A DNA stretch of 64,000 nt from a virus, in the IMG/VR virus record IMGVR_UViG_3300032116_000016; one strand, written 5' to 3'. Shown piece by piece: positions 1-64,000 of the stretch. Both the position numbers and the translations under genes were made by a program. The notes beneath the pieces were generated by a model. The model was not told the origin of the DNA. It worked only from the letters and a program-made list of their open reading frames with translations, and did no database searches. Every line of letters starts with the position of its first letter. Within the stretch, counting starts at the first letter, position 1.

Positions 1-2
1 TT

Positions 3-296
3 GCTCTTCGACAGAACGCTATCCCGTTGATGGGAAAAACAATTTCCAAGAATTTAGAGTACGCACTTCTCCGTCATAGTGTAGAGAACATCGTCATCTT
101 TCTTGACGCTGATGCTCGGATGGATGCATTGAAACTTGAACACCGATTGAAGCAGTATGAGATTGACACAAAACTCGTCTTGACCGATGGAAAAGATGCG
201 AGTGAGATGGGATTCACAACTTCGTGGGATGCAATTGATTCCGCAAAAACAACGAATTTCAAGCAGTTTATTGAACAGAGGTTATCTATCGCATGA
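3..296 (+). CDS. DNA primase, C-terminal TOPRIM portion (5'-truncated by the window edge)
   Basis: Frame is open from base 3 (ALRQNAIPLMGKTIS...IVIFLDADA...KDASEMG). The NAIPLxGK, LDxDA and KDxxE motifs match DnaG/gp61-type TOPRIM domains. Confidence 0.65.
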   Translation, partial: ALRQNAIPLMGKTISKNLEYALLRHSVENIVIFLDADARMDALKLEHRLKQYEIDTKLVLTDGKDASEMGFTTSWDAIDSAKTTNFKQFIEQRLSIA

Positions 297-3200
297 AAAT
301 AAAAGTTCCGTTTAAGAAATTACAGCACGTTATACATTTAGCCGATATCCATATTCGTTTGTTCCGTAGACACGATGAATATGAGCAGGCATTTAGTCGT
401 TTATATCAAGACATTCGTGATAAGCAGTTGAAGAACTTTGTCATCGTATTAGCCGGTGACATCGTTCACGCTAAAACCGATATGAGTCCAGAAATGGTTG
501 AGGTGACTTCTCGTTTCTTAAAGACTATTTCGGATATTGCACCGACCATTATGATTGCAGGTAACCACGATTGTAATCTTGCAAATACAAATCGTATGGA
601 TGCACTTACACCCATCGTAAACAACCTCCAACATCCCAATCTCTATTATGTAAGAGAAAGTGCATTGGTCGAGGTTGCTGATACCACGTTTGCGGTGTGT
701 TCTATCTTTGACGAACAAGAGAACTGGCCAACCGCTGATGAGATTGACGAAGGAACAAAAATTGCTCTCTATCACGGGCCGGTGCACGGTTCTACTACCG
801 ACGCAAACTTTACCATTACTAATCGCCACGTACACGTTGATTCATTCAATGGGTATGATATCGTTATGCTCGGAGACATTCACAAGCATCAAGTTCTTAA
901 GGAAGCTGACCCAATTATTGTCTATGCTTCAAGTCTTATTCAACAGAACCACGGAGAGACGCTCGAGAATCACGGTTGGTGTCTCTGGGATATTCCGTCA
1001 AAGAGTTTTGAATTTATCCCACTTGAAAATGACTACGGATATGTAACACTTGAAGTACATGATACAAAGATTACATACCCTGCGAATATGCCCAAGAACG
1101 CCAGAATGCGTCTGTTTACAGGTGATTTGGAAAACACACAAGTCAAGAAAATTATTACCACACTGCGAAACAACTACAACATCATCGAATTGAGTGTCAG
1201 TAAGAATCGATTTAACAAGACAGTTACTCGTCTCGCAAATGCGACACACGATGCGTTAGATTTAACAGACGTGCCGACACAGAATACACTCATCAATCAA
1301 TGGTTAGGACGTAATTATTCTACATTGGATCCCGATGTGTTACGGGCAATTGAAAAGATTAACAAGGATTTGAACGGGAAGATTGCACACGATGATCATT
1401 CTCGTAATATCCATTGGCGTCCGCTGAAGTTTACCTTCTCCAATATGTTCTCGTATGGGGAAGATAACGAAATTGACTTCACCGACATGAAGGGTGTGTA
1501 TGGTGTATTCGCACCAAACGCTTCTGGAAAAAGTTCTATTATGGATGCGTTGATGTTCTGTCTCTATGACAAGACTCCACGTGCGTTTAAGGGTGACCAC
1601 ATCATCAATAACCGAAAAGATAGCTTTGAATGTGAACTCACATTTGAAATTAACAACGAAGTGTTTGGTATTAAGCGGGTTGGTACCAGAAAGAAGAATG
1701 GTGATGTCAAGGTTGATGCCTCATTTTGGAAGGTGCAAGACAACGGAGACAAACTCAATCTCAACGGTGAGGACCGACGAGATACGAACGCTAGCATTCG
1801 TTCGTATGTGGGAACCTATGAAGATTTCGTGATGACAGCATTGAGTAGTCAAAACAGTAATGCCCTCTTCATCGACAAATCACACTCGGAACGAAAAGAC
1901 TTACTTATTCAGTTTATGGGATTGAATGTATTTGATAAACTGTTTGATGCGGCTCACGGAGAGAGTAAAGAAATCTCCGGCGTCCTCAAGCGATTTAAAA
2001 AGTCTGATGTCACCGACCAGATTGCTGAAACGCAGAATAAATTAACTACCGAGTCAGTTGTAATGACAGAGGTGGAAGAAGAAAAAGAATACTATGAAAA
2101 CTTTATACTTGGACTGAATGAAGAGTATAAAGTACAACATACATTAAAACGCCCCGTACCCGAAACATCGGGAGATATTGACGAACTAGAATCAACACTT
2201 AAAAAGCATCAGACCAAGTTGAAGAAGATTCAAGAAGATATGTCATACACCGATATGAAGGTACAATCGGAACGTAATGAATTAAAGATGGTAGAGGATG
2301 ACTTTGAACAATATGATATTGCTAAACTAGAAGAGTCTATTGCAAACTGGAACAAGTTAAATGATTTGTTAAGTAAGGGAAATAGCGCCCTTCGTGTTGT
2401 TAACACCAAGATAGAAGAGAAGGACAAGTTTAAGACTAAACTATCGGGGTATAAGTACAATCCGAAGTGTGATGTTTGTGTTGCGAACAACGCTTCAGTT
2501 ATCGAAGATTTAACGGCAGTAAACGCTGAGTTGGATGAGTTGAACGCCAAACGGTTAATTCAAGAAGATTCTATCACCAGAATTATTGAACAGATGGAAC
2601 CGTTGGAAAATGACAAAAAGGAATATGAAGAAGCACAAGAGTTAAAGGATACAATCAATACGTGGAAGCAAAAATTGAACGAATCCGAGACAGCTCTTGC
2701 CACCCTAACACTTGCACAAGAAAAGACACAGAATGTAATTTCAGCCGTCGAATCGGATATCGTAACATATAAGACCAACGAAGAAAATATCTTATATAAT
2801 GCAGATATTGATAGTAAGTTAGAAGAGATTCAACAGAAGATTGCGGAAAACAAAAAGGCTTTACAAAAAGTTGATAATAGACTTCGTGAAATCCACGGCA
2901 CAATCTCTGTATTAAAGGCAAAAAAGGAAGAACTATTAGCAAAACTAAAGGAAGCCGAAGAATTGGAAACAACCTACGAAGCCTATAACCATTATATGAT
3001 GGCAGTTGGTCGTGACGGGGTGCCGTATGAATTGATGAGTAAGGCTATTCCAAATATTGAAGCAGAGATTAATACGATTTTATCACAGATTGTAGACTTT
3101 ACTGTGTCGCTAGAGGTGGATGGTAAGAACATCAGCGGAAAGCTAACGTATGATAATGACCGTATCTGGCCGCTGGAAAACTCGTCGGGGATGGAACGAT

Positions 3201-3454
3201 TTGTCAGTAGCTTGGCAATCCGTGTCGCATTAATGAACGCTTCGAATCTCCCCAAGTCCAACTTTATGATTATTGACGAAGGATTCGGAGTATTGGACGC
3301 AGATAATCTTCATTCCATGCAAACATTGTTTAATATCCTCAAAACTCATTTTGATTTTATACTTATAGTAAGTCACTTGGAGAGTGCACGAGACATGGTA
3401 GATAACTTAATCGAAATTCGCAAGGAGGATGGGTACTCGCAAATTTCGGTGTAA
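293..3454 (+). CDS. Fused Mre11/SbcD nuclease and Rad50/SbcC SMC-like ATPase (T4 gp47-gp46-like recombination complex)
   Basis: N-terminal phosphoesterase motifs (HLADIH, AGDIVH, AGNHD, GDIHK), then Walker A (NASGKSS), coiled coil with zinc hook (KCDVC), signature (SSGME), Walker B/D-loop (IIDEGFGVLD) and H-loop (IVSH). Confidence 0.92.
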   Translation: MKIKVPFKKLQHVIHLADIHIRLFRRHDEYEQAFSRLYQDIRDKQLKNFVIVLAGDIVHAKTDMSPEMVEVTSRFLKTISDIAPTIMIAGNHDCNLANTNRMDALTPIVNNLQHPNLYYVRESALVEVADTTFAVCSIFDEQENWPTADEIDEGTKIALYHGPVHGSTTDANFTITNRHVHVDSFNGYDIVMLGDIHKHQVLKEADPIIVYASSLIQQNHGETLENHGWCLWDIPSKSFEFIPLENDYGYVTLEVHDTKITYPANMPKNARMRLFTGDLENTQVKKIITTLRNNYNIIELSVSKNRFNKTVTRLANATHDALDLTDVPTQNTLINQWLGRNYSTLDPDVLRAIEKINKDLNGKIAHDDHSRNIHWRPLKFTFSNMFSYGEDNEIDFTDMKGVYGVFAPNASGKSSIMDALMFCLYDKTPRAFKGDHIINNRKDSFECELTFEINNEVFGIKRVGTRKKNGDVKVDASFWKVQDNGDKLNLNGEDRRDTNASIRSYVGTYEDFVMTALSSQNSNALFIDKSHSERKDLLIQFMGLNVFDKLFDAAHGESKEISGVLKRFKKSDVTDQIAETQNKLTTESVVMTEVEEEKEYYENFILGLNEEYKVQHTLKRPVPETSGDIDELESTLKKHQTKLKKIQEDMSYTDMKVQSERNELKMVEDDFEQYDIAKLEESIANWNKLNDLLSKGNSALRVVNTKIEEKDKFKTKLSGYKYNPKCDVCVANNASVIEDLTAVNAELDELNAKRLIQEDSITRIIEQMEPLENDKKEYEEAQELKDTINTWKQKLNESETALATLTLAQEKTQNVISAVESDIVTYKTNEENILYNADIDSKLEEIQQKIAENKKALQKVDNRLREIHGTISVLKAKKEELLAKLKEAEELETTYEAYNHYMMAVGRDGVPYELMSKAIPNIEAEINTILSQIVDFTVSLEVDGKNISGKLTYDNDRIWPLENSSGMERFVSSLAIRVALMNASNLPKSNFMIIDEGFGVLDADNLHSMQTLFNILKTHFDFILIVSHLESARDMVDNLIEIRKEDGYSQISV

Positions 3455-3466
3455 TTGGGGATATGA

Positions 3467-6091
3467 ATGGCGCGTACACGAAAATCGATACAACCCCTTA
3501 ATCTTATTAAATATAATGTATTAATTGAAGATAAAGGGACTCGATCAGAATACTTTAAAATATCACAATTTGATGGATATTTCTACGGCGGCCGCAATGC
3601 GTTTCTCATTGCGGGCGCCGGTGTTCTGCGACCAAATTCTAAAATTTTAGTAGAAATATTAAATTCAGATGGAGATACAGTATACAGCGTACCGGTTCAA
3701 TCGTTTGTTGAAGGTAATTCACGATTAATTCAAGTAGAAATTTATTCAGATACGCCTATTGGACCTGGGAAGATTGTTATATTAGGATGTGCCGATACCT
3801 ATATCGATGGAAAACCTATTCCATCTGAATGGTCTGATAAATTTAATGTTCGATGGATTTCTGATGTAGTAATTTCACCTTTAGTAGAAAATAGAACACC
3901 TATAAGATTTTTACGTTCGCCTGAACTTATAGTAGAGGAAAAATTTTATCTTGCACCAAGTTCTTCTGCTTTTACTCAATCCGCACAAGAACAAGTTGAT
4001 TTACAAATCTCACCTAAATATTTTAGTGTGTTTCCAAACGGATATTTGTTAAAAATAAATGGACCGGATACTAGTACTAGATTTTTTTCTGATTATTTAG
4101 GCGGAGTTGTTACTGGGTCAATAAAATACGATGGACCTAATGGTGCAGAAACTGCTAGTATAAATCTACCAATAACTCGAATATATAATAGAAGTTTCGC
4201 TGAGTCAGAAGGTTCGTTGATATACACGGATAAAAATAATTTAATATTAAGTGGATTTATTAGTAGTAGTGGTCAATATTCCACTGCAATTAATAAATCA
4301 AATAATGTAAACTTGACAAGTAGTTTAAATATTGAATACAATCAATTACAAACTTTCTTAACAAAAGAAGCAATATCCTTCGCTAAAATACGACTAGTAA
4401 ACTTAAATACTATATCAGGTGAAATTAACAAAATACGACTGTCGTATAAGCCAGCAACAGAACCAGGTGAGTTTGTCGTATTAGGTGATGTACGTTCAAA
4501 TGTTAGTGAATTATTAGCAGTTGATAGTGGCAGTAAAATAGCAGAAGTTGGAAAATTTAGAGAAATTGATATAGACACATACTGGTATAGTGCTACTATG
4601 TCACTACAAAAATTTCCAGAAACCGATCACCCGGATTCTGTTCCAGATTATTATTTATCTTCTTCGTTAATAACAACGTCAAATTTTTTAAATCAATGTT
4701 GTATAAACTTACTAGATTCTGTAAACGCCAATCCACCAATTTCTAGTAGTAATACTACATTTGAAAATGATGTTTCGTACTTTATTGGAACTCGTGCTTC
4801 ATCCTCTCTACAACTATTCCCACAAACAGAATATACTTTATCGTTTGAAGCGTTTGTATCCAGAACTTCCGGTTCAATTACACTAAATCAATCAGATTAT
4901 TCTATGGAAGTTTATTTAATTCCATTGTCTGGTTCTAAAGTACTAGGTACAGATCCAAGAGGTCAAAGATTAGCGACAATAACACCATCGCAGACTTTTC
5001 AAAGACAAAATTTTGAAACATTAGAATATAATTTTATTCCAAAAACCAAGGAAGTTGGAACGTTTGCTTTACGATTTATAGTTTATGGGGGATTTTGGGA
5101 TATAGCAAATGTATCCATCAAACCAGCAACAGAACCATTCTTTAGTCCAGATGAATTTGATACATTAATCCCTAACGTAAATTATAGAAATAAGTTTGTA
5201 ACGTTTAAAGCAGAATATCTGGATATCAATAACAACTCTATAGGAATATCTACAGTATCATTGCCAACATACTTTGTAGGTTCAGACGCTGTATCTGGAA
5301 GTGGTGGCAGTTATCCATTTACAATTGAAACGGATACATTTGTTGGTGATGCTATTACAAATAATTTTGCTTTGTCAAAGCCATATGACTCTACATCAAT
5401 TATAGTGTCAGTTGATGGCTTAACATATACAGAAACAATAGACTATAGTATATCTGGTACAACATTATCTTTCATTTCCGCACCACCAAGTCAATCTAAT
5501 ATTTTAGTACGAGCATTTCTAAACGTCACAGAAAATTTAACTGGTTCGTTTAGTGGATCATTTTTAGGAAACATAAGTAATGCTGTTACCGCAAGCTATG
5601 CAGAATTTGCTGAAAACGCATTTCCATACAGTGGATCTGCGTTGATAACGGGTTCTCTTACGGTGTCTGGAAGTGGATTAGATGTTACTGGAACAACAGC
5701 AATGCAGGCTATTTTAGAAAAAGCACAAATTCAAAATACTGCAGCCACGGGTACAATAAATTACGACATTGCTAAACAGGTGGTGTTATATTATACTTTA
5801 AATTCTACCAATAATTGGACCTTGAATTTTAGAGGAGATTCTACAACTTCATTAAATACTTTGATGGCAGTTGGACAAACGTTGACACTGGCGTTTTTAG
5901 TAACAAACGGTAGTACTGGATATTATCCAACATCTCACACTATAGATGGAAACGTTATAACACCAAAATGGCAAGGTGGTGCAGTTCCTTCGTCGGGAAA
6001 CACTAATGCTGTAGACATTTACACCTACACCATCATAAAAACAGCAAATGCAACGTTTACAGTGTTTGCATCACAAGTAATGTTTTTGTAA
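3467..6091 (+). CDS. Large virion structural protein (baseplate/tail-associated) ending in a fibre-adaptor-like domain
   Basis: 874 aa, beta-rich. Contains a phage fibre repeat (FVGDAITNNFAL...DYSISGTTLSFISAP) and TGSFSGSF/TASYA motifs. The C-terminal ~125 aa (ILEK...KWQGGAVPSSGNTNAVDIYTYTIIKTANATFTVFAS) is paralogous to ORF 48133-48648. Confidence 0.55.
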   Translation: MARTRKSIQPLNLIKYNVLIEDKGTRSEYFKISQFDGYFYGGRNAFLIAGAGVLRPNSKILVEILNSDGDTVYSVPVQSFVEGNSRLIQVEIYSDTPIGPGKIVILGCADTYIDGKPIPSEWSDKFNVRWISDVVISPLVENRTPIRFLRSPELIVEEKFYLAPSSSAFTQSAQEQVDLQISPKYFSVFPNGYLLKINGPDTSTRFFSDYLGGVVTGSIKYDGPNGAETASINLPITRIYNRSFAESEGSLIYTDKNNLILSGFISSSGQYSTAINKSNNVNLTSSLNIEYNQLQTFLTKEAISFAKIRLVNLNTISGEINKIRLSYKPATEPGEFVVLGDVRSNVSELLAVDSGSKIAEVGKFREIDIDTYWYSATMSLQKFPETDHPDSVPDYYLSSSLITTSNFLNQCCINLLDSVNANPPISSSNTTFENDVSYFIGTRASSSLQLFPQTEYTLSFEAFVSRTSGSITLNQSDYSMEVYLIPLSGSKVLGTDPRGQRLATITPSQTFQRQNFETLEYNFIPKTKEVGTFALRFIVYGGFWDIANVSIKPATEPFFSPDEFDTLIPNVNYRNKFVTFKAEYLDINNNSIGISTVSLPTYFVGSDAVSGSGGSYPFTIETDTFVGDAITNNFALSKPYDSTSIIVSVDGLTYTETIDYSISGTTLSFISAPPSQSNILVRAFLNVTENLTGSFSGSFLGNISNAVTASYAEFAENAFPYSGSALITGSLTVSGSGLDVTGTTAMQAILEKAQIQNTAATGTINYDIAKQVVLYYTLNSTNNWTLNFRGDSTTSLNTLMAVGQTLTLAFLVTNGSTGYYPTSHTIDGNVITPKWQGGAVPSSGNTNAVDIYTYTIIKTANATFTVFASQVMFL

Positions 6092-6093
6092 TT

Positions 6094-8154
6094 ATGACTC
6101 CTATTGTAAACAATATCGGTGCTGCAGCAGCCCGTGGTTTTGGATTTATGATGGTAGTAACGCCTACGCCAACTCCATCAATAACACCTAGTGTAACAAT
6201 AACTCCATCACTTACAAAAACTCCATCAATAACACCAACTGTAACACAAACAACTACTCCATCAAGATCAGTTACACCAACTATTACACCAACACCATCA
6301 ATAACATCTACCCCTAGTGTTACCACAACACCATCAATTACACCTACTCCATCTATTACCACAACGCCAAGTATTACCAGAACACCATCTATTACCACAA
6401 CACCAAGTATTACCCCTTCTATTACTACTACACCATCTGTTACTAAAACGCCGTCTATTACTACAACGCCATCAATTACTAGAACTCCATCTATTAGTAT
6501 TACTCCAAGTATTACTATAACTCCAAGTATAACCCCATCCATTACAACAACTCCAAGTATTACCAGAACACCATCTATTACTACAACGCCATCAATTACT
6601 AGAACTCCATCTATTAGTATTACTCCAAGTATTACCACAACACCGTCTATTACCACAACACCGTCTATTACCACTACGCCATCAATTACTACCACCCCAA
6701 GTATTACCCCATCTATCACAACTACACCGTCTATCACAACTACACCAAGTATTACACCATCTATTACCACAACACCTAGTATTACTACAACGCCATCAAT
6801 TACCACAACACCTAGTATTACTACAACGCCATCAATTACCACAACACCTAGTATTACGCCTTCTATAACTACAACGCCTTCCATTACTAAAACACCGAGT
6901 ATTACTACTACGCCTTCTATTACTAGAACACCAAGTATCACTACTACACCATCAGTAACTACTACACCATCAATTACAATTACTCCAAGTATTACCACTA
7001 CCCCAAGTATTACTATAACTCCAAGTATAACCCCATCCATTACAACAACTCCAAGTATTACCAGAACACCATCTATTACTACAACACCATCTATTACCAG
7101 AACTGCAAGTATTACACCATCTATTACGACTACACCAAGTATTACTACAACACCGTCTATTACTACAACGCCAAGTATTACACCTTCTGTTACCACAACG
7201 CCGTCTATTACTAGAACGCCAAGTATTACACCTTCTGTTACCACAACGCCGTCTATTACTAGAACGCCAAGTATTACACCTTCTGTTACCACAACACCGT
7301 CTATTACTAGAACGCCAAGTATTACTAAAACAGCAAGTATTACGCCATCAATAACTGTAACACCGTCTATTACTAGAACGCCAAGTATTACTAGAACAGT
7401 AACACCATCTGTAACAAAAACACCATCGCCAGTAACGCCGTCACCAACTCCATCACCAACGCCTTCGCCAGTGACGCCTTCGCCAACGCCATCACCAACA
7501 CCTTCGCCGGTGACGCCTTCGCCGGTAACGCCTTCGCCGGTAACGCCTTCGCCGGTAACGCCTTCGCCGGTAACGCCTTCGCCGGTAACGCCTTCGCCGG
7601 TAACGCCTTCGCCGGTAACGCCTTCGCCGGTAACGCCTTCGCCGGTAACGCCTTCGCCAGTAGCATGTTCAGTTGGGTGTATAGGTTCACTTTATTGTAA
7701 AGATTTATATTTAGTAGGATGTACCACTTATCAATTTGCTAACTGTTCTACGGTAGCAAATTACACAGTACAAAATTGCGATTTAACTGATCAAATTTGT
7801 AGTGGAGGTTCTTGTGTAAATACGCCATCGCCAATAACTCCTTCGCCAATAACTCCTTCACCAATAACTCCATCACCAGAAACGCCATCACCAATAACTC
7901 CATCACCAGAAACGCCATCACCAATAACTCCATCACCAGAAACGCCATCACCTGAAACACCATCACCAATAACTCCATCACCAGAAACGCCATCACCAGA
8001 AGCACCTGCGCCTACACCTGCTCCGACATCTTCGTGTCAACACGACACATATGCCTGTTTTGGGGTAGATTTATATTATTGTTCGTTTGGAACCTATGTA
8101 TTAGCATGCGTGGATTATGTAGACTGTGGTGGAAGTCAGTTTTTATGTACATAA
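6094..8154 (+). CDS. Mucin-like T/P/S-repeat virion fibre protein with Cys-rich domains
   Basis: N-terminal peptide MTPIVNNIGAAAARGFG, ~430 aa of TTTPSI-type repeats, VTPSP repeats, an internal Cys-rich module and a C-terminal Cys-rich tip (...CVDYVDCGGSQFLCT). Paralog of 48658-53307. Confidence 0.8.
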   Translation: MTPIVNNIGAAAARGFGFMMVVTPTPTPSITPSVTITPSLTKTPSITPTVTQTTTPSRSVTPTITPTPSITSTPSVTTTPSITPTPSITTTPSITRTPSITTTPSITPSITTTPSVTKTPSITTTPSITRTPSISITPSITITPSITPSITTTPSITRTPSITTTPSITRTPSISITPSITTTPSITTTPSITTTPSITTTPSITPSITTTPSITTTPSITPSITTTPSITTTPSITTTPSITTTPSITTTPSITPSITTTPSITKTPSITTTPSITRTPSITTTPSVTTTPSITITPSITTTPSITITPSITPSITTTPSITRTPSITTTPSITRTASITPSITTTPSITTTPSITTTPSITPSVTTTPSITRTPSITPSVTTTPSITRTPSITPSVTTTPSITRTPSITKTASITPSITVTPSITRTPSITRTVTPSVTKTPSPVTPSPTPSPTPSPVTPSPTPSPTPSPVTPSPVTPSPVTPSPVTPSPVTPSPVTPSPVTPSPVTPSPVTPSPVTPSPVACSVGCIGSLYCKDLYLVGCTTYQFANCSTVANYTVQNCDLTDQICSGGSCVNTPSPITPSPITPSPITPSPETPSPITPSPETPSPITPSPETPSPETPSPITPSPETPSPEAPAPTPAPTSSCQHDTYACFGVDLYYCSFGTYVLACVDYVDCGGSQFLCT
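6150..7430 (+). repeat. Degenerate tandem coding repeat (TTTPSI / TPSI units)
   Basis: Protein-level 6- and 4-residue repeats encoded with mixed synonymous codons. Boundaries are approximate. Confidence 0.9.
7501..7659 (+). repeat. Perfect 15-bp tandem repeat ccttcgccggtaacg (VTPSP)
   Basis: Nine identical copies at 7516-7650, one single-mismatch copy at 7501-7515 and a partial copy at 7651-7659. Confidence 0.95.
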
Positions 8155-8192
8155 AATTGTTATAACTACACAACAACTTTTAGTAGAATATT

Positions 8193-10760
8193 ATGGAAGA
8201 AAACGTACTAGATTATACAATTCCTAAATTTACAGGTAAACACAAACATCCTGTAGATACTTTAAAAAAATCACTTACATTAAAATATGTGGACGATGAA
8301 TCTGGTGTAGAACAGCGCAATGATGATGATTTAATTGAAGCTGATTCTAGTACAACCCGTATGCGTCGATATAATAAAAAAAATAGAGAAAAAGTACGTC
8401 AATATCTAAAAAAGACACAAGATGATCGTGTTGCTCGTAACAGAGACAGACGTAAAGCTGTCGCAAAACATGGAAAAACTAAAATGAAAAATCACGATGT
8501 CCATCATCCAAACGGTCCACATAACGGTAACGCACGTTTAACTAAAAAAGATCACGGTAGAGATAAAGTTAATGAAGTATTTCGTATGATTGTGGAAGGT
8601 GGTGCCGCTGGTCATATGGCACATCCATACGAAGATGACTCGTTGACGTTTGCCCAAGTAAAAGAAATGATTCATCGTGGATTGGTGGGGGCATTAGACG
8701 CAGAAGCTCCCGTTACCGAAAAATTAGATGGTCAAAATATTGCATTTACTATTCGTGACGGGGAAATTCGGTTTGCTCGTAACAAAGGACAAGTTAAGAA
8801 CCGTGGTCAAAATGCATTAGATGTAGCTGGTATCCGAAATATGTTTGCGGGTAGAGGCAATATTGAACGAGCTTTTACTGGAGCCGCAGAAGATTTACGA
8901 GATGCAGTTGCTAAAATGCCACCTGAACAACGTGACGCTATTTTTGGTAACGGTAGTAAGTTTATGAATGTGGAAATCATTTTTCCAGATACAAAAAACG
9001 TTATACCATACGATAAATCAGTATTGGTATTTCACGGAACTATTGAATATGACGAATCGGGGGAAGAGATTGGTCGTTCACAAGATGATGCAAAGGCCGT
9101 ACACGATGCATTAGTGAAGGCAAATGCGAGTAAGCAAAAAACATTCGGTATCTCTGGTCCAAAAACCATTACATTTAGTGATACAGATACCTCTCGCAAC
9201 AAGAAAAAGATGCAAGAGTATATTCGTCGTATTCAGCGATTGCAAAATGAGTATAGATTAGATGACGATTCTACTGTTGAAGAGTACAAGCGTGAATGGT
9301 GGGGTCGTGAAATTGATGCAATGGGGTGGGATTTAACCGATGAACAGCGAGAAGGATTAATTGGTCGTTGGGCAATGGGTATCAAGAAGTTTGGCCCAAA
9401 AGATATTGAAGATAAAGAACTGAAAAAGAAAGTCAAAGAATTTGAAAGTGAACACGTTCCAAGTCTCCAACGTAAGGCAGCACAACCATTAGAACGTACC
9501 TTCTTGCAAGTAGGTACGGATGCAATGCGTCGAGTCACGGACTTCTTGGGTTCTAATAATCCACAACTAGCTGCTCAATTAAAGAAAGAAGTGTTAGATA
9601 CTATCCGAGAACTTCAAAACACCGATGACCAGAACAAATTAGCTAAACTTCAACAGCAAGTAGAACGACTACAGGCGTTAGGGGTAGATAACATCGTTCC
9701 ATCAGAAGGTATGGTGTTCGTCTATAACGGTAAACCTTATAAGTTTACAGGCACATTTGCCCCAGTTAACCAAATTTTAGGCACCTTGAAGTTTGCTGCT
9801 GGAAAAGCCGAAATAGTCGAACCAGCAGAATCACCAGAAAAGGCAGCAGAACGTAAAGCATCTCCTGCGGCACAACCAACTGTAGCAAATAAAACACAAG
9901 CACGAGGACCAAAACGTACTGTAGCTATCTTTGCTGGACGATTCCAACCATTTCACGCTGGACATTATAGTGTTTATGAGGCATTGGTAAAGAAATTTGG
10001 TAAGGACAACGTATATATTGCCTCATCAGATGTTACAGACCCAGTTCGTTCTCCGTTTGGGTTTGACGAAAAACACAAAATTATCACAACAATGTTTGAT
10101 GTTCCAGAAGATCACGTAGTTCAAGTAGCAAATCCATATGCTCCAACGGAAGTATTAGAAAAATTACCACCGAACACAACTTACGTTACCGCTGTCAGTC
10201 AGAAGGATGCAGAACGATTGGGTTCAAAAGGTAAATACTTTAGACCATATGAAGATGGAAAATCAACAGAAGGGTTTGCTGACCGTGGGTACTTTATTGT
10301 AGCACCAGAATTTCAATTGTCAGTAGATGGTAAGAACATTAGTGGTACTCAACTTCGCCAAGTAATGGGCGACCCGAGAATTACTGAACGGGCTAAAAAG
10401 GAAATCTTTACAAAAGTATATGGTAGATTTAATCCTGAAATATTTAAGAAAATTGTCAAAACAACGACGGAATCGGAAGAGGCTCGTCAATTAACTGCAC
10501 AATATGGTGATAGTGGTAAGAAAAGAAAAGCTAAAAAGGTAGCTAAAAAGACAACACCAAAAAAGACGGCACCAAAGAAACCAGATGCACAGCAAATGCA
10601 AAGCGCTCGAGATGTGTTACGTCAACGCATAAAAAATCCAAAGACCGGTCGTGAAATTTATGTTGCAACCGCATTAGGATATGATCTAACTGACCCAATG
10701 CGTAAACAAGCAGAAAAATTGGTTCGTCAAGCAATCGCAAGAAGTAAAAAGAAAAAGTAA
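8193..10760 (+). CDS. Multidomain protein: HNH-like stub, KxDG-motif domain, HIGH-type (cytidylyltransferase-like) nucleotidyltransferase and C-terminal NPxTG module
   Basis: Motifs HDVHHPNGPHN; EGGAAGHMAHPYED...VTEKLDGQN; IFAGRFQPFHAGH...ISGTQLRQ; C-terminal IKNPKTGREIYVATALG. Confidence 0.6.
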   Translation: MEENVLDYTIPKFTGKHKHPVDTLKKSLTLKYVDDESGVEQRNDDDLIEADSSTTRMRRYNKKNREKVRQYLKKTQDDRVARNRDRRKAVAKHGKTKMKNHDVHHPNGPHNGNARLTKKDHGRDKVNEVFRMIVEGGAAGHMAHPYEDDSLTFAQVKEMIHRGLVGALDAEAPVTEKLDGQNIAFTIRDGEIRFARNKGQVKNRGQNALDVAGIRNMFAGRGNIERAFTGAAEDLRDAVAKMPPEQRDAIFGNGSKFMNVEIIFPDTKNVIPYDKSVLVFHGTIEYDESGEEIGRSQDDAKAVHDALVKANASKQKTFGISGPKTITFSDTDTSRNKKKMQEYIRRIQRLQNEYRLDDDSTVEEYKREWWGREIDAMGWDLTDEQREGLIGRWAMGIKKFGPKDIEDKELKKKVKEFESEHVPSLQRKAAQPLERTFLQVGTDAMRRVTDFLGSNNPQLAAQLKKEVLDTIRELQNTDDQNKLAKLQQQVERLQALGVDNIVPSEGMVFVYNGKPYKFTGTFAPVNQILGTLKFAAGKAEIVEPAESPEKAAERKASPAAQPTVANKTQARGPKRTVAIFAGRFQPFHAGHYSVYEALVKKFGKDNVYIASSDVTDPVRSPFGFDEKHKIITTMFDVPEDHVVQVANPYAPTEVLEKLPPNTTYVTAVSQKDAERLGSKGKYFRPYEDGKSTEGFADRGYFIVAPEFQLSVDGKNISGTQLRQVMGDPRITERAKKEIFTKVYGRFNPEIFKKIVKTTTESEEARQLTAQYGDSGKKRKAKKVAKKTTPKKTAPKKPDAQQMQSARDVLRQRIKNPKTGREIYVATALGYDLTDPMRKQAEKLVRQAIARSKKKK

Positions 10761-10808
10761 GATAAATTTATAGACTATGTATATTAGTACTCTCGAAATG
10801 AGGTGGTT

Positions 10809-11405
10809 ATGAATCACGACGCAATAAATGATGTTCGAAGAAAAATAAATGAAGTTATGAAAAAAAACGATGAACGCATTGTTGTCGGGTGGCGACCTGA
10901 ATTAGAAGAAAAACATCAAGAGGGTGATGTTTGGGAAGCCCGTGACGGTACAAAATGGACAATGAAAAATGGTATTAAACAGAAGGTTACAAAACTAGAT
11001 GCTGCAAAAACTCCGTGGTGGTGTCCAAAATGTAGTAAAGCACTTAATCATCGTTTAGATGTTAAATTTTGGCGCATTCGTGGACACTGTTTTGACTGTA
11101 ATATTAAAGAAGAAATGGAAATTCGTAAACAAGGTAAATGGGAAGAATACGAACAGTCCTTAATGCGAGCTAATTTTATAGCAGAAATGAAAGACACATT
11201 GCAAAGATTAGAACACATCAAAGAAAATCTTTCTGCTCCAGAGGTTATGCATTTTGATGACCACGAAAAGAAAGTATTGATGGTGGAAAAGTGGGACGTT
11301 GATTTAAATAAAATACGTTCTGATTTAGAACAAGATATTACAATTCTCAAAAAGAGTATTGAAAAAGCTGAAGCCGGAGATTTCACCGATGAAGATATTA
11401 AATGA
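10809..11405 (+). CDS. Hypothetical protein with zinc-ribbon (CPKC...HCFDC)
   Basis: Two CxxC pairs. ATG at 10809 follows a GAGGTG Shine-Dalgarno. Confidence 0.6.
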   Translation: MNHDAINDVRRKINEVMKKNDERIVVGWRPELEEKHQEGDVWEARDGTKWTMKNGIKQKVTKLDAAKTPWWCPKCSKALNHRLDVKFWRIRGHCFDCNIKEEMEIRKQGKWEEYEQSLMRANFIAEMKDTLQRLEHIKENLSAPEVMHFDDHEKKVLMVEKWDVDLNKIRSDLEQDITILKKSIEKAEAGDFTDEDIK

Positions 11406-12072
11406 AGTAATTAAATTTGGTAAAGCGTTTGGTCAATTAACACAAATAAGCCAAATTGCTGTCGCCGTGATTTTAATAGTTGTTGCATTTTCTGTTGGTA
11501 ATTGTAATGGTAAAACTGAACTGGATTCATTTTTAGTAGAATACAAAACGCTACAAGAAAATGCAAAAAAGACAACAGTATATGCGGACTCACTACAACG
11601 TGAAGTCACACAGCTAGTAGATAGTGCAAAACGTCAAGATGATAAGATTAAAAAATTAACTATTAGTATTTCGTTTAGAGAACAACAAAAAGTAGCACAA
11701 GTTCGACAACTTGCTCAACTTGAAAACAGAATTGAAGCGGCTAAGGCAGATTCTAACCTAATAGTCGTTGTTGCCACACAAGATACCGTAATTACAAATT
11801 TAAAAGAACAAGTAGTAACTACGGAAGCAATTGTTGATGACCAAAAACAAGTTATTCAGGCTCAGTCAACTCAAGTATTGGCGTTAAATCAAGCGTTAAC
11901 ATTATCGACGATGCGGGGAGACAGCCTGCAGACCGTTTTATCATCTTTACCAAAAGCTCCTTCTAACCCTAATAAGTTTTTCTTTGGATTAATACCAAAG
12001 CCAAGTAGAACTGTTGTCGGTGTTGTGGCACTTGCGGCTGGAGTTGTTGTAGGGAGTCAACTAGGACGGTAA
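11389..12072 (+). CDS. Membrane coiled-coil protein, spanin-like candidate
   Basis: N-terminal hydrophobic helix ending FSVGNC, a long coiled coil and a C-terminal hydrophobic helix (VVGVVALAAGVVVG). GGAGA precedes the ATG at 11389. Confidence 0.45.
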   Translation: MKILNEVIKFGKAFGQLTQISQIAVAVILIVVAFSVGNCNGKTELDSFLVEYKTLQENAKKTTVYADSLQREVTQLVDSAKRQDDKIKKLTISISFREQQKVAQVRQLAQLENRIEAAKADSNLIVVVATQDTVITNLKEQVVTTEAIVDDQKQVIQAQSTQVLALNQALTLSTMRGDSLQTVLSSLPKAPSNPNKFFFGLIPKPSRTVVGVVALAAGVVVGSQLGR

Positions 12073-12073
12073 A

Positions 12074-13654
12074 ATGACACAACCAAATATAAAAGATATT
12101 ATTAAAGCAGAGTTTAAAAAGTGTGCGGCGAGTCCAGAATACTTTTTAAAGAAATACTCATTTATTCAACACCCGATTCGCGGTCGGGTGTTGTTTGATT
12201 TATACACATACCAATTAAACGCGATGCAGGATTTTGAAGAAAATCGATATAATATTGTTCTTAAGGGACGCCAGCTCGGATTTTCTACATTGGTTGCAGG
12301 ATATGCATTGTGGTTAATGTTATTTCATAAAGATAAAAACGTATTAGTTATCGCAACAAAACAAGATACTGCAAAAAACTTGGTAACAAAGGTAAGATTT
12401 ATGCATGCCAATCTTCCCGTTTGGTTACGAGGAAGTATGGTAGAAGATAATAAGTTATCGATGAGATTTGCAAATGGATCGCAAATTAAAGCTGTAGCAA
12501 GTAGTAAAGATGCTGGTCGTTCTGAAGCATTGTCTCTTCTTATTCTTGACGAGTGTGCGTTTATCGATAACGCGGAAATTATCTGGACCGCAGCATCCAG
12601 TACGTTATCAACTGGTGGTAAAGCTATATTAATTTCTACTCCAAATGGTGTCGGTAACTTCTTCCACAAGATGTGGCAACAAGCAGAAGCAAAAACAAAT
12701 GAATTTAATACAATATTATTAGATTGGAGAGTTCATCCAGAACGAGATCAGGCATGGAGAGATAGACAGACTGAAATTTTAGGTGAGATGCAAGCGGCAC
12801 AAGAACACGATGCATCCTTCATATTTTCAGGTAACACAGTCGTCAGTCCAGATATAATTGAATTCTATAAAAGAACACATATCAAAGAACCAATATCAAA
12901 GCAGGGATTTGATAACAACCTATGGGTATGGGAGTATCCTATTCCAGGAAAGACGTATATCGTCGCTGCGGACGTTGCACGTGGTGATGGCGAAGACTTT
13001 TCTACATTTCATGTTATTGACGCAGAACGATCTTTACAGGTAGCAGAATATAAAGGTAAATTATCTACAAAAGAATTTGGTAATTTGATGATGTCTATCG
13101 CTACACAATATAATGACGCTTTATTAATACCTGATAATTCATCGATTGGATGGGCGGCAATTCAACAAGTAATTGACAGAGGATACCGAAATCTATTCTA
13201 TATGTCAGCAGATATGCATTATGTAGATGTTGAACATCAAATTACTGACAAAAAATTTGTTACTGAACGAAATATGAAACCTGGATTTGTTGTTTCATCT
13301 CGAACGCGTCCGTTGATTATCGCTAAAATTGAAGAATATATGCGAGAAAATGCCATCACAGTCCAATCTGTAAGAACTATAACTGAATTTGAAACTTTTA
13401 TTTGGAAAAATGGTAGAGCAGAGGCATTGCAAGGATATAATGATGACTTAATATTTGCATTAGGAATTGGTTTGTGGGTACGAGATACGGCACTACGATT
13501 GCGTCAACAAGGAATTGAATTAACAAAATTATCGTTAGAACGCACTGCGTATACAACTATGCCTTTTGCACTAAACGGAAATCAAGTAAAGAACCCATAC
13601 CAGATGCAAATCGGGGATCGACAAACAGAAGATATTACTTGGTTACTTGGATAA
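12074..13654 (+). CDS. terL: Terminase large subunit (T4 gp17-like)
   Basis: KGRQLGFST (Walker A), LLILDE (Walker B), STPNG, RNase H-like AADVARGDGEDFS and DDLIFA. Confidence 0.95.
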   Translation: MTQPNIKDIIKAEFKKCAASPEYFLKKYSFIQHPIRGRVLFDLYTYQLNAMQDFEENRYNIVLKGRQLGFSTLVAGYALWLMLFHKDKNVLVIATKQDTAKNLVTKVRFMHANLPVWLRGSMVEDNKLSMRFANGSQIKAVASSKDAGRSEALSLLILDECAFIDNAEIIWTAASSTLSTGGKAILISTPNGVGNFFHKMWQQAEAKTNEFNTILLDWRVHPERDQAWRDRQTEILGEMQAAQEHDASFIFSGNTVVSPDIIEFYKRTHIKEPISKQGFDNNLWVWEYPIPGKTYIVAADVARGDGEDFSTFHVIDAERSLQVAEYKGKLSTKEFGNLMMSIATQYNDALLIPDNSSIGWAAIQQVIDRGYRNLFYMSADMHYVDVEHQITDKKFVTERNMKPGFVVSSRTRPLIIAKIEEYMRENAITVQSVRTITEFETFIWKNGRAEALQGYNDDLIFALGIGLWVRDTALRLRQQGIELTKLSLERTAYTTMPFALNGNQVKNPYQMQIGDRQTEDITWLLG

Positions 13655-13681
13655 ATCCATAGATAATACAATTTTTCCTTA

Positions 13682-13689
13682 TATTTATA
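13682..13689 (+). promoter_or_regulatory. Candidate phage late promoter TATTTATA
   Basis: Intergenic, ending 25 nt before the ATG at 13715. The motif recurs upstream of several structural genes. Confidence 0.55.
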
Positions 13690-13714
13690 TAATGACATCG
13701 TTTTTGAGACATAT

Positions 13715-13978
13715 ATGAAACCTGATGAATTGAGAGAATTAGTTCGAACTGAATTACATAGTCTTATGAACGTTCAAGAAAAATCGGTTCCGCAACCTTA
13801 CAATAGAAACGGTGCACGGGAAATGACTAGTGCTCAAGTTAAACGTAGGGATAAAGTTGGACAAAAGATGTTAGACAATCCCGGCGCAGTTAAATACTTT
13901 AAAAAAGAATTTGGCGACGAGTGGGAAGATTATTTGTGGGCAACAGCAACCAATATCGCCATCGATGGTGGAGAGTAA
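13715..13978 (+). CDS. Small hypothetical head-region protein
   Basis: 87 aa ORF with an amphipathic N-terminus (MKPDELRELVRTELHS), tightly packed with its neighbours. Confidence 0.7.
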   Translation: MKPDELRELVRTELHSLMNVQEKSVPQPYNRNGAREMTSAQVKRRDKVGQKMLDNPGAVKYFKKEFGDEWEDYLWATATNIAIDGGE

Positions 13979-13980
13979 TT

Positions 13981-14511
13981 ATGATTCGTTTAACGGGATT
14001 AGTAAATTTAAGACCAGTTGTGACTTTAAAAGGGTCTGCATTAGAAGAAGCAGAACTTACTGATAAGCAAAAACAACTTGATGTTGATAAAGATGGTAAG
14101 ATTGAAGGTGATGATCTTGCAAAACTTCGTGCTAAAAATGAAACTCACGGAGGTGATCACGAAGTATCAATGGCACAAGGATTATTAGACGATATTATTC
14201 GTAGTGCAACTGAACTCAAGGCAAAGATGGGCGCGGGGGAAAAGGATATTCCAGCGTGGATTCAAGACCACATTTCTCAAGCACAAAATTTTATTAATCA
14301 AGCATCTACTAACTATCATGAATATAATACACCTATGGAAAATATGCCGTGTGAGGGTGAAGGTTGTATGGATGCACCAGTAACCGAAAAAGCACCAGAG
14401 GGATGGGAAGGTACGGTTAAAGCAATGAAAGACGAACCTGGTATTGATAATCCGTGGGCATTAGCACATTGGATGAAGAACAAGGGATATAAATCACACA
14501 AAGGACAATAA
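13981..14511 (+). CDS. Hypothetical head-region protein with EF-hand-like loop
   Basis: LDVDKDGKIEGDDL is a Dx[DN]xDG loop. The start is placed at ATG 13981 (MIRLTGLVNL). Confidence 0.65.
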   Translation: MIRLTGLVNLRPVVTLKGSALEEAELTDKQKQLDVDKDGKIEGDDLAKLRAKNETHGGDHEVSMAQGLLDDIIRSATELKAKMGAGEKDIPAWIQDHISQAQNFINQASTNYHEYNTPMENMPCEGEGCMDAPVTEKAPEGWEGTVKAMKDEPGIDNPWALAHWMKNKGYKSHKGQ

Positions 14512-14512
14512 A

Positions 14513-16156
14513 ATGAATAACGCGTTTGATTTTAAAAAATTTGAAAAACGCTTATTAGAAGCTTTACAACGAAACGAGAAATTTATTAAAATTCTCGAAG
14601 AGCAAGAATCTGCTGCTGACCAAGCTAAAAAAATGGGTTTAAAAAGTATGGGATTCGGTCGTTGGGGTAAGGACGATAAAGTAACTCACAAAACCACAGA
14701 TGGTAAACTCGAACCAGTAAAACAAGATGATGAGAAAGAAAAAGAAGCTCCATCTGGTGAGAAAAAACCACAAGATAATCAACCTAAAAAAGACACAGCC
14801 GCAGGTGAAACTAAACCAGAACAACCTAAAGAAGAACCAGACCCAGCTAAAGACAAAGCACAACAAGCAATGCCTAAAGCAAAATTGTCAGGTCGTCCAT
14901 TAAGTAAAGTCCCATCAGAACAACTCCAGCAAGTTGCTACTCGTATTGATGATTTAGCAAAGATGGGCGAAGAAGCTAAAGCAAAGGGAGAAAAAGCACC
15001 AAACTTTAATTTGTGTCAAGTTGCCATTCCCGGCACTAACCTATTCTGTGGTGATAATAAAGGTATTCCTCGTGCCGAAATGCCTCAATTTAAAGGTACA
15101 CCACGCGCGGGATCTCCAGCAGATAAACTTCCTAAAGATAAAGATGGAGAAGTAGATACCGAAGAATTCTTTAAGCAAATGTTGGAAAAGGATGGCATCA
15201 AGGTATCAGAACCAACCACCGTTCCACCTGACCGATTAAAGGCAACGCAATCTGAATTGGTTGGTGTGAAGGTAGCAGGTATGAGTAAGGTATTAGCAGA
15301 TAAGAACCATCCTGCATATGGAAAGATTACCGCACCAATCTATGTCAGTCGTGATGGGTATGTATTAGACGGACATCATCGTTGGGCGGCAGTAGTTGCA
15401 CACAACGCATCTAATCCAAACGATCAAATTGAAATGCAAGTTCGTGTTATTGATGATGATATTGAACCTTTAGTACAAAAATCTAATAAATTTGCAGAAG
15501 ATATTGGTATTCGTGCTAAAGCAGCAGATACGGGATCGGCCGGTGATGGTAAATCTGCAGAAACTCCAAAAGAAGAACCAAAGAAAAAAGGATTTACTCG
15601 ACGTATGTTGGATACGGTTAAATCGTGGGGTAAGAAGCAAAAAGAAGAAGCCAAAGCATTCTTTGAAGAAGAACTACACAAAGGTAAGACACCAGAACGC
15701 CGTTCTCTAGTTGAAAAAGTTCGTGATAAAGCAAAAGGTGCATGGAAAGATATTAAACACGAATTAAAACATGAAAAAGCAGTATTTCGTGATGCCGGTC
15801 GTGGACTTCGTGGATTCTTCCGTGGTAAAGGACCAAATGAACGTGAAAAGAAAGCAATGCAATCTGTTGCAACAAAAGTAGTTATGACTGCTGTAGTTGC
15901 TACGGGTCTTGGAGCTGCAGCAGGTGGTGCGGCCGCACTTGGTAAGGCAGTCTTAATTGAATTTATTCCACACGTTGTTGGTGAAAGTATCTTAAAGGGA
16001 GCAGGACGTGCGGCATTGTTCGCTGGTCCAGAAGATCAAACTGATGACGCAATGATGGAAAAATTTATTGAGTTAGTATTAAAAAATATGGAAGAGATGG
16101 ATATCCCAGATGAAGTAATAGAAAAAGCATTTATGAATTATAAGGGAGAAGAATAA
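14513..16156 (+). CDS. ParB/sulfiredoxin-like domain protein with GFGRWG module
   Basis: LKATQSEL...APIYVSRDGYVLDGHHRWAA is a ParB-N motif. N-terminal QAKKMGLKSMGFGRWG module; hydrophobic segment near the C-terminus. Confidence 0.65.
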   Translation: MNNAFDFKKFEKRLLEALQRNEKFIKILEEQESAADQAKKMGLKSMGFGRWGKDDKVTHKTTDGKLEPVKQDDEKEKEAPSGEKKPQDNQPKKDTAAGETKPEQPKEEPDPAKDKAQQAMPKAKLSGRPLSKVPSEQLQQVATRIDDLAKMGEEAKAKGEKAPNFNLCQVAIPGTNLFCGDNKGIPRAEMPQFKGTPRAGSPADKLPKDKDGEVDTEEFFKQMLEKDGIKVSEPTTVPPDRLKATQSELVGVKVAGMSKVLADKNHPAYGKITAPIYVSRDGYVLDGHHRWAAVVAHNASNPNDQIEMQVRVIDDDIEPLVQKSNKFAEDIGIRAKAADTGSAGDGKSAETPKEEPKKKGFTRRMLDTVKSWGKKQKEEAKAFFEEELHKGKTPERRSLVEKVRDKAKGAWKDIKHELKHEKAVFRDAGRGLRGFFRGKGPNEREKKAMQSVATKVVMTAVVATGLGAAAGGAAALGKAVLIEFIPHVVGESILKGAGRAALFAGPEDQTDDAMMEKFIELVLKNMEEMDIPDEVIEKAFMNYKGEE

Positions 16157-16521
16157 TGGAAGAGATTGCAAAGTTTATCGCAACGTTGATGGCAAGTCGT
16201 AATCAAGCACATATATTTCATTTACAGACTACATCATTTGCCGCACATAAAGCATTAGATGATTATTATTCTGGAATAGTTGATCTTATTGATTCGTATG
16301 CGGAAATGGCACAAGGTCGTTATGGAATTATTACGGGATATTCTGCAACAAATATGGCATTGATTGAAGATGGTAACTTTCTTAAGTACTTTATGGGATT
16401 ACAGAAGTTTGTAGACAATATTCGTCAAACTTTACCACAAGACGGGGAACTCAACAATACTGTTGATGAAATTTCTGGTTTAATTTCATCTACCGTGTAC
16501 AAGTTGAAGTTTTTAAAATAA
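16156..16521 (+). CDS. Ferritin/Dps-like four-helix protein (phage DUF5856-like)
   Basis: QAHIFHLQTTSFAAHKALDDYYSGIVDLIDSYAE resembles the Dps-type H-x-x-H-W/L...H...D...E pattern. Confidence 0.65.
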   Translation: MEEIAKFIATLMASRNQAHIFHLQTTSFAAHKALDDYYSGIVDLIDSYAEMAQGRYGIITGYSATNMALIEDGNFLKYFMGLQKFVDNIRQTLPQDGELNNTVDEISGLISSTVYKLKFLK

Positions 16522-16751
16522 TGGAATACAAAGATTTTTATCGTGATATATTAAACGAAAATTTACAACTTGCTGAAGAAGTGTTTAATTTACTAGAAAA
16601 AAACACGCCTACGGACCCCGATAAATGGTCAAAAGCAAAAGCAGCTGCACGTGCTAAATTTGATGTATATCCATCTGCATATGCTAACTTATGGGCAGCA
16701 AAGAAATATAAGAGTATGGGTGGTGGGTGGAAGAAGGGTAAAAATGATTAG
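16521..16751 (+). CDS. Conserved small phage protein (DUF5872-like)
   Basis: KAKAAARAKFDVYPSAYANLWAAKKYKSMGGGW is a motif familiar from large T4-like phages. Confidence 0.6.
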   Translation: MEYKDFYRDILNENLQLAEEVFNLLEKNTPTDPDKWSKAKAAARAKFDVYPSAYANLWAAKKYKSMGGGWKKGKND

Positions 16752-17070
16752 TCTTACTGATATTTTAGAAGAAGTTGTTGACCAACTTGACGAAAAATAC
16801 AAGACCAAAGGTAGTCTTGGTAAATGGCTTCGTCAAAAATGGGTAGACATTTCTCGTAAAAATAAAGACGGAAAACATCCACCATGTGGTGATTCAGCAG
16901 GTAAGAAAGAACGAAAAGGTGGATCAGCAAAGTATCCAAAGTGTAGACCGGCTCGTTCTGCGGCAGCAATGACCAAAGGTGAAAAACGATCGGCAGTTAC
17001 TAGAAAACGAAAAGCAAAAAATACCGGTGGAAAACCAAAGATGGTATCAACATTTAAGAAGGAAGATTAA
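16744..17070 (+). CDS. Conserved basic phage head-region protein
   Basis: LGKWLRQKWVDISRK...HPPCG...YPKCRP. Start placed at ATG 16744 (MISLTDILEE). Confidence 0.65.
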   Translation: MISLTDILEEVVDQLDEKYKTKGSLGKWLRQKWVDISRKNKDGKHPPCGDSAGKKERKGGSAKYPKCRPARSAAAMTKGEKRSAVTRKRKAKNTGGKPKMVSTFKKED

Positions 17071-17072
17071 CT

Positions 17073-17537
17073 ATGGCTAATCTAGACAATGATATGTTTA
17101 ACGCACAATTTCCAGTTGACGAAACACGACTAGAAGAAGCGTGCTGGGACGGATACAAACAAGTTGGGATGAAAGAAAAAAATGGTAAAATGGTTCCTAA
17201 TTGTGTCCCCGTTAACGAAAATGATTTGTACGAAGGTGAGTTCTGTTCAGCATGTTTAGCAGAGTACATCAAAGAACATGCTAATTTAATGATGGAAGCA
17301 GAATATCAAGGTCGTAAAGTTAAACTTGGAAAGCCGATGCAAGGTGATGTCAAGAAGTTTAAGGTATATGTTAAAGACCCAAAAACCGGAAATGTTAAAA
17401 AAGTTAATTTTGGTGACAAATCTATGAGAATTAAAAAGTCCAATCCAGGCCGACGTAAGAATTTTAGAGCACGACATAATTGCGATAATCCTGGTCCAAG
17501 AACAAAAGCTCGGTATTGGTCTTGTCGTAAGTGGTAA
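17073..17537 (+). CDS. Conserved phage head-region protein
   Basis: EACWDGYKQVGMK...NCVP and EAEYQGRKVKLGKP...VNFGD...FRARHNCD...ARYWSCRKW are modules recurrent in large T4-like phages. Confidence 0.7.
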   Translation: MANLDNDMFNAQFPVDETRLEEACWDGYKQVGMKEKNGKMVPNCVPVNENDLYEGEFCSACLAEYIKEHANLMMEAEYQGRKVKLGKPMQGDVKKFKVYVKDPKTGNVKKVNFGDKSMRIKKSNPGRRKNFRARHNCDNPGPRTKARYWSCRKW

Positions 17538-18754
17538 TGTTTACGACTAACGATTACCTTATTGAAACTCTTACCCCAGCAGAACAAGCTAAAAAATTAG
17601 GCTTGAAATATCTGGGGTTTGGTCGTTGGGGTAAAATTGTAAACAAAAAAGGAGTTACCACGCATAAAACCGAAGGTAGTAAACTTGTCCCTGTTGCAAA
17701 AAATAAAGGTGGTACAACACAAAAACCAAAAAGCACATCGCAACAAAAGAAAGTTAAAGTTCAAAGGGGTGAACCATTACTTCCGTGGCTTCTTCCTAAT
17801 CCGTGGGCTGGAGCAGACGAAGAAACTTCAATAGAACGTTTAGAACGCCGACGAGAACGATATGCGGAGGGTCAAGGATTAAGTGCAGAATGGAGTCGTC
17901 CACCTGAAGTGGTTGAAGAAGCTAAATCACATTGGACACAAATTGATCAGTTAACACAAGGCCCTGCAGAAACACCAAACGAAAAGGCAATTCGACTACA
18001 AGTTAAAACATTAGGATTGAAACGAGCTAACTTGCCGGGTAGTTTGTTACGGGGTACATTGTTTATTGGTCCAAGTGGAAAGGTAACTCACGCTGCAGAT
18101 TTTCGTACTGGAAAATTATATAAACTAAAAAAACCATTCAATCCCAAAACAGGAGAACCTTCTGAAGTAGATGTGGCTACTGGCATAATATGGACAACGC
18201 CGGTTGACCCCGCCCGTTCAGATAGACAACAAGTTCTAGCAAATATTCGAATGTGGACTGACGATAAAGTATTTGACAGAATTACAAGTCAAAGATTGCA
18301 AATTTACGAAACAATGGATAAGCTAATTGACCAAGCTAACCTTCGTGTAACTGAAGCAAAAGAACTATATCGTGGCGTTTATTTTACAAATAAAAATATA
18401 GACTACGCAAAATCATTTATAAAATTGATAACTTCTGGTGGTACCATTGAACTCCCACCGTCAGGATTTACCACAACACTTAAAGTGGCAATGGATTTTG
18501 CAAATATTGGTGACCCACAAGTATCTGTTATTCTTCGCGCTCTTCCTCCAAAAAAAGGATTTCGAGCAATGCATCTCGCTGGTATTCCACGAAACGCTCA
18601 CGAAAAAGAATCTGAAGTGGTTACTCGGTCGTCAAAGTTCCAAATTATGAGTGTACTACAACAAGAAACCAGACGAGAAAAAACTATAACAGAACCAGAC
18701 GGACGATTGATTAATGTCACATATACCGTTCAACTTCAACAGCTAGAAAAATAA
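17537..18754 (+). CDS. Mono-ADP-ribosyltransferase (R-S-E clade, Alt/VIP2-like) with N-terminal GFGRWG module
   Basis: C-terminal LYRGV (catalytic R), SGFTTT (STS-like) and HEKESEVV (ExE) in the canonical order and spacing. Confidence 0.7.
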   Translation: MFTTNDYLIETLTPAEQAKKLGLKYLGFGRWGKIVNKKGVTTHKTEGSKLVPVAKNKGGTTQKPKSTSQQKKVKVQRGEPLLPWLLPNPWAGADEETSIERLERRRERYAEGQGLSAEWSRPPEVVEEAKSHWTQIDQLTQGPAETPNEKAIRLQVKTLGLKRANLPGSLLRGTLFIGPSGKVTHAADFRTGKLYKLKKPFNPKTGEPSEVDVATGIIWTTPVDPARSDRQQVLANIRMWTDDKVFDRITSQRLQIYETMDKLIDQANLRVTEAKELYRGVYFTNKNIDYAKSFIKLITSGGTIELPPSGFTTTLKVAMDFANIGDPQVSVILRALPPKKGFRAMHLAGIPRNAHEKESEVVTRSSKFQIMSVLQQETRREKTITEPDGRLINVTYTVQLQQLEK

Positions 18755-18755
18755 T

Positions 18756-19214
18756 ATGAAAAAAATGACGATTGTAGATTTATTGATGGGTGATTCGATG
18801 CGGGGTACGAAAAAACTCCTTGACCGATTGGAAACAAAAAAGACCACTCCCACGGTAAATGAGAATACTTATATTAGTAAGGTTGACGCAAAGCGTATTT
18901 ATGATAAGATGGGATATGACTTTGACTTCAACGAGTTTTTGTTGGGTATGAACACCGAATTAGAACATCAAGACGTTACTAAAGGCAATATCGTCAAGAC
19001 GGCAAAGATAGCAGCGGCCCACTTGAAGGAGAAGCCAAATTATTATACTTTACTAAAAAAATATATTGAAACTAAAAACGAAGATATAAGTGGGACCGCA
19101 GGACCAACTTCAAGCGTATCAAGTTTAGTGGGTCCAGTTGGTTACATTAAAGGAGCACCAAAACCTAAAGATGTAAAAAAGATGCGTTCGCATCTCGACA
19201 AGGAGAAAAATTAA
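18756..19214 (+). CDS. Phage protein with DUF5661-like domain
   Basis: FLLGMNTELEH...AKIAAAHLKEKPNYYTLL. Confidence 0.65.
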   Translation: MKKMTIVDLLMGDSMRGTKKLLDRLETKKTTPTVNENTYISKVDAKRIYDKMGYDFDFNEFLLGMNTELEHQDVTKGNIVKTAKIAAAHLKEKPNYYTLLKKYIETKNEDISGTAGPTSSVSSLVGPVGYIKGAPKPKDVKKMRSHLDKEKN

Positions 19215-19552
19215 TGATTCGCTTAAAAGATATATTAATAGAACACGGTAATAAAGAAAACCGTATCAACTTGATGAAATTAGAAGTGCTAATGGAGAAA
19301 ATGTTGCCGGTGCTCGCTAAGAATAACGCAACAAAACTGACACAAATTTGCACAGAAATTCATCAAATGGCTACAAAACTTAATGAATTACCTTATACAT
19401 TATGGAACGCATATCCAGAGTGGCCGGTGTTAAAGGTAGCATTAATATCTAAAATTGCTGAAGCTAAAGAAGAAGCTTCAAAATTATTAGAATCTGAAAA
19501 AGTCGATGTCCTTCCGTTTGTAAAAGCGTTGGACGAACTTATCGCAGACTAA
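19214..19552 (+). CDS. Hypothetical protein
   Basis: 112 aa ORF starting MIRLKDILIE; its start overlaps the upstream stop codon. Confidence 0.65.
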   Translation: MIRLKDILIEHGNKENRINLMKLEVLMEKMLPVLAKNNATKLTQICTEIHQMATKLNELPYTLWNAYPEWPVLKVALISKIAEAKEEASKLLESEKVDVLPFVKALDELIAD

Positions 19553-19567
19553 CATAAGTGAGGTTTT

Positions 19568-21472
19568 ATGGCAGATAATACTGTATTTTCAAGACTTAAA
19601 AAATTATTTTCTACAAGTACCATCGTCAGAAATGTCGGTGGTAAAAAATTACGCATCGCTGACACAGACAACGTTCAGTCTTTTATCAATAGACGAGGTG
19701 TTGACAGATATACTCGCGTATATCAATCGGGAACTGGTGGATATGGTTCACATTACGGTAGAATGGAAACTGCAGCGGCATTTCAAGGCGCACGTCTCCA
19801 ATTATTCCGTGATTACGATATGATGGATAATGATCCAATTATATCTTCTGTGTTGGACATTTACGCAGACGAATCTACAGTAAAAGACGAATTCAGTAAA
19901 ATTCTTGCTATTAAAACTGATAACACACAAATTCAACAGATTCTAGAAAATTTATTTTATGATGTATTAAATGTGGAATTTAATCTCTGGCCGTGGATTC
20001 GCAATCTTACAAAATACGGGGATTTTTTCTTATATCTGGACATAGACCCAGAGTATGGTATCGTTAACGCTGTACCGTTATCAATTTACGAAACTACTAG
20101 AGTGGAAGGTGCGAATCCAGAAAATCCTTTTTCTGTAGAGTTTCACATACAAAATGATTTCTTGAATCTTGGAAAAAAGGAATTCGATAATTACGAAATT
20201 GCACACTTCCGTCTCCTTTCTGATACCAATTTCCTTCCATATGGTAAGGCAATGATTGAAGGCGGTCGTCGTGTCTGGAAGCAATTACAATTGATGGAAG
20301 ACGCAATGTTAGTACATCGCATTATGCGTGCACCAGATAAACGTAAGTTTAAGATTGATATTGGTAATATTCCACCAAATGAAGTGGAAACATATATGCA
20401 GCGTATTATTGATCGCATGAAAAAGTCACCACTTATCGATCCAAAAACTGGTGATTATAATCTTCGTTATAACATGATGAACATTGTAGAAGATTTTTAT
20501 ATGCCCGTTCGTGGTAGAGATTCGGGTACTGACATTGAAACAATGCAAGGTCTACAATTTAATGCTATTGAAGATATTGAATACCTTCGTCAAAAGTTAC
20601 TTGCAGCATTTAAAGTCCCTAAATCATTTATTGGATATGAAGAAGATATTAATGGAAAAGCTACATTGGCTGCACAAGACGTTCGCTTTGCTCGAACAGT
20701 TGAACGTATCCAACGTATCGTGGTATCGGAATTAACTAAAATTGCTATTATTCATCTATATGTTCAAGGATTTACTGACGAGGAATTGGTAAATTTTGAA
20801 TTAGCATTAACAAATCCATCTACGCTTTACGAACAAGAAAAAATTAATATTTGGAAAGAAAAGTTTGCTTTGGCAAGAGATATGACCGGCGGACAAGCTC
20901 AAATTCTTTCACAAGATTGGGTATATAAGCATATTCTTGAAATGTCGCAAGAAGAAGTTGAAGATGAGCGTAAAAAAATAATGGACGATATTAAACGTGT
21001 TCAAGAACAACAAGCTGCGGCACAACCACAAGAATCGGGAACACAAGGTGGTGACGCTCCATCGGGTGAATTACAACCAGCAACTCCAGCAGATGCTGAT
21101 GTTGAATTAGGACCAGACCCAGAAATGGGCCAAGAAGATGGTGTGGAACCAGAGGAACTCGACGATGTAAATGCTATTTTAAATTCGTTGGGGGAAGATA
21201 TCGATGAAGATGAATCGATGGACGATGAACTGGAAGAAATTTTAGTGAAAAATAAAGTTGGTCGTCCCCGTGAAGGATTAAAATTTGGTACGGATAGACA
21301 TCCGTTAGGTAGAGATCCTTTGGGGCATAAAGAAAATACCAAAACCTATAAAAGAAGTACACTTTCTACGGAAGCCAAGCAATTTCTAGACAAATTACCT
21401 AGAAAGGGTGTAAGTAAATACCGTCAGATGATTGCTGACAGCATTATTCCAGACACTAAATTGGACGGTTAG
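19568..21472 (+). CDS. gp20: Portal protein (T4 gp20-like) with acidic C-terminal extension
   Basis: RDYDMMDNDPIISSVLDIYADE; LMEDAMLVHRIMRAPDKRKFKIDIG; EDFYMPVRG...IEDIEYLRQKLLAAFKVPKS. Confidence 0.93.
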   Translation: MADNTVFSRLKKLFSTSTIVRNVGGKKLRIADTDNVQSFINRRGVDRYTRVYQSGTGGYGSHYGRMETAAAFQGARLQLFRDYDMMDNDPIISSVLDIYADESTVKDEFSKILAIKTDNTQIQQILENLFYDVLNVEFNLWPWIRNLTKYGDFFLYLDIDPEYGIVNAVPLSIYETTRVEGANPENPFSVEFHIQNDFLNLGKKEFDNYEIAHFRLLSDTNFLPYGKAMIEGGRRVWKQLQLMEDAMLVHRIMRAPDKRKFKIDIGNIPPNEVETYMQRIIDRMKKSPLIDPKTGDYNLRYNMMNIVEDFYMPVRGRDSGTDIETMQGLQFNAIEDIEYLRQKLLAAFKVPKSFIGYEEDINGKATLAAQDVRFARTVERIQRIVVSELTKIAIIHLYVQGFTDEELVNFELALTNPSTLYEQEKINIWKEKFALARDMTGGQAQILSQDWVYKHILEMSQEEVEDERKKIMDDIKRVQEQQAAAQPQESGTQGGDAPSGELQPATPADADVELGPDPEMGQEDGVEPEELDDVNAILNSLGEDIDEDESMDDELEEILVKNKVGRPREGLKFGTDRHPLGRDPLGHKENTKTYKRSTLSTEAKQFLDKLPRKGVSKYRQMIADSIIPDTKLDG

Positions 21473-21485
21473 TATATGTCGATTA

Positions 21486-21493
21486 TATTTACT
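21486..21493 (+). promoter_or_regulatory. Variant late-promoter candidate TATTTACT
   Basis: Intergenic between the portal gene and ORF 21532; two mismatches to TATTTATA. Confidence 0.3.
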
Positions 21494-21531
21494 TATATGA
21501 TGGTTGTTTACTCGTTAAATACGGATAACAT

Positions 21532-22392
21532 ATGAGCCTCAAACACAATAAAATTAAGAATACCGGCATTTTGTTTGAATTGCTGGTTAGAAAAATCGCA
21601 ACGGATGTATTAGATGGCAAACAAGATAGTTTTGCCATCAAATTGATGCGTGAGCACTTCCATCCAAAATCAGAACTTGGAAAGGAGTTGCAATTATATC
21701 GCACGTTTTTTAATACACCGAAGTTGACGGAAAGTAAAGCATTTAACATGCTTGATTTAATTGTTCAACGCCGCCGTAGTTTAAATGAAAAAGTACTTTC
21801 TGCACAAAAATTTCTTTTAATTAAAGAAATTAAACAAAATTGTGATTTAAAACAATTTCTAAACGGTCGTGTTCCTTCCTATAAAGTGTATGCATCAATT
21901 TATAAACTTTTTGAAAGTGGTTCTGATGATGTGATGCAATTGGAGGATGTGGTAAAATCACGCTTTTTGGTAGTGGAACATTTGCAAGGTATTTTTAAAG
22001 AAGAAGAAATTATTAAAGAAAGCTCATACGTTGAAGCACTTCGTGGTCAAGATGAAGAAATTCGTTATCTGTCATATAAATTTTTATTAGAACGATTTAA
22101 TGAAAAATATAGTAATTTTAATGACAAACAAAAAGCATTACTTCGTGAATATATCAATAAAGGAACAGATGTTGAGCAGTTTAGAAAATATGCAATAGCT
22201 GAAGCAACGTTTTTAGAATCTCAAATTAAAAAACAAAGTGTAAAAATTAAAAACGAGGTAACTCGTATCAAACTACACGAAGTCGTTGCACAACTAAAAA
22301 ATATACAAGCAAAACCAATCATTAAAGAAAACCACATCACAGCACTTCTTATTGCATATCAATTAGTACAAGATATGAATTCGTTGAGTTAA
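21532..22392 (+). CDS. Conserved hypothetical helical protein downstream of portal
   Basis: 286 aa ORF beginning MSLKHNKIKNTGILFELLVR, in the head gene block. Confidence 0.7.
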   Translation: MSLKHNKIKNTGILFELLVRKIATDVLDGKQDSFAIKLMREHFHPKSELGKELQLYRTFFNTPKLTESKAFNMLDLIVQRRRSLNEKVLSAQKFLLIKEIKQNCDLKQFLNGRVPSYKVYASIYKLFESGSDDVMQLEDVVKSRFLVVEHLQGIFKEEEIIKESSYVEALRGQDEEIRYLSYKFLLERFNEKYSNFNDKQKALLREYINKGTDVEQFRKYAIAEATFLESQIKKQSVKIKNEVTRIKLHEVVAQLKNIQAKPIIKENHITALLIAYQLVQDMNSLS

Positions 22393-22395
22393 TAT

Positions 22396-22899
22396 ATGGA
22401 TAAAGAACAACGCCTCCGTGAATATATTCGAAAGATGGTTCGTGAATTAATGAATGAAATTTCAACTACTGCCGGTGTTCCTGGGTATTTAACTCCACAT
22501 GCTTTTTCTGGGGAAAAAGATAGAACCGCATCAGTTGACCGTATGGCAAAACGCATCGGGTATACGCTGACAAATAAAGGTAAAAAAGACAATAAAGGTG
22601 ATAAGTTAACCGAGTCTTATAATAAGTTAAAAGATGAGTTTAAGACTCTCACGGAAAACTATTACTATGAATATCGGAATGATACCAGTAAACTTCCTCA
22701 TCAAAAGATTGGTACGGCTATCTCTGAATTAAACAAACAATTAAAGCTAGTAGAACGGGCTTTAAAAATGAATAGTCGTTTAAAGAAAGAGTACGGTATT
22801 TCAGACGACAAATTGTGGAAACGTACCAAACACCAAATGACCAAACTAGAAGGTAAGCTTGTAGAACTTGCCGGCCGCCTTCGTGAGATGAGAGGATAA
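22396..22899 (+). CDS. Hypothetical head-region protein
   Basis: LREYIRKMVRELMNEISTTAGVPGYLTPHAF followed by a coiled-coil C-terminus. Confidence 0.7.
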   Translation: MDKEQRLREYIRKMVRELMNEISTTAGVPGYLTPHAFSGEKDRTASVDRMAKRIGYTLTNKGKKDNKGDKLTESYNKLKDEFKTLTENYYYEYRNDTSKLPHQKIGTAISELNKQLKLVERALKMNSRLKKEYGISDDKLWKRTKHQMTKLEGKLVELAGRLREMRG

Positions 22900-22900
22900 T

Positions 22901-23476
22901 ATGAAAAAATCTCGTTTAATGGAAATTATTCGTGAAACAATCAACGAAGAATTGGAATTAGAATCACAAGCAAGTGATGATGCAAAGAAGCAAGGTTTAG
23001 TATATAGAGGATTTGGTCGTTGGGGTACAAAAGACAAAATAACCCATACAACCCAAAGTGGAAAACTTGTTCCATTAAAAGCTATGAATCCGTTAGCGGC
23101 TGATAAAGCAAAAAAAGCAAATCGTCCTATTGGTGCATCTACAATGGTAACTAAAACACCAGATCAACAACGACGACGAAACAGACCAGAACCAGAAAAG
23201 GATGCGGAATTTAACGCAATGGGAAAATACACCGGTACTGATGCGGGGAATAGAATTGCTGACAAAGTTATTAGTAAATTTTTTGATACTTCCGATGCAT
23301 TATTAGGTAAGTACAAGTATTATGATGACATTCCTGCGGATGAATTTATTGCCGCAACGGGTATTCCAAGAAAGGCAGCAGTTTGGACAGCTCAAAATAA
23401 CAATAGCTATGAACAACCATTTAGTTATGATTCTGAAACTGATACGTTTAGTATCAATGACCCATACGATATTTAA
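22901..23476 (+). CDS. Hypothetical head-region protein with GFGRWG module
   Basis: DDAKKQGLVYRGFGRWGTKDKITHTTQSGKLVP is homologous to the modules in 14513 and 17537. Confidence 0.7.
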   Translation: MKKSRLMEIIRETINEELELESQASDDAKKQGLVYRGFGRWGTKDKITHTTQSGKLVPLKAMNPLAADKAKKANRPIGASTMVTKTPDQQRRRNRPEPEKDAEFNAMGKYTGTDAGNRIADKVISKFFDTSDALLGKYKYYDDIPADEFIAATGIPRKAAVWTAQNNNSYEQPFSYDSETDTFSINDPYDI

Positions 23477-23490
23477 TTATAGGAAAATAT

Positions 23491-24075
23491 ATGGCATTAC
23501 TTTGTGAATATACTGAATTACAATACGACCGTAGTATTCTAACGGAAGCAATGGACAGTAACAAACCATTAGTTCTTCGTAATGTCGTATTACAACGTGC
23601 CGATGCCAAAAACCAAAACGGCCGAGTCTATCCAAAAGAAATTTTGATGCGTGAAGCGGCTATGTATAAGAAGAACTTTGTGGAAAGCCGCCGAGCATTA
23701 GGTGAACTCGACCATCCAGAAAGTCCAGTTGTCAACCTTAAGAATGTTTGCTGCAATATCGTCGGATTATGGACAGAAGGTGATGACGTTCGTGGAGACA
23801 TTGAAATACTCACCACACCAACTGGTAATATTGTTCGTGAACTTATTAAGAACAATATCCGTCTAGGCGTATCGTCCCGAGGTATGGGTTCGGTAAAATC
23901 GCTTGGAGAAAACACCGTTGAAGTACAAGAAGATTTTTCGTTAATTTGTTTTGATATTGTTAGTAATCCATCAACTATTGGTGCATTTATCAACGAAAAT
24001 GTTCAATCAAAAGTTGTTGCGCCTTATGACAATATTGACAAATTAATTCACGATTTCCTCAGCGAAATAAAATAA
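23491..24075 (+). CDS. gp21: Prohead core protease (T4 gp21-like)
   Basis: LQRADAKNQNGRVYP, LGELDHPES, GVSSRGMGS and FDIVSNPS. Confidence 0.95.
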   Translation: MALLCEYTELQYDRSILTEAMDSNKPLVLRNVVLQRADAKNQNGRVYPKEILMREAAMYKKNFVESRRALGELDHPESPVVNLKNVCCNIVGLWTEGDDVRGDIEILTTPTGNIVRELIKNNIRLGVSSRGMGSVKSLGENTVEVQEDFSLICFDIVSNPSTIGAFINENVQSKVVAPYDNIDKLIHDFLSEIK

Positions 24076-24087
24076 AAGGAGAAATAT

Positions 24088-24339
24088 ATGCTAGGATTTA
24101 TACTTATACTCGCACTTTTTGTTGCAATTGCTTGGTATGTCATTAAGGATATGAATACTCCGTTAGTTAAGACCGTAAAGACAACTGCACAAAAAGTAGA
24201 AGATACCGTAGAAAAAGTAGTAGATGTCAATAAGGATGGTGTGGTAAATGTTGCTGACGTTAAAGCTGCAGCAACAAAAGTTAAAAGTGTAGCTAAAAAA
24301 GTAACTACAAGAAAGCCACGTAAAAAAAAGGACGTATAA
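24088..24339 (+). CDS. Small membrane-anchored protein with EF-hand/dockerin-like loop
   Basis: N-terminal TM helix (LGFILILALFVAIAWYV), DVNKDGVVNVADV loop and a basic tail. AAGGAG Shine-Dalgarno. Confidence 0.65.
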   Translation: MLGFILILALFVAIAWYVIKDMNTPLVKTVKTTAQKVEDTVEKVVDVNKDGVVNVADVKAAATKVKSVAKKVTTRKPRKKKDV

Positions 24340-24340
24340 T

Positions 24341-24544
24341 ATGATTGAAAACGTCGAACAGACGCTAAAACGTATTGTTGAAACGGATACACCAGACTTT
24401 GTAAAAGGTAAAATGGTAGATACGTTTACGGCAAATATGTTGATGACCGTGATTCGTAAATTAAACGAAGAAAACAAACAAAAACTGTTCGGTCGTTCAA
24501 TTAATGAAATGGTAGCTGTTGCGTATAAAGTACTTACTTATTAA
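24341..24544 (+). CDS. Small hypothetical protein
   Basis: 67 aa ORF tightly packed between its neighbours. Confidence 0.6.
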   Translation: MIENVEQTLKRIVETDTPDFVKGKMVDTFTANMLMTVIRKLNEENKQKLFGRSINEMVAVAYKVLTY

Positions 24545-24546
24545 AA

Positions 24547-26019
24547 ATGGCAAAGGGAAAGACTTTATTTGTAACAGATTTTGATGATACCTTGGCACGC
24601 ACAGATGCCAAGGTTATTGTCGTTAGAAATGGTAATCGGATAGAAATGGATCCAGCTGAATATGCTACATATGAAGAACAGCCGGGCGATCAATTTGATT
24701 TTTCAGAATTTGAGCAATTAAAAAATCCACGACCAATTCAACGATTTGTTAAATTATTAAAAGCTGCAGTAGAGAGCGCAGATAAAGTTGTGGTTTTAAC
24801 GGCCCGAGGGCATACTAGACCAGTTGCACAATTTTTAAAAATGATTGGAATTCGTTCGGGTAGTGTTGCAATTGCGGCACTGGGAGATTCCAACCCAGAA
24901 AAAAAAGCAAGATACATAGAAAAACAAATACAAGACGGATACACTAGAGTTGCATTTGTTGACGACTCACCAAAAAATATTGAAGCAGTCAATAAATTAA
25001 AAGCAAAATATCCAGACGTTAAGATGTTGGTGCATCAAGTAAAAGAACCTGAAGAACCTACAACATCTCCTAAAAAAGAAGTTGAACTTCGTCCTATTAA
25101 AAAAGGTGATGACGATTACGTACAAGCAGACGAGTGGATACGTACCCAACATTATCTCAAAAAATGGCCAAAGTCTGTTCAATCCACATTAGGCGTATAT
25201 GTTGATGGTAAATTGTCGGGAACATTGGTCTATGGTATTGGGACAAGAGGGCAAGCGGCAACCGATATTTTTGGACCAGGTGTGATGGCAAACAATCAAC
25301 TGTGGGAACTTCAACGGGCGTTCACTACTGACGAAGCAAAACAATTAGTACCAAATCTTGGGTCAATGGTAATATCGCGTGGTAATGAATACATTCGTAC
25401 AAACGCAAAAACTAAAGACGGTAAACCAGTAAAAGCAATTGTATCCTACGCAGACAGCGCACAAGGTCACGCAGGGTCTGTGTATAAAGCAAGTAATGCA
25501 ACATATCTTGGAGAACAACCACCTCGTACTGGTTGGGCAATTACGGATCCAAAAACAGGCGATACAGTAACTCGAACAACAATTAAATCTTCTGTACTAA
25601 AATCGTTAGCAGACAAAGGATTTTTTATTGAGAAATTAAAGCCGGAAACTGGTAAACATAAATTTTTATACGCATTGGGTAAAGACCAGAATGAAAGGGA
25701 TCAGTTGTTAGCTCAAATTAAAAAACCTATATTTGATTATCCAAAGGACGGGCAACCTGCGAAAGAAATTGAAAACGCAGCAAAAAAACGTTTGGCTGTA
25801 AAGAAACCACAACCAGCACCACCAACTACCACACCAAAATCAAAAAGAGAAACAATAAAACAATTATTAAGAAGTAAAGTCACTAATCCAGATACGGGTG
25901 AGAAGATTTTTGTACAGACGGCATTACGTAAAGACAAAACACATTCAGCGTATAAACAAGCAATGGGTATGGTAAATGCGTACGCAAAAAGATTTGGAAT
26001 AAGAGTTAAACCACGTTAA
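24547..26019 (+). CDS. HAD-family phosphatase fused to a Mom-like (GNAT) DNA-modification domain and C-terminal NPxTG module
   Basis: HAD motifs FVTDFDDTL, VLTARG and FVDDSPKN. Mom-like WIRTQHYL...LWELQR...IVSYADSAQGHAGSVYKASNATYLG. C-terminal VTNPDTGEKIFVQTAL. Confidence 0.7.
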   Translation: MAKGKTLFVTDFDDTLARTDAKVIVVRNGNRIEMDPAEYATYEEQPGDQFDFSEFEQLKNPRPIQRFVKLLKAAVESADKVVVLTARGHTRPVAQFLKMIGIRSGSVAIAALGDSNPEKKARYIEKQIQDGYTRVAFVDDSPKNIEAVNKLKAKYPDVKMLVHQVKEPEEPTTSPKKEVELRPIKKGDDDYVQADEWIRTQHYLKKWPKSVQSTLGVYVDGKLSGTLVYGIGTRGQAATDIFGPGVMANNQLWELQRAFTTDEAKQLVPNLGSMVISRGNEYIRTNAKTKDGKPVKAIVSYADSAQGHAGSVYKASNATYLGEQPPRTGWAITDPKTGDTVTRTTIKSSVLKSLADKGFFIEKLKPETGKHKFLYALGKDQNERDQLLAQIKKPIFDYPKDGQPAKEIENAAKKRLAVKKPQPAPPTTTPKSKRETIKQLLRSKVTNPDTGEKIFVQTALRKDKTHSAYKQAMGMVNAYAKRFGIRVKPR

Positions 26020-26036
26020 ATAATTTCGGAGGAAGT

Positions 26037-26246
26037 ATGGAAGTTACGGTAAGAGAAGGAAAAGATGAGTTGTCAAAGGCTTTAAAGGTTTTCAATAGTA
26101 TGGTAAAAAAATCAGAACTAATCCCAGAACTTAAACGTAGAGAATTTTTTTTGAAGCCATCTAAAAAACGTATAGCAAAGCGCCAAGAAGCTCTTCGTAG
26201 ACGAAAACGGGAAGAAAAAAGATTAGCTCGTCAAAAAAAGTATTAA
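26037..26246 (+). CDS. rpsU: Phage-encoded 30S ribosomal protein bS21
   Basis: 69 aa basic protein: VTVREGKDELSKALKVF...ELKRREFFLKPSKKR. GGAGG Shine-Dalgarno. Lies directly upstream of scaffold and capsid genes, as in described bS21 phages. Confidence 0.88.
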   Translation: MEVTVREGKDELSKALKVFNSMVKKSELIPELKRREFFLKPSKKRIAKRQEALRRRKREEKRLARQKKY

Positions 26247-26279
26247 TTAATAAAATTGAATTTTTAGAAAATAACCTTA

Positions 26280-26287
26280 TATTTATT
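26280..26287 (+). promoter_or_regulatory. Late-promoter candidate TATTTATT upstream of scaffold/capsid
   Basis: In the 133-nt gap between bS21 and the scaffold gene; one mismatch to TATTTATA. Confidence 0.4.
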
Positions 26288-26379
26288 ATAGAAACACTAG
26301 TTTATTATTAGTGGGTTTAATTTCAAAGTAAAATAGCAGATACTAATATCTACTTAAATCCCTATAGGAGTAACATTTT

Positions 26380-27468
26380 ATGGCAGAAATTACTAACAAG
26401 CTTTTAAAACAAGCTATTGCAGATGCAGAAGCAGTTCGTGAAACTGCTATTGCTAATGCTAAGCTCGTTTTGGAAGAATCAATCACCCCACAAATTAAGG
26501 GTATGATTGCACGCCGTCTCCGTGTTGAAGCAGAAGGTGCTACGGAAACACCAGAACTTAAGAAAGACGCACCAGAAATGGAAGAAGCAACAGAAACACC
26601 ATTTGAAGATGGTGAAGCAGAAGGTTCTTCCGAAATGCCAGCTGACAGTTCAACTATCGGCACCGGCGACAACAAAGAACCATCAGATGATGCATTTGAT
26701 GCATCAGAAATGGATATGAGTGGTGAAGCACCATCTGATAGTGAAACCGATTGGTATGATGATTGGGACGAAGCAGATTTCGATCTCGGTGAAATTATCA
26801 AAGAATTAGAAAACGATATCGCAGCTCTCTCTGGTTCGGAAGAAAATAAAGAAGAATCAGAAGAAGAAATGCCAGAAGCTCCAGTAGCTGAAGCAAAGGA
26901 AGAAGAAAAAGAAGCTCCAGTAGCTGAAGCAAAGGAAGAAGAAGAGAAGGAAGAATTAAAGGAAAGTGAAGAAAAAGAAGAAGAAGTTTCCCTTGAAGAA
27001 ATTCTTGCAGAACTTGAAGCCGAAGACGACCTAGCCGGTGCTGAAGCACATGGTGGTGAGGACAAGACACACGCAATGGCTGCTAAACTTGCAGGACTCA
27101 AGCAAGAACTCGCACAATATAGAGAAGCAGTTAATGTTCTCCGTGGCCGTTTACAAGAAGTTAACTTGTTAAACGCTAAGTTACTCTTTACAAACAAGAT
27201 TTTCCGTAAGGAAGGACTCAATAATGATCAAAAAGTTCGCATTGTCGAATCATTCGATCGAGCAACCACCGTTCGTGAAGTTAAGCTTGTTTACGCTGCA
27301 CTTGTAGAAAATCTTTCAGTAGCAGCTAAAACTTTCAACGCATCACGCAAGAAAGTTGTAGTAGAAGGTTTAGCATCAAAAGCTACACCAAGTACAGCAC
27401 CAAAGGCTGAAGTTATCGTTGAAAATACGATAGCAAAACGTTTACAACAACTCGCAGGCATTCTATAA
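26380..27468 (+). CDS. Prohead core scaffold protein (T4 gp22-like)
   Basis: Very acidic and coiled-coil (AIADAEAVRETAIANAK...LNAKLLFTNKIF), immediately before the major capsid gene. Confidence 0.8.
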   Translation: MAEITNKLLKQAIADAEAVRETAIANAKLVLEESITPQIKGMIARRLRVEAEGATETPELKKDAPEMEEATETPFEDGEAEGSSEMPADSSTIGTGDNKEPSDDAFDASEMDMSGEAPSDSETDWYDDWDEADFDLGEIIKELENDIAALSGSEENKEESEEEMPEAPVAEAKEEEKEAPVAEAKEEEEKEELKESEEKEEEVSLEEILAELEAEDDLAGAEAHGGEDKTHAMAAKLAGLKQELAQYREAVNVLRGRLQEVNLLNAKLLFTNKIFRKEGLNNDQKVRIVESFDRATTVREVKLVYAALVENLSVAAKTFNASRKKVVVEGLASKATPSTAPKAEVIVENTIAKRLQQLAGIL

Positions 27469-27485
27469 TCTAGGAGAAAATATAC

Positions 27486-29078
27486 ATGTCAGTACATGAA
27501 CTTATTAGTGAAGCTAAGTCCGCTCACGATGTAATCATCAACCAAACACGCGGATTATCAGCAAAGTGGGAAAAGTCAGGTCTTCTTGAAGGCTTAAAGG
27601 GATATGAAAAGCAAGGTATGTCAGTTTTGCTTGAAAACCAAGCACAACAACTTATCAGTGAAGTAACAGTAACAAATCCACAAGGTGCAGGCACAGCTGG
27701 TGAAAACTGGGCAGGTGTTGCACTTCCATTAGTCCGTAAGGTCTTTGGTTCAATTGCATCAAAGAATTTCGTATCAGTTCAACCAATGAACCTCCCAGCA
27801 GGTTTGGTGTTCTATATGGACTTCAAGTACGGTAATACCGCAAACGGTCAAACCGCACAACAATCACTTTATGGTAGTACACTTTCTTCACCATTCACCA
27901 CTTTCGGTAACCAAACTACCGGTGGTTTGTATGGTGCAGGACGTTATGGCTACTCAATCAATGACGCGTCAGTTGCAATCAATTCAGTAGCATCACAATC
28001 AGTAACATTTGCTGATGTAAACTACAATGATGAATTCCTTGTAACTGGTTCATTGACCAAGTACGTAGTACCAGCAGTTTCTGCATCAAACGGTGATTTC
28101 TTAGCATCACGTGCATTCGTAATTTCTGGTTCAACCGTTGATTTTGCAAGCAAATTGCTTCCAGAATTTACCAAGTATGATGGTACAAATCTTACCTTCA
28201 TCGTAAACGCAACTACAAACGATGCAGCAACACATTTGTTCTTTGTCAAGCAACCAACGGACACAACCCGTGGTGACTTTGAAGATCGTACAGGCGGTCC
28301 AGTTGACGCAACAACTGATTTGGCAATTCCACAAATTGATTTGGAACTTAAGTCAGAAACTATCGTTGCTAAGACCCGTAAGTTGAAGGCAGTCTGGTCA
28401 CCAGAACTTGCACAAGACTTGAACGCATACCACTCAATTGACGCAGAAGCAGAATTAACAGCAATGTTGAGTGACTATGTTGCAACTGAAATTGACCTTG
28501 AAATTCTTGATATGTTAATTGCAGCAGCACCAGCAGCTAACACCGAATACTGGTCAGCAGAAATTGGTACTGTATGGAACGGTTCAACCTTTGCAGCTAA
28601 CTCTTTCCAAGGAACTGCATGGACCAATATGACCTGGTACCAAACACTTGGTCAAAAGATGCAAAAAGTATCAAACAAGATTCACCAAGCAACAATGCGT
28701 GGTGGTGCAAACTTCGCAGTTGTTTCGCCAACCGCAGCAACAATTCTTGAAACCATTCCTGGCTTCCAAGCTGGTACCGATGGTGACAAGATGGAATTCG
28801 CAGCTGGTGTAACCAAGATTGGTTCATTTGCTAACCGTTTCACCGTATACAAGAACCCATACATGAAGGAAAACGTAATGTTGATGGGCTTCCGTGGTTC
28901 ACAATTCTTGGAAACTGGCGCAGTATATGCACCATACATTCCATTAATTATGACCCCACTTGTCTATGATCCAAACAACTTCACACCACGTCGCGGCGTA
29001 ATGACCCGTTACGCGAAGAAGATTGTTCGTCCGGAATTCTTCGGTAAGATCTACCTCGACAAGCTCTCAAGAGTTTAA
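27486..29078 (+). CDS. gp23: Major capsid protein (T4 gp23-like)
   Basis: LPLVRKVF, VSVQPMNLPAGLVFY, AKTRKLKAVWSPELAQDL, EIDLEI, YAPYIPL and FTPRRGVMTRYA. Confidence 0.96.
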   Translation: MSVHELISEAKSAHDVIINQTRGLSAKWEKSGLLEGLKGYEKQGMSVLLENQAQQLISEVTVTNPQGAGTAGENWAGVALPLVRKVFGSIASKNFVSVQPMNLPAGLVFYMDFKYGNTANGQTAQQSLYGSTLSSPFTTFGNQTTGGLYGAGRYGYSINDASVAINSVASQSVTFADVNYNDEFLVTGSLTKYVVPAVSASNGDFLASRAFVISGSTVDFASKLLPEFTKYDGTNLTFIVNATTNDAATHLFFVKQPTDTTRGDFEDRTGGPVDATTDLAIPQIDLELKSETIVAKTRKLKAVWSPELAQDLNAYHSIDAEAELTAMLSDYVATEIDLEILDMLIAAAPAANTEYWSAEIGTVWNGSTFAANSFQGTAWTNMTWYQTLGQKMQKVSNKIHQATMRGGANFAVVSPTAATILETIPGFQAGTDGDKMEFAAGVTKIGSFANRFTVYKNPYMKENVMLMGFRGSQFLETGAVYAPYIPLIMTPLVYDPNNFTPRRGVMTRYAKKIVRPEFFGKIYLDKLSRV

Positions 29079-29096
29079 TAAACTTTTGATTGTAGT

Positions 29097-29127
29097 AAAA
29101 TGGGAACCAGAAATGGTTCCCATTTTT
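29097..29127 (+). terminator. Rho-independent terminator after the major capsid gene
   Basis: aaaa-TGGGAACCA-gaaa-TGGTTCCCA-ttttt: perfect 9-bp stem, GAAA tetraloop and T-tract. Confidence 0.9.
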
Positions 29128-29161
29128 ATGCCTATAACACAAGTTATCAAACAGTATTTGA

Positions 29162-29169
29162 TATTTATA
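29162..29169 (+). promoter_or_regulatory. Late-promoter candidate TATTTATA
   Basis: Lies after the capsid terminator, ending 23 nt before the ATG at 29193. Confidence 0.6.
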
Positions 29170-29192
29170 TCTGTATCTATTTGGGGAGACAC

Positions 29193-30356
29193 ATGCAAAA
29201 TCGTGAACCAATTACGTTTGAAGAAAGACCTGTAAACCCATATGGATTAACTCCATTTGGTTTCTATGATAACGATCCTCAATTTCAAATTGAAGCACCA
29301 AAAGCTGCAACATTCGTAGCACGCAGATTGGGATACCCAGTAGTTGATGTTGAGTTAACGCATAGACAAATTTATGCATGTTTTGAGGAAGCAATAACGA
29401 CATATAGTAATCAAGTTAATCAATTTAATGCACGAGAACATATGTTGTCGTTGCAAGGAATGAGTACGTCTACAGAAATTACTCAACGTAATATTATTTC
29501 TACACCAATTCCACAATTGGTAAAATTATCAGCACAATATGGAACTGAAGCAGAAAGTGGTGGTAATGTATCAGTTAAATCTGCAGCAATTAGTGCATCA
29601 GCATACACTCAATCATATGATTTACGAAATTGGGTATTGCCAGAAGATACTGGAAAAGCAATAGAAGTTCGTCGTATCTATCACTACATGCCACCAGCCA
29701 TTGCACGTTACTATGACCCATTTGCAACCACGGGTCTTGGTTTAACGAACTTGATGAGTGAATTTGGATTTGATGGATACTCACCACCAGTTACCTTCGT
29801 GATGATGCCGGCATACGAAGATTTACTCCGTATTCAAGCAATTGAAATCAATGATATGATTCGTAAAAGTCAATACAGCTTTAGTATAGCAAATAATATT
29901 GTTCATTTTCAACCAGTTTTTAAAGTAAATTCTGTTGTGTGGTTTGATTATATGGTTGTAGATGATAAGATGAGTGGAAATGCACTCTATCAATCTGGCT
30001 CAGAAAACTCTATTGTTTCTGATTTTTCAAATATTCCATATGATAATATCCAATACAAAAACATTAATAGTATTGGGCGTTTGTGGATTTACAAATACAC
30101 ATTAGCAACAGCAAAAGAATTATTAGGTAATATACGATCAAAGTATCAAAGAATACCTATTCCTGATGCTGAAATAACATTAGATGGTGAAACTTTGCGT
30201 AGAGAAGCTGCGGATGAAAAGAAGGGATTGGTTGAAGAACTTCGTGAAACGTTGGAACAAACGGGACACCAAGCTCAATTAAAAAAGAGTATGGAAAATG
30301 CCGAAGCTATGCAGCAAATATTCAAGCACATCCCAACGCCAATATACATTTATTAA
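29193..30356 (+). CDS. Neck/head-completion protein (T4 gp13-like)
   Basis: RRLGYPVVDVEL...CFEEAI; YTLATAKELLGNIRSKY..IPIP..EITLDGETL. Located after the capsid gene. Start placed at ATG 29193 after GGGGAG. Confidence 0.75.
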   Translation: MQNREPITFEERPVNPYGLTPFGFYDNDPQFQIEAPKAATFVARRLGYPVVDVELTHRQIYACFEEAITTYSNQVNQFNAREHMLSLQGMSTSTEITQRNIISTPIPQLVKLSAQYGTEAESGGNVSVKSAAISASAYTQSYDLRNWVLPEDTGKAIEVRRIYHYMPPAIARYYDPFATTGLGLTNLMSEFGFDGYSPPVTFVMMPAYEDLLRIQAIEINDMIRKSQYSFSIANNIVHFQPVFKVNSVVWFDYMVVDDKMSGNALYQSGSENSIVSDFSNIPYDNIQYKNINSIGRLWIYKYTLATAKELLGNIRSKYQRIPIPDAEITLDGETLRREAADEKKGLVEELRETLEQTGHQAQLKKSMENAEAMQQIFKHIPTPIYIY

Positions 30357-30366
30357 GAGATAGTTA

Positions 30367-30822
30367 ATGCCACGCTTTGTATCTGAAAGAGACTTTCAGT
30401 TCTTCCAACACATCAACAAAGAAATAGTAATTGAAGTAGTTGATGTACCGGTCGTGTTGTATAGAATAATTCCAGAAATTACTAGTGTAAACATTTACGG
30501 TGAATCTACGAGTAAAACTAGATACCGTGGAATTCAATTACATGGATTGGTTCAATATCCTAAAACTGAAGCAGTTTCAGAAGGATTTGGATTTGATACA
30601 ACACAAACTGTCGAATTTAAATTTGTTAAAAAACTATTACAAGATGTTGATGTGTTTCCTGAAGTTGGTGATATTATTGGATATAATGACAATTTTTATG
30701 AAATTGATAATGTAAATGATGTACAATTGATAGCAAGTCGTCCACAATTTGATCATTCAATTATTTGCACAACTCACTTGACTCGTCGTAGTGCAATTAA
30801 TATTGAGGAAACGCACATATGA
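30367..30822 (+). CDS. Neck/head-closure protein (T4 gp14-like)
   Basis: MPRFVSERDF...FPEVGDII.YNDNFYEIDNV, in the expected synteny. Confidence 0.65.
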   Translation: MPRFVSERDFQFFQHINKEIVIEVVDVPVVLYRIIPEITSVNIYGESTSKTRYRGIQLHGLVQYPKTEAVSEGFGFDTTQTVEFKFVKKLLQDVDVFPEVGDIIGYNDNFYEIDNVNDVQLIASRPQFDHSIICTTHLTRRSAINIEETHI

Positions 30823-31613
30823 GCATTCCAAGATTTAATAGAGCATTAAAAACTACACGAAGCAGAACAAGTCGTGGGGAAGAAAATAAACAAGAAAAAG
30901 AACAAATACTACCAACGTCAGTAGGACTGATGACAGTAGATACTTCTATTATCAAATATCTACAATCAAAAATAGTTCCAGTAGTTACACAAGACGGTAA
31001 ACAAATTAAAGTTCCTGTTATTTACGGAAATCCAGAAAGATGGAAGTCTGTACAACGTGATGGTGCCATCCGTGACAAGAATGGTAAAATTCAGTTGCCA
31101 ATCATAATGATACGGCGTACAAGCATAAAGAAAAATAGTATGAACTCACCGGTAAACAAATATCAAGAATATCTGTTTAAAACTGGTTGGAATTCTCGTA
31201 ATATATACGATAAATTTACGGCATTAAATGGAATCACTCCATCGCAAACATTTCAATCTGTGATGGTTCCCGACTATTACGATATTACATATGAAACCAT
31301 CATATGGACCGAGTATATGGAACAGATGAATAAAATAGTAGAGAGCGTATCTTTTGAAAGTGATGAATATTGGGGTGAAGATAACAATTATAAATTTATA
31401 ACTAGAATCAATCAATTTGACCAAACAAATGATTTACCAAATGCAAATGACAGACTTGTAAGAAGCAGATGTACTATAGACGTTAAGGCATACATCGTTC
31501 CAGAATCGGCATTAAACCGTGATGGAAATAGAGTCAGCACATCCCGTATAAACTACACCGCAAAGAAAGTTGTATTCAATTCCGAAATCGTGACAGACGT
31601 AAACGACATATAA
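30819..31613 (+). CDS. Tail sheath stabiliser / tail terminator (T4 gp15-like)
   Basis: KVPVIYGNPERW, LPIIMIRRT and VPDYYDITYE, in the expected synteny before the sheath gene. Confidence 0.75.
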   Translation: MSIPRFNRALKTTRSRTSRGEENKQEKEQILPTSVGLMTVDTSIIKYLQSKIVPVVTQDGKQIKVPVIYGNPERWKSVQRDGAIRDKNGKIQLPIIMIRRTSIKKNSMNSPVNKYQEYLFKTGWNSRNIYDKFTALNGITPSQTFQSVMVPDYYDITYETIIWTEYMEQMNKIVESVSFESDEYWGEDNNYKFITRINQFDQTNDLPNANDRLVRSRCTIDVKAYIVPESALNRDGNRVSTSRINYTAKKVVFNSEIVTDVNDI

Positions 31614-31644
31614 AAAAATATCAATGTTTCAGAAAAATTTCATA

Positions 31645-31652
31645 TATTTATG
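31645..31652 (+). promoter_or_regulatory. Late-promoter candidate TATTTATG
   Basis: Intergenic, ending 31 nt before the ATG at 31684; one mismatch to the consensus. Confidence 0.45.
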
Positions 31653-31683
31653 ATAGGTATATAATTTTTAAAAAGGATTCTAT

Positions 31684-31944
31684 ATGAAAAAGGTCACGCC
31701 AGAAGAGTTGAAAGAAGTACAAGATTTACGGGACACGTTATATGTTATTACTTCTACTATCGGTGAAATGCACCTTACAAAAGTGTTGTTACAAAAAGAA
31801 ATCGAAACCGTAGAAAATAACATAAAAAACGAAGAACAAAAATTCACGGACTTCCAAGAAAGAGAAAAGGTTATTTATAATAAGTTGCAAGAAAAATATG
31901 GTACCGGTAACATCGATTTGAATACCGGAGAAATAACAGTATAA
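31684..31944 (+). CDS. Small coiled-coil hypothetical protein
   Basis: 86 aa ending KYGTGNIDLNTGEIT, directly before the sheath gene. Confidence 0.7.
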   Translation: MKKVTPEELKEVQDLRDTLYVITSTIGEMHLTKVLLQKEIETVENNIKNEEQKFTDFQEREKVIYNKLQEKYGTGNIDLNTGEITV

Positions 31945-31967
31945 TATAACCCATTTGGAGGATTCGT

Positions 31968-34301
31968 ATGGCAGAACGCATTGTGTCACCAGGCGTTTTC
32001 ACTAGAGAAAGAGATTTGAGTTTCTTGACTCAAGGTATTAGTGAAATCGGGGGTGCATTCATTGGACCGACACCAAAAGGTCCAGCATTTATTCCAACTA
32101 TCGTTAGAAGTCAACAAGAGTATGTTACCCAATTTGGTGAAGCCGACGCAAATCACTATACGGGATTAACAGTAAAAAATTATCTACGTGAAGCAGGTGT
32201 AGCAACCATCGTTCGTGTTCTTGGATTAAACGGATACGATAATGATGAAGTTGTACCAGCATTAATCTACGCAAGTGGATCAACTGGTCAAAAATTGTTT
32301 GCAGTATTGCATCCAAGTAGTACTGGTAACACTATTTCAGATGTTACTATATTAGGAAATTCTGGAAGTTTTAATCTTTCAGTAAACGTTCCAGGAACCG
32401 CAGCTGATATTAGTGCAAGTGGATTAAGTGGCGACGCAGGTTCATCAGCATATCTAGGTGATTTTTTTGGATACACACCGGCAACTAGTAAGGGTGCGTA
32501 TGTGTATGCAATCTTCCCAGAAGCAATAACATCTGTTGGAACCGCAGTCACTATGTCCGCAGTAACCTCAAGTACAGCATTGTTCTTCTCTGGTTCAGTA
32601 TACGGTCGATACAGTAACGCATCAACTCCTTGGATTCAATCACAAACAGTTGGTGGTGATAACATTGACTTGTTTAAATTCTGGACATTGGGTGACGGTG
32701 TAGCATCAAATAAAGAAATTAAAGTATCATTCTTGAATATGAAAAAAGCATCTGATGAAGATGAGTGGGCAACATTTACTATGTTGATTCGTTCATATGA
32801 TGATACGGATGCACGTATTGAAGTTCTTGAACAATATGATAATGTAACATTGGATCCAGATAGTCCACAATTTATCGCACGTGTTGTTGGTAATAGTGCT
32901 CCATATGACGATCCAAATACTGACGAACGTTATTATCAAGGTGATTTCCCAAATCGTTCAAAGTATGTATATGTTGAAATGAGCGATGCAGTAATTCCAA
33001 AAACAGCAGTACCATATGGATTTGCGGCACTACAATCACCAGTAAGTGTAACTTCAACAGCATTAGTATCACCAGATTATGTCACTTCACGTTGGTTGAG
33101 TGGTTCAACGGAAGGATATTCAATTGATGCAGTAGATAAGAAGTACTACTATGGTTGGAACTTTATGACCACAGAAGGTACAAATCCATCATATCTTGCA
33201 CCAATTCCATCAGGCTCAGTAAGTGTTGGTTCAGCATTTAATCTTGAATCATTAAGTGATGTTCCAGATGGATTGACATCAAAGACTATTGATATTGATG
33301 ATGATGACAGTCTCGCATATCGTAAATTCTCTGTTCCATTCCAAGGCGGATTTGACGGATTAAATCCAGCACGTGATATTAATCTCGGTGGTGACATTGT
33401 TGCTTCAAATTCACAAGGATTTAATTTAGCAAATTCAACAACCGATGGTTCAGTAGCATATAAGAAAGCTATCCAAGCTATCAGTAATCAAGACCAATGG
33501 GACTTCAACCTTCTTGTACTTCCAGGCGTTATTTACGAATATCATTCGTATATCGCAAACGAAGCATTAAGTTTGTGTGAAGAACGTGGTGATGCATTCT
33601 ATTTGATGGATACTGTTGGATTGAACTCGACCATTGCAAACGCAACTGGTAAGGCTGCAGAAATTGATAGTAACTATGCAGCAACTTACTATCCTTGGTT
33701 AAGAGTCATTGATGTAAATACAAACAAATTGCTTTGGGTTCCACCTTCAGTCATTCTTCCAGAAATTTATGCATACAACGACAACGTTGCAGCAGAATGG
33801 TTTGCACCAGCTGGTTTGAATCGTGGTGGTATCGCAAGTGCAGTCGGTGTACGTGCAAGACTTCCACAAGCACTTCGTGACACATTGTACGAAGGTAAGG
33901 TAAACCCAATCGCACAGTTCCCAGGTCAAGGCATCTGTGTATGGGGTCAAAAGACCTTACAACGCCGTCCATCAGCACTTGACCGTGTAAATGTCCGTCG
34001 TTTGTTAATCGCTGTGAAGAAATATATTGCAAGTGTTTCACGTTACCTCGTATTCGAACAAAACGTGGAATCCACTCGTAACCGTTTCTTAAACATTGTC
34101 AATCCATATTTGGCAAGTGTCCAAGAACGTTCTGGTTTGTACGCATTCCGTGTTATTATGGATGAAACCAACAATACACCGGATATTATCGATAGAAACA
34201 TCCTCTATGGACAACTCTATCTACAACCGACAAAGACCGCTGAATTCATTATTCTTGACTTCAACGTTCTTCCAACGGGCGCTACATTCCCAACAGCGTA
34301 A
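31968..34301 (+). CDS. gp18: Tail sheath protein (T4 gp18-like)
   Basis: MAERIVSPGVFTRERD, WFAPAGLNRGGI, GQKTLQ...SALDRVNVRRLL and LVFEQN. Confidence 0.95.
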   Translation: MAERIVSPGVFTRERDLSFLTQGISEIGGAFIGPTPKGPAFIPTIVRSQQEYVTQFGEADANHYTGLTVKNYLREAGVATIVRVLGLNGYDNDEVVPALIYASGSTGQKLFAVLHPSSTGNTISDVTILGNSGSFNLSVNVPGTAADISASGLSGDAGSSAYLGDFFGYTPATSKGAYVYAIFPEAITSVGTAVTMSAVTSSTALFFSGSVYGRYSNASTPWIQSQTVGGDNIDLFKFWTLGDGVASNKEIKVSFLNMKKASDEDEWATFTMLIRSYDDTDARIEVLEQYDNVTLDPDSPQFIARVVGNSAPYDDPNTDERYYQGDFPNRSKYVYVEMSDAVIPKTAVPYGFAALQSPVSVTSTALVSPDYVTSRWLSGSTEGYSIDAVDKKYYYGWNFMTTEGTNPSYLAPIPSGSVSVGSAFNLESLSDVPDGLTSKTIDIDDDDSLAYRKFSVPFQGGFDGLNPARDINLGGDIVASNSQGFNLANSTTDGSVAYKKAIQAISNQDQWDFNLLVLPGVIYEYHSYIANEALSLCEERGDAFYLMDTVGLNSTIANATGKAAEIDSNYAATYYPWLRVIDVNTNKLLWVPPSVILPEIYAYNDNVAAEWFAPAGLNRGGIASAVGVRARLPQALRDTLYEGKVNPIAQFPGQGICVWGQKTLQRRPSALDRVNVRRLLIAVKKYIASVSRYLVFEQNVESTRNRFLNIVNPYLASVQERSGLYAFRVIMDETNNTPDIIDRNILYGQLYLQPTKTAEFIILDFNVLPTGATFPTA

Positions 34302-34309
34302 GCTGAAAC

Positions 34310-34340
34310 TGTGGAGGGAACCTAAAAAATTCCCTCCACA
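34310..34340 (+). other. Perfect 11-bp-stem hairpin between sheath and tube genes
   Basis: TGTGGAGGGAA-cctaaaaaa-TTCCCTCCACA, with no T-tract after it. Confidence 0.7.
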
Positions 34341-34356
34341 AATTCAACTAATTTAA

Positions 34357-34364
34357 TATTTATA
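34357..34364 (+). promoter_or_regulatory. Late-promoter candidate TATTTATA
   Basis: Intergenic, ending 26 nt before the tail tube ATG at 34391. Confidence 0.6.
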
Positions 34365-34390
34365 GCTAGATATCCTTTCGGAGATTATAC

Positions 34391-34879
34391 ATGGCAAACC
34401 TAGTACAAGAACAAGAGCTATTCTTTACAGCATTTGAACCAAAAATGAAGAATCGCTTCATCCTTTATATGGATGGTATTCCTTCATACATCGTAAAGAA
34501 AATCAATCGTCCAAAGTTAACCCAAGACGCAAAAGCACTTGACCACATTAACGTTCAACGTTATGTTAAGGGCAAAACCAAGTGGGGCACAATGTCATTG
34601 ACACTTTACGATCCAATTGTTCCATCAGGCGCACAAGCAGTAATGGAATGGGTTCGTTTACACCACGAATCAGTAACAGGCCGTGACGGCTATCTTGAAT
34701 TCTACAAGAAAGATTTAACCCTCAACGTTCTTGGCCCAGTAGGTGACAAGGTTGAAGAGTGGATTATTAAGGGTGCACAAATTACTCAAGTAGACTTTGC
34801 AGAAATGGATTGGGGTGCAGATGACCAAGTTGAATTCACAATTGAAATTCAACCAGACTATTGCGTATTGAACTACTAA
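34391..34879 (+). CDS. gp19: Tail tube protein (T4 gp19-like)
   Basis: FEPKMKNRF, LYDPIVPSGAQAVMEW, YKKDLTLNVLGPVG; follows the sheath gene. Confidence 0.9.
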   Translation: MANLVQEQELFFTAFEPKMKNRFILYMDGIPSYIVKKINRPKLTQDAKALDHINVQRYVKGKTKWGTMSLTLYDPIVPSGAQAVMEWVRLHHESVTGRDGYLEFYKKDLTLNVLGPVGDKVEEWIIKGAQITQVDFAEMDWGADDQVEFTIEIQPDYCVLNY

Positions 34880-34898
34880 TCGTAGTTACAATTTAATA

Positions 34899-34942
34899 AT
34901 AACTCTCGCAGGTGTTCATTCATCTGCGAGAGTTATATTTTT
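34899..34942 (+). terminator. Rho-independent terminator after the tail tube gene
   Basis: ATAACTCTCGCAG-GTG-ttcatt-CAT-CTGCGAGAGTTAT stem followed by a 5-T run. Confidence 0.85.
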
Positions 34943-34977
34943 ATAAGTCAAAATCACTCTCTTAATATGGTTTTTGA

Positions 34978-34985
34978 TATTTATA
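34978..34985 (+). promoter_or_regulatory. Late-promoter candidate TATTTATA
   Basis: Lies after the tube terminator, ending 27 nt before the ATG at 35013. Confidence 0.6.
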
Positions 34986-35012
34986 CAAGAGTGCTTTTTT
35001 CGTGAGAATACT

Positions 35013-35369
35013 ATGGCAGACATTACGGATTTTGATATAGGTCAAGGAGAAACTTTCAAAATTCTTGCACATATATACACCGATACATCTGGTAGTGTTC
35101 CTATAGACATTACCAATTACACGTTTGTTGGGCAAATGCGTGAAAACTACACAACAACAGAAGTTGCCGCCACATTTAATGTAGAAAAAATATTACCATA
35201 TGCTAGTGGTAGTATTTTTGTTAGTTTAACGCCGGAACAAACAGATATGTTAGAACAACGTACATATGTGTACGATTTATTGATGATTACGGGATCTTCG
35301 GGCGAAGTTGTTCGTCGTTTATTAGAAGGGGCATTTACGATCAGACCAGCAGTTACTAGAGATTACTAA
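35013..35369 (+). CDS. Small Ig-like baseplate/fibre-attachment protein
   Basis: DIGQGETF...IDITNYTFVGQMR...IFVSLTPEQT...YVYDLL...RLLEGAFTI resembles BppU-N-like domains. Start placed at ATG 35013. Confidence 0.6.
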   Translation: MADITDFDIGQGETFKILAHIYTDTSGSVPIDITNYTFVGQMRENYTTTEVAATFNVEKILPYASGSIFVSLTPEQTDMLEQRTYVYDLLMITGSSGEVVRRLLEGAFTIRPAVTRDY

Positions 35370-36454
35370 TGGCACATATTGAATTAGATGTTCCAGATTT
35401 AAATGTCAATATAGAAAGTGAAATAAATAATACGCGTGTCATTTTACGACAACCTACAACTTTAGTATCCCAGACTTCTCCATACTTAAATGTAGCACAG
35501 AGCGCAATAACTGCGTCATACGCAGTAACTTCGTCGTATGCTATTTATGCATTATCGCTTAGTGGGTCTATTGAATCTGCGTCTTATTCTGCGTTTGCAG
35601 CGTCATCATCGTATGCATTAACTGCTTCATATGTAAGTGGAGCGGCCAGTACATGGGATACTATTTCAAACAAACCAATTGGATTGGTATCATCATCTAC
35701 ACAAATATCAAACTATAATATATTTGTAACAACTGGTTCAAATCAATTTAATGGAAATCAGTACATTACCGGTTCACTAAATGTAACACAAGGTATAACT
35801 AGTTCGTTATTTGGTACTAGTAGTTGGGCAAACTACGCAACCACTGCGTCTTATGTTAGTGGAATGTCAAGTGATTGGGACGATATAACAAATAAACCTA
35901 GTGGACTTGTATCCAGTTCGGTACAAATTAATACTGGGTCATTTAGTGGATCATTTACTGGTCAACTTATTGGTACCAGTAGTTGGGCAAATAATTCAAT
36001 TTCAAGTAGTTACGCAGAAACTTCTAGTCTAACATTTAAAGTATCAGTATATACGGGAAGTGCAACGGTCGGCCAGGCATCGTACACCGGCTCATTTACT
36101 GGTTCTTTCAACGGTACAGCAAGTTTCGCAACTACAGCATCGTATGCATTAAATTCTTCGGCAATAACATCGTCAGCTACCGCACCGGCATATCCTGCTC
36201 AGAATGAACTATGGTATGATAACACAACTGGTAAAACATACATCTATTATGTTAGCGCAAGTCAAGGGCAGTGGGTATTACAATCAGACCCAACATACGA
36301 TGTAGGTGCTGTTGTACAAGCAGCAAGTTCATCTATAACGTTTACTATTCCAAATTTTCAACCAACTACACCATTAACTGGATCAATTTATTTTTCTGGT
36401 AATTGGTTGTATATCTATAACGGCACTAAATATGTTAGTGCAAGTCTAAATTAA
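35369..36454 (+). CDS. Tail-fibre-like protein with TASYA / TGSFTGS repeats
   Basis: Repeated TASYA/SSYA and GSFTG motifs, an internal duplication (WDxIxNKPxGLVSSSxQI twice) and an ELWYD..TGKTYIY..QW fibre motif. Confidence 0.65.
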   Translation: MAHIELDVPDLNVNIESEINNTRVILRQPTTLVSQTSPYLNVAQSAITASYAVTSSYAIYALSLSGSIESASYSAFAASSSYALTASYVSGAASTWDTISNKPIGLVSSSTQISNYNIFVTTGSNQFNGNQYITGSLNVTQGITSSLFGTSSWANYATTASYVSGMSSDWDDITNKPSGLVSSSVQINTGSFSGSFTGQLIGTSSWANNSISSSYAETSSLTFKVSVYTGSATVGQASYTGSFTGSFNGTASFATTASYALNSSAITSSATAPAYPAQNELWYDNTTGKTYIYYVSASQGQWVLQSDPTYDVGAVVQAASSSITFTIPNFQPTTPLTGSIYFSGNWLYIYNGTKYVSASLN

Positions 36455-36466
36455 TAGGAATGTGAT

Positions 36467-37423
36467 ATGTTAAGTTTTCCGACAAACCCAACGACGGGAC
36501 AGCAATATACAGATGGAAATGGAAAAGTGTGGAAATACGATAGCGTGAAGTGGAATATATCCAACACGCCCGGCATCAAACAATTTTTCGGAACAAAAAT
36601 TAGTTTAGCAAATGATGTATTTTTAAATGATACATTAAGTACAATACCATGGGATACAGAAGAATTTGATACCTCTGGGTTTTTTAATGCATCAGCTGCA
36701 ACTATAATACGCATTCCAACTACCGGATACTATAGATTACATTTGTCAATATACACGGGACAAGAAGGTAACGGTGCGTCATATACTATCGAATTAAAAA
36801 GAAACTCATCGACATTAATACAAGAGTCGATGGCTGCTTATCAATCGGGTATATATGACGTAACTACATTATTAAATAGCGGTGATGAAATTATATTATA
36901 TGCGTCCGAAGATAATAATATTGGTAGATTAGTTGAAGGTACATTCGTGGAAGTTCAGTTGGTGGGATATACATTCGGTAGTTCGTTAATTCCTGGATTT
37001 GAATTTAGCGGAATAAAAGCAGAATTGCAAAATCAATTATCGGTATCAAGTACAGAAACTGCTATAGAATGGTTAACATCTGATATTGTATTTAATACAA
37101 ATGCTGATTCGGCAGGAAACGTATATTGGGATAACGGCGAACCTAGCAAATTTACAGTATCCACTGCTGGATATTATAGATTACGTGCATTTATTTTAAC
37201 TGGTATAAATGGTTCATCTGATTCATATACGATTAATGTCAAAAAAAACAACACCACAGATATAGAAACAATAACGTTAGGCGCAAACGAATCGGCTGAA
37301 TTAGACGAAACATATTATTTAGAATTAAATGATTATATAGAAATAACATATAGTAATACTGAAAATTTAGGTACTATAGAAGCAGACAATACATTTTTTG
37401 AATTAACACGGTTAGGAGTATAG
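36467..37423 (+). CDS. Fibre-associated protein with two C1q/TNF-like beta-sandwich domains
   Basis: FPTNPTTGQQYT...WKYDSVKW leader, then two copies of W[DL]T..FxT...F...I/TxxTxGYYRL...LxxxDxIxx. Confidence 0.6.
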   Translation: MLSFPTNPTTGQQYTDGNGKVWKYDSVKWNISNTPGIKQFFGTKISLANDVFLNDTLSTIPWDTEEFDTSGFFNASAATIIRIPTTGYYRLHLSIYTGQEGNGASYTIELKRNSSTLIQESMAAYQSGIYDVTTLLNSGDEIILYASEDNNIGRLVEGTFVEVQLVGYTFGSSLIPGFEFSGIKAELQNQLSVSSTETAIEWLTSDIVFNTNADSAGNVYWDNGEPSKFTVSTAGYYRLRAFILTGINGSSDSYTINVKKNNTTDIETITLGANESAELDETYYLELNDYIEITYSNTENLGTIEADNTFFELTRLGV

Positions 37424-37424
37424 T

Positions 37425-37790
37425 ATGGCATTTATCAAATCGACAAATCTTATTACTGACGTTGCACTCACTGTAGATGGTTTGGTAGGTGGAACTAATG
37501 GTAAAATAGTACGAATAAGTGGAAACAATACTGTAACCAACGCAAGTTATAATGACACGGCATCTCAATTAAATGCAGTACTATTTAAACAGGCAGGCGT
37601 ATATTACGCAGCAGGTGTAATACCGGAATTAAGTGGACTTGTAGCAGGCGCTCCATATTTTCTTGATGAGTTTGGTGGATTAACTTCATCACCACCAACA
37701 CCATCTTCAACAATTCGAGTATTATATATTGGATTTGCAATTAATACTACTGATTTACTTTTCCGTCCTGGTATTCCTATCTCGGGTTAA
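37425..37790 (+). CDS. Small virion protein (capsid-cement/collar-like fold)
   Basis: VRISGNNTV...GLVAGAPYFLDEFGGLT..PP...IGFAINTTDL motif, common in phage structural modules. Confidence 0.5.
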   Translation: MAFIKSTNLITDVALTVDGLVGGTNGKIVRISGNNTVTNASYNDTASQLNAVLFKQAGVYYAAGVIPELSGLVAGAPYFLDEFGGLTSSPPTPSSTIRVLYIGFAINTTDLLFRPGIPISG

Positions 37791-37792
37791 TT

Positions 37793-38434
37793 ATGGCACA
37801 AATTTATAATTGGAACGTAGAAGGTTTTCGTAATTCCTATGAAAAATACGTATACAAACAAAAAGGATGTAAAGCTAAACACATAAAGAGTTGTGTGTGT
37901 ACTGGAAAACTGGCAACATACTGTCGTCAGTATTTTACATCTATGAAAATGTTTGATATCCGTGCGCAACATATTGTCACACATTTTAATCTTGCCGCAG
38001 GTAGTCGGGTGTTGGTCGCAGGATGTGCATTAGGATTTTTGATGGAATCATTACAAAAGTTGGGTATGGTCGTATACGGATTTGATAATTCATCTTATAT
38101 TCAATTACTAACCAAAGACCCCAAAAATCCAGAAAAAATACAATTTCCAATTCATAATATTGATATTACGTCAAGTAACTTTACTACCGAAATACAACAA
38201 GCAACGGGTCACACCGCATTTGATTGTATAGTGACTGAAGATGTACTCCCGTCATTTGATGACTTTACACAAATTATTTTTAATTGTAATAGTGTGTCAC
38301 AGAAGGTATTTCATATTGTAGATTTAGATTGTGGTGAAGCATTTACTAATAAAACAGTAGAGCAATGGATCGATGTCAGTCCTTCACATACGTGGGCAAA
38401 TTACGAAGGAGTAGTGTTAAATGCCAATAACTAA
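37793..38434 (+). CDS. Class I SAM-dependent methyltransferase
   Basis: VLVAGCALGFL...VYGFDNS (motif I and acidic strand) and FDCIVTEDV. Confidence 0.7.
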   Translation: MAQIYNWNVEGFRNSYEKYVYKQKGCKAKHIKSCVCTGKLATYCRQYFTSMKMFDIRAQHIVTHFNLAAGSRVLVAGCALGFLMESLQKLGMVVYGFDNSSYIQLLTKDPKNPEKIQFPIHNIDITSSNFTTEIQQATGHTAFDCIVTEDVLPSFDDFTQIIFNCNSVSQKVFHIVDLDCGEAFTNKTVEQWIDVSPSHTWANYEGVVLNANN

Positions 38435-41400
38435 TGTCACTAGAAGTGTAGACCTTAATAATACTAAATGGTATCTCCCACATCCCGCAGGTTGCGGGAT
38501 GGACGAGGGATATTATATTATTTATTCAGCAAGTTCCACATCTAATCAGATCAATAACGGCTCTGGATTAATTAGAGCGTATAAATGGAATACATTACTA
38601 TCTGGATCTCGTACTGATGGGTTTCACACGATAACAGGAACCGTACAATTAGTATCGGAAAGTTTAAGTGGGTCTAGCAATTGGGTCAATTATCACGGTA
38701 GTGATATTATTCATATTGGTCGTGGTGTAAACGATATTACTGGTGTTCGTGAAGATGATGCGTTTTTCTTTGCTCATTTAGGACAATATGGTACGACTAG
38801 TGCGACACTTGACGATTTCTTCTATTGGGATCGTTTGTATGTACCGACCGGATCATATACTTGGGATTTTTATCAATATCATGCACACAATCCTACGTCA
38901 TATGCGACATTTAATAATGGTCGATTTGTAATGGGAGCAGAAGATAGACAAGGACCAACTGGAATTGAAGAATATGGGCATATGATTAACGTGTCTGTAA
39001 AATCTGGAGCAACAAATTATTTATCTGTTATGGCTCGCGTTCACACACCGTCCGTTGGTGGTGCACACAATTCTCATAACGATTTAGAACTTCCATCTGT
39101 CACAAATAAAAATTATATGATGGGTGGTATAATTAATGGATCATCTGATAGATTTCATGCATTTTACTTGACAGCAAATGGATCACAATGGGATGTATTT
39201 TCTCGTACATTTAATTATGTTAATCAAGTGTTTAATGCCGAAGTCAATCATGGGACATATGATTTAGCAGATGCACAGATTGCTAGAACACCAGGGTCGT
39301 CTAGTTTGTATCCATTTCGCGCAAGTGTAGGAAAACGTATAGGATCGGAAATATATATTCCTGCTATTTACAATAGCGGTTCTTCTGGAAAATTTGACTT
39401 AAAGGTGTGGAACTTTACATCCGCAAATAACCTATCAGAACTCCCAACAGTAACAACTATTATCAGCGGTTCGAATGTACGACCGGATTGTCATTTAGAA
39501 ATTGCTAATAATACTTTATACGCAGCGGTCAGTAATACAAATGATGGTGGAGTAAATTTGTATAAATATAGTGCTAGTGTGTGGTACAATCAAGGACAAA
39601 TTGTATCTAATAATCCTGGAAAATATTTACGTGTTCACGGATTGAACTTTAATGTAGAAGAATTCAAATTTTACACAATGATTTCCGGTGACGCTTCGGG
39701 GTCGGGTACGACATATTCTGGGTCAGGTGTGTACTCCTTTTCTCCAGACATCCCGTTTTTAGGTTATAAGCATTTAGATTACATCACAGGTAGTAATTCA
39801 TTTATTGTACGAAATGCCTTAACAAATGGCTACGTGCAGTTTGATACATCAACGGGTACATTAAAACGTTCTGGATCTCAAGAACCACAAGGTCTTGATG
39901 TGACTATGCCCGTTTTACAATATGATGATAGCAGTACACAATTTTTTGATAAACGACAAGCTGTTTTGTCGGCCGACGAAAATTTTATACAAGGTATAGA
40001 ATTACAGGACGGTCGCCAGTTATTTGTGGGTACTAAAGCAGCGATAGATGATGACTTTGATATTAATTATAACAACGGTCTTATCGCATTGTTTAGTCCA
40101 GGAGATACATCGCCACCAGAATATTACCAAGTTACTGGACGTTTTGATGACTTTATTACGGGCGTAACACAAGCATCAAATGGTAAAATTTATATTGTCG
40201 GATATACTAAAGATGAATTAGTACCGAAAAGTAGATTATTCGTACATGGTATTGGTCGTGGATTAGTAAAGTCAATGAACACTACAGAAAAAATTGAATT
40301 TATTGATATGGTAACGGACAGTACGGGGTCACAATACTATGCTGGGAACCATATTCAAAGTTCAAGTATTGTAGTTGCAAAATACGACAAGGATTTTGAT
40401 CTTCAATGGCAACGAGATATATCTGGTGGGTCATTAGCAGATACCGCATATGCAATTACTCGGGACACCTTGGGATACCTATATGTCGCCGGTGGTACTA
40501 CTAACAGTGGAAGTGGAAATCAAGATGCATTATTAATTAAGTTAGACTCTACTGGATCTATTGTGTGGACAAAAATGTACGGTACGTCTGACAATCAATA
40601 TGCAAGCTCTGTTGCTCGGGTCACAAAAAATAACACAGATTATATTTTACTTTCCGTTGTTTCGGGTAGTACAACAACTCTTACAACGGTTGATACTGAC
40701 GGTACTATTCAAGAACAAAACTCGTATCCTAATTTAGTAGTAAATAGAGTACGCAGACATGAAACCACATCAGACGGTAGGTTTACCTTTGCAGGAAAAA
40801 TTACGGGAAGTGTCAGTACAGCATCATTTGGAGTAGGAACAATTATCAACACTCCAATGATAGAATGGATGCGCAGTCACAACAGCGCTTCTACAAATAC
40901 GGAAGCAATGGACATGCGAAACACCGGTACGGGTTCTGGATATTTGGAATATGTAGTGGTGGGTACGGAAGGTACGAATGGATTTGCAACAGAAATTGTT
41001 AGTCAAAGTGGTGGACTAACAAGTCAATGGACAACTACTACGTCAGGTTCATATTGGAAAGCAGTCTCCGCATCTCCATCATCGGTCGCCACTTCATCAC
41101 GACGATTTTTTGCTGTGGGGTATGCAAGTAGTTCTGGTACACAAGTAACTGGTGCTGAACATGGGGGTGGTGATGGTATTATTGCTGGATTTGATAACAC
41201 GGGAAGTGTATTCTTTATTAATGGATTAGGTCACGATAAGGCAGAATCATTATATGCAATAGAACGTGATGTTACGACATTTAATTATATCACTGCAGGG
41301 TGGTCAGAATCACATACCAACGGACGCCGAGGATTGATATTTAGATTTGCTCGTACTGGTTTTGGAACTGGTAATCATCATTTACAAGATGAAACGGGAA

Positions 41401-42647
41401 TGGATATGTGGTATGCTTCTGCTTCAGCACTAACTTCAACCGCAAGTTTAGGTACATCCAGTACATCAACAACACCAACTAATACTGCAGGAACATTATT
41501 AACAAGCGCGTCTATAACATTTACTTCAATATCTAGTTCATACATGAACGAAATTTACGAAGGTAGTAATGTGTTTGACGGATTTTTTGGCGTACTAGAT
41601 TTAAACGATTTACAAGAATATAAAAATTCCGGCTCTTATATTGAAGGAGCAATTAATCCTATTAATAGTTTAGTTACATGGACACAAATTGGTGTAGCCG
41701 GTGACGGTGAAGCAGACGATGGTAATATCTTTGCGTACGATGTAATTGAATTAACCTCGGGTAGTAACGCAGGACGTATTGGAATTGCAGCGGTAGCATC
41801 TGGTGACGTAGTAGCATATAATACGGGTAACACGGGTGTGTACGATTATATGATTGCGTTTTATGATCCCGCTAATCCACTTTCTGATACCGGATTCTTA
41901 ATTAATCAGATTGGTACAGAATTCGATGAAGAAATTTATTCGCTTACCGAATTATCAGATGGGCGGGTAGCATTCGTTGGTCGTACAGCGGGCGACCTTG
42001 GTGGTACGCCCGTAGGTGGATATGATATTTTCTTGGGTATCACCGATGTTCGTAACTTGACACAATTTGTCCCACCTGCCGGCGGTGCGGCACGATTTAC
42101 CACCGACTATTATACTACTGGATCTGGGTTAGCTGACCGAGGATTTGTTGTGCATGATATAAATAACGTTATACCAAATACGTTAGCAATTACGTATGAA
42201 ACTGCTGGTGACGTTGGTGGTAGTGCAAATCTTGGTGCAGAAGATATCGGTATTATTTTATTTAATTATAGTACTGATACTTGGGGCAATGTCTATCAGT
42301 TAGGTACCACACAAAACGATACATTAAATACTTTTGGCAAACCAAGCACGTATTTGAGAGATGGTCGTATTGCAATTGTAGGGTCTACTACAGGTGTATT
42401 TGCTGATGATGGAAATTCGTTTGGTTCTAGTGATGTGTTTGTGGCGATATTTGATATAACAACGGAAACGTGGAAAAAATATCAAATAGGAACTGGTGCG
42501 GCAGATTTTGGTAATTCCGTACAAGTTGGTGCAGGTAACAAACTAATTATAGCAGGCACTACTGCTGCATCATTTACCTCACCAAATGATGGAATTACGG
42601 TTAGTTTTAATGCGGCACGTGGAATTAAGGGACGAATAACAGAATAA
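38421..42647 (+). CDS. Large beta-propeller-repeat virion protein
   Basis: 1408 aa with repeated blades (D..G..YVAG.T, GNQDALLIKLDSTGSIVWTK, DIFLGITD, QLGTTQND, QIGTGAAD). Confidence 0.65.
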   Translation: MPITNVTRSVDLNNTKWYLPHPAGCGMDEGYYIIYSASSTSNQINNGSGLIRAYKWNTLLSGSRTDGFHTITGTVQLVSESLSGSSNWVNYHGSDIIHIGRGVNDITGVREDDAFFFAHLGQYGTTSATLDDFFYWDRLYVPTGSYTWDFYQYHAHNPTSYATFNNGRFVMGAEDRQGPTGIEEYGHMINVSVKSGATNYLSVMARVHTPSVGGAHNSHNDLELPSVTNKNYMMGGIINGSSDRFHAFYLTANGSQWDVFSRTFNYVNQVFNAEVNHGTYDLADAQIARTPGSSSLYPFRASVGKRIGSEIYIPAIYNSGSSGKFDLKVWNFTSANNLSELPTVTTIISGSNVRPDCHLEIANNTLYAAVSNTNDGGVNLYKYSASVWYNQGQIVSNNPGKYLRVHGLNFNVEEFKFYTMISGDASGSGTTYSGSGVYSFSPDIPFLGYKHLDYITGSNSFIVRNALTNGYVQFDTSTGTLKRSGSQEPQGLDVTMPVLQYDDSSTQFFDKRQAVLSADENFIQGIELQDGRQLFVGTKAAIDDDFDINYNNGLIALFSPGDTSPPEYYQVTGRFDDFITGVTQASNGKIYIVGYTKDELVPKSRLFVHGIGRGLVKSMNTTEKIEFIDMVTDSTGSQYYAGNHIQSSSIVVAKYDKDFDLQWQRDISGGSLADTAYAITRDTLGYLYVAGGTTNSGSGNQDALLIKLDSTGSIVWTKMYGTSDNQYASSVARVTKNNTDYILLSVVSGSTTTLTTVDTDGTIQEQNSYPNLVVNRVRRHETTSDGRFTFAGKITGSVSTASFGVGTIINTPMIEWMRSHNSASTNTEAMDMRNTGTGSGYLEYVVVGTEGTNGFATEIVSQSGGLTSQWTTTTSGSYWKAVSASPSSVATSSRRFFAVGYASSSGTQVTGAEHGGGDGIIAGFDNTGSVFFINGLGHDKAESLYAIERDVTTFNYITAGWSESHTNGRRGLIFRFARTGFGTGNHHLQDETGMDMWYASASALTSTASLGTSSTSTTPTNTAGTLLTSASITFTSISSSYMNEIYEGSNVFDGFFGVLDLNDLQEYKNSGSYIEGAINPINSLVTWTQIGVAGDGEADDGNIFAYDVIELTSGSNAGRIGIAAVASGDVVAYNTGNTGVYDYMIAFYDPANPLSDTGFLINQIGTEFDEEIYSLTELSDGRVAFVGRTAGDLGGTPVGGYDIFLGITDVRNLTQFVPPAGGAARFTTDYYTTGSGLADRGFVVHDINNVIPNTLAITYETAGDVGGSANLGAEDIGIILFNYSTDTWGNVYQLGTTQNDTLNTFGKPSTYLRDGRIAIVGSTTGVFADDGNSFGSSDVFVAIFDITTETWKKYQIGTGAADFGNSVQVGAGNKLIIAGTTAASFTSPNDGITVSFNAARGIKGRITE

Positions 42648-42661
42648 CGGAGTTATGTACT

Positions 42662-43006
42662 ATGGCAAATTTAGTAGAAATTCTTACAAAACGATATCCA
42701 AATACGATATGGACATGTGGTAATGATGATTACAACACATTAGCTTGGTATCCAGAAAACACAATACCAAAACCCACAGAATTGGAGCTTCGTGGATTGG
42801 ATGCGGAAGTATCATTAGAACTAAAGTGGGATGTGGTTCGTGCTGACCGAGATGAATTATTACAATCATCAGATTGGACGCAGTTATCTGACAGTCCGTT
42901 AGATGCTGGACAAAAAGCTGCGTGGGCATCTTATCGTCAAGAATTACGAAACGTTCCTCAACAACAAGTAGAACCTGAAAACATTATTTGGCCCACTCAA
43001 CCGTAA
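42662..43006 (+). CDS. Tail fibre assembly chaperone-like protein
   Basis: VRADRDELLQSSDWTQLSDSPL...WASYRQELRNVPQQ...IIWP. Confidence 0.8.
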   Translation: MANLVEILTKRYPNTIWTCGNDDYNTLAWYPENTIPKPTELELRGLDAEVSLELKWDVVRADRDELLQSSDWTQLSDSPLDAGQKAAWASYRQELRNVPQQQVEPENIIWPTQP

Positions 43007-43019
43007 TATGAGGTAGTAG

Positions 43020-46000
43020 ATGGCCAGAATATATTCACAAGCTGCACAAACAGCAGCTTCAGGATCCCCTCTAACTGCATACAGTAGTCGTACTTCCGTA
43101 AGTGTTAGTGTTACGGCGGGTAAACGCTATGCGATATTCTGGTCAGCAATAATGAGTCATAGTGCGTTAACTTCTCGTGCGCGCGTTCGACTACAAAACG
43201 TTACTAATGGAGTAACATTACAGCAATTTGAATTTGAACCACAAGACTTAACGGACAGAATGAGTGCAGTGGATGTAAACGTATTTACTGCTTCATCTAC
43301 TACAACAATTGAATTTGCTATACAATGGAGTGCATCCGCCGGTACTGCTACCATTTCTGACGCGTATATTAATGTGTTAGAATTAGATGATGCTGACGTT
43401 TCTTCATATGATAGCACACAAATTGCTACAACAAATGCCGTAGCTACTCCAATAGATTCTATTAATATTCCTGCTGGCGAATGGTTTGTGTTTGGATCGT
43501 GTAACGTCAATACTCCACGAACGGCACAAGCAGCGGATGATATGGTTGTACAATTGTCTGACGGCACAAACACCTATATGGTACGAACACAGTATTATGC
43601 AAAAGATACATTAGGAATAACACCATATTTTGCAATCGTAACGGCTTCTCTTGGTGCAACAACAACGTTTTCACTAGAACATAGCTCACCAAACGGACAA
43701 AATATTGTCAATCAATATCGAACATTATTAGCATTAGACAGGTCTAAATTTGCAGAAACGTATGCCGCGGTCAGTGAATCTGCACAAATAGACTCTACAA
43801 GTGCCGGTGCACCAACCGCCATAATAACATATACGCCAACTATTGCAAACACAGGCAATCATTTAGTGGTGGGTACGTGGACGACAAAAATTAGCGCAAC
43901 TAACTCATCAGTCTTTTCTCACTTTGGTACTTCAACTACGGAACCTGGTCAATATACAGCAACCCGCCAACCACTCCGTGAAGCATCCGTTAATAATATT
44001 GACGAATTTGCACACGGATGGACGGACGTTGAATCATTAACTGCGGGGTCGATTACAAAAGTCATCGCATGGCGTCCAGAAGCAAACGTAAATGCGACAA
44101 TTTCTGATGCAGCCATTGTTATTATGGATTTGGATGGTGCCGTTGCTGCACCGAGTCCAACGCCAACTACAACACCAACACCAACACCAACACCGTCTAT
44201 TACTGTAACACCATCTATTACCACTACACCAAGTATAACTGTTACCCCTAGTATTACTACAACGCCTAGTATTACAACAACGCCTAGTATTACCACCACC
44301 CCAAGTATTACGCCATCTATTACGACCACACCGTCTATTACTACTACACCGAGTGTTACTACAACGCCGAGTATTACTAGAACTCCAAGTATTACCACTA
44401 CGCCTTCTATTACCACTACACCATCTATTACTGTAACACCGTCTATCACAACAACGCCGTCAATTACTATTACGCCAAGTATAACACCATCTATTACAGT
44501 CACACCATCTATTACCACAACGCCGAGTATTACTACCACGCCGAGTATTACGCCAAGTATTACTACAACACCGTCTATTACTACCACGCCTAGTATTACT
44601 ACTACCCCAAGTGTCACACCTTCCATTACCACAACACCAAGTATTACGACTACTCCGAGTATTACTACAACACCCAGCGTTACTAATACACCGTCTATTA
44701 CTAGAACTCCAAGTATTACTACTACGCCTTCTATTACCACTACTCCAAGTATTACGACTACCCCAAGTATTACTGTAACGCCATCTATTACTAGAACGCC
44801 ATCTATTACTACAACGCCTAGTATTACTACTACACCAAGTGTCACACCTTCCATTACCACTACACCATCTATTACCACTACACCATCTATTACTACAACC
44901 CCAAGTATTACTACTACCCCAAGTATTACTACTACCCCAAGTATTACTACTACCCCAAGTATCACCACAACACCAAGTATTACACCCAGTATTACTACTA
45001 CACCATCTATTACTACAACGCCAAGTATCACTACCACTCCTAGTGTCACGCCAAGTATTACCGTTACGCCATCTATTACCACTACACCAAGTATTACTAC
45101 TACTCCGTCAATTACAACTACTCCGAGTATTACCACAACACCGTCTATTACGGTAACGCCTTCTATTACCACTACGCCGTCAATTACCACTACTCCAAGT
45201 GTCACGCCATCTATTACCACCACGCCTAGTATTACTACTACACCTAGCGTCACGCCTAGTATTACTACTACGCCAAGCGTTACAACTACTCCAAGCGTTA
45301 CGCCATCAATAACCACTACGCCGAGTATTACTACTACACCATCTGTTACCACTACGCCGAGTATTACTACTACCCCAAGTATTACTACTACGCCGTCAAT
45401 TACTACCACACCAAGTATAACACCATCGGTTACAGTTACACCATCTATTACAGTCACACCATCTATTACAACAACACCATCGGTCACTGCTACGCCATCG
45501 GTTACCGTTACGCCTTCTATTACTGCTACGCCATCTGTTACTAGAACACCTAGCGTTACACCATCAATAACGGTAACACCAAGTATAACAACTACGCCAA
45601 GTATTACTACTACGCCAAGTATCACGCCAAGTATTACTACTACACCATCTGTTACTACTACGCCGTCTATTACTACTACTCCAAGTATTACGCCGTCGGT
45701 TACAATTACGCCAAGTATTACTACAACACCGAGTATCACACCTTCTATTACTACAACACCATCTGTTACGGCTACGCCAAGTATTACTACAACGCCATCT
45801 ATCACCACAACTCCAAGTGTAACAGTTACACCAAGTATTACAGCTTCACCTGGTGTATCTGTAACTCCATCAATAACTGTAACTCCATCAATAACCACAA
45901 CACCTTCTATTACACCAAGTATTACAGTAAGTCCTAGTATTACAGCAACCCCTAGTGTTACTGTAACTCCTTCGGCTACAACAACACCATCTATTACAAC

Positions 46001-48092
46001 AACGCCTTCTATTACCACTACGCCAAGTATTACTACTACCCCAAGTATTACTACTACGCCGTCAATTACTACCACACCAAGTATAACAACTACGCCATCT
46101 ATTACTACTACGCCTAGTATAACTGTTACCCCAAGTATTACTACTACGCCTAGTATTACCACAACGCCTTCTATTACCGCAACACCATCTATTACTGTTA
46201 CGCCAAGTATTACTACTACCCCAAGTATTACTACTACGCCGAGTATAACAACGACCCCAAGTGTCACACCTAGTATAACAACTACGCCAAGTATTACTAC
46301 TACGCCAAGTATCACACCAAGTATTACAACTACGCCAAGCGTTACAACTACGCCAAGTATTACAACTACGCCAAGTATTACTAGAACTCCAAGTATTACA
46401 ACTACGCCAAGCGTTACAACTACGCCAAGCGTTACAACTACGCCAAGCGTTACACCATCAATAACCACTACGCCATCTATTACCACTACCCCGAGTATTA
46501 CTACTACCCCAAGTATTACTACTACCCCAAGTATTACTACAACGCCAAGTATTACTAGAACGCCGTCTATTACTACTACACCAAGTGTTACTCCATCTGT
46601 TACTACAACGCCTAGTGTTACACCATCCATCACCAATACGCCATCTATTACCACCACACCAAGTGTTACACCAAGTGTTACTATTACGCCAAGTATTACT
46701 ACAACGCCTAGTGTTACACCATCCATCACCAATACGCCGTCTGTTACAACCACGCCTAGTATTACTACAACACCGTCTGTTACAACCACGCCTAGTATTA
46801 CTACAACACCGTCTATCACGGCAACGCCATCTATTACCACAACGCCAAGTATTACCACAACGCCAAGTATTACAACTACGCCAAGTATTACTAGAACGCC
46901 GAGTATCACTACAACACCAGGATCAACACCATCTGTTACCGTTACACCGAGTATCACTACCACGCCGTCTATTACCACTACACCTAGTGTCACTAGAACA
47001 CCTTCTATTACTACTACCCCAAGTATTACTACTACGCCGTCTATTACCACAACGCCAAGTATTACTAGAACGCCCAGTATCACGCCATCTATTACCACTA
47101 CGCCGTCTGTTACTTCTACACCCAGTATCACTACTACACCGTCTGTTACCAGAACACCATCAATCACAACTACGCCAAGTATTACGCCAAGTATTACTAC
47201 TACGCCGTCAATTACTACCACACCAAGTATTACTACTACGCCATCTATTACCACTACGCCGTCTATTACTACTACTCCAAGTATTACTAGAACGCCTAGT
47301 GTCACTAGAACGCCAAGTATCACGCCATCTATTACCACTACGCCGTCTATTACCACAACGCCAAGTATTACTAGAACGCCATCTATTACGACTACCCCAA
47401 GTATTACTAGAACAACAAGTGTTACACCTAGTATTACTACAACGCCTTCAATTACTACTACCCCAAGTATTACTACTACCCCAAGTATTACTACTACCCC
47501 AAGTATTACTAGAACGCCTTCTATCACAACTACACCAAGTATCACTAGAACATCAGGCGTTACACCTAGTGTTACTACAACTCCGTCTATTACACCATCA
47601 ATTACCGTCAGTATTACCCCATCAATAACTAAAACCCCATCGATAACACCGACTCGTAGTGTAACAAAAACACCAACGGTTACGCCAACTATTACACCGA
47701 CTCGTTCAACTACCCCTACAGTAACACCGAGTGTAACAATAACACCTTCTATAACTCCATCAATTACCCCGTCTGAAGTAAAAGTTAGTGATATAGCAAT
47801 TTATGGTATAGAATTACGTTATAAAGTTGGAATGGTGGAACATTCATACATTGGTGGTGTAAATCAATCTTTACCTGTAAAAGACCAAGGTAATATTTGG
47901 GTGTACGGAGAACAATTATTATACAGTGATTATAGTGGGGTGACAAGAGTAATTACTGGTGCTAGAGTACAAATAACCAATCGTAAAGCAGGTGAAATAT
48001 TTATCAAAAATGGACGTTTGTATTGGGTAATTGGTGATGATATTACAAATTATGAGTTCGCATTATCTAACGAATCTTCATTTAGTTATTAA
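43020..48092 (+). CDS. Giant mucin-like virion fibre protein (N-terminal beta domain, ~1200-aa TTTPSI stalk, small C-terminal domain)
   Basis: 1690 aa ORF; GAGGT Shine-Dalgarno; follows the fibre chaperone gene. Confidence 0.85.
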   Translation: MARIYSQAAQTAASGSPLTAYSSRTSVSVSVTAGKRYAIFWSAIMSHSALTSRARVRLQNVTNGVTLQQFEFEPQDLTDRMSAVDVNVFTASSTTTIEFAIQWSASAGTATISDAYINVLELDDADVSSYDSTQIATTNAVATPIDSINIPAGEWFVFGSCNVNTPRTAQAADDMVVQLSDGTNTYMVRTQYYAKDTLGITPYFAIVTASLGATTTFSLEHSSPNGQNIVNQYRTLLALDRSKFAETYAAVSESAQIDSTSAGAPTAIITYTPTIANTGNHLVVGTWTTKISATNSSVFSHFGTSTTEPGQYTATRQPLREASVNNIDEFAHGWTDVESLTAGSITKVIAWRPEANVNATISDAAIVIMDLDGAVAAPSPTPTTTPTPTPTPSITVTPSITTTPSITVTPSITTTPSITTTPSITTTPSITPSITTTPSITTTPSVTTTPSITRTPSITTTPSITTTPSITVTPSITTTPSITITPSITPSITVTPSITTTPSITTTPSITPSITTTPSITTTPSITTTPSVTPSITTTPSITTTPSITTTPSVTNTPSITRTPSITTTPSITTTPSITTTPSITVTPSITRTPSITTTPSITTTPSVTPSITTTPSITTTPSITTTPSITTTPSITTTPSITTTPSITTTPSITPSITTTPSITTTPSITTTPSVTPSITVTPSITTTPSITTTPSITTTPSITTTPSITVTPSITTTPSITTTPSVTPSITTTPSITTTPSVTPSITTTPSVTTTPSVTPSITTTPSITTTPSVTTTPSITTTPSITTTPSITTTPSITPSVTVTPSITVTPSITTTPSVTATPSVTVTPSITATPSVTRTPSVTPSITVTPSITTTPSITTTPSITPSITTTPSVTTTPSITTTPSITPSVTITPSITTTPSITPSITTTPSVTATPSITTTPSITTTPSVTVTPSITASPGVSVTPSITVTPSITTTPSITPSITVSPSITATPSVTVTPSATTTPSITTTPSITTTPSITTTPSITTTPSITTTPSITTTPSITTTPSITVTPSITTTPSITTTPSITATPSITVTPSITTTPSITTTPSITTTPSVTPSITTTPSITTTPSITPSITTTPSVTTTPSITTTPSITRTPSITTTPSVTTTPSVTTTPSVTPSITTTPSITTTPSITTTPSITTTPSITTTPSITRTPSITTTPSVTPSVTTTPSVTPSITNTPSITTTPSVTPSVTITPSITTTPSVTPSITNTPSVTTTPSITTTPSVTTTPSITTTPSITATPSITTTPSITTTPSITTTPSITRTPSITTTPGSTPSVTVTPSITTTPSITTTPSVTRTPSITTTPSITTTPSITTTPSITRTPSITPSITTTPSVTSTPSITTTPSVTRTPSITTTPSITPSITTTPSITTTPSITTTPSITTTPSITTTPSITRTPSVTRTPSITPSITTTPSITTTPSITRTPSITTTPSITRTTSVTPSITTTPSITTTPSITTTPSITTTPSITRTPSITTTPSITRTSGVTPSVTTTPSITPSITVSITPSITKTPSITPTRSVTKTPTVTPTITPTRSTTPTVTPSVTITPSITPSITPSEVKVSDIAIYGIELRYKVGMVEHSYIGGVNQSLPVKDQGNIWVYGEQLLYSDYSGVTRVITGARVQITNRKAGEIFIKNGRLYWVIGDDITNYEFALSNESSFSY
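44150..47780 (+). repeat. Degenerate tandem coding repeat (TTTPSI units)
   Basis: Continuous T/P/S/I/V repeats with mixed synonymous codons and short perfect runs (e.g. 3 copies of ccccaagtattactacta at 44899-44952). Boundaries are approximate. Confidence 0.92.
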
Positions 48093-48098
48093 AATTCA

Positions 48099-48106
48099 TA
48101 TTTATA
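48099..48106 (+). promoter_or_regulatory. Late-promoter candidate TATTTATA
   Basis: Intergenic, ending 26 nt before the GTG at 48133. Confidence 0.6.
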
Positions 48107-48132
48107 TGAAATGTATAACGTGAGGTGTATTC

Positions 48133-48648
48133 GTGGCTGAGACAAGACTTTCTGGCGCATTAATAAGAACTGGAACGAATATCGGACCTGTGAACAAACT
48201 ATCAGTTGGAGATGTGACCACACCAAGTGGTTCTCTTCATGTTGGCGGTACGACAGTTCTACAACAAATATTAGAAAAAAATACTATTGCTGCGACTGCG
48301 GCAACGGGGACAATTAATTTTAATGTATTATCACAAGGGGTGTTGTATTATACAACCAACTCATCGGGTAATTGGACTCTAAACTTCACAGGTGACATTT
48401 CAACTACATTAAATAATATAATGTATATTGGGCAAAGTTTGAGTTTGGCGTTTTTAGTAACAAACGGTTCTCCCGCATTTTATGTCACATCTCATACAAT
48501 TGATGGTGCTTCTGTAACACCAAAATGGCAAGGTGGTGCTGTTCCCTCAGCGGGTAACACAAATTGTATTGATGTGTATTCGTATGTTATAATAAAAACA
48601 GCAAATGCTACATTTACTGTGTTAGCATCAGTAATACCTTTCGTTTAA
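48133..48648 (+). CDS. Stand-alone fibre-adaptor-like protein
   Basis: GTG start after GAGGTG. ILEK...AATGTINF...KWQGGAVPSAGNTNCIDVYSYVIIKTANATFTVLAS is closely similar to the C-terminus of 3467-6091. Confidence 0.75.
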   Translation: MAETRLSGALIRTGTNIGPVNKLSVGDVTTPSGSLHVGGTTVLQQILEKNTIAATAATGTINFNVLSQGVLYYTTNSSGNWTLNFTGDISTTLNNIMYIGQSLSLAFLVTNGSPAFYVTSHTIDGASVTPKWQGGAVPSAGNTNCIDVYSYVIIKTANATFTVLASVIPFV

Positions 48649-48657
48649 TAAGATTGT

Positions 48658-51600
48658 ATGACTCCGGTACTTGGTGCACGAGGTGGTGCTAGTGTTAGGT
48701 CGTTTGGTTTATTTGGGGCAATAACACCAACGCCTACGCCTTCAATTACTCGTACTCCATCGGTTACACCAAGTATTACTCCGTCGAGAAGCGTAACGCC
48801 TAGTATTACACCATCAATCACAATTACGCCAAGTATTACGCCTTCTATTACTAGAACGCCAAGTATTACTCCGTCAATAACAGTAACAACTACACCTAGT
48901 GTTACTAACACCCCTTCAATTACGATAACTCCGTCTATTACTGCTACTACTACGCCAAGTATTACAGTTACACCTTCTATTACTATTACACCATCTATTA
49001 CAACTACGCCAAGTATTACTAGAACGCCATCTATTACGACTACGCCATCAATTACTATCACCCCAAGTATTACTAGAACGCCTTCTATTACGACTACACC
49101 AAGCGTAACTAAAACGCCAAGTATTACTACTACGCCGTCTATTACCACTACGCCGTCTATTACCACTACGCCAAGTATTACGCCAAGTATTACTGTTACA
49201 CCATCTATTACTAAAACGCCAAGTATTACGCCAAGTATTACCATTACACCATCTATTACTAAAACACCTTCTATTACTACAACACCGAGTGTTACCAGAA
49301 CGCCATCTATTACGGTAACCCCAAGTATCACACCTTCTATTACTACAACGCCAAGCGTAACAACTACGCCAAGTGTTACACCATCTATTACCACTACACC
49401 GTCTATCACAACTACTCCAAGTATTACTACAACGCCGTCTATTACAACTACCCCTAGTGTTACCACGACGCCAAGCGTTACGCCATCTATTACTACCACT
49501 CCTAGTATTACCAGAACACCAAGTATTACTACCACGCCTTCTATTACTACAACACCAAGTGTTACCAAAACACCATCTATTACTACTACGCCAAGTATTA
49601 CTACCACGCCTTCTATTACGACTACACCATCTATTACTACTACGCCAAGTATTACTCCAAGTATTACACCGTCAATTACCACTACGCCGTCTATTACCAC
49701 TACGCCGTCTATTACCACTACGCCGTCTATTACCACAACACCGTCAGTTACAACTACTCCAAGTATTACAGTTACACCATCTATTACTAAAACGCCAAGT
49801 ATTACGCCAAGTATTACGTCTTCGCCGGGGATTAGTGTAACCCCAAGTATTACGGTAACACCGTCTATTACTACTACGCCTTCTATTACAAAAACACCGA
49901 GTGTTACGGTAACGCCTTCTATTACTACTACGCCGTCTATTACCACAACACCGAGTATTACTCCATCAATTACAACTACGCCTTCTATTACCACAACACC
50001 ATCTGTTACAAATACACCAAGTATCACTACAACACCATCAGTAACTACTACACCGTCTATCACCACCACGCCTAGTGTTACTACCACACCAAGTATTACT
50101 CCATCTATTACCACTACACCATCTATTACTACCACACCAAGTATTACCAAAACGCCTTCTATTACAACTACGCCTTCTATTACTACAACGCCAAGTATTA
50201 CCAAAACGCCTTCTATTACGACTACACCAAGTATTACGGTAACGCCGTCTATTACTACCACGCCATCAGTAACTACTACACCATCTATTACAACTACACC
50301 AAGTATTACGCCAAGTATTACGACAACGCCTTCTATTACTACTACACCATCTATTACAAGAACGCCAAGTATTACTACTACGCCTTCTATTACTAAAACG
50401 CCGAGTATTACGATAACGCCTTCTATTACAAGAACGCCTAGTGTTACGGTAACGCCTTCTATCACAACTACACCAAGCATTACACCATCCATTACGACTA
50501 CTCCATCTATTACCACCACACCAAGTATTACCACTACGCCTTCTATTACTACTACGCCCAGTATTACGCCGTCTATTACCACTACGCCGTCTATTACCAG
50601 AACGCCGTCTATTACGACTACGCCAAGTATTACGCCAAGTATTACGATAACGCCTTCTGTCACTACAACACCAAGTATTACTACAACGCCTTCTGTTACT
50701 ATTACGCCTAGTATTACACCATCTATTACCACTACGCCTTCTATTACTAGAACCCCGAGTATTACTACTACACCGTCTATTACTGTTACGCCAAGTATTA
50801 CTCCATCAATTACAACTACGCCATCTATTACTAAAACGCCAAGTATTACTACCACACCGTCTATTACAACCACACCTTCCGTAACTAGAACGCCAAGTAT
50901 TACCACTACGCCTTCTATTACCAGAACGCCGTCTATTACTACAACACCTAGCATTACACCTTCTATTACCATTACGCCAAGTATTACTACAACACCAAGT
51001 GTAACTCCGTCTATTACCACCACACCATCTATTACGACTACACCAAGTATTACTACAACACCGTCTATTACAACTACACCAAGTATTACTCCATCTATTA
51101 CAACTACACCAAGTATTACAAAAACGCCTTCTATTACTAGAACCCCAAGTATTACCACTACACCAAGTATTACAACAACGCCAAGTATTACTAAAACGCC
51201 GTCAATTACTACTACACCTTCTATCACTACAACGCCAAGTATTACTACAACGCCAAGTATTACTCCAAGTATTACTAAAACGCCTTCTATTACTACAACG
51301 CCAAGTATTACTACAACGCCGAGTATTACCGTAACGCCAAGTATTACTCCATCAATTACAACTACGCCATCTATTACTAAAACGCCAAGTATTACCGTTA
51401 CACCATCTGTTACCATCACACCATCTATTACTACTACTCCTAGTATTACCAGAACACCAAGTATTACGACAACGCCTTCTATTACTACAACGCCTTCTAT
51501 TACTACAACGCCGAGTATTACTCCAAGTATTACGGTAACGCCTTCTATTACTACAACGCCTTCTATTACGAAAACGCCGAGTGTTACTACAACGCCAAGT

Positions 51601-53307
51601 ATTACTACTACACCGTCTATTACTAGAACGCCAAGCGTAACAACTACGCCATCTATTACTACCACGCCTAGTATTACCAGAACACCAAGTATTACTCCTA
51701 GTATTACGCCGTCTATTACCACTACACCATCTATTACGACTACACCAAGTATTACCAGAACACCAAGTATTACGACAACGCCTTCTATTACTACAACACC
51801 ATCTATTACTACTACGCCAAGTATTACTAGAACGCCGTCTATTACGACTACACCATCTATTACTACTACGCCAAGTATTACTCCAAGTATTACCATCACG
51901 CCAAGTATTACCAAAACACCGTCTATTACCACTACGCCAAGCATTACTACAACGCCTTCTATTACAAGAACGCCAAGTATCACGCCAAGTATTACAACAA
52001 CGCCGTCTATTACTAGAACGCCAAGTATTACTACAACACCGTCTATTACTAGAACGCCGTCTATTACTAGAACGCCGAGTATTACCACTACGCCGTCTAT
52101 TACCAGAACACCGTCTATTACGCCTTCTAACACACCGGGAACAATGGTTATTGAACTTGCTAGTGGGTCAGCAAGTAGTAATACAACAACGGGAGCATCT
52201 ACAGGATCACATACATGGACCGTACAATCAAACGCTACAGCGTTAGTAGCACGTGTGGCTTCACAGGCAGAATTTCCAACATACGGTAAACCGACAGCAA
52301 TGTGGTGGTCTGGAAGTTGGGGAAGAACCGCATTAACAATGCAACAAGAATCAGCTAATATTGGTGATGGTATTGCTCTAACAATCTGGACATTATTCAG
52401 TCCAAATTCTGGCACAGGTGCATTAGAAATTGCGTATAACGGTACTATGTATTATCGTATGTATCATACTAATTATAAAAATGCTGTAGCCGTGTGGGAT
52501 AAAGATTTTACCAGTACAAACGGCACAAGTATGTTCGTTCCATTATACACAGATGCGGATAATAGTTCTTTAATGATTGGAATTGGTGTTGGAGTAAATG
52601 CATTCGGTTCACCAAGTACGTTGTCAGCGGCAGGAGGATCTACCTCGGAATGGACAACAACCAGTACGGCATTGACATATGATTTTGAAGTAAATATGTC
52701 CAAAAAATATGCATCAAGTACAGCTGGACAGTTAGATTGGACCCACAGCCAGACGTTAAATATTAAAGCAGCGGCAATTCAATTAGAAAATATTATACCA
52801 TCAGTAACACCGACTATTACACCGACACCGACGATAACTCCATCTAAAACAAGAACGCCATCGCCAGTGACGCCTTCGCCAACGCCGTCACCGACGCCAT
52901 CGCCAGTAACGCCGTCACCTGTAACGCCTTCACCTGTTACCCCATCACCAGTAACACCATCACCAGTAACGCCTTCGCCAACACCATCACCAACACCTTC
53001 GCCAGTAACACCATCACCGGTAACGCCTTCACCAACGCCGTCACCAACACCATCGCCAGTAACGCCTTCGCCAACACCATCACCAACACCTGCACCAGTA
53101 ACGCCTTCGCCAACACCAGCACCAACACCTGCACCAGTAACACCTGCACCAACACCCGCACCAGTAACACCATCACCGACATCTTCGTGTCAAGACGGCA
53201 CGTATGCGTGTATTGGAGTAAATCTATACTATTGTAATCTCGGAACTTATGAACTAGCATGTGTGGATTATGTAGACTGTGGTGGAAGTCAATTCCTTTG
53301 TACGTAA
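48658..53307 (+). CDS. Giant mucin-like virion fibre protein with central globular domain and Cys-rich tip
   Basis: MTPVLGARGGASVRSFG leader, ~1140-aa TTTPSI stalk, ~220-aa beta domain, VTPSP linker and C-terminal ...CVDYVDCGGSQFLCT. Confidence 0.85.
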   Translation: MTPVLGARGGASVRSFGLFGAITPTPTPSITRTPSVTPSITPSRSVTPSITPSITITPSITPSITRTPSITPSITVTTTPSVTNTPSITITPSITATTTPSITVTPSITITPSITTTPSITRTPSITTTPSITITPSITRTPSITTTPSVTKTPSITTTPSITTTPSITTTPSITPSITVTPSITKTPSITPSITITPSITKTPSITTTPSVTRTPSITVTPSITPSITTTPSVTTTPSVTPSITTTPSITTTPSITTTPSITTTPSVTTTPSVTPSITTTPSITRTPSITTTPSITTTPSVTKTPSITTTPSITTTPSITTTPSITTTPSITPSITPSITTTPSITTTPSITTTPSITTTPSVTTTPSITVTPSITKTPSITPSITSSPGISVTPSITVTPSITTTPSITKTPSVTVTPSITTTPSITTTPSITPSITTTPSITTTPSVTNTPSITTTPSVTTTPSITTTPSVTTTPSITPSITTTPSITTTPSITKTPSITTTPSITTTPSITKTPSITTTPSITVTPSITTTPSVTTTPSITTTPSITPSITTTPSITTTPSITRTPSITTTPSITKTPSITITPSITRTPSVTVTPSITTTPSITPSITTTPSITTTPSITTTPSITTTPSITPSITTTPSITRTPSITTTPSITPSITITPSVTTTPSITTTPSVTITPSITPSITTTPSITRTPSITTTPSITVTPSITPSITTTPSITKTPSITTTPSITTTPSVTRTPSITTTPSITRTPSITTTPSITPSITITPSITTTPSVTPSITTTPSITTTPSITTTPSITTTPSITPSITTTPSITKTPSITRTPSITTTPSITTTPSITKTPSITTTPSITTTPSITTTPSITPSITKTPSITTTPSITTTPSITVTPSITPSITTTPSITKTPSITVTPSVTITPSITTTPSITRTPSITTTPSITTTPSITTTPSITPSITVTPSITTTPSITKTPSVTTTPSITTTPSITRTPSVTTTPSITTTPSITRTPSITPSITPSITTTPSITTTPSITRTPSITTTPSITTTPSITTTPSITRTPSITTTPSITTTPSITPSITITPSITKTPSITTTPSITTTPSITRTPSITPSITTTPSITRTPSITTTPSITRTPSITRTPSITTTPSITRTPSITPSNTPGTMVIELASGSASSNTTTGASTGSHTWTVQSNATALVARVASQAEFPTYGKPTAMWWSGSWGRTALTMQQESANIGDGIALTIWTLFSPNSGTGALEIAYNGTMYYRMYHTNYKNAVAVWDKDFTSTNGTSMFVPLYTDADNSSLMIGIGVGVNAFGSPSTLSAAGGSTSEWTTTSTALTYDFEVNMSKKYASSTAGQLDWTHSQTLNIKAAAIQLENIIPSVTPTITPTPTITPSKTRTPSPVTPSPTPSPTPSPVTPSPVTPSPVTPSPVTPSPVTPSPTPSPTPSPVTPSPVTPSPTPSPTPSPVTPSPTPSPTPAPVTPSPTPAPTPAPVTPAPTPAPVTPSPTSSCQDGTYACIGVNLYYCNLGTYELACVDYVDCGGSQFLCT
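48720..52130 (+). repeat. Degenerate tandem coding repeat (TTTPSI / TRTPSI / TKTPSI units)
   Basis: Same unit family as the arrays at 6150-7430 and 44150-47780. Boundaries are approximate. Confidence 0.92.
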
Positions 53308-53340
53308 AAATAACGGTAACTTAAAATTTAGAGAATAAAT

Positions 53341-53772
53341 ATGAATACATTTCAAGATTTACAATTATTGGTTGATGCTAACGCAATAATCCAAAATTAT
53401 AACTGTGTGGATAATACAACGTGTGATGCTTTAAAATCACTCACCACGGGAAACGGATTATATCGACAAATTCATTATTTAATTGATAAACAAACACCTT
53501 TTAGAGTGTTATGGTTGCAATACGACACCACAGATGATGAGTTTATATTAAATTTATCGTGTTTTGATAAAGATAAAAACGTTATAACTCCTTTAGATTT
53601 TACGAATAGGGTTGAAGGCCCATCAAAAACATTAGTACAATCGTATATTAATACCAATCCAATAAAATGGATAAAAACGGTACCAAATGAATATAGTCTC
53701 ATGTATACGACTCAAAATGCTAATATAGGACAGAAACTACAAAATACTTTACCAATAATTAAAAAGCTGTAG
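53341..53772 (+). CDS. Hypothetical protein
   Basis: 143 aa ORF between the mucin-like gene and the glycosylation operon; no recognised motif. Confidence 0.6.
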   Translation: MNTFQDLQLLVDANAIIQNYNCVDNTTCDALKSLTTGNGLYRQIHYLIDKQTPFRVLWLQYDTTDDEFILNLSCFDKDKNVITPLDFTNRVEGPSKTLVQSYINTNPIKWIKTVPNEYSLMYTTQNANIGQKLQNTLPIIKKL

Positions 53773-53778
53773 TAAACC

Positions 53779-53807
53779 TTGACTTGTTAAGTCGAGTAGA
53801 TTATATT
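53779..53807 (+). promoter_or_regulatory. Sigma70-type promoter for the glycosylation operon
   Basis: TTGACT (53779-84), 17-bp spacer, TATATT (53802-07). A short inverted repeat GACTT-gtt-AAGTC overlaps the -35 box. Confidence 0.6.
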
Positions 53808-53824
53808 TTTCTATTGACGTAAAC

Positions 53825-53832
53825 TATTTATA
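53825..53832 (+). promoter_or_regulatory. Late-promoter candidate TATTTATA
   Basis: Intergenic, ending 31 nt before the ATG at 53864. Confidence 0.55.
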
Positions 53833-53863
53833 CTTGTGTACAGGTTATATAAATGAGGGTTTT

Positions 53864-55183
53864 ATGACTACAAAAAAGAAAGTTGTTAAAAAGACTGTAA
53901 GAAATCAGAGTATAAAAAAGACTGCTGGACGAGTTAAAAAGAAAGTACCTACTATTTTCGTTCAAATTGCAGCATACCGTGATCCAGAATTATTACACAC
54001 TCTTCGCAGTTTATTACAAAACGCAGATCATCCAGAAAATTTGACTATTGCCATTGGTTGGCAGCATTCTCCCTATGAGAAGTGGGATAATTTAGATGAG
54101 TTCAAAGATGACACAAGATTTAAGATAATAGATATAGATTATCGTAAATCTAAAGGTGTTTGCTGGATGCGTGAAAAAATACAGAAATTGTATAATGGCG
54201 AAACTTATACACTACAACTAGATTCACATCATAGATTTACCGAACATTGGGATACGCAAGTAATAGAAATGTTAGAAGGATTGCGTAGTAAAGGACACAC
54301 AAAACCACTGCTGAGTTCATACTTACCAGATTTTAATCCAGTAACAGGACCTGAAGGTGAATTACCTGCTCCGTGGATTATGGAATTTGACAGATTTGGT
54401 CCAGAAGGGCCAGTACACTTCTTACCACATACAATAGACGATTGGAGAGAACTGACATCACCAGTTCCATCAAGATTCATGTCTGGTCATTTTATATTTG
54501 CTGACGGAATATTTGTTAAAGAAGTTCCGTATGACCCAAATTATTATTTTCACGGTGAAGAAATTGATTTATCTGTTCGTTCTTATATGGCGGGGTACGA
54601 TCTATTCGCACCACACAGAACTATTGCTTGGCACGAATACTATAGAGAAGGAAAGAGTAAACATTGGGAGGACCATACAAATTGGGCATCAGAAGATAGA
54701 ATCTCACACGCATATCATCGCAAAATGTACGGTATTGAATCGAAGAACAGAAAATTAAAAGATAATGTACGAACACTTCAGGAATATGAAATGTATGCTG
54801 GATTGGAGTTTTCTACAAAACGTGCTCATACGATGACCATACAAAAAATACGCCCTCCAGTTTCTTTAGATGTAGAATCCCATACACAAGGATTGGTTCC
54901 TTATCATAAAGTATGTATTGATGTGTATAAAGGATCATTACCAGAGAAGGATTATAATTTCTGGGTAGTTGCGTTTACAAATAAAGATGGAATAGAATTT
55001 CATAGACATGATGCTGATGAAAATGAAATAAATATGGCTATGAGTGTACCTTATGAAGCAGATAAGTTTGTGCATATATGGAGAGCATTCTATTCTGATC
55101 AACCAGCTGATGGGTGGATCGTGTGGCCTCATAGTAAGAGTAATGGGTGGTGTGAAAGATTAACTGGTAAATTTGGACGATAA
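53864..55183 (+). CDS. GT60/GT27-like polypeptide N-acetylhexosaminyltransferase, paralog 1
   Basis: IFVQIAAYRDPEL, SKGVCW.R, YTLQLDSHHRF (DxH), FHGEEIDLSVRSYMAGYDLFAP: the pattern of the Skp1/T. cruzi-type GlcNAc-transferase family. Start placed at ATG 53864 after GAGG. Confidence 0.85.
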   Translation: MTTKKKVVKKTVRNQSIKKTAGRVKKKVPTIFVQIAAYRDPELLHTLRSLLQNADHPENLTIAIGWQHSPYEKWDNLDEFKDDTRFKIIDIDYRKSKGVCWMREKIQKLYNGETYTLQLDSHHRFTEHWDTQVIEMLEGLRSKGHTKPLLSSYLPDFNPVTGPEGELPAPWIMEFDRFGPEGPVHFLPHTIDDWRELTSPVPSRFMSGHFIFADGIFVKEVPYDPNYYFHGEEIDLSVRSYMAGYDLFAPHRTIAWHEYYREGKSKHWEDHTNWASEDRISHAYHRKMYGIESKNRKLKDNVRTLQEYEMYAGLEFSTKRAHTMTIQKIRPPVSLDVESHTQGLVPYHKVCIDVYKGSLPEKDYNFWVVAFTNKDGIEFHRHDADENEINMAMSVPYEADKFVHIWRAFYSDQPADGWIVWPHSKSNGWCERLTGKFGR

Positions 55184-55184
55184 T

Positions 55185-56426
55185 ATGAGAAAAAATAAAA
55201 ATATTTTCGTTCAAATTGCAGCATACCGTGATCCAGAATTACTACCCACTATTCGTGATTGTATATCCAATGCGAAGAACCCGGAAAATCTTCGATTCTG
55301 TATTGCGTGGCAGCATTCTAACGAAGATGTCTGGGACAATTTAGATGAGTTTAAAAACGATTCACGATTTATAATTCTAGATATTCCACATCTACAGACA
55401 AAAGGAACGTGTTGGGCACGGTATCAAATCCAACAACATTGGAACGGAGAAGCATATACCCTACAATTAGATTCACATCATCGTTTTGCTAAAAATTGGG
55501 ATAGTATGCTAATTAAGATGGTCAAAGATTTACAAAAAGCAGGATATAAAAAACCATTATTGACTGCATATATGTCAAGTTATGAACCACATAACGATCC
55601 CACGGGACGAGCACCAGACCCGTGGTTCTTAACATTTGACAGATTCACTCCAGCTGGAGCAGTATTTTTTATACCCGCTGTTATTCCTGATTGGAAAAAT
55701 CGTAAATTACCATATCCAAGTAGATTTTATTCCGCTCATTTTGGATTCACACTTGGACAATTTTGTAAAGAAGTTCCTCACGATCCGAACTACTTGTTTC
55801 ACGGTGAGGAAATTTCTATTGCCGCACGAGCGTATACGTGGGGATATGATTTGTTTGCGGCACATAAACCTGTAGTGTGGCACGAATATTCACGAAATCA
55901 CCGCCCTCGTAAATCGTGGGACGACATATCAGATTGGACTAATTGGGATAATCAATCGTTGGCACGTAACAGAAGATTGTTAAACGTGGATAACGAGAAT
56001 GACCCTAATGAAGATTTTGGAGAATTTGGATTTGGTACACAACGTACACTACAGCAGTACGAAGAATATGCGGGAATACAATTTTCTACAAGAAGTATAC
56101 AAAAACATACGTTAGAACATCGTGAACCACCCAACCCGCCAAATCAACCATTCTTTAGAATTTTTAAACATTGTATTGATTTACCATATCAATATGTACC
56201 GTATAATGACTATGATTTTTGGGCGGTAGCATTTGAAGATGAATTTGGTAACGAGATATATAGACACGATGCTACAGAAGATGATATCATACAAATGAAG
56301 AATGATCCTGACGGATATTGTAAATTGTGGAGACAGTTTCACGCAACGGCAAAACCCGCCAGATGGATTGTTTGGCCACATTCTAAATCACACGGATGGT
56401 GTGATCGATTGGTTGGAGATATCTAA
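55185..56426 (+). CDS. GT60/GT27-like polypeptide N-acetylhexosaminyltransferase, paralog 2
   Basis: IFVQIAAYRDPEL, TKGTCWAR, YTLQLDSHHRF, FHGEEISIAARAYTWGYDLF. Shares its C-terminal domain with paralog 1. Confidence 0.85.
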   Translation: MRKNKNIFVQIAAYRDPELLPTIRDCISNAKNPENLRFCIAWQHSNEDVWDNLDEFKNDSRFIILDIPHLQTKGTCWARYQIQQHWNGEAYTLQLDSHHRFAKNWDSMLIKMVKDLQKAGYKKPLLTAYMSSYEPHNDPTGRAPDPWFLTFDRFTPAGAVFFIPAVIPDWKNRKLPYPSRFYSAHFGFTLGQFCKEVPHDPNYLFHGEEISIAARAYTWGYDLFAAHKPVVWHEYSRNHRPRKSWDDISDWTNWDNQSLARNRRLLNVDNENDPNEDFGEFGFGTQRTLQQYEEYAGIQFSTRSIQKHTLEHREPPNPPNQPFFRIFKHCIDLPYQYVPYNDYDFWAVAFEDEFGNEIYRHDATEDDIIQMKNDPDGYCKLWRQFHATAKPARWIVWPHSKSHGWCDRLVGDI

Positions 56427-56427
56427 A

Positions 56428-57387
56428 ATGCAGCACAAAACAAAATTACGTATTCATAATTCCTGCAACAAGTACACTAGGTATTATAGATATTATAATT
56501 TTTTTTGGGATGCTTTGACTTACGAGTTAGGTAAAACGTTTGAAATTGAAGAAAACAGATATTTCGAACATGCCCATACAATACCAATGCCAATAAAACT
56601 CAAAAAGGCAAAATGTGATTTAGAAATTTATGAATCAGACTACGTTATAGAAAACGTAGAATCGGGTGACTTCTATATATTGACAGCGTGTGATGTATTG
56701 ACCGGACACGTAATAGCTGAAAGAGAGAATCCACACTTAAAAAAAGTATTGGTGGCACAGTACATAGACCAAATTATTAAACACAACGTAGAAAATCCAC
56801 ATACCAGTAAATATTCCCCATGGATTTATTTTCAAAGTGGATTGACTAATTTAGAAGAATATTTTTATAAAAGAAAGTTAATACTCAATTTTAATAAAAA
56901 ATTATACTTTCGTGGTAAAATTGATGACCGTCCTATTTTAAAGTACTTTTCTCCATCTATCTTGGAATCAGGCCAAACAATTAATCAAAATGATTATTTC
57001 AACGAAGCAATTAATCACGAAATCGGATTATCCATAGGCGGTGTTGGTGAGTTGTGTTATAGAGATATTGAATATATGGGAATGGGTATACCGTTTTTGC
57101 GTTTTGAATTCGCTAGCAGTCTTAAAGAACCATTAATTCCAAATGTACACTATATTTCAGTAGATAGGCCGAATGACTTACCAACAGAACAACGTACTTG
57201 TGGTGTTGGATTAGATAGGATGGGATTAGAACATCACGCAAAGTTAATAGAGCAACGTTATTTAGAAGTAATAGATGACAAAGAATTTTTAAGATTTGTA
57301 TCTACTAATGCAAGAGAGTATTATGAAAAATATCTTATGTATCCGAACAATGTAAGACACACAATTAATTGGTTGGGGTTAGAATAA
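56428..57387 (+). CDS. Putative GT-B glycosyltransferase (CgeB/GT90-like C-terminal domain)
   Basis: LYFRG...GLSIGGVGELCYRDIEYMGMGIPFL...LIPNVHYISV...NAREYYEKY. Start placed at ATG 56428. Confidence 0.55.
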   Translation: MQHKTKLRIHNSCNKYTRYYRYYNFFWDALTYELGKTFEIEENRYFEHAHTIPMPIKLKKAKCDLEIYESDYVIENVESGDFYILTACDVLTGHVIAERENPHLKKVLVAQYIDQIIKHNVENPHTSKYSPWIYFQSGLTNLEEYFYKRKLILNFNKKLYFRGKIDDRPILKYFSPSILESGQTINQNDYFNEAINHEIGLSIGGVGELCYRDIEYMGMGIPFLRFEFASSLKEPLIPNVHYISVDRPNDLPTEQRTCGVGLDRMGLEHHAKLIEQRYLEVIDDKEFLRFVSTNAREYYEKYLMYPNNVRHTINWLGLE

Positions 57388-57388
57388 T

Positions 57389-64000: not shown

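Follow-up and report, generated by a model that had tools for sequence, protein, structure and literature searches.

A separable C-terminal β-sandwich domain on two tandem viral GT60-family glycosyltransferases and its possible role in acceptor docking

The known members of the GT60/PF11397 family start O-glycans on polypeptides (PMC6939170), and the GT27 enzymes glycosylate Thr/Ser-rich mucin repeats densely (PMC9296478). [quoted passage not shown] Among phages, mycobacteriophage glycosyltransferases are described as acting in the cytoplasm of the host, where they O-glycosylate capsid and tail-tube proteins of the phage itself (Freeman et al. 2023, as related in PMC10877033 and PMC12619734). 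Here, two adjacent genes, designated P1 and P2, were analysed in a 64,000-nucleotide stretch of viral DNA (IMG/VR record IMGVR_UViG_3300032116_000016; the whole stretch is referred to as the window). The predicted products carry a catalytic core of the GT60 family followed by a C-terminal tail, and no account of this tail domain came up when the literature was searched for phage GT60 or PF11397.

Two adjacent GT60 genes and their surroundings

The preliminary description had proposed that the two genes encode paralogs, each with a catalytic core and then a conserved tail. This was borne out, as the motifs it quoted were found and the ORFs lie exactly where it had placed them (Table 1). P1 and P2 are on the same strand with one base between them. 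BLASTP showed that the two proteins are 47% identical over 418 columns (E 3e-138) in an alignment reaching the last residues; identity was 51% within the core and 44% within the junction that follows it, and about 43-44% within the tail. Both proteins matched the PF11397 profile (P1, 222.3 bits, E 1.6e-65; P2, 241.8 bits, E 1.9e-71; curated gathering cut-off, 21 bits), and a marginal Pfam match to Glycos_transf_2 was obtained for P2 only (27 bits). The PF11397 match stopped at about residue 312 in P1 and about residue 300 in P2 and thus left the tail uncovered by Pfam; searched alone, the tail matched no Pfam family at E<=10, fn3 included. By comparison, the family phrog_24687 ('glycosyltransferase', 409 positions) covers the whole protein, tail included (P1 residues 30-433, E 3e-142; P2 residues 6-411, E 8.1e-155). 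The earlier statement that the tail is unrecognised therefore holds for Pfam but not for this phage protein family. The full-length proteins gave no meaningful NCBIfam match, and sequence searches of the PDB with P2 and with the family profile returned chance-level matches only.

In a 35-sequence alignment that includes both paralogs (A1), the DxH motif, the HGEE motif and a later His were invariant. The full-length AF2 model of P2 (pLDDT 92.3, pTM 0.86) showed a GT-A fold, with Z scores of 12-21 against many GT-A enzymes. The closest structures were ppGalNAc-transferases (Foldseek E 2.6e-9; VIA Z 21.1, 11-17% identity); residues 113-426 of mGalNAc-T1 aligned to residues 2-324 of the model with Z 21.1 and an rmsd of 3.6 over 277 residues. 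Taken together, P1 and P2 are, on their profile matches, members of PF11397 (CAZy GT60, the polypeptide alpha-GlcNAc-transferase family) with predicted activity, and are soluble GT-A enzymes that lack a signal peptide. P1 begins with a Lys-rich basic extension of about 30 aa, which is common to P0183 and L074_a.

Table 1. Positions in the window of P1, P2, their parts and the neighbouring repeat proteins
Feature	Coordinates	Strand	Basis
Pair of giant Thr/Ser/Pro-repeat proteins, at 43020-48092 and at 48658-53307, immediately upstream of P1/P2	43020..53307	+	ORFs, translations
P1, GT60/PF11397 glycosyltransferase (predicted activity)	53864..55183	+	ORF, 439 aa from ATG
P1 metal-binding motif DxH (Asp-Ser-His at residues 120-122)	54221..54229	+	Read from sequence; invariant columns
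P1 C-terminal β-sandwich tail, about residues 341-439	54884..55180	+	Identity to P2 tail; hallmark residues all kept
P2, GT60/PF11397 glycosyltransferase (predicted activity)	55185..56426	+	ORF, 413 aa
DxH motif of P2, D96-S97-H98	55470..55478	+	Invariant columns in A1
Junction, P2 residues 287-322 (conserved helix, short strand, Pro-rich linker)	56043..56150	+	DSSP, conservation
P2 C-terminal tail, residues 323-413, FN3/Ig-like β-sandwich	56151..56423	+	AF2 model, fold matches

The two repeat proteins upstream of P1 each reach at least 63% Ser+Thr over 150 aa and are the probable acceptors of P1 and P2. Among 80 related viral loci, 29 encode a Ser/Thr-rich protein within 10 kb, the threshold being a Ser+Thr content of 45% or more over 150 aa; in 13 loci it lies on the same strand and ends fewer than 300 nt upstream. 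In 51 of the 80, a Ser/Thr-rich ORF is absent within 10 kb. The isolated relatives XacN1, Xoo-sp13, CM1 and RAS14 each encode a homologue of full length. In phage XacN1, the homologue adjoins a carbamoyltransferase and has the genes of DNA polymerase and RNase H in its vicinity. A Mom-like DNA-modification gene was also observed in the window.

P1 and P2 belong to old, distinct clades in the family tree. P1 falls in an accessory clade, in which it groups with L002_a and P0183 with a support of 100, and P2 falls in the main clade of 75 rows, where it groups with L002_b and L074_b. Tandem GT60 pairs recur in other loci, most related loci being single-copy, and in P0152 and P0164 two GT60+tail units are fused in one chain. 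The fused units and the recurring pairs suggest that GT60+tail units work side by side. The different old clades, the recurring pairs and the occasional fusions also lend indirect support to a division of work between the paralogs.

The tail as a separable domain

Modelled alone, the P2 tail formed a 91-residue β-sandwich of seven strands and one helix with a pLDDT of 97.0 (AF2). Comparison by VIA-align showed that its best structural likeness is to fibronectin type III (FN3) and Ig-like domains; FN3 domains and monobodies gave Z 6-7.2 and rmsd 2.8-3.1 over 72-80 of 94 residues, values that, being about 7 only and thus below 8, may mean a common arrangement only and have no bearing on function. 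In Foldseek searches with the tail alone, nothing was found below E 0.058 in the PDB or 0.017 in BFVD, and the β-trefoil was absent among the matches listed. In the full-length model, all glycosyltransferase alignments with Z of about 16 or more stopped by about residue 324. The junction in front of the tail was modelled with pLDDT above 90 (DSSP helices 289-296 and 307-310, strand 304-306) and contains the invariant residues R287, Y292, E293, G297, F300 and P316. The possibility that the tail is an integral part of the GT-A fold was checked against these models, which indicate a distinct, independently folding domain.

The tail is about as conserved as the core, with a mean pairwise identity of 63% compared to 65%, and has 17 invariant residues, among them the five Trp W346, W382, W394, W397 and W405 together with R360, R383 and D362 of P2. 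It was found on all GT60 copies of the 80 viral loci, and no further ORF with the tail was found in the window or in these loci. The tail profile matched only 234 representative proteins of 1.84 billion, implying that the tail marks a phage/bacterial sub-branch of GT60. Within this branch, the tail is nearly universal. Two natural tail-less bacterial GT60 copies were found, L116 and the minus-strand copy in L109; both stop inside the junction, just past the YAG..F helix.

The tail also occurs in other arrangements. In P0144 it is duplicated (GT60-tail-tail), and in rare cases it stands behind other domains with its hallmark residues kept, namely a Sulfotransfer_2-like domain (P0269), an HtrL/YibB domain (P0251) and a Methyltransf_24-like domain (P0205). 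P0269 was found in two independent assemblies, where it adjoins a GT60 gene, and one of the non-GT60 fusions is a recent graft, its tail sharing 58-70% identity with those of GT60 proteins. P0251 is a singleton with no second cluster among 5.8 billion proteins and was therefore given weak weight. The results showed that the tail folds alone, is missing from two natural copies, is duplicated and is fused to other domains, and it is thus a separable accessory module.

Several further candidates were rejected. Proteins of about 150 aa that seem to consist of the tail alone were not accepted as free-standing domains, as they begin at a conserved Met inside the sequence; the one that was traced, P0122, corresponds to the latter half of a GT60 gene that is split, beside a full GT60 on a 342-kb contig. 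Three seeming chimeras, P0139 (PglD_N), P0187 (THF dehydrogenase) and P0200 (GT28 N-terminal domain), contain truncated partner domains or partial tails and are probable assembly or gene-calling artefacts.

Possible functions of the tail

[quoted passage not shown] The sandwich would hold the extended Thr/Ser/Pro chain of the neighbouring giant stalk proteins beside the active site, possibly across a dimer, comparable to the contacts that the POMGNT2 FnIII domain makes through Trp/Phe with a TPT-containing peptide. Docking of this kind would permit dense glycosylation of the kilo-residue repeat arrays in the host cytoplasm, ahead of virion assembly. In its favour are the separability and conservation of the tail, its reuse behind other sugar-modifying domains and the Ser/Thr-rich proteins near GT60 genes; the low level of the fold matches, the rarity of the non-GT60 fusions and the 51 loci that lack a Ser/Thr-rich ORF within 10 kb speak against it. 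The two paralogs would act on the same substrates, probably with different site or context preferences.

A somewhat unlikely alternative is that the tail is an oligomerization or assembly domain, which would join P1 or P2 into homo-oligomers or P1-P2 hetero-oligomers, or tether several glycan-building enzymes, without touching the acceptor, comparable to the trimers of TarS and TarP. Structural alignments to TarP, WrtF, TarS and RmlT indeed run into the tail (up to residues 360-393 of the model, Z 14.7-15.1), but those to TarS and TarP cover it only in part, with rmsd 3.8-5.3. The fused double units and recurring tandem pairs are in line with assembly, as is a common tail on sulfotransferase-, HtrL- and methyltransferase-like partners, which fits a shared assembly handle. 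In POMGNT2, too, a domain-swapped dimer forms through the FnIII domain (PMC8360118). However, most related loci have a single GT60 copy, so a hetero-complex cannot be the general role.

The preliminary description had compared the tail to the lectin domain of GT27 enzymes. The comparison stands for the position in the sequence, which is the same, but not for kinship, the tail being an FN3/Ig-like sandwich and not a β-trefoil, and both the QxW motif and an internal threefold repeat being absent from sequence and model. We consider it unlikely that the tail works as a product-binding lectin, that is, recognizes sugar already attached to an adjacent Thr/Ser and steers the enzyme towards free sites close by, in the manner of the GT27 lectin. 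Apart from position, such a function would fit the weak matches of the tail to sugar-associated sandwiches (a GH2 Ig-like domain with Z 7.0 and 15% identity, CBM25 and the Wzt carbohydrate-binding domain) and the presence of the same tail on the methyltransferase- and sulfotransferase-like fusions, which act after the first sugar. The invariant Trp/Arg/Asp set likewise resembles the make-up of a sugar-binding site. Against this, neither Foldseek nor Pfam gave a significant match of the tail to any carbohydrate-binding module, and FN3-type domains usually bind protein. Protein binding by a domain of this type has been described (PMC8360118), which also argues against a lectin.

It is likewise improbable that the tail is a structural cap, a sandwich rigidly packed on the catalytic domain that stabilizes the core or shapes a loop and has no ligand of its own. 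The pTM of 0.86 and the confidently placed junction are equally compatible with such a rigidly packed domain, and the tail nearly always accompanies GT60. However, the tail-less natural cores imply that core folding does not need the tail, the tail folds alone, is duplicated and is grafted on unrelated catalytic domains with its hallmarks kept, and it is conserved to the same degree as the catalytic core.

A non-protein acceptor, that is, phage DNA or a surface polymer of the host that the enzymes would modify and the tail would bind, is highly improbable: phage glycosyltransferases often modify DNA, as cited in PMC12619734, the window contains the Mom-like gene and the XacN1 homologue has DNA polymerase, RNase H and carbamoyltransferase genes as neighbours, but PF11397 members of known activity act on polypeptides (PMC6939170), the closest structures are polypeptide GalNAc-transferases and the tight synteny with Ser/Thr-rich proteins is repeated.

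If the tail is an acceptor-docking module, this would explain how a soluble bacterial-type enzyme decorates kilo-residue Thr/Ser/Pro stalks densely, and the task that falls to the lectin domain in animal GT27 enzymes would have been solved a second time, by independent evolution. A small, well-folded domain that has no Pfam entry could then serve in searches for the substrates of protein O-glycosylation in phages and bacteria and for its partner enzymes, and might help to engineer bacteria for site-dense glycosylation. More broadly, and this we regard as doubtful, the tail could be a portable substrate-addressing domain, carried by GT60 initiators and in some genomes by enzymes of later steps (sugar methyltransferase, sulfotransferase, HtrL-like transferase), which would all be delivered to one mucin-like protein; phages and bacteria would then have a cytoplasmic mucin-type O-glycosylation guided by a module of its own that is not a lectin. 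A tail with no more than a structural or oligomerizing role would be an ordinary family-specific extension.

Comparison with known glycosyltransferases

The GT60 enzymes Gnt1 of Dictyostelium and Toxoplasma and pp-alpha-GlcNAcT of Trypanosoma cruzi resemble P1 and P2 in catalytic-domain family and DxH motif and in being soluble without a signal peptide. The protist enzymes were compared via the family description, and the Pfam model of PF11397/GT60 ends before the tail of P1 and P2. The GT27 enzymes (GalNAc-T1, T2, T4 and others) provide the best structural match to the catalytic domain and carry an accessory domain after the same point. However, the GT27 lectin is a β-trefoil (CBM13) on a flexible linker, whereas P1 and P2 have an FN3/Ig-like sandwich behind a confidently modelled Pro-rich junction, with no detectable homology between the two.

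The wall-teichoic-acid enzymes TarS, TarP and RmlT are similar to P1 and P2 in that a GT-A domain is followed by C-terminal β-rich domains and a long repetitive polymer is decorated. Their C-terminal domains serve trimerization, and their acceptor is poly-ribitol phosphate, not protein.

POMGNT2 (GT61) is the closest working analogy for the FN3-like tail, being a protein O-glycan GlcNAc-transferase with a C-terminal FN3 domain. In contrast to P1 and P2, it has a GT-B catalytic domain, acts on O-mannose instead of initiating on Thr/Ser and shows no sequence similarity to them, and in Foldseek the tail model matched POMGNT2 (6xfi) at a non-significant level (E 0.27, TM 0.36). With regard to substrate, a phage parallel is that of the mycobacteriophage enzymes, whose targets, as related in the articles citing that work, are short C-terminal tracts, whereas the candidate acceptors in the window are kilo-residue stalks.

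GT60 pairs and the neighbouring Ser/Thr-rich proteins

Pfam searches showed that the two neighbouring glycosyltransferases P1 and P2 both match PF11397, 'Glycosyltransferase (GlcNAc)' (222 bits for P1 and 242 bits for P2, cut-off 21), and sequence alignment showed 47% identity between them end to end (E 3e-138). The tandem paralogs with a common C-terminal tail named in the preliminary description are thus real, far beyond chance. P1 is covered by the PF11397 match up to about residue 312 and P2 up to about residue 300; the ~100 residues past it are 44% identical between the two proteins and contain the motifs quoted earlier. The tail had also been called unrecognised, which stands in that the tail as a separate domain gave no Pfam match at E ≤ 10, but not entirely, since phrog_24687, labelled just 'glycosyltransferase', covers P1 and P2 over their full length, tail included. 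The full-length proteins gave no meaningful NCBIfam match and, by sequence search, no PDB relative.

The large ORFs of the window all lie on one strand, and portal, major head and tail-sheath genes are among them, indicating a large tailed phage. Two giant Thr/Ser/Pro-repeat proteins (stalk proteins) are encoded upstream of P1, and an epimerase/dehydratase-family gene, a methyltransferase gene and several genes without assignment lie 3' of P2. The antisense Gly/Val/Ile-repeat ORFs listed with them are almost certainly artefacts of repeat composition.

Coordinates of P1, P2 and other ORFs in the window
Feature	Coordinates	Strand	Remarks
P1	53864-55183	+	439 aa
P2	55185-56426	+	413 aa; one base apart from P1
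Giant Thr/Ser/Pro-repeat protein	43020-48092	+	Upstream of P1/P2
Giant Thr/Ser/Pro-repeat protein	48658-53307	+	Upstream of P1/P2
143-aa ORF	53341-53772		Between second stalk protein and P1; without Pfam family
ORF at P2 end	56302-57387		As called, overlaps P2 end by 125 nt; without Pfam family; in-frame ATG at ~56428, two bases past P2 stop, more likely the start
Antisense repeat ORF	48645-52415	-	Very long; mirrors Thr/Ser/Pro repeat gene
Antisense repeat ORF	43949-47545	-	Very long; mirrors Thr/Ser/Pro repeat gene
Single ORF	24547-26019		Polynucleotide-kinase-like N-terminal part and Mom-like DNA-modification domain (phrog_415, phrog_1384)
1053-aa ORF	293-3454		Matches both SbcD-like and SbcC-like nuclease subunits; apparent fusion

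In mycobacteriophages, phage enzymes reportedly O-glycosylate virions. Among the 80 viral loci fetched, 29 have, no more than 10 kb from the enzyme, an ORF whose Ser+Thr content reaches at least 45% over 150 residues. Such ORFs are on the enzyme's strand in 36 of 39 cases, and at 13 of the 80 loci the gap between the end of the ORF and the enzyme gene downstream of it is under 300 nt; these counts are descriptive, without a matched background set. This synteny is matched in the window, with the stalk proteins directly upstream. In an isolated jumbo phage, Xanthomonas phage XacN1, the full-length homologue (L082, ORF334) adjoins a carbamoyltransferase and lies near a GT9 gene; no Ser/Thr-rich ORF is annotated within the 17 kb examined.

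A quick maximum-likelihood tree was built from 98 sequences; its deep nodes are unsafe owing to several long branches. It placed P2 within a main clade of 75 phage enzymes, most of them single-copy, beside L002_b and L074_b (copies from two other loci), and P1 in a separate clade with L002_a and the protein P0183 (support 100). Other tandem pairs (L055, L066, L077 and the split pair of L001) combine a main-clade copy with one from a different divergent clade, in a gene order opposite to that of P1-P2, and two proteins (P0152 and P0164) consist of two fused GT60+tail units. This clade split and the recurring and fused pairs indicate that the GT60 pair is old and recurrent. P1 has a Lys-rich extension of ~30 residues (53864-53950) ahead of its first Rossmann strand; similar basic N-terminal extensions occur in the accessory-clade proteins P0183 and L074_a and are absent from P2 and L002_a. 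Such an old, recurrent pair would fit the proposal that the paralogs share out the work.

The tail is a domain separate from the GT-A core

An AlphaFold2 model of P2, built from 35 relatives (pLDDT 92.3, pTM 0.86), showed a GT-A fold spanning residues 1-324. The closest folds to this core were those of polypeptide GalNAc-transferases (GT27) from animals and Toxoplasma (Foldseek E 2.6e-9), and comparison with mouse GalNAc-T1 residues 113-426 gave a VIA Z of 21.1 with an rmsd of 3.6 over 277 residues. In an alignment containing P1 and P2, an Asp-Ser-His motif, the HGEE motif and a His further on do not vary, so that both proteins are probably active as enzymes. The first Rossmann strand of P2 begins at residue 7, and a signal peptide would not fit in either protein, implying that the enzymes should work in the cytoplasm of the host. 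Known PF11397/GT60 enzymes put alpha-GlcNAc on polypeptide hydroxyls (PMC6939170).

In the full-length model, a Pro-rich junction leads into P2 residues 323-413, which fold as seven strands and one helix. The tail modelled alone (43 tail sequences) gave a pLDDT of 97.0 and the same secondary structure, so that the structure prediction proposed earlier returned a confident autonomous fold. Foldseek with the tail found nothing significant in PDB or BFVD. A fold comparison independent of Foldseek, against 48,161 PDB representatives, gave fibronectin type III (FN3) domains as the best folds (Z 6-7.2, rmsd 2.8-3.0 over 73-80 of 94 residues), and re-examined Foldseek candidates added monobodies and the Ig-like sandwich of GH2 glycosidases (Z 7.0). 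These scores would define the fold class as an FN3/Ig-like sandwich, at a common-arrangement level that implies neither kinship nor function. In the family alignment, the tail has a mean pairwise identity of 63%, against 65% in the core, and 17 tail residues are invariant, among them five Trp, two Arg and three Asp.

Natural variants that lack, repeat or transplant the tail

Searching with just the tail returned 270 proteins, with PF11397 in 120 of 120 among the matches listed; when 1.84 billion representatives were scanned exhaustively with HMMER, only 234 proteins were found. Relatives occur on at least 585 IMG/VR contigs, and every copy in the 80 fetched loci covers the full profile, tail included. 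In a bacterial sample of 37 genome loci (Saprospiraceae, Gemmatimonadaceae, Cytophagaceae and others, some on megabase contigs), two copies, L116 and the minus-strand copy of L109, are tail-less GT60 cores that end exactly past the junction helix, with no tail nearby in any frame. L109 lies on the chromosome of a Jiulongibacter sediminis isolate, in which the tail-less core (1957-2895, minus strand) lies ~1 kb from a full-length GT60+tail gene (3956-5236, plus strand), a natural pair for testing the tail's contribution.

The tail is also duplicated, in the order GT60-tail-tail in P0144 and as an extra tail between two cores in P0199. Rare fusions join it to domains other than GT60: a Sulfotransfer_2-like N-domain in P0269 (Atlas feature score 0.93; structural TM 0.75/0.85 over ~200 residues), a complete HtrL/YibB domain in P0251, a singleton, and a Methyltransf_24-like domain in P0205, which adjoins a GT34-like gene. 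All three match the tail profile (E 1e-15 to 1e-21) and retain the hallmarks FW, YRxD, R.F, WPxS and GW. P0269, identical in a JGI and an ENA assembly, lies directly 3' of a GT60 gene; its tail and GT60 tails share 58-70% identity and its N-domain homologues lack a tail, a sequence pattern indicating that it is a recent graft. Three further chimeras that look artefactual were set aside, and free-standing 150-aa 'tails' proved to be gene fragments or split genes.

Taken together, the fold, the forms in which the tail is missing, duplicated or grafted, and the conservation show that the tail is a separable, strongly selected accessory domain, and rule out both a spacer and an integral piece of the GT-A fold.

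In P0216 (HtrL/YibB), P0235 (TPR repeats) and P0177, P0167 and P0195 (regions without assignment), more C-terminal regions follow GT60+tail, placing the tail mid-chain in a multi-enzyme protein. L057 and L063, two IMG/VR contigs with a giant-virus MAG (GVMAG) label, carry main-clade phage-type GT60+tail genes; L063 is near-identical to L056, which is not so labelled, and the GVMAG binning may be wrong.

Role of the tail and known accessory domains

Glycosyltransferases with accessory acceptor-guiding domains are well known, including GT27, POMGnT1, GnT-IVa and POMGNT2 (PMC9296478, PMC8360118). A literature search found no paper on phage PF11397/GT60 enzymes or their C-terminal tail; added here are the tail boundary, its fold class, the naturally occurring copies that lack the tail, duplicate it or carry it as a graft, and the way the pairs fall into clades.

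By analogy, the most likely role predicted for the tail, put forward tentatively, is that of an acceptor-docking module. A purely oligomerising tail of the TarS/TarP type is unlikely, partial structural overlap with such enzymes and the fused and paired GT60+tail forms speaking for it. The product-binding lectin of the preliminary description is doubtful: the tail is unrelated to the GT27 lectin, its small size, wrong strand count and absent QxW motif rule out a beta-trefoil, yet it begins where the GalNAc-T1 catalytic-domain alignment ends, so that the analogy stands in position; its positive evidence consists of this and the residue make-up. A mere structural cap, consistent with the confident inter-domain model, is improbable, as it is hard to square with the tail-less cores, the duplication and the grafting. 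Family membership and synteny make a non-protein target such as DNA very improbable.

In the acceptor-docking reading, the Trp-rich sandwich beside the enzyme would dock the Thr-Pro-Ser repeat acceptor in a POMGNT2-like manner. The C-terminal FnIII domain of POMGNT2 binds the acceptor peptide beside a TPT motif via Trp/Phe contacts, forms the dimer and is itself essential for activity (PMC8360118). POMGNT2 is the nearest working precedent: its FnIII domain docks an acceptor peptide, and the tail described here is Trp-rich and belongs to an enzyme that faces Thr-Pro-Ser repeats.
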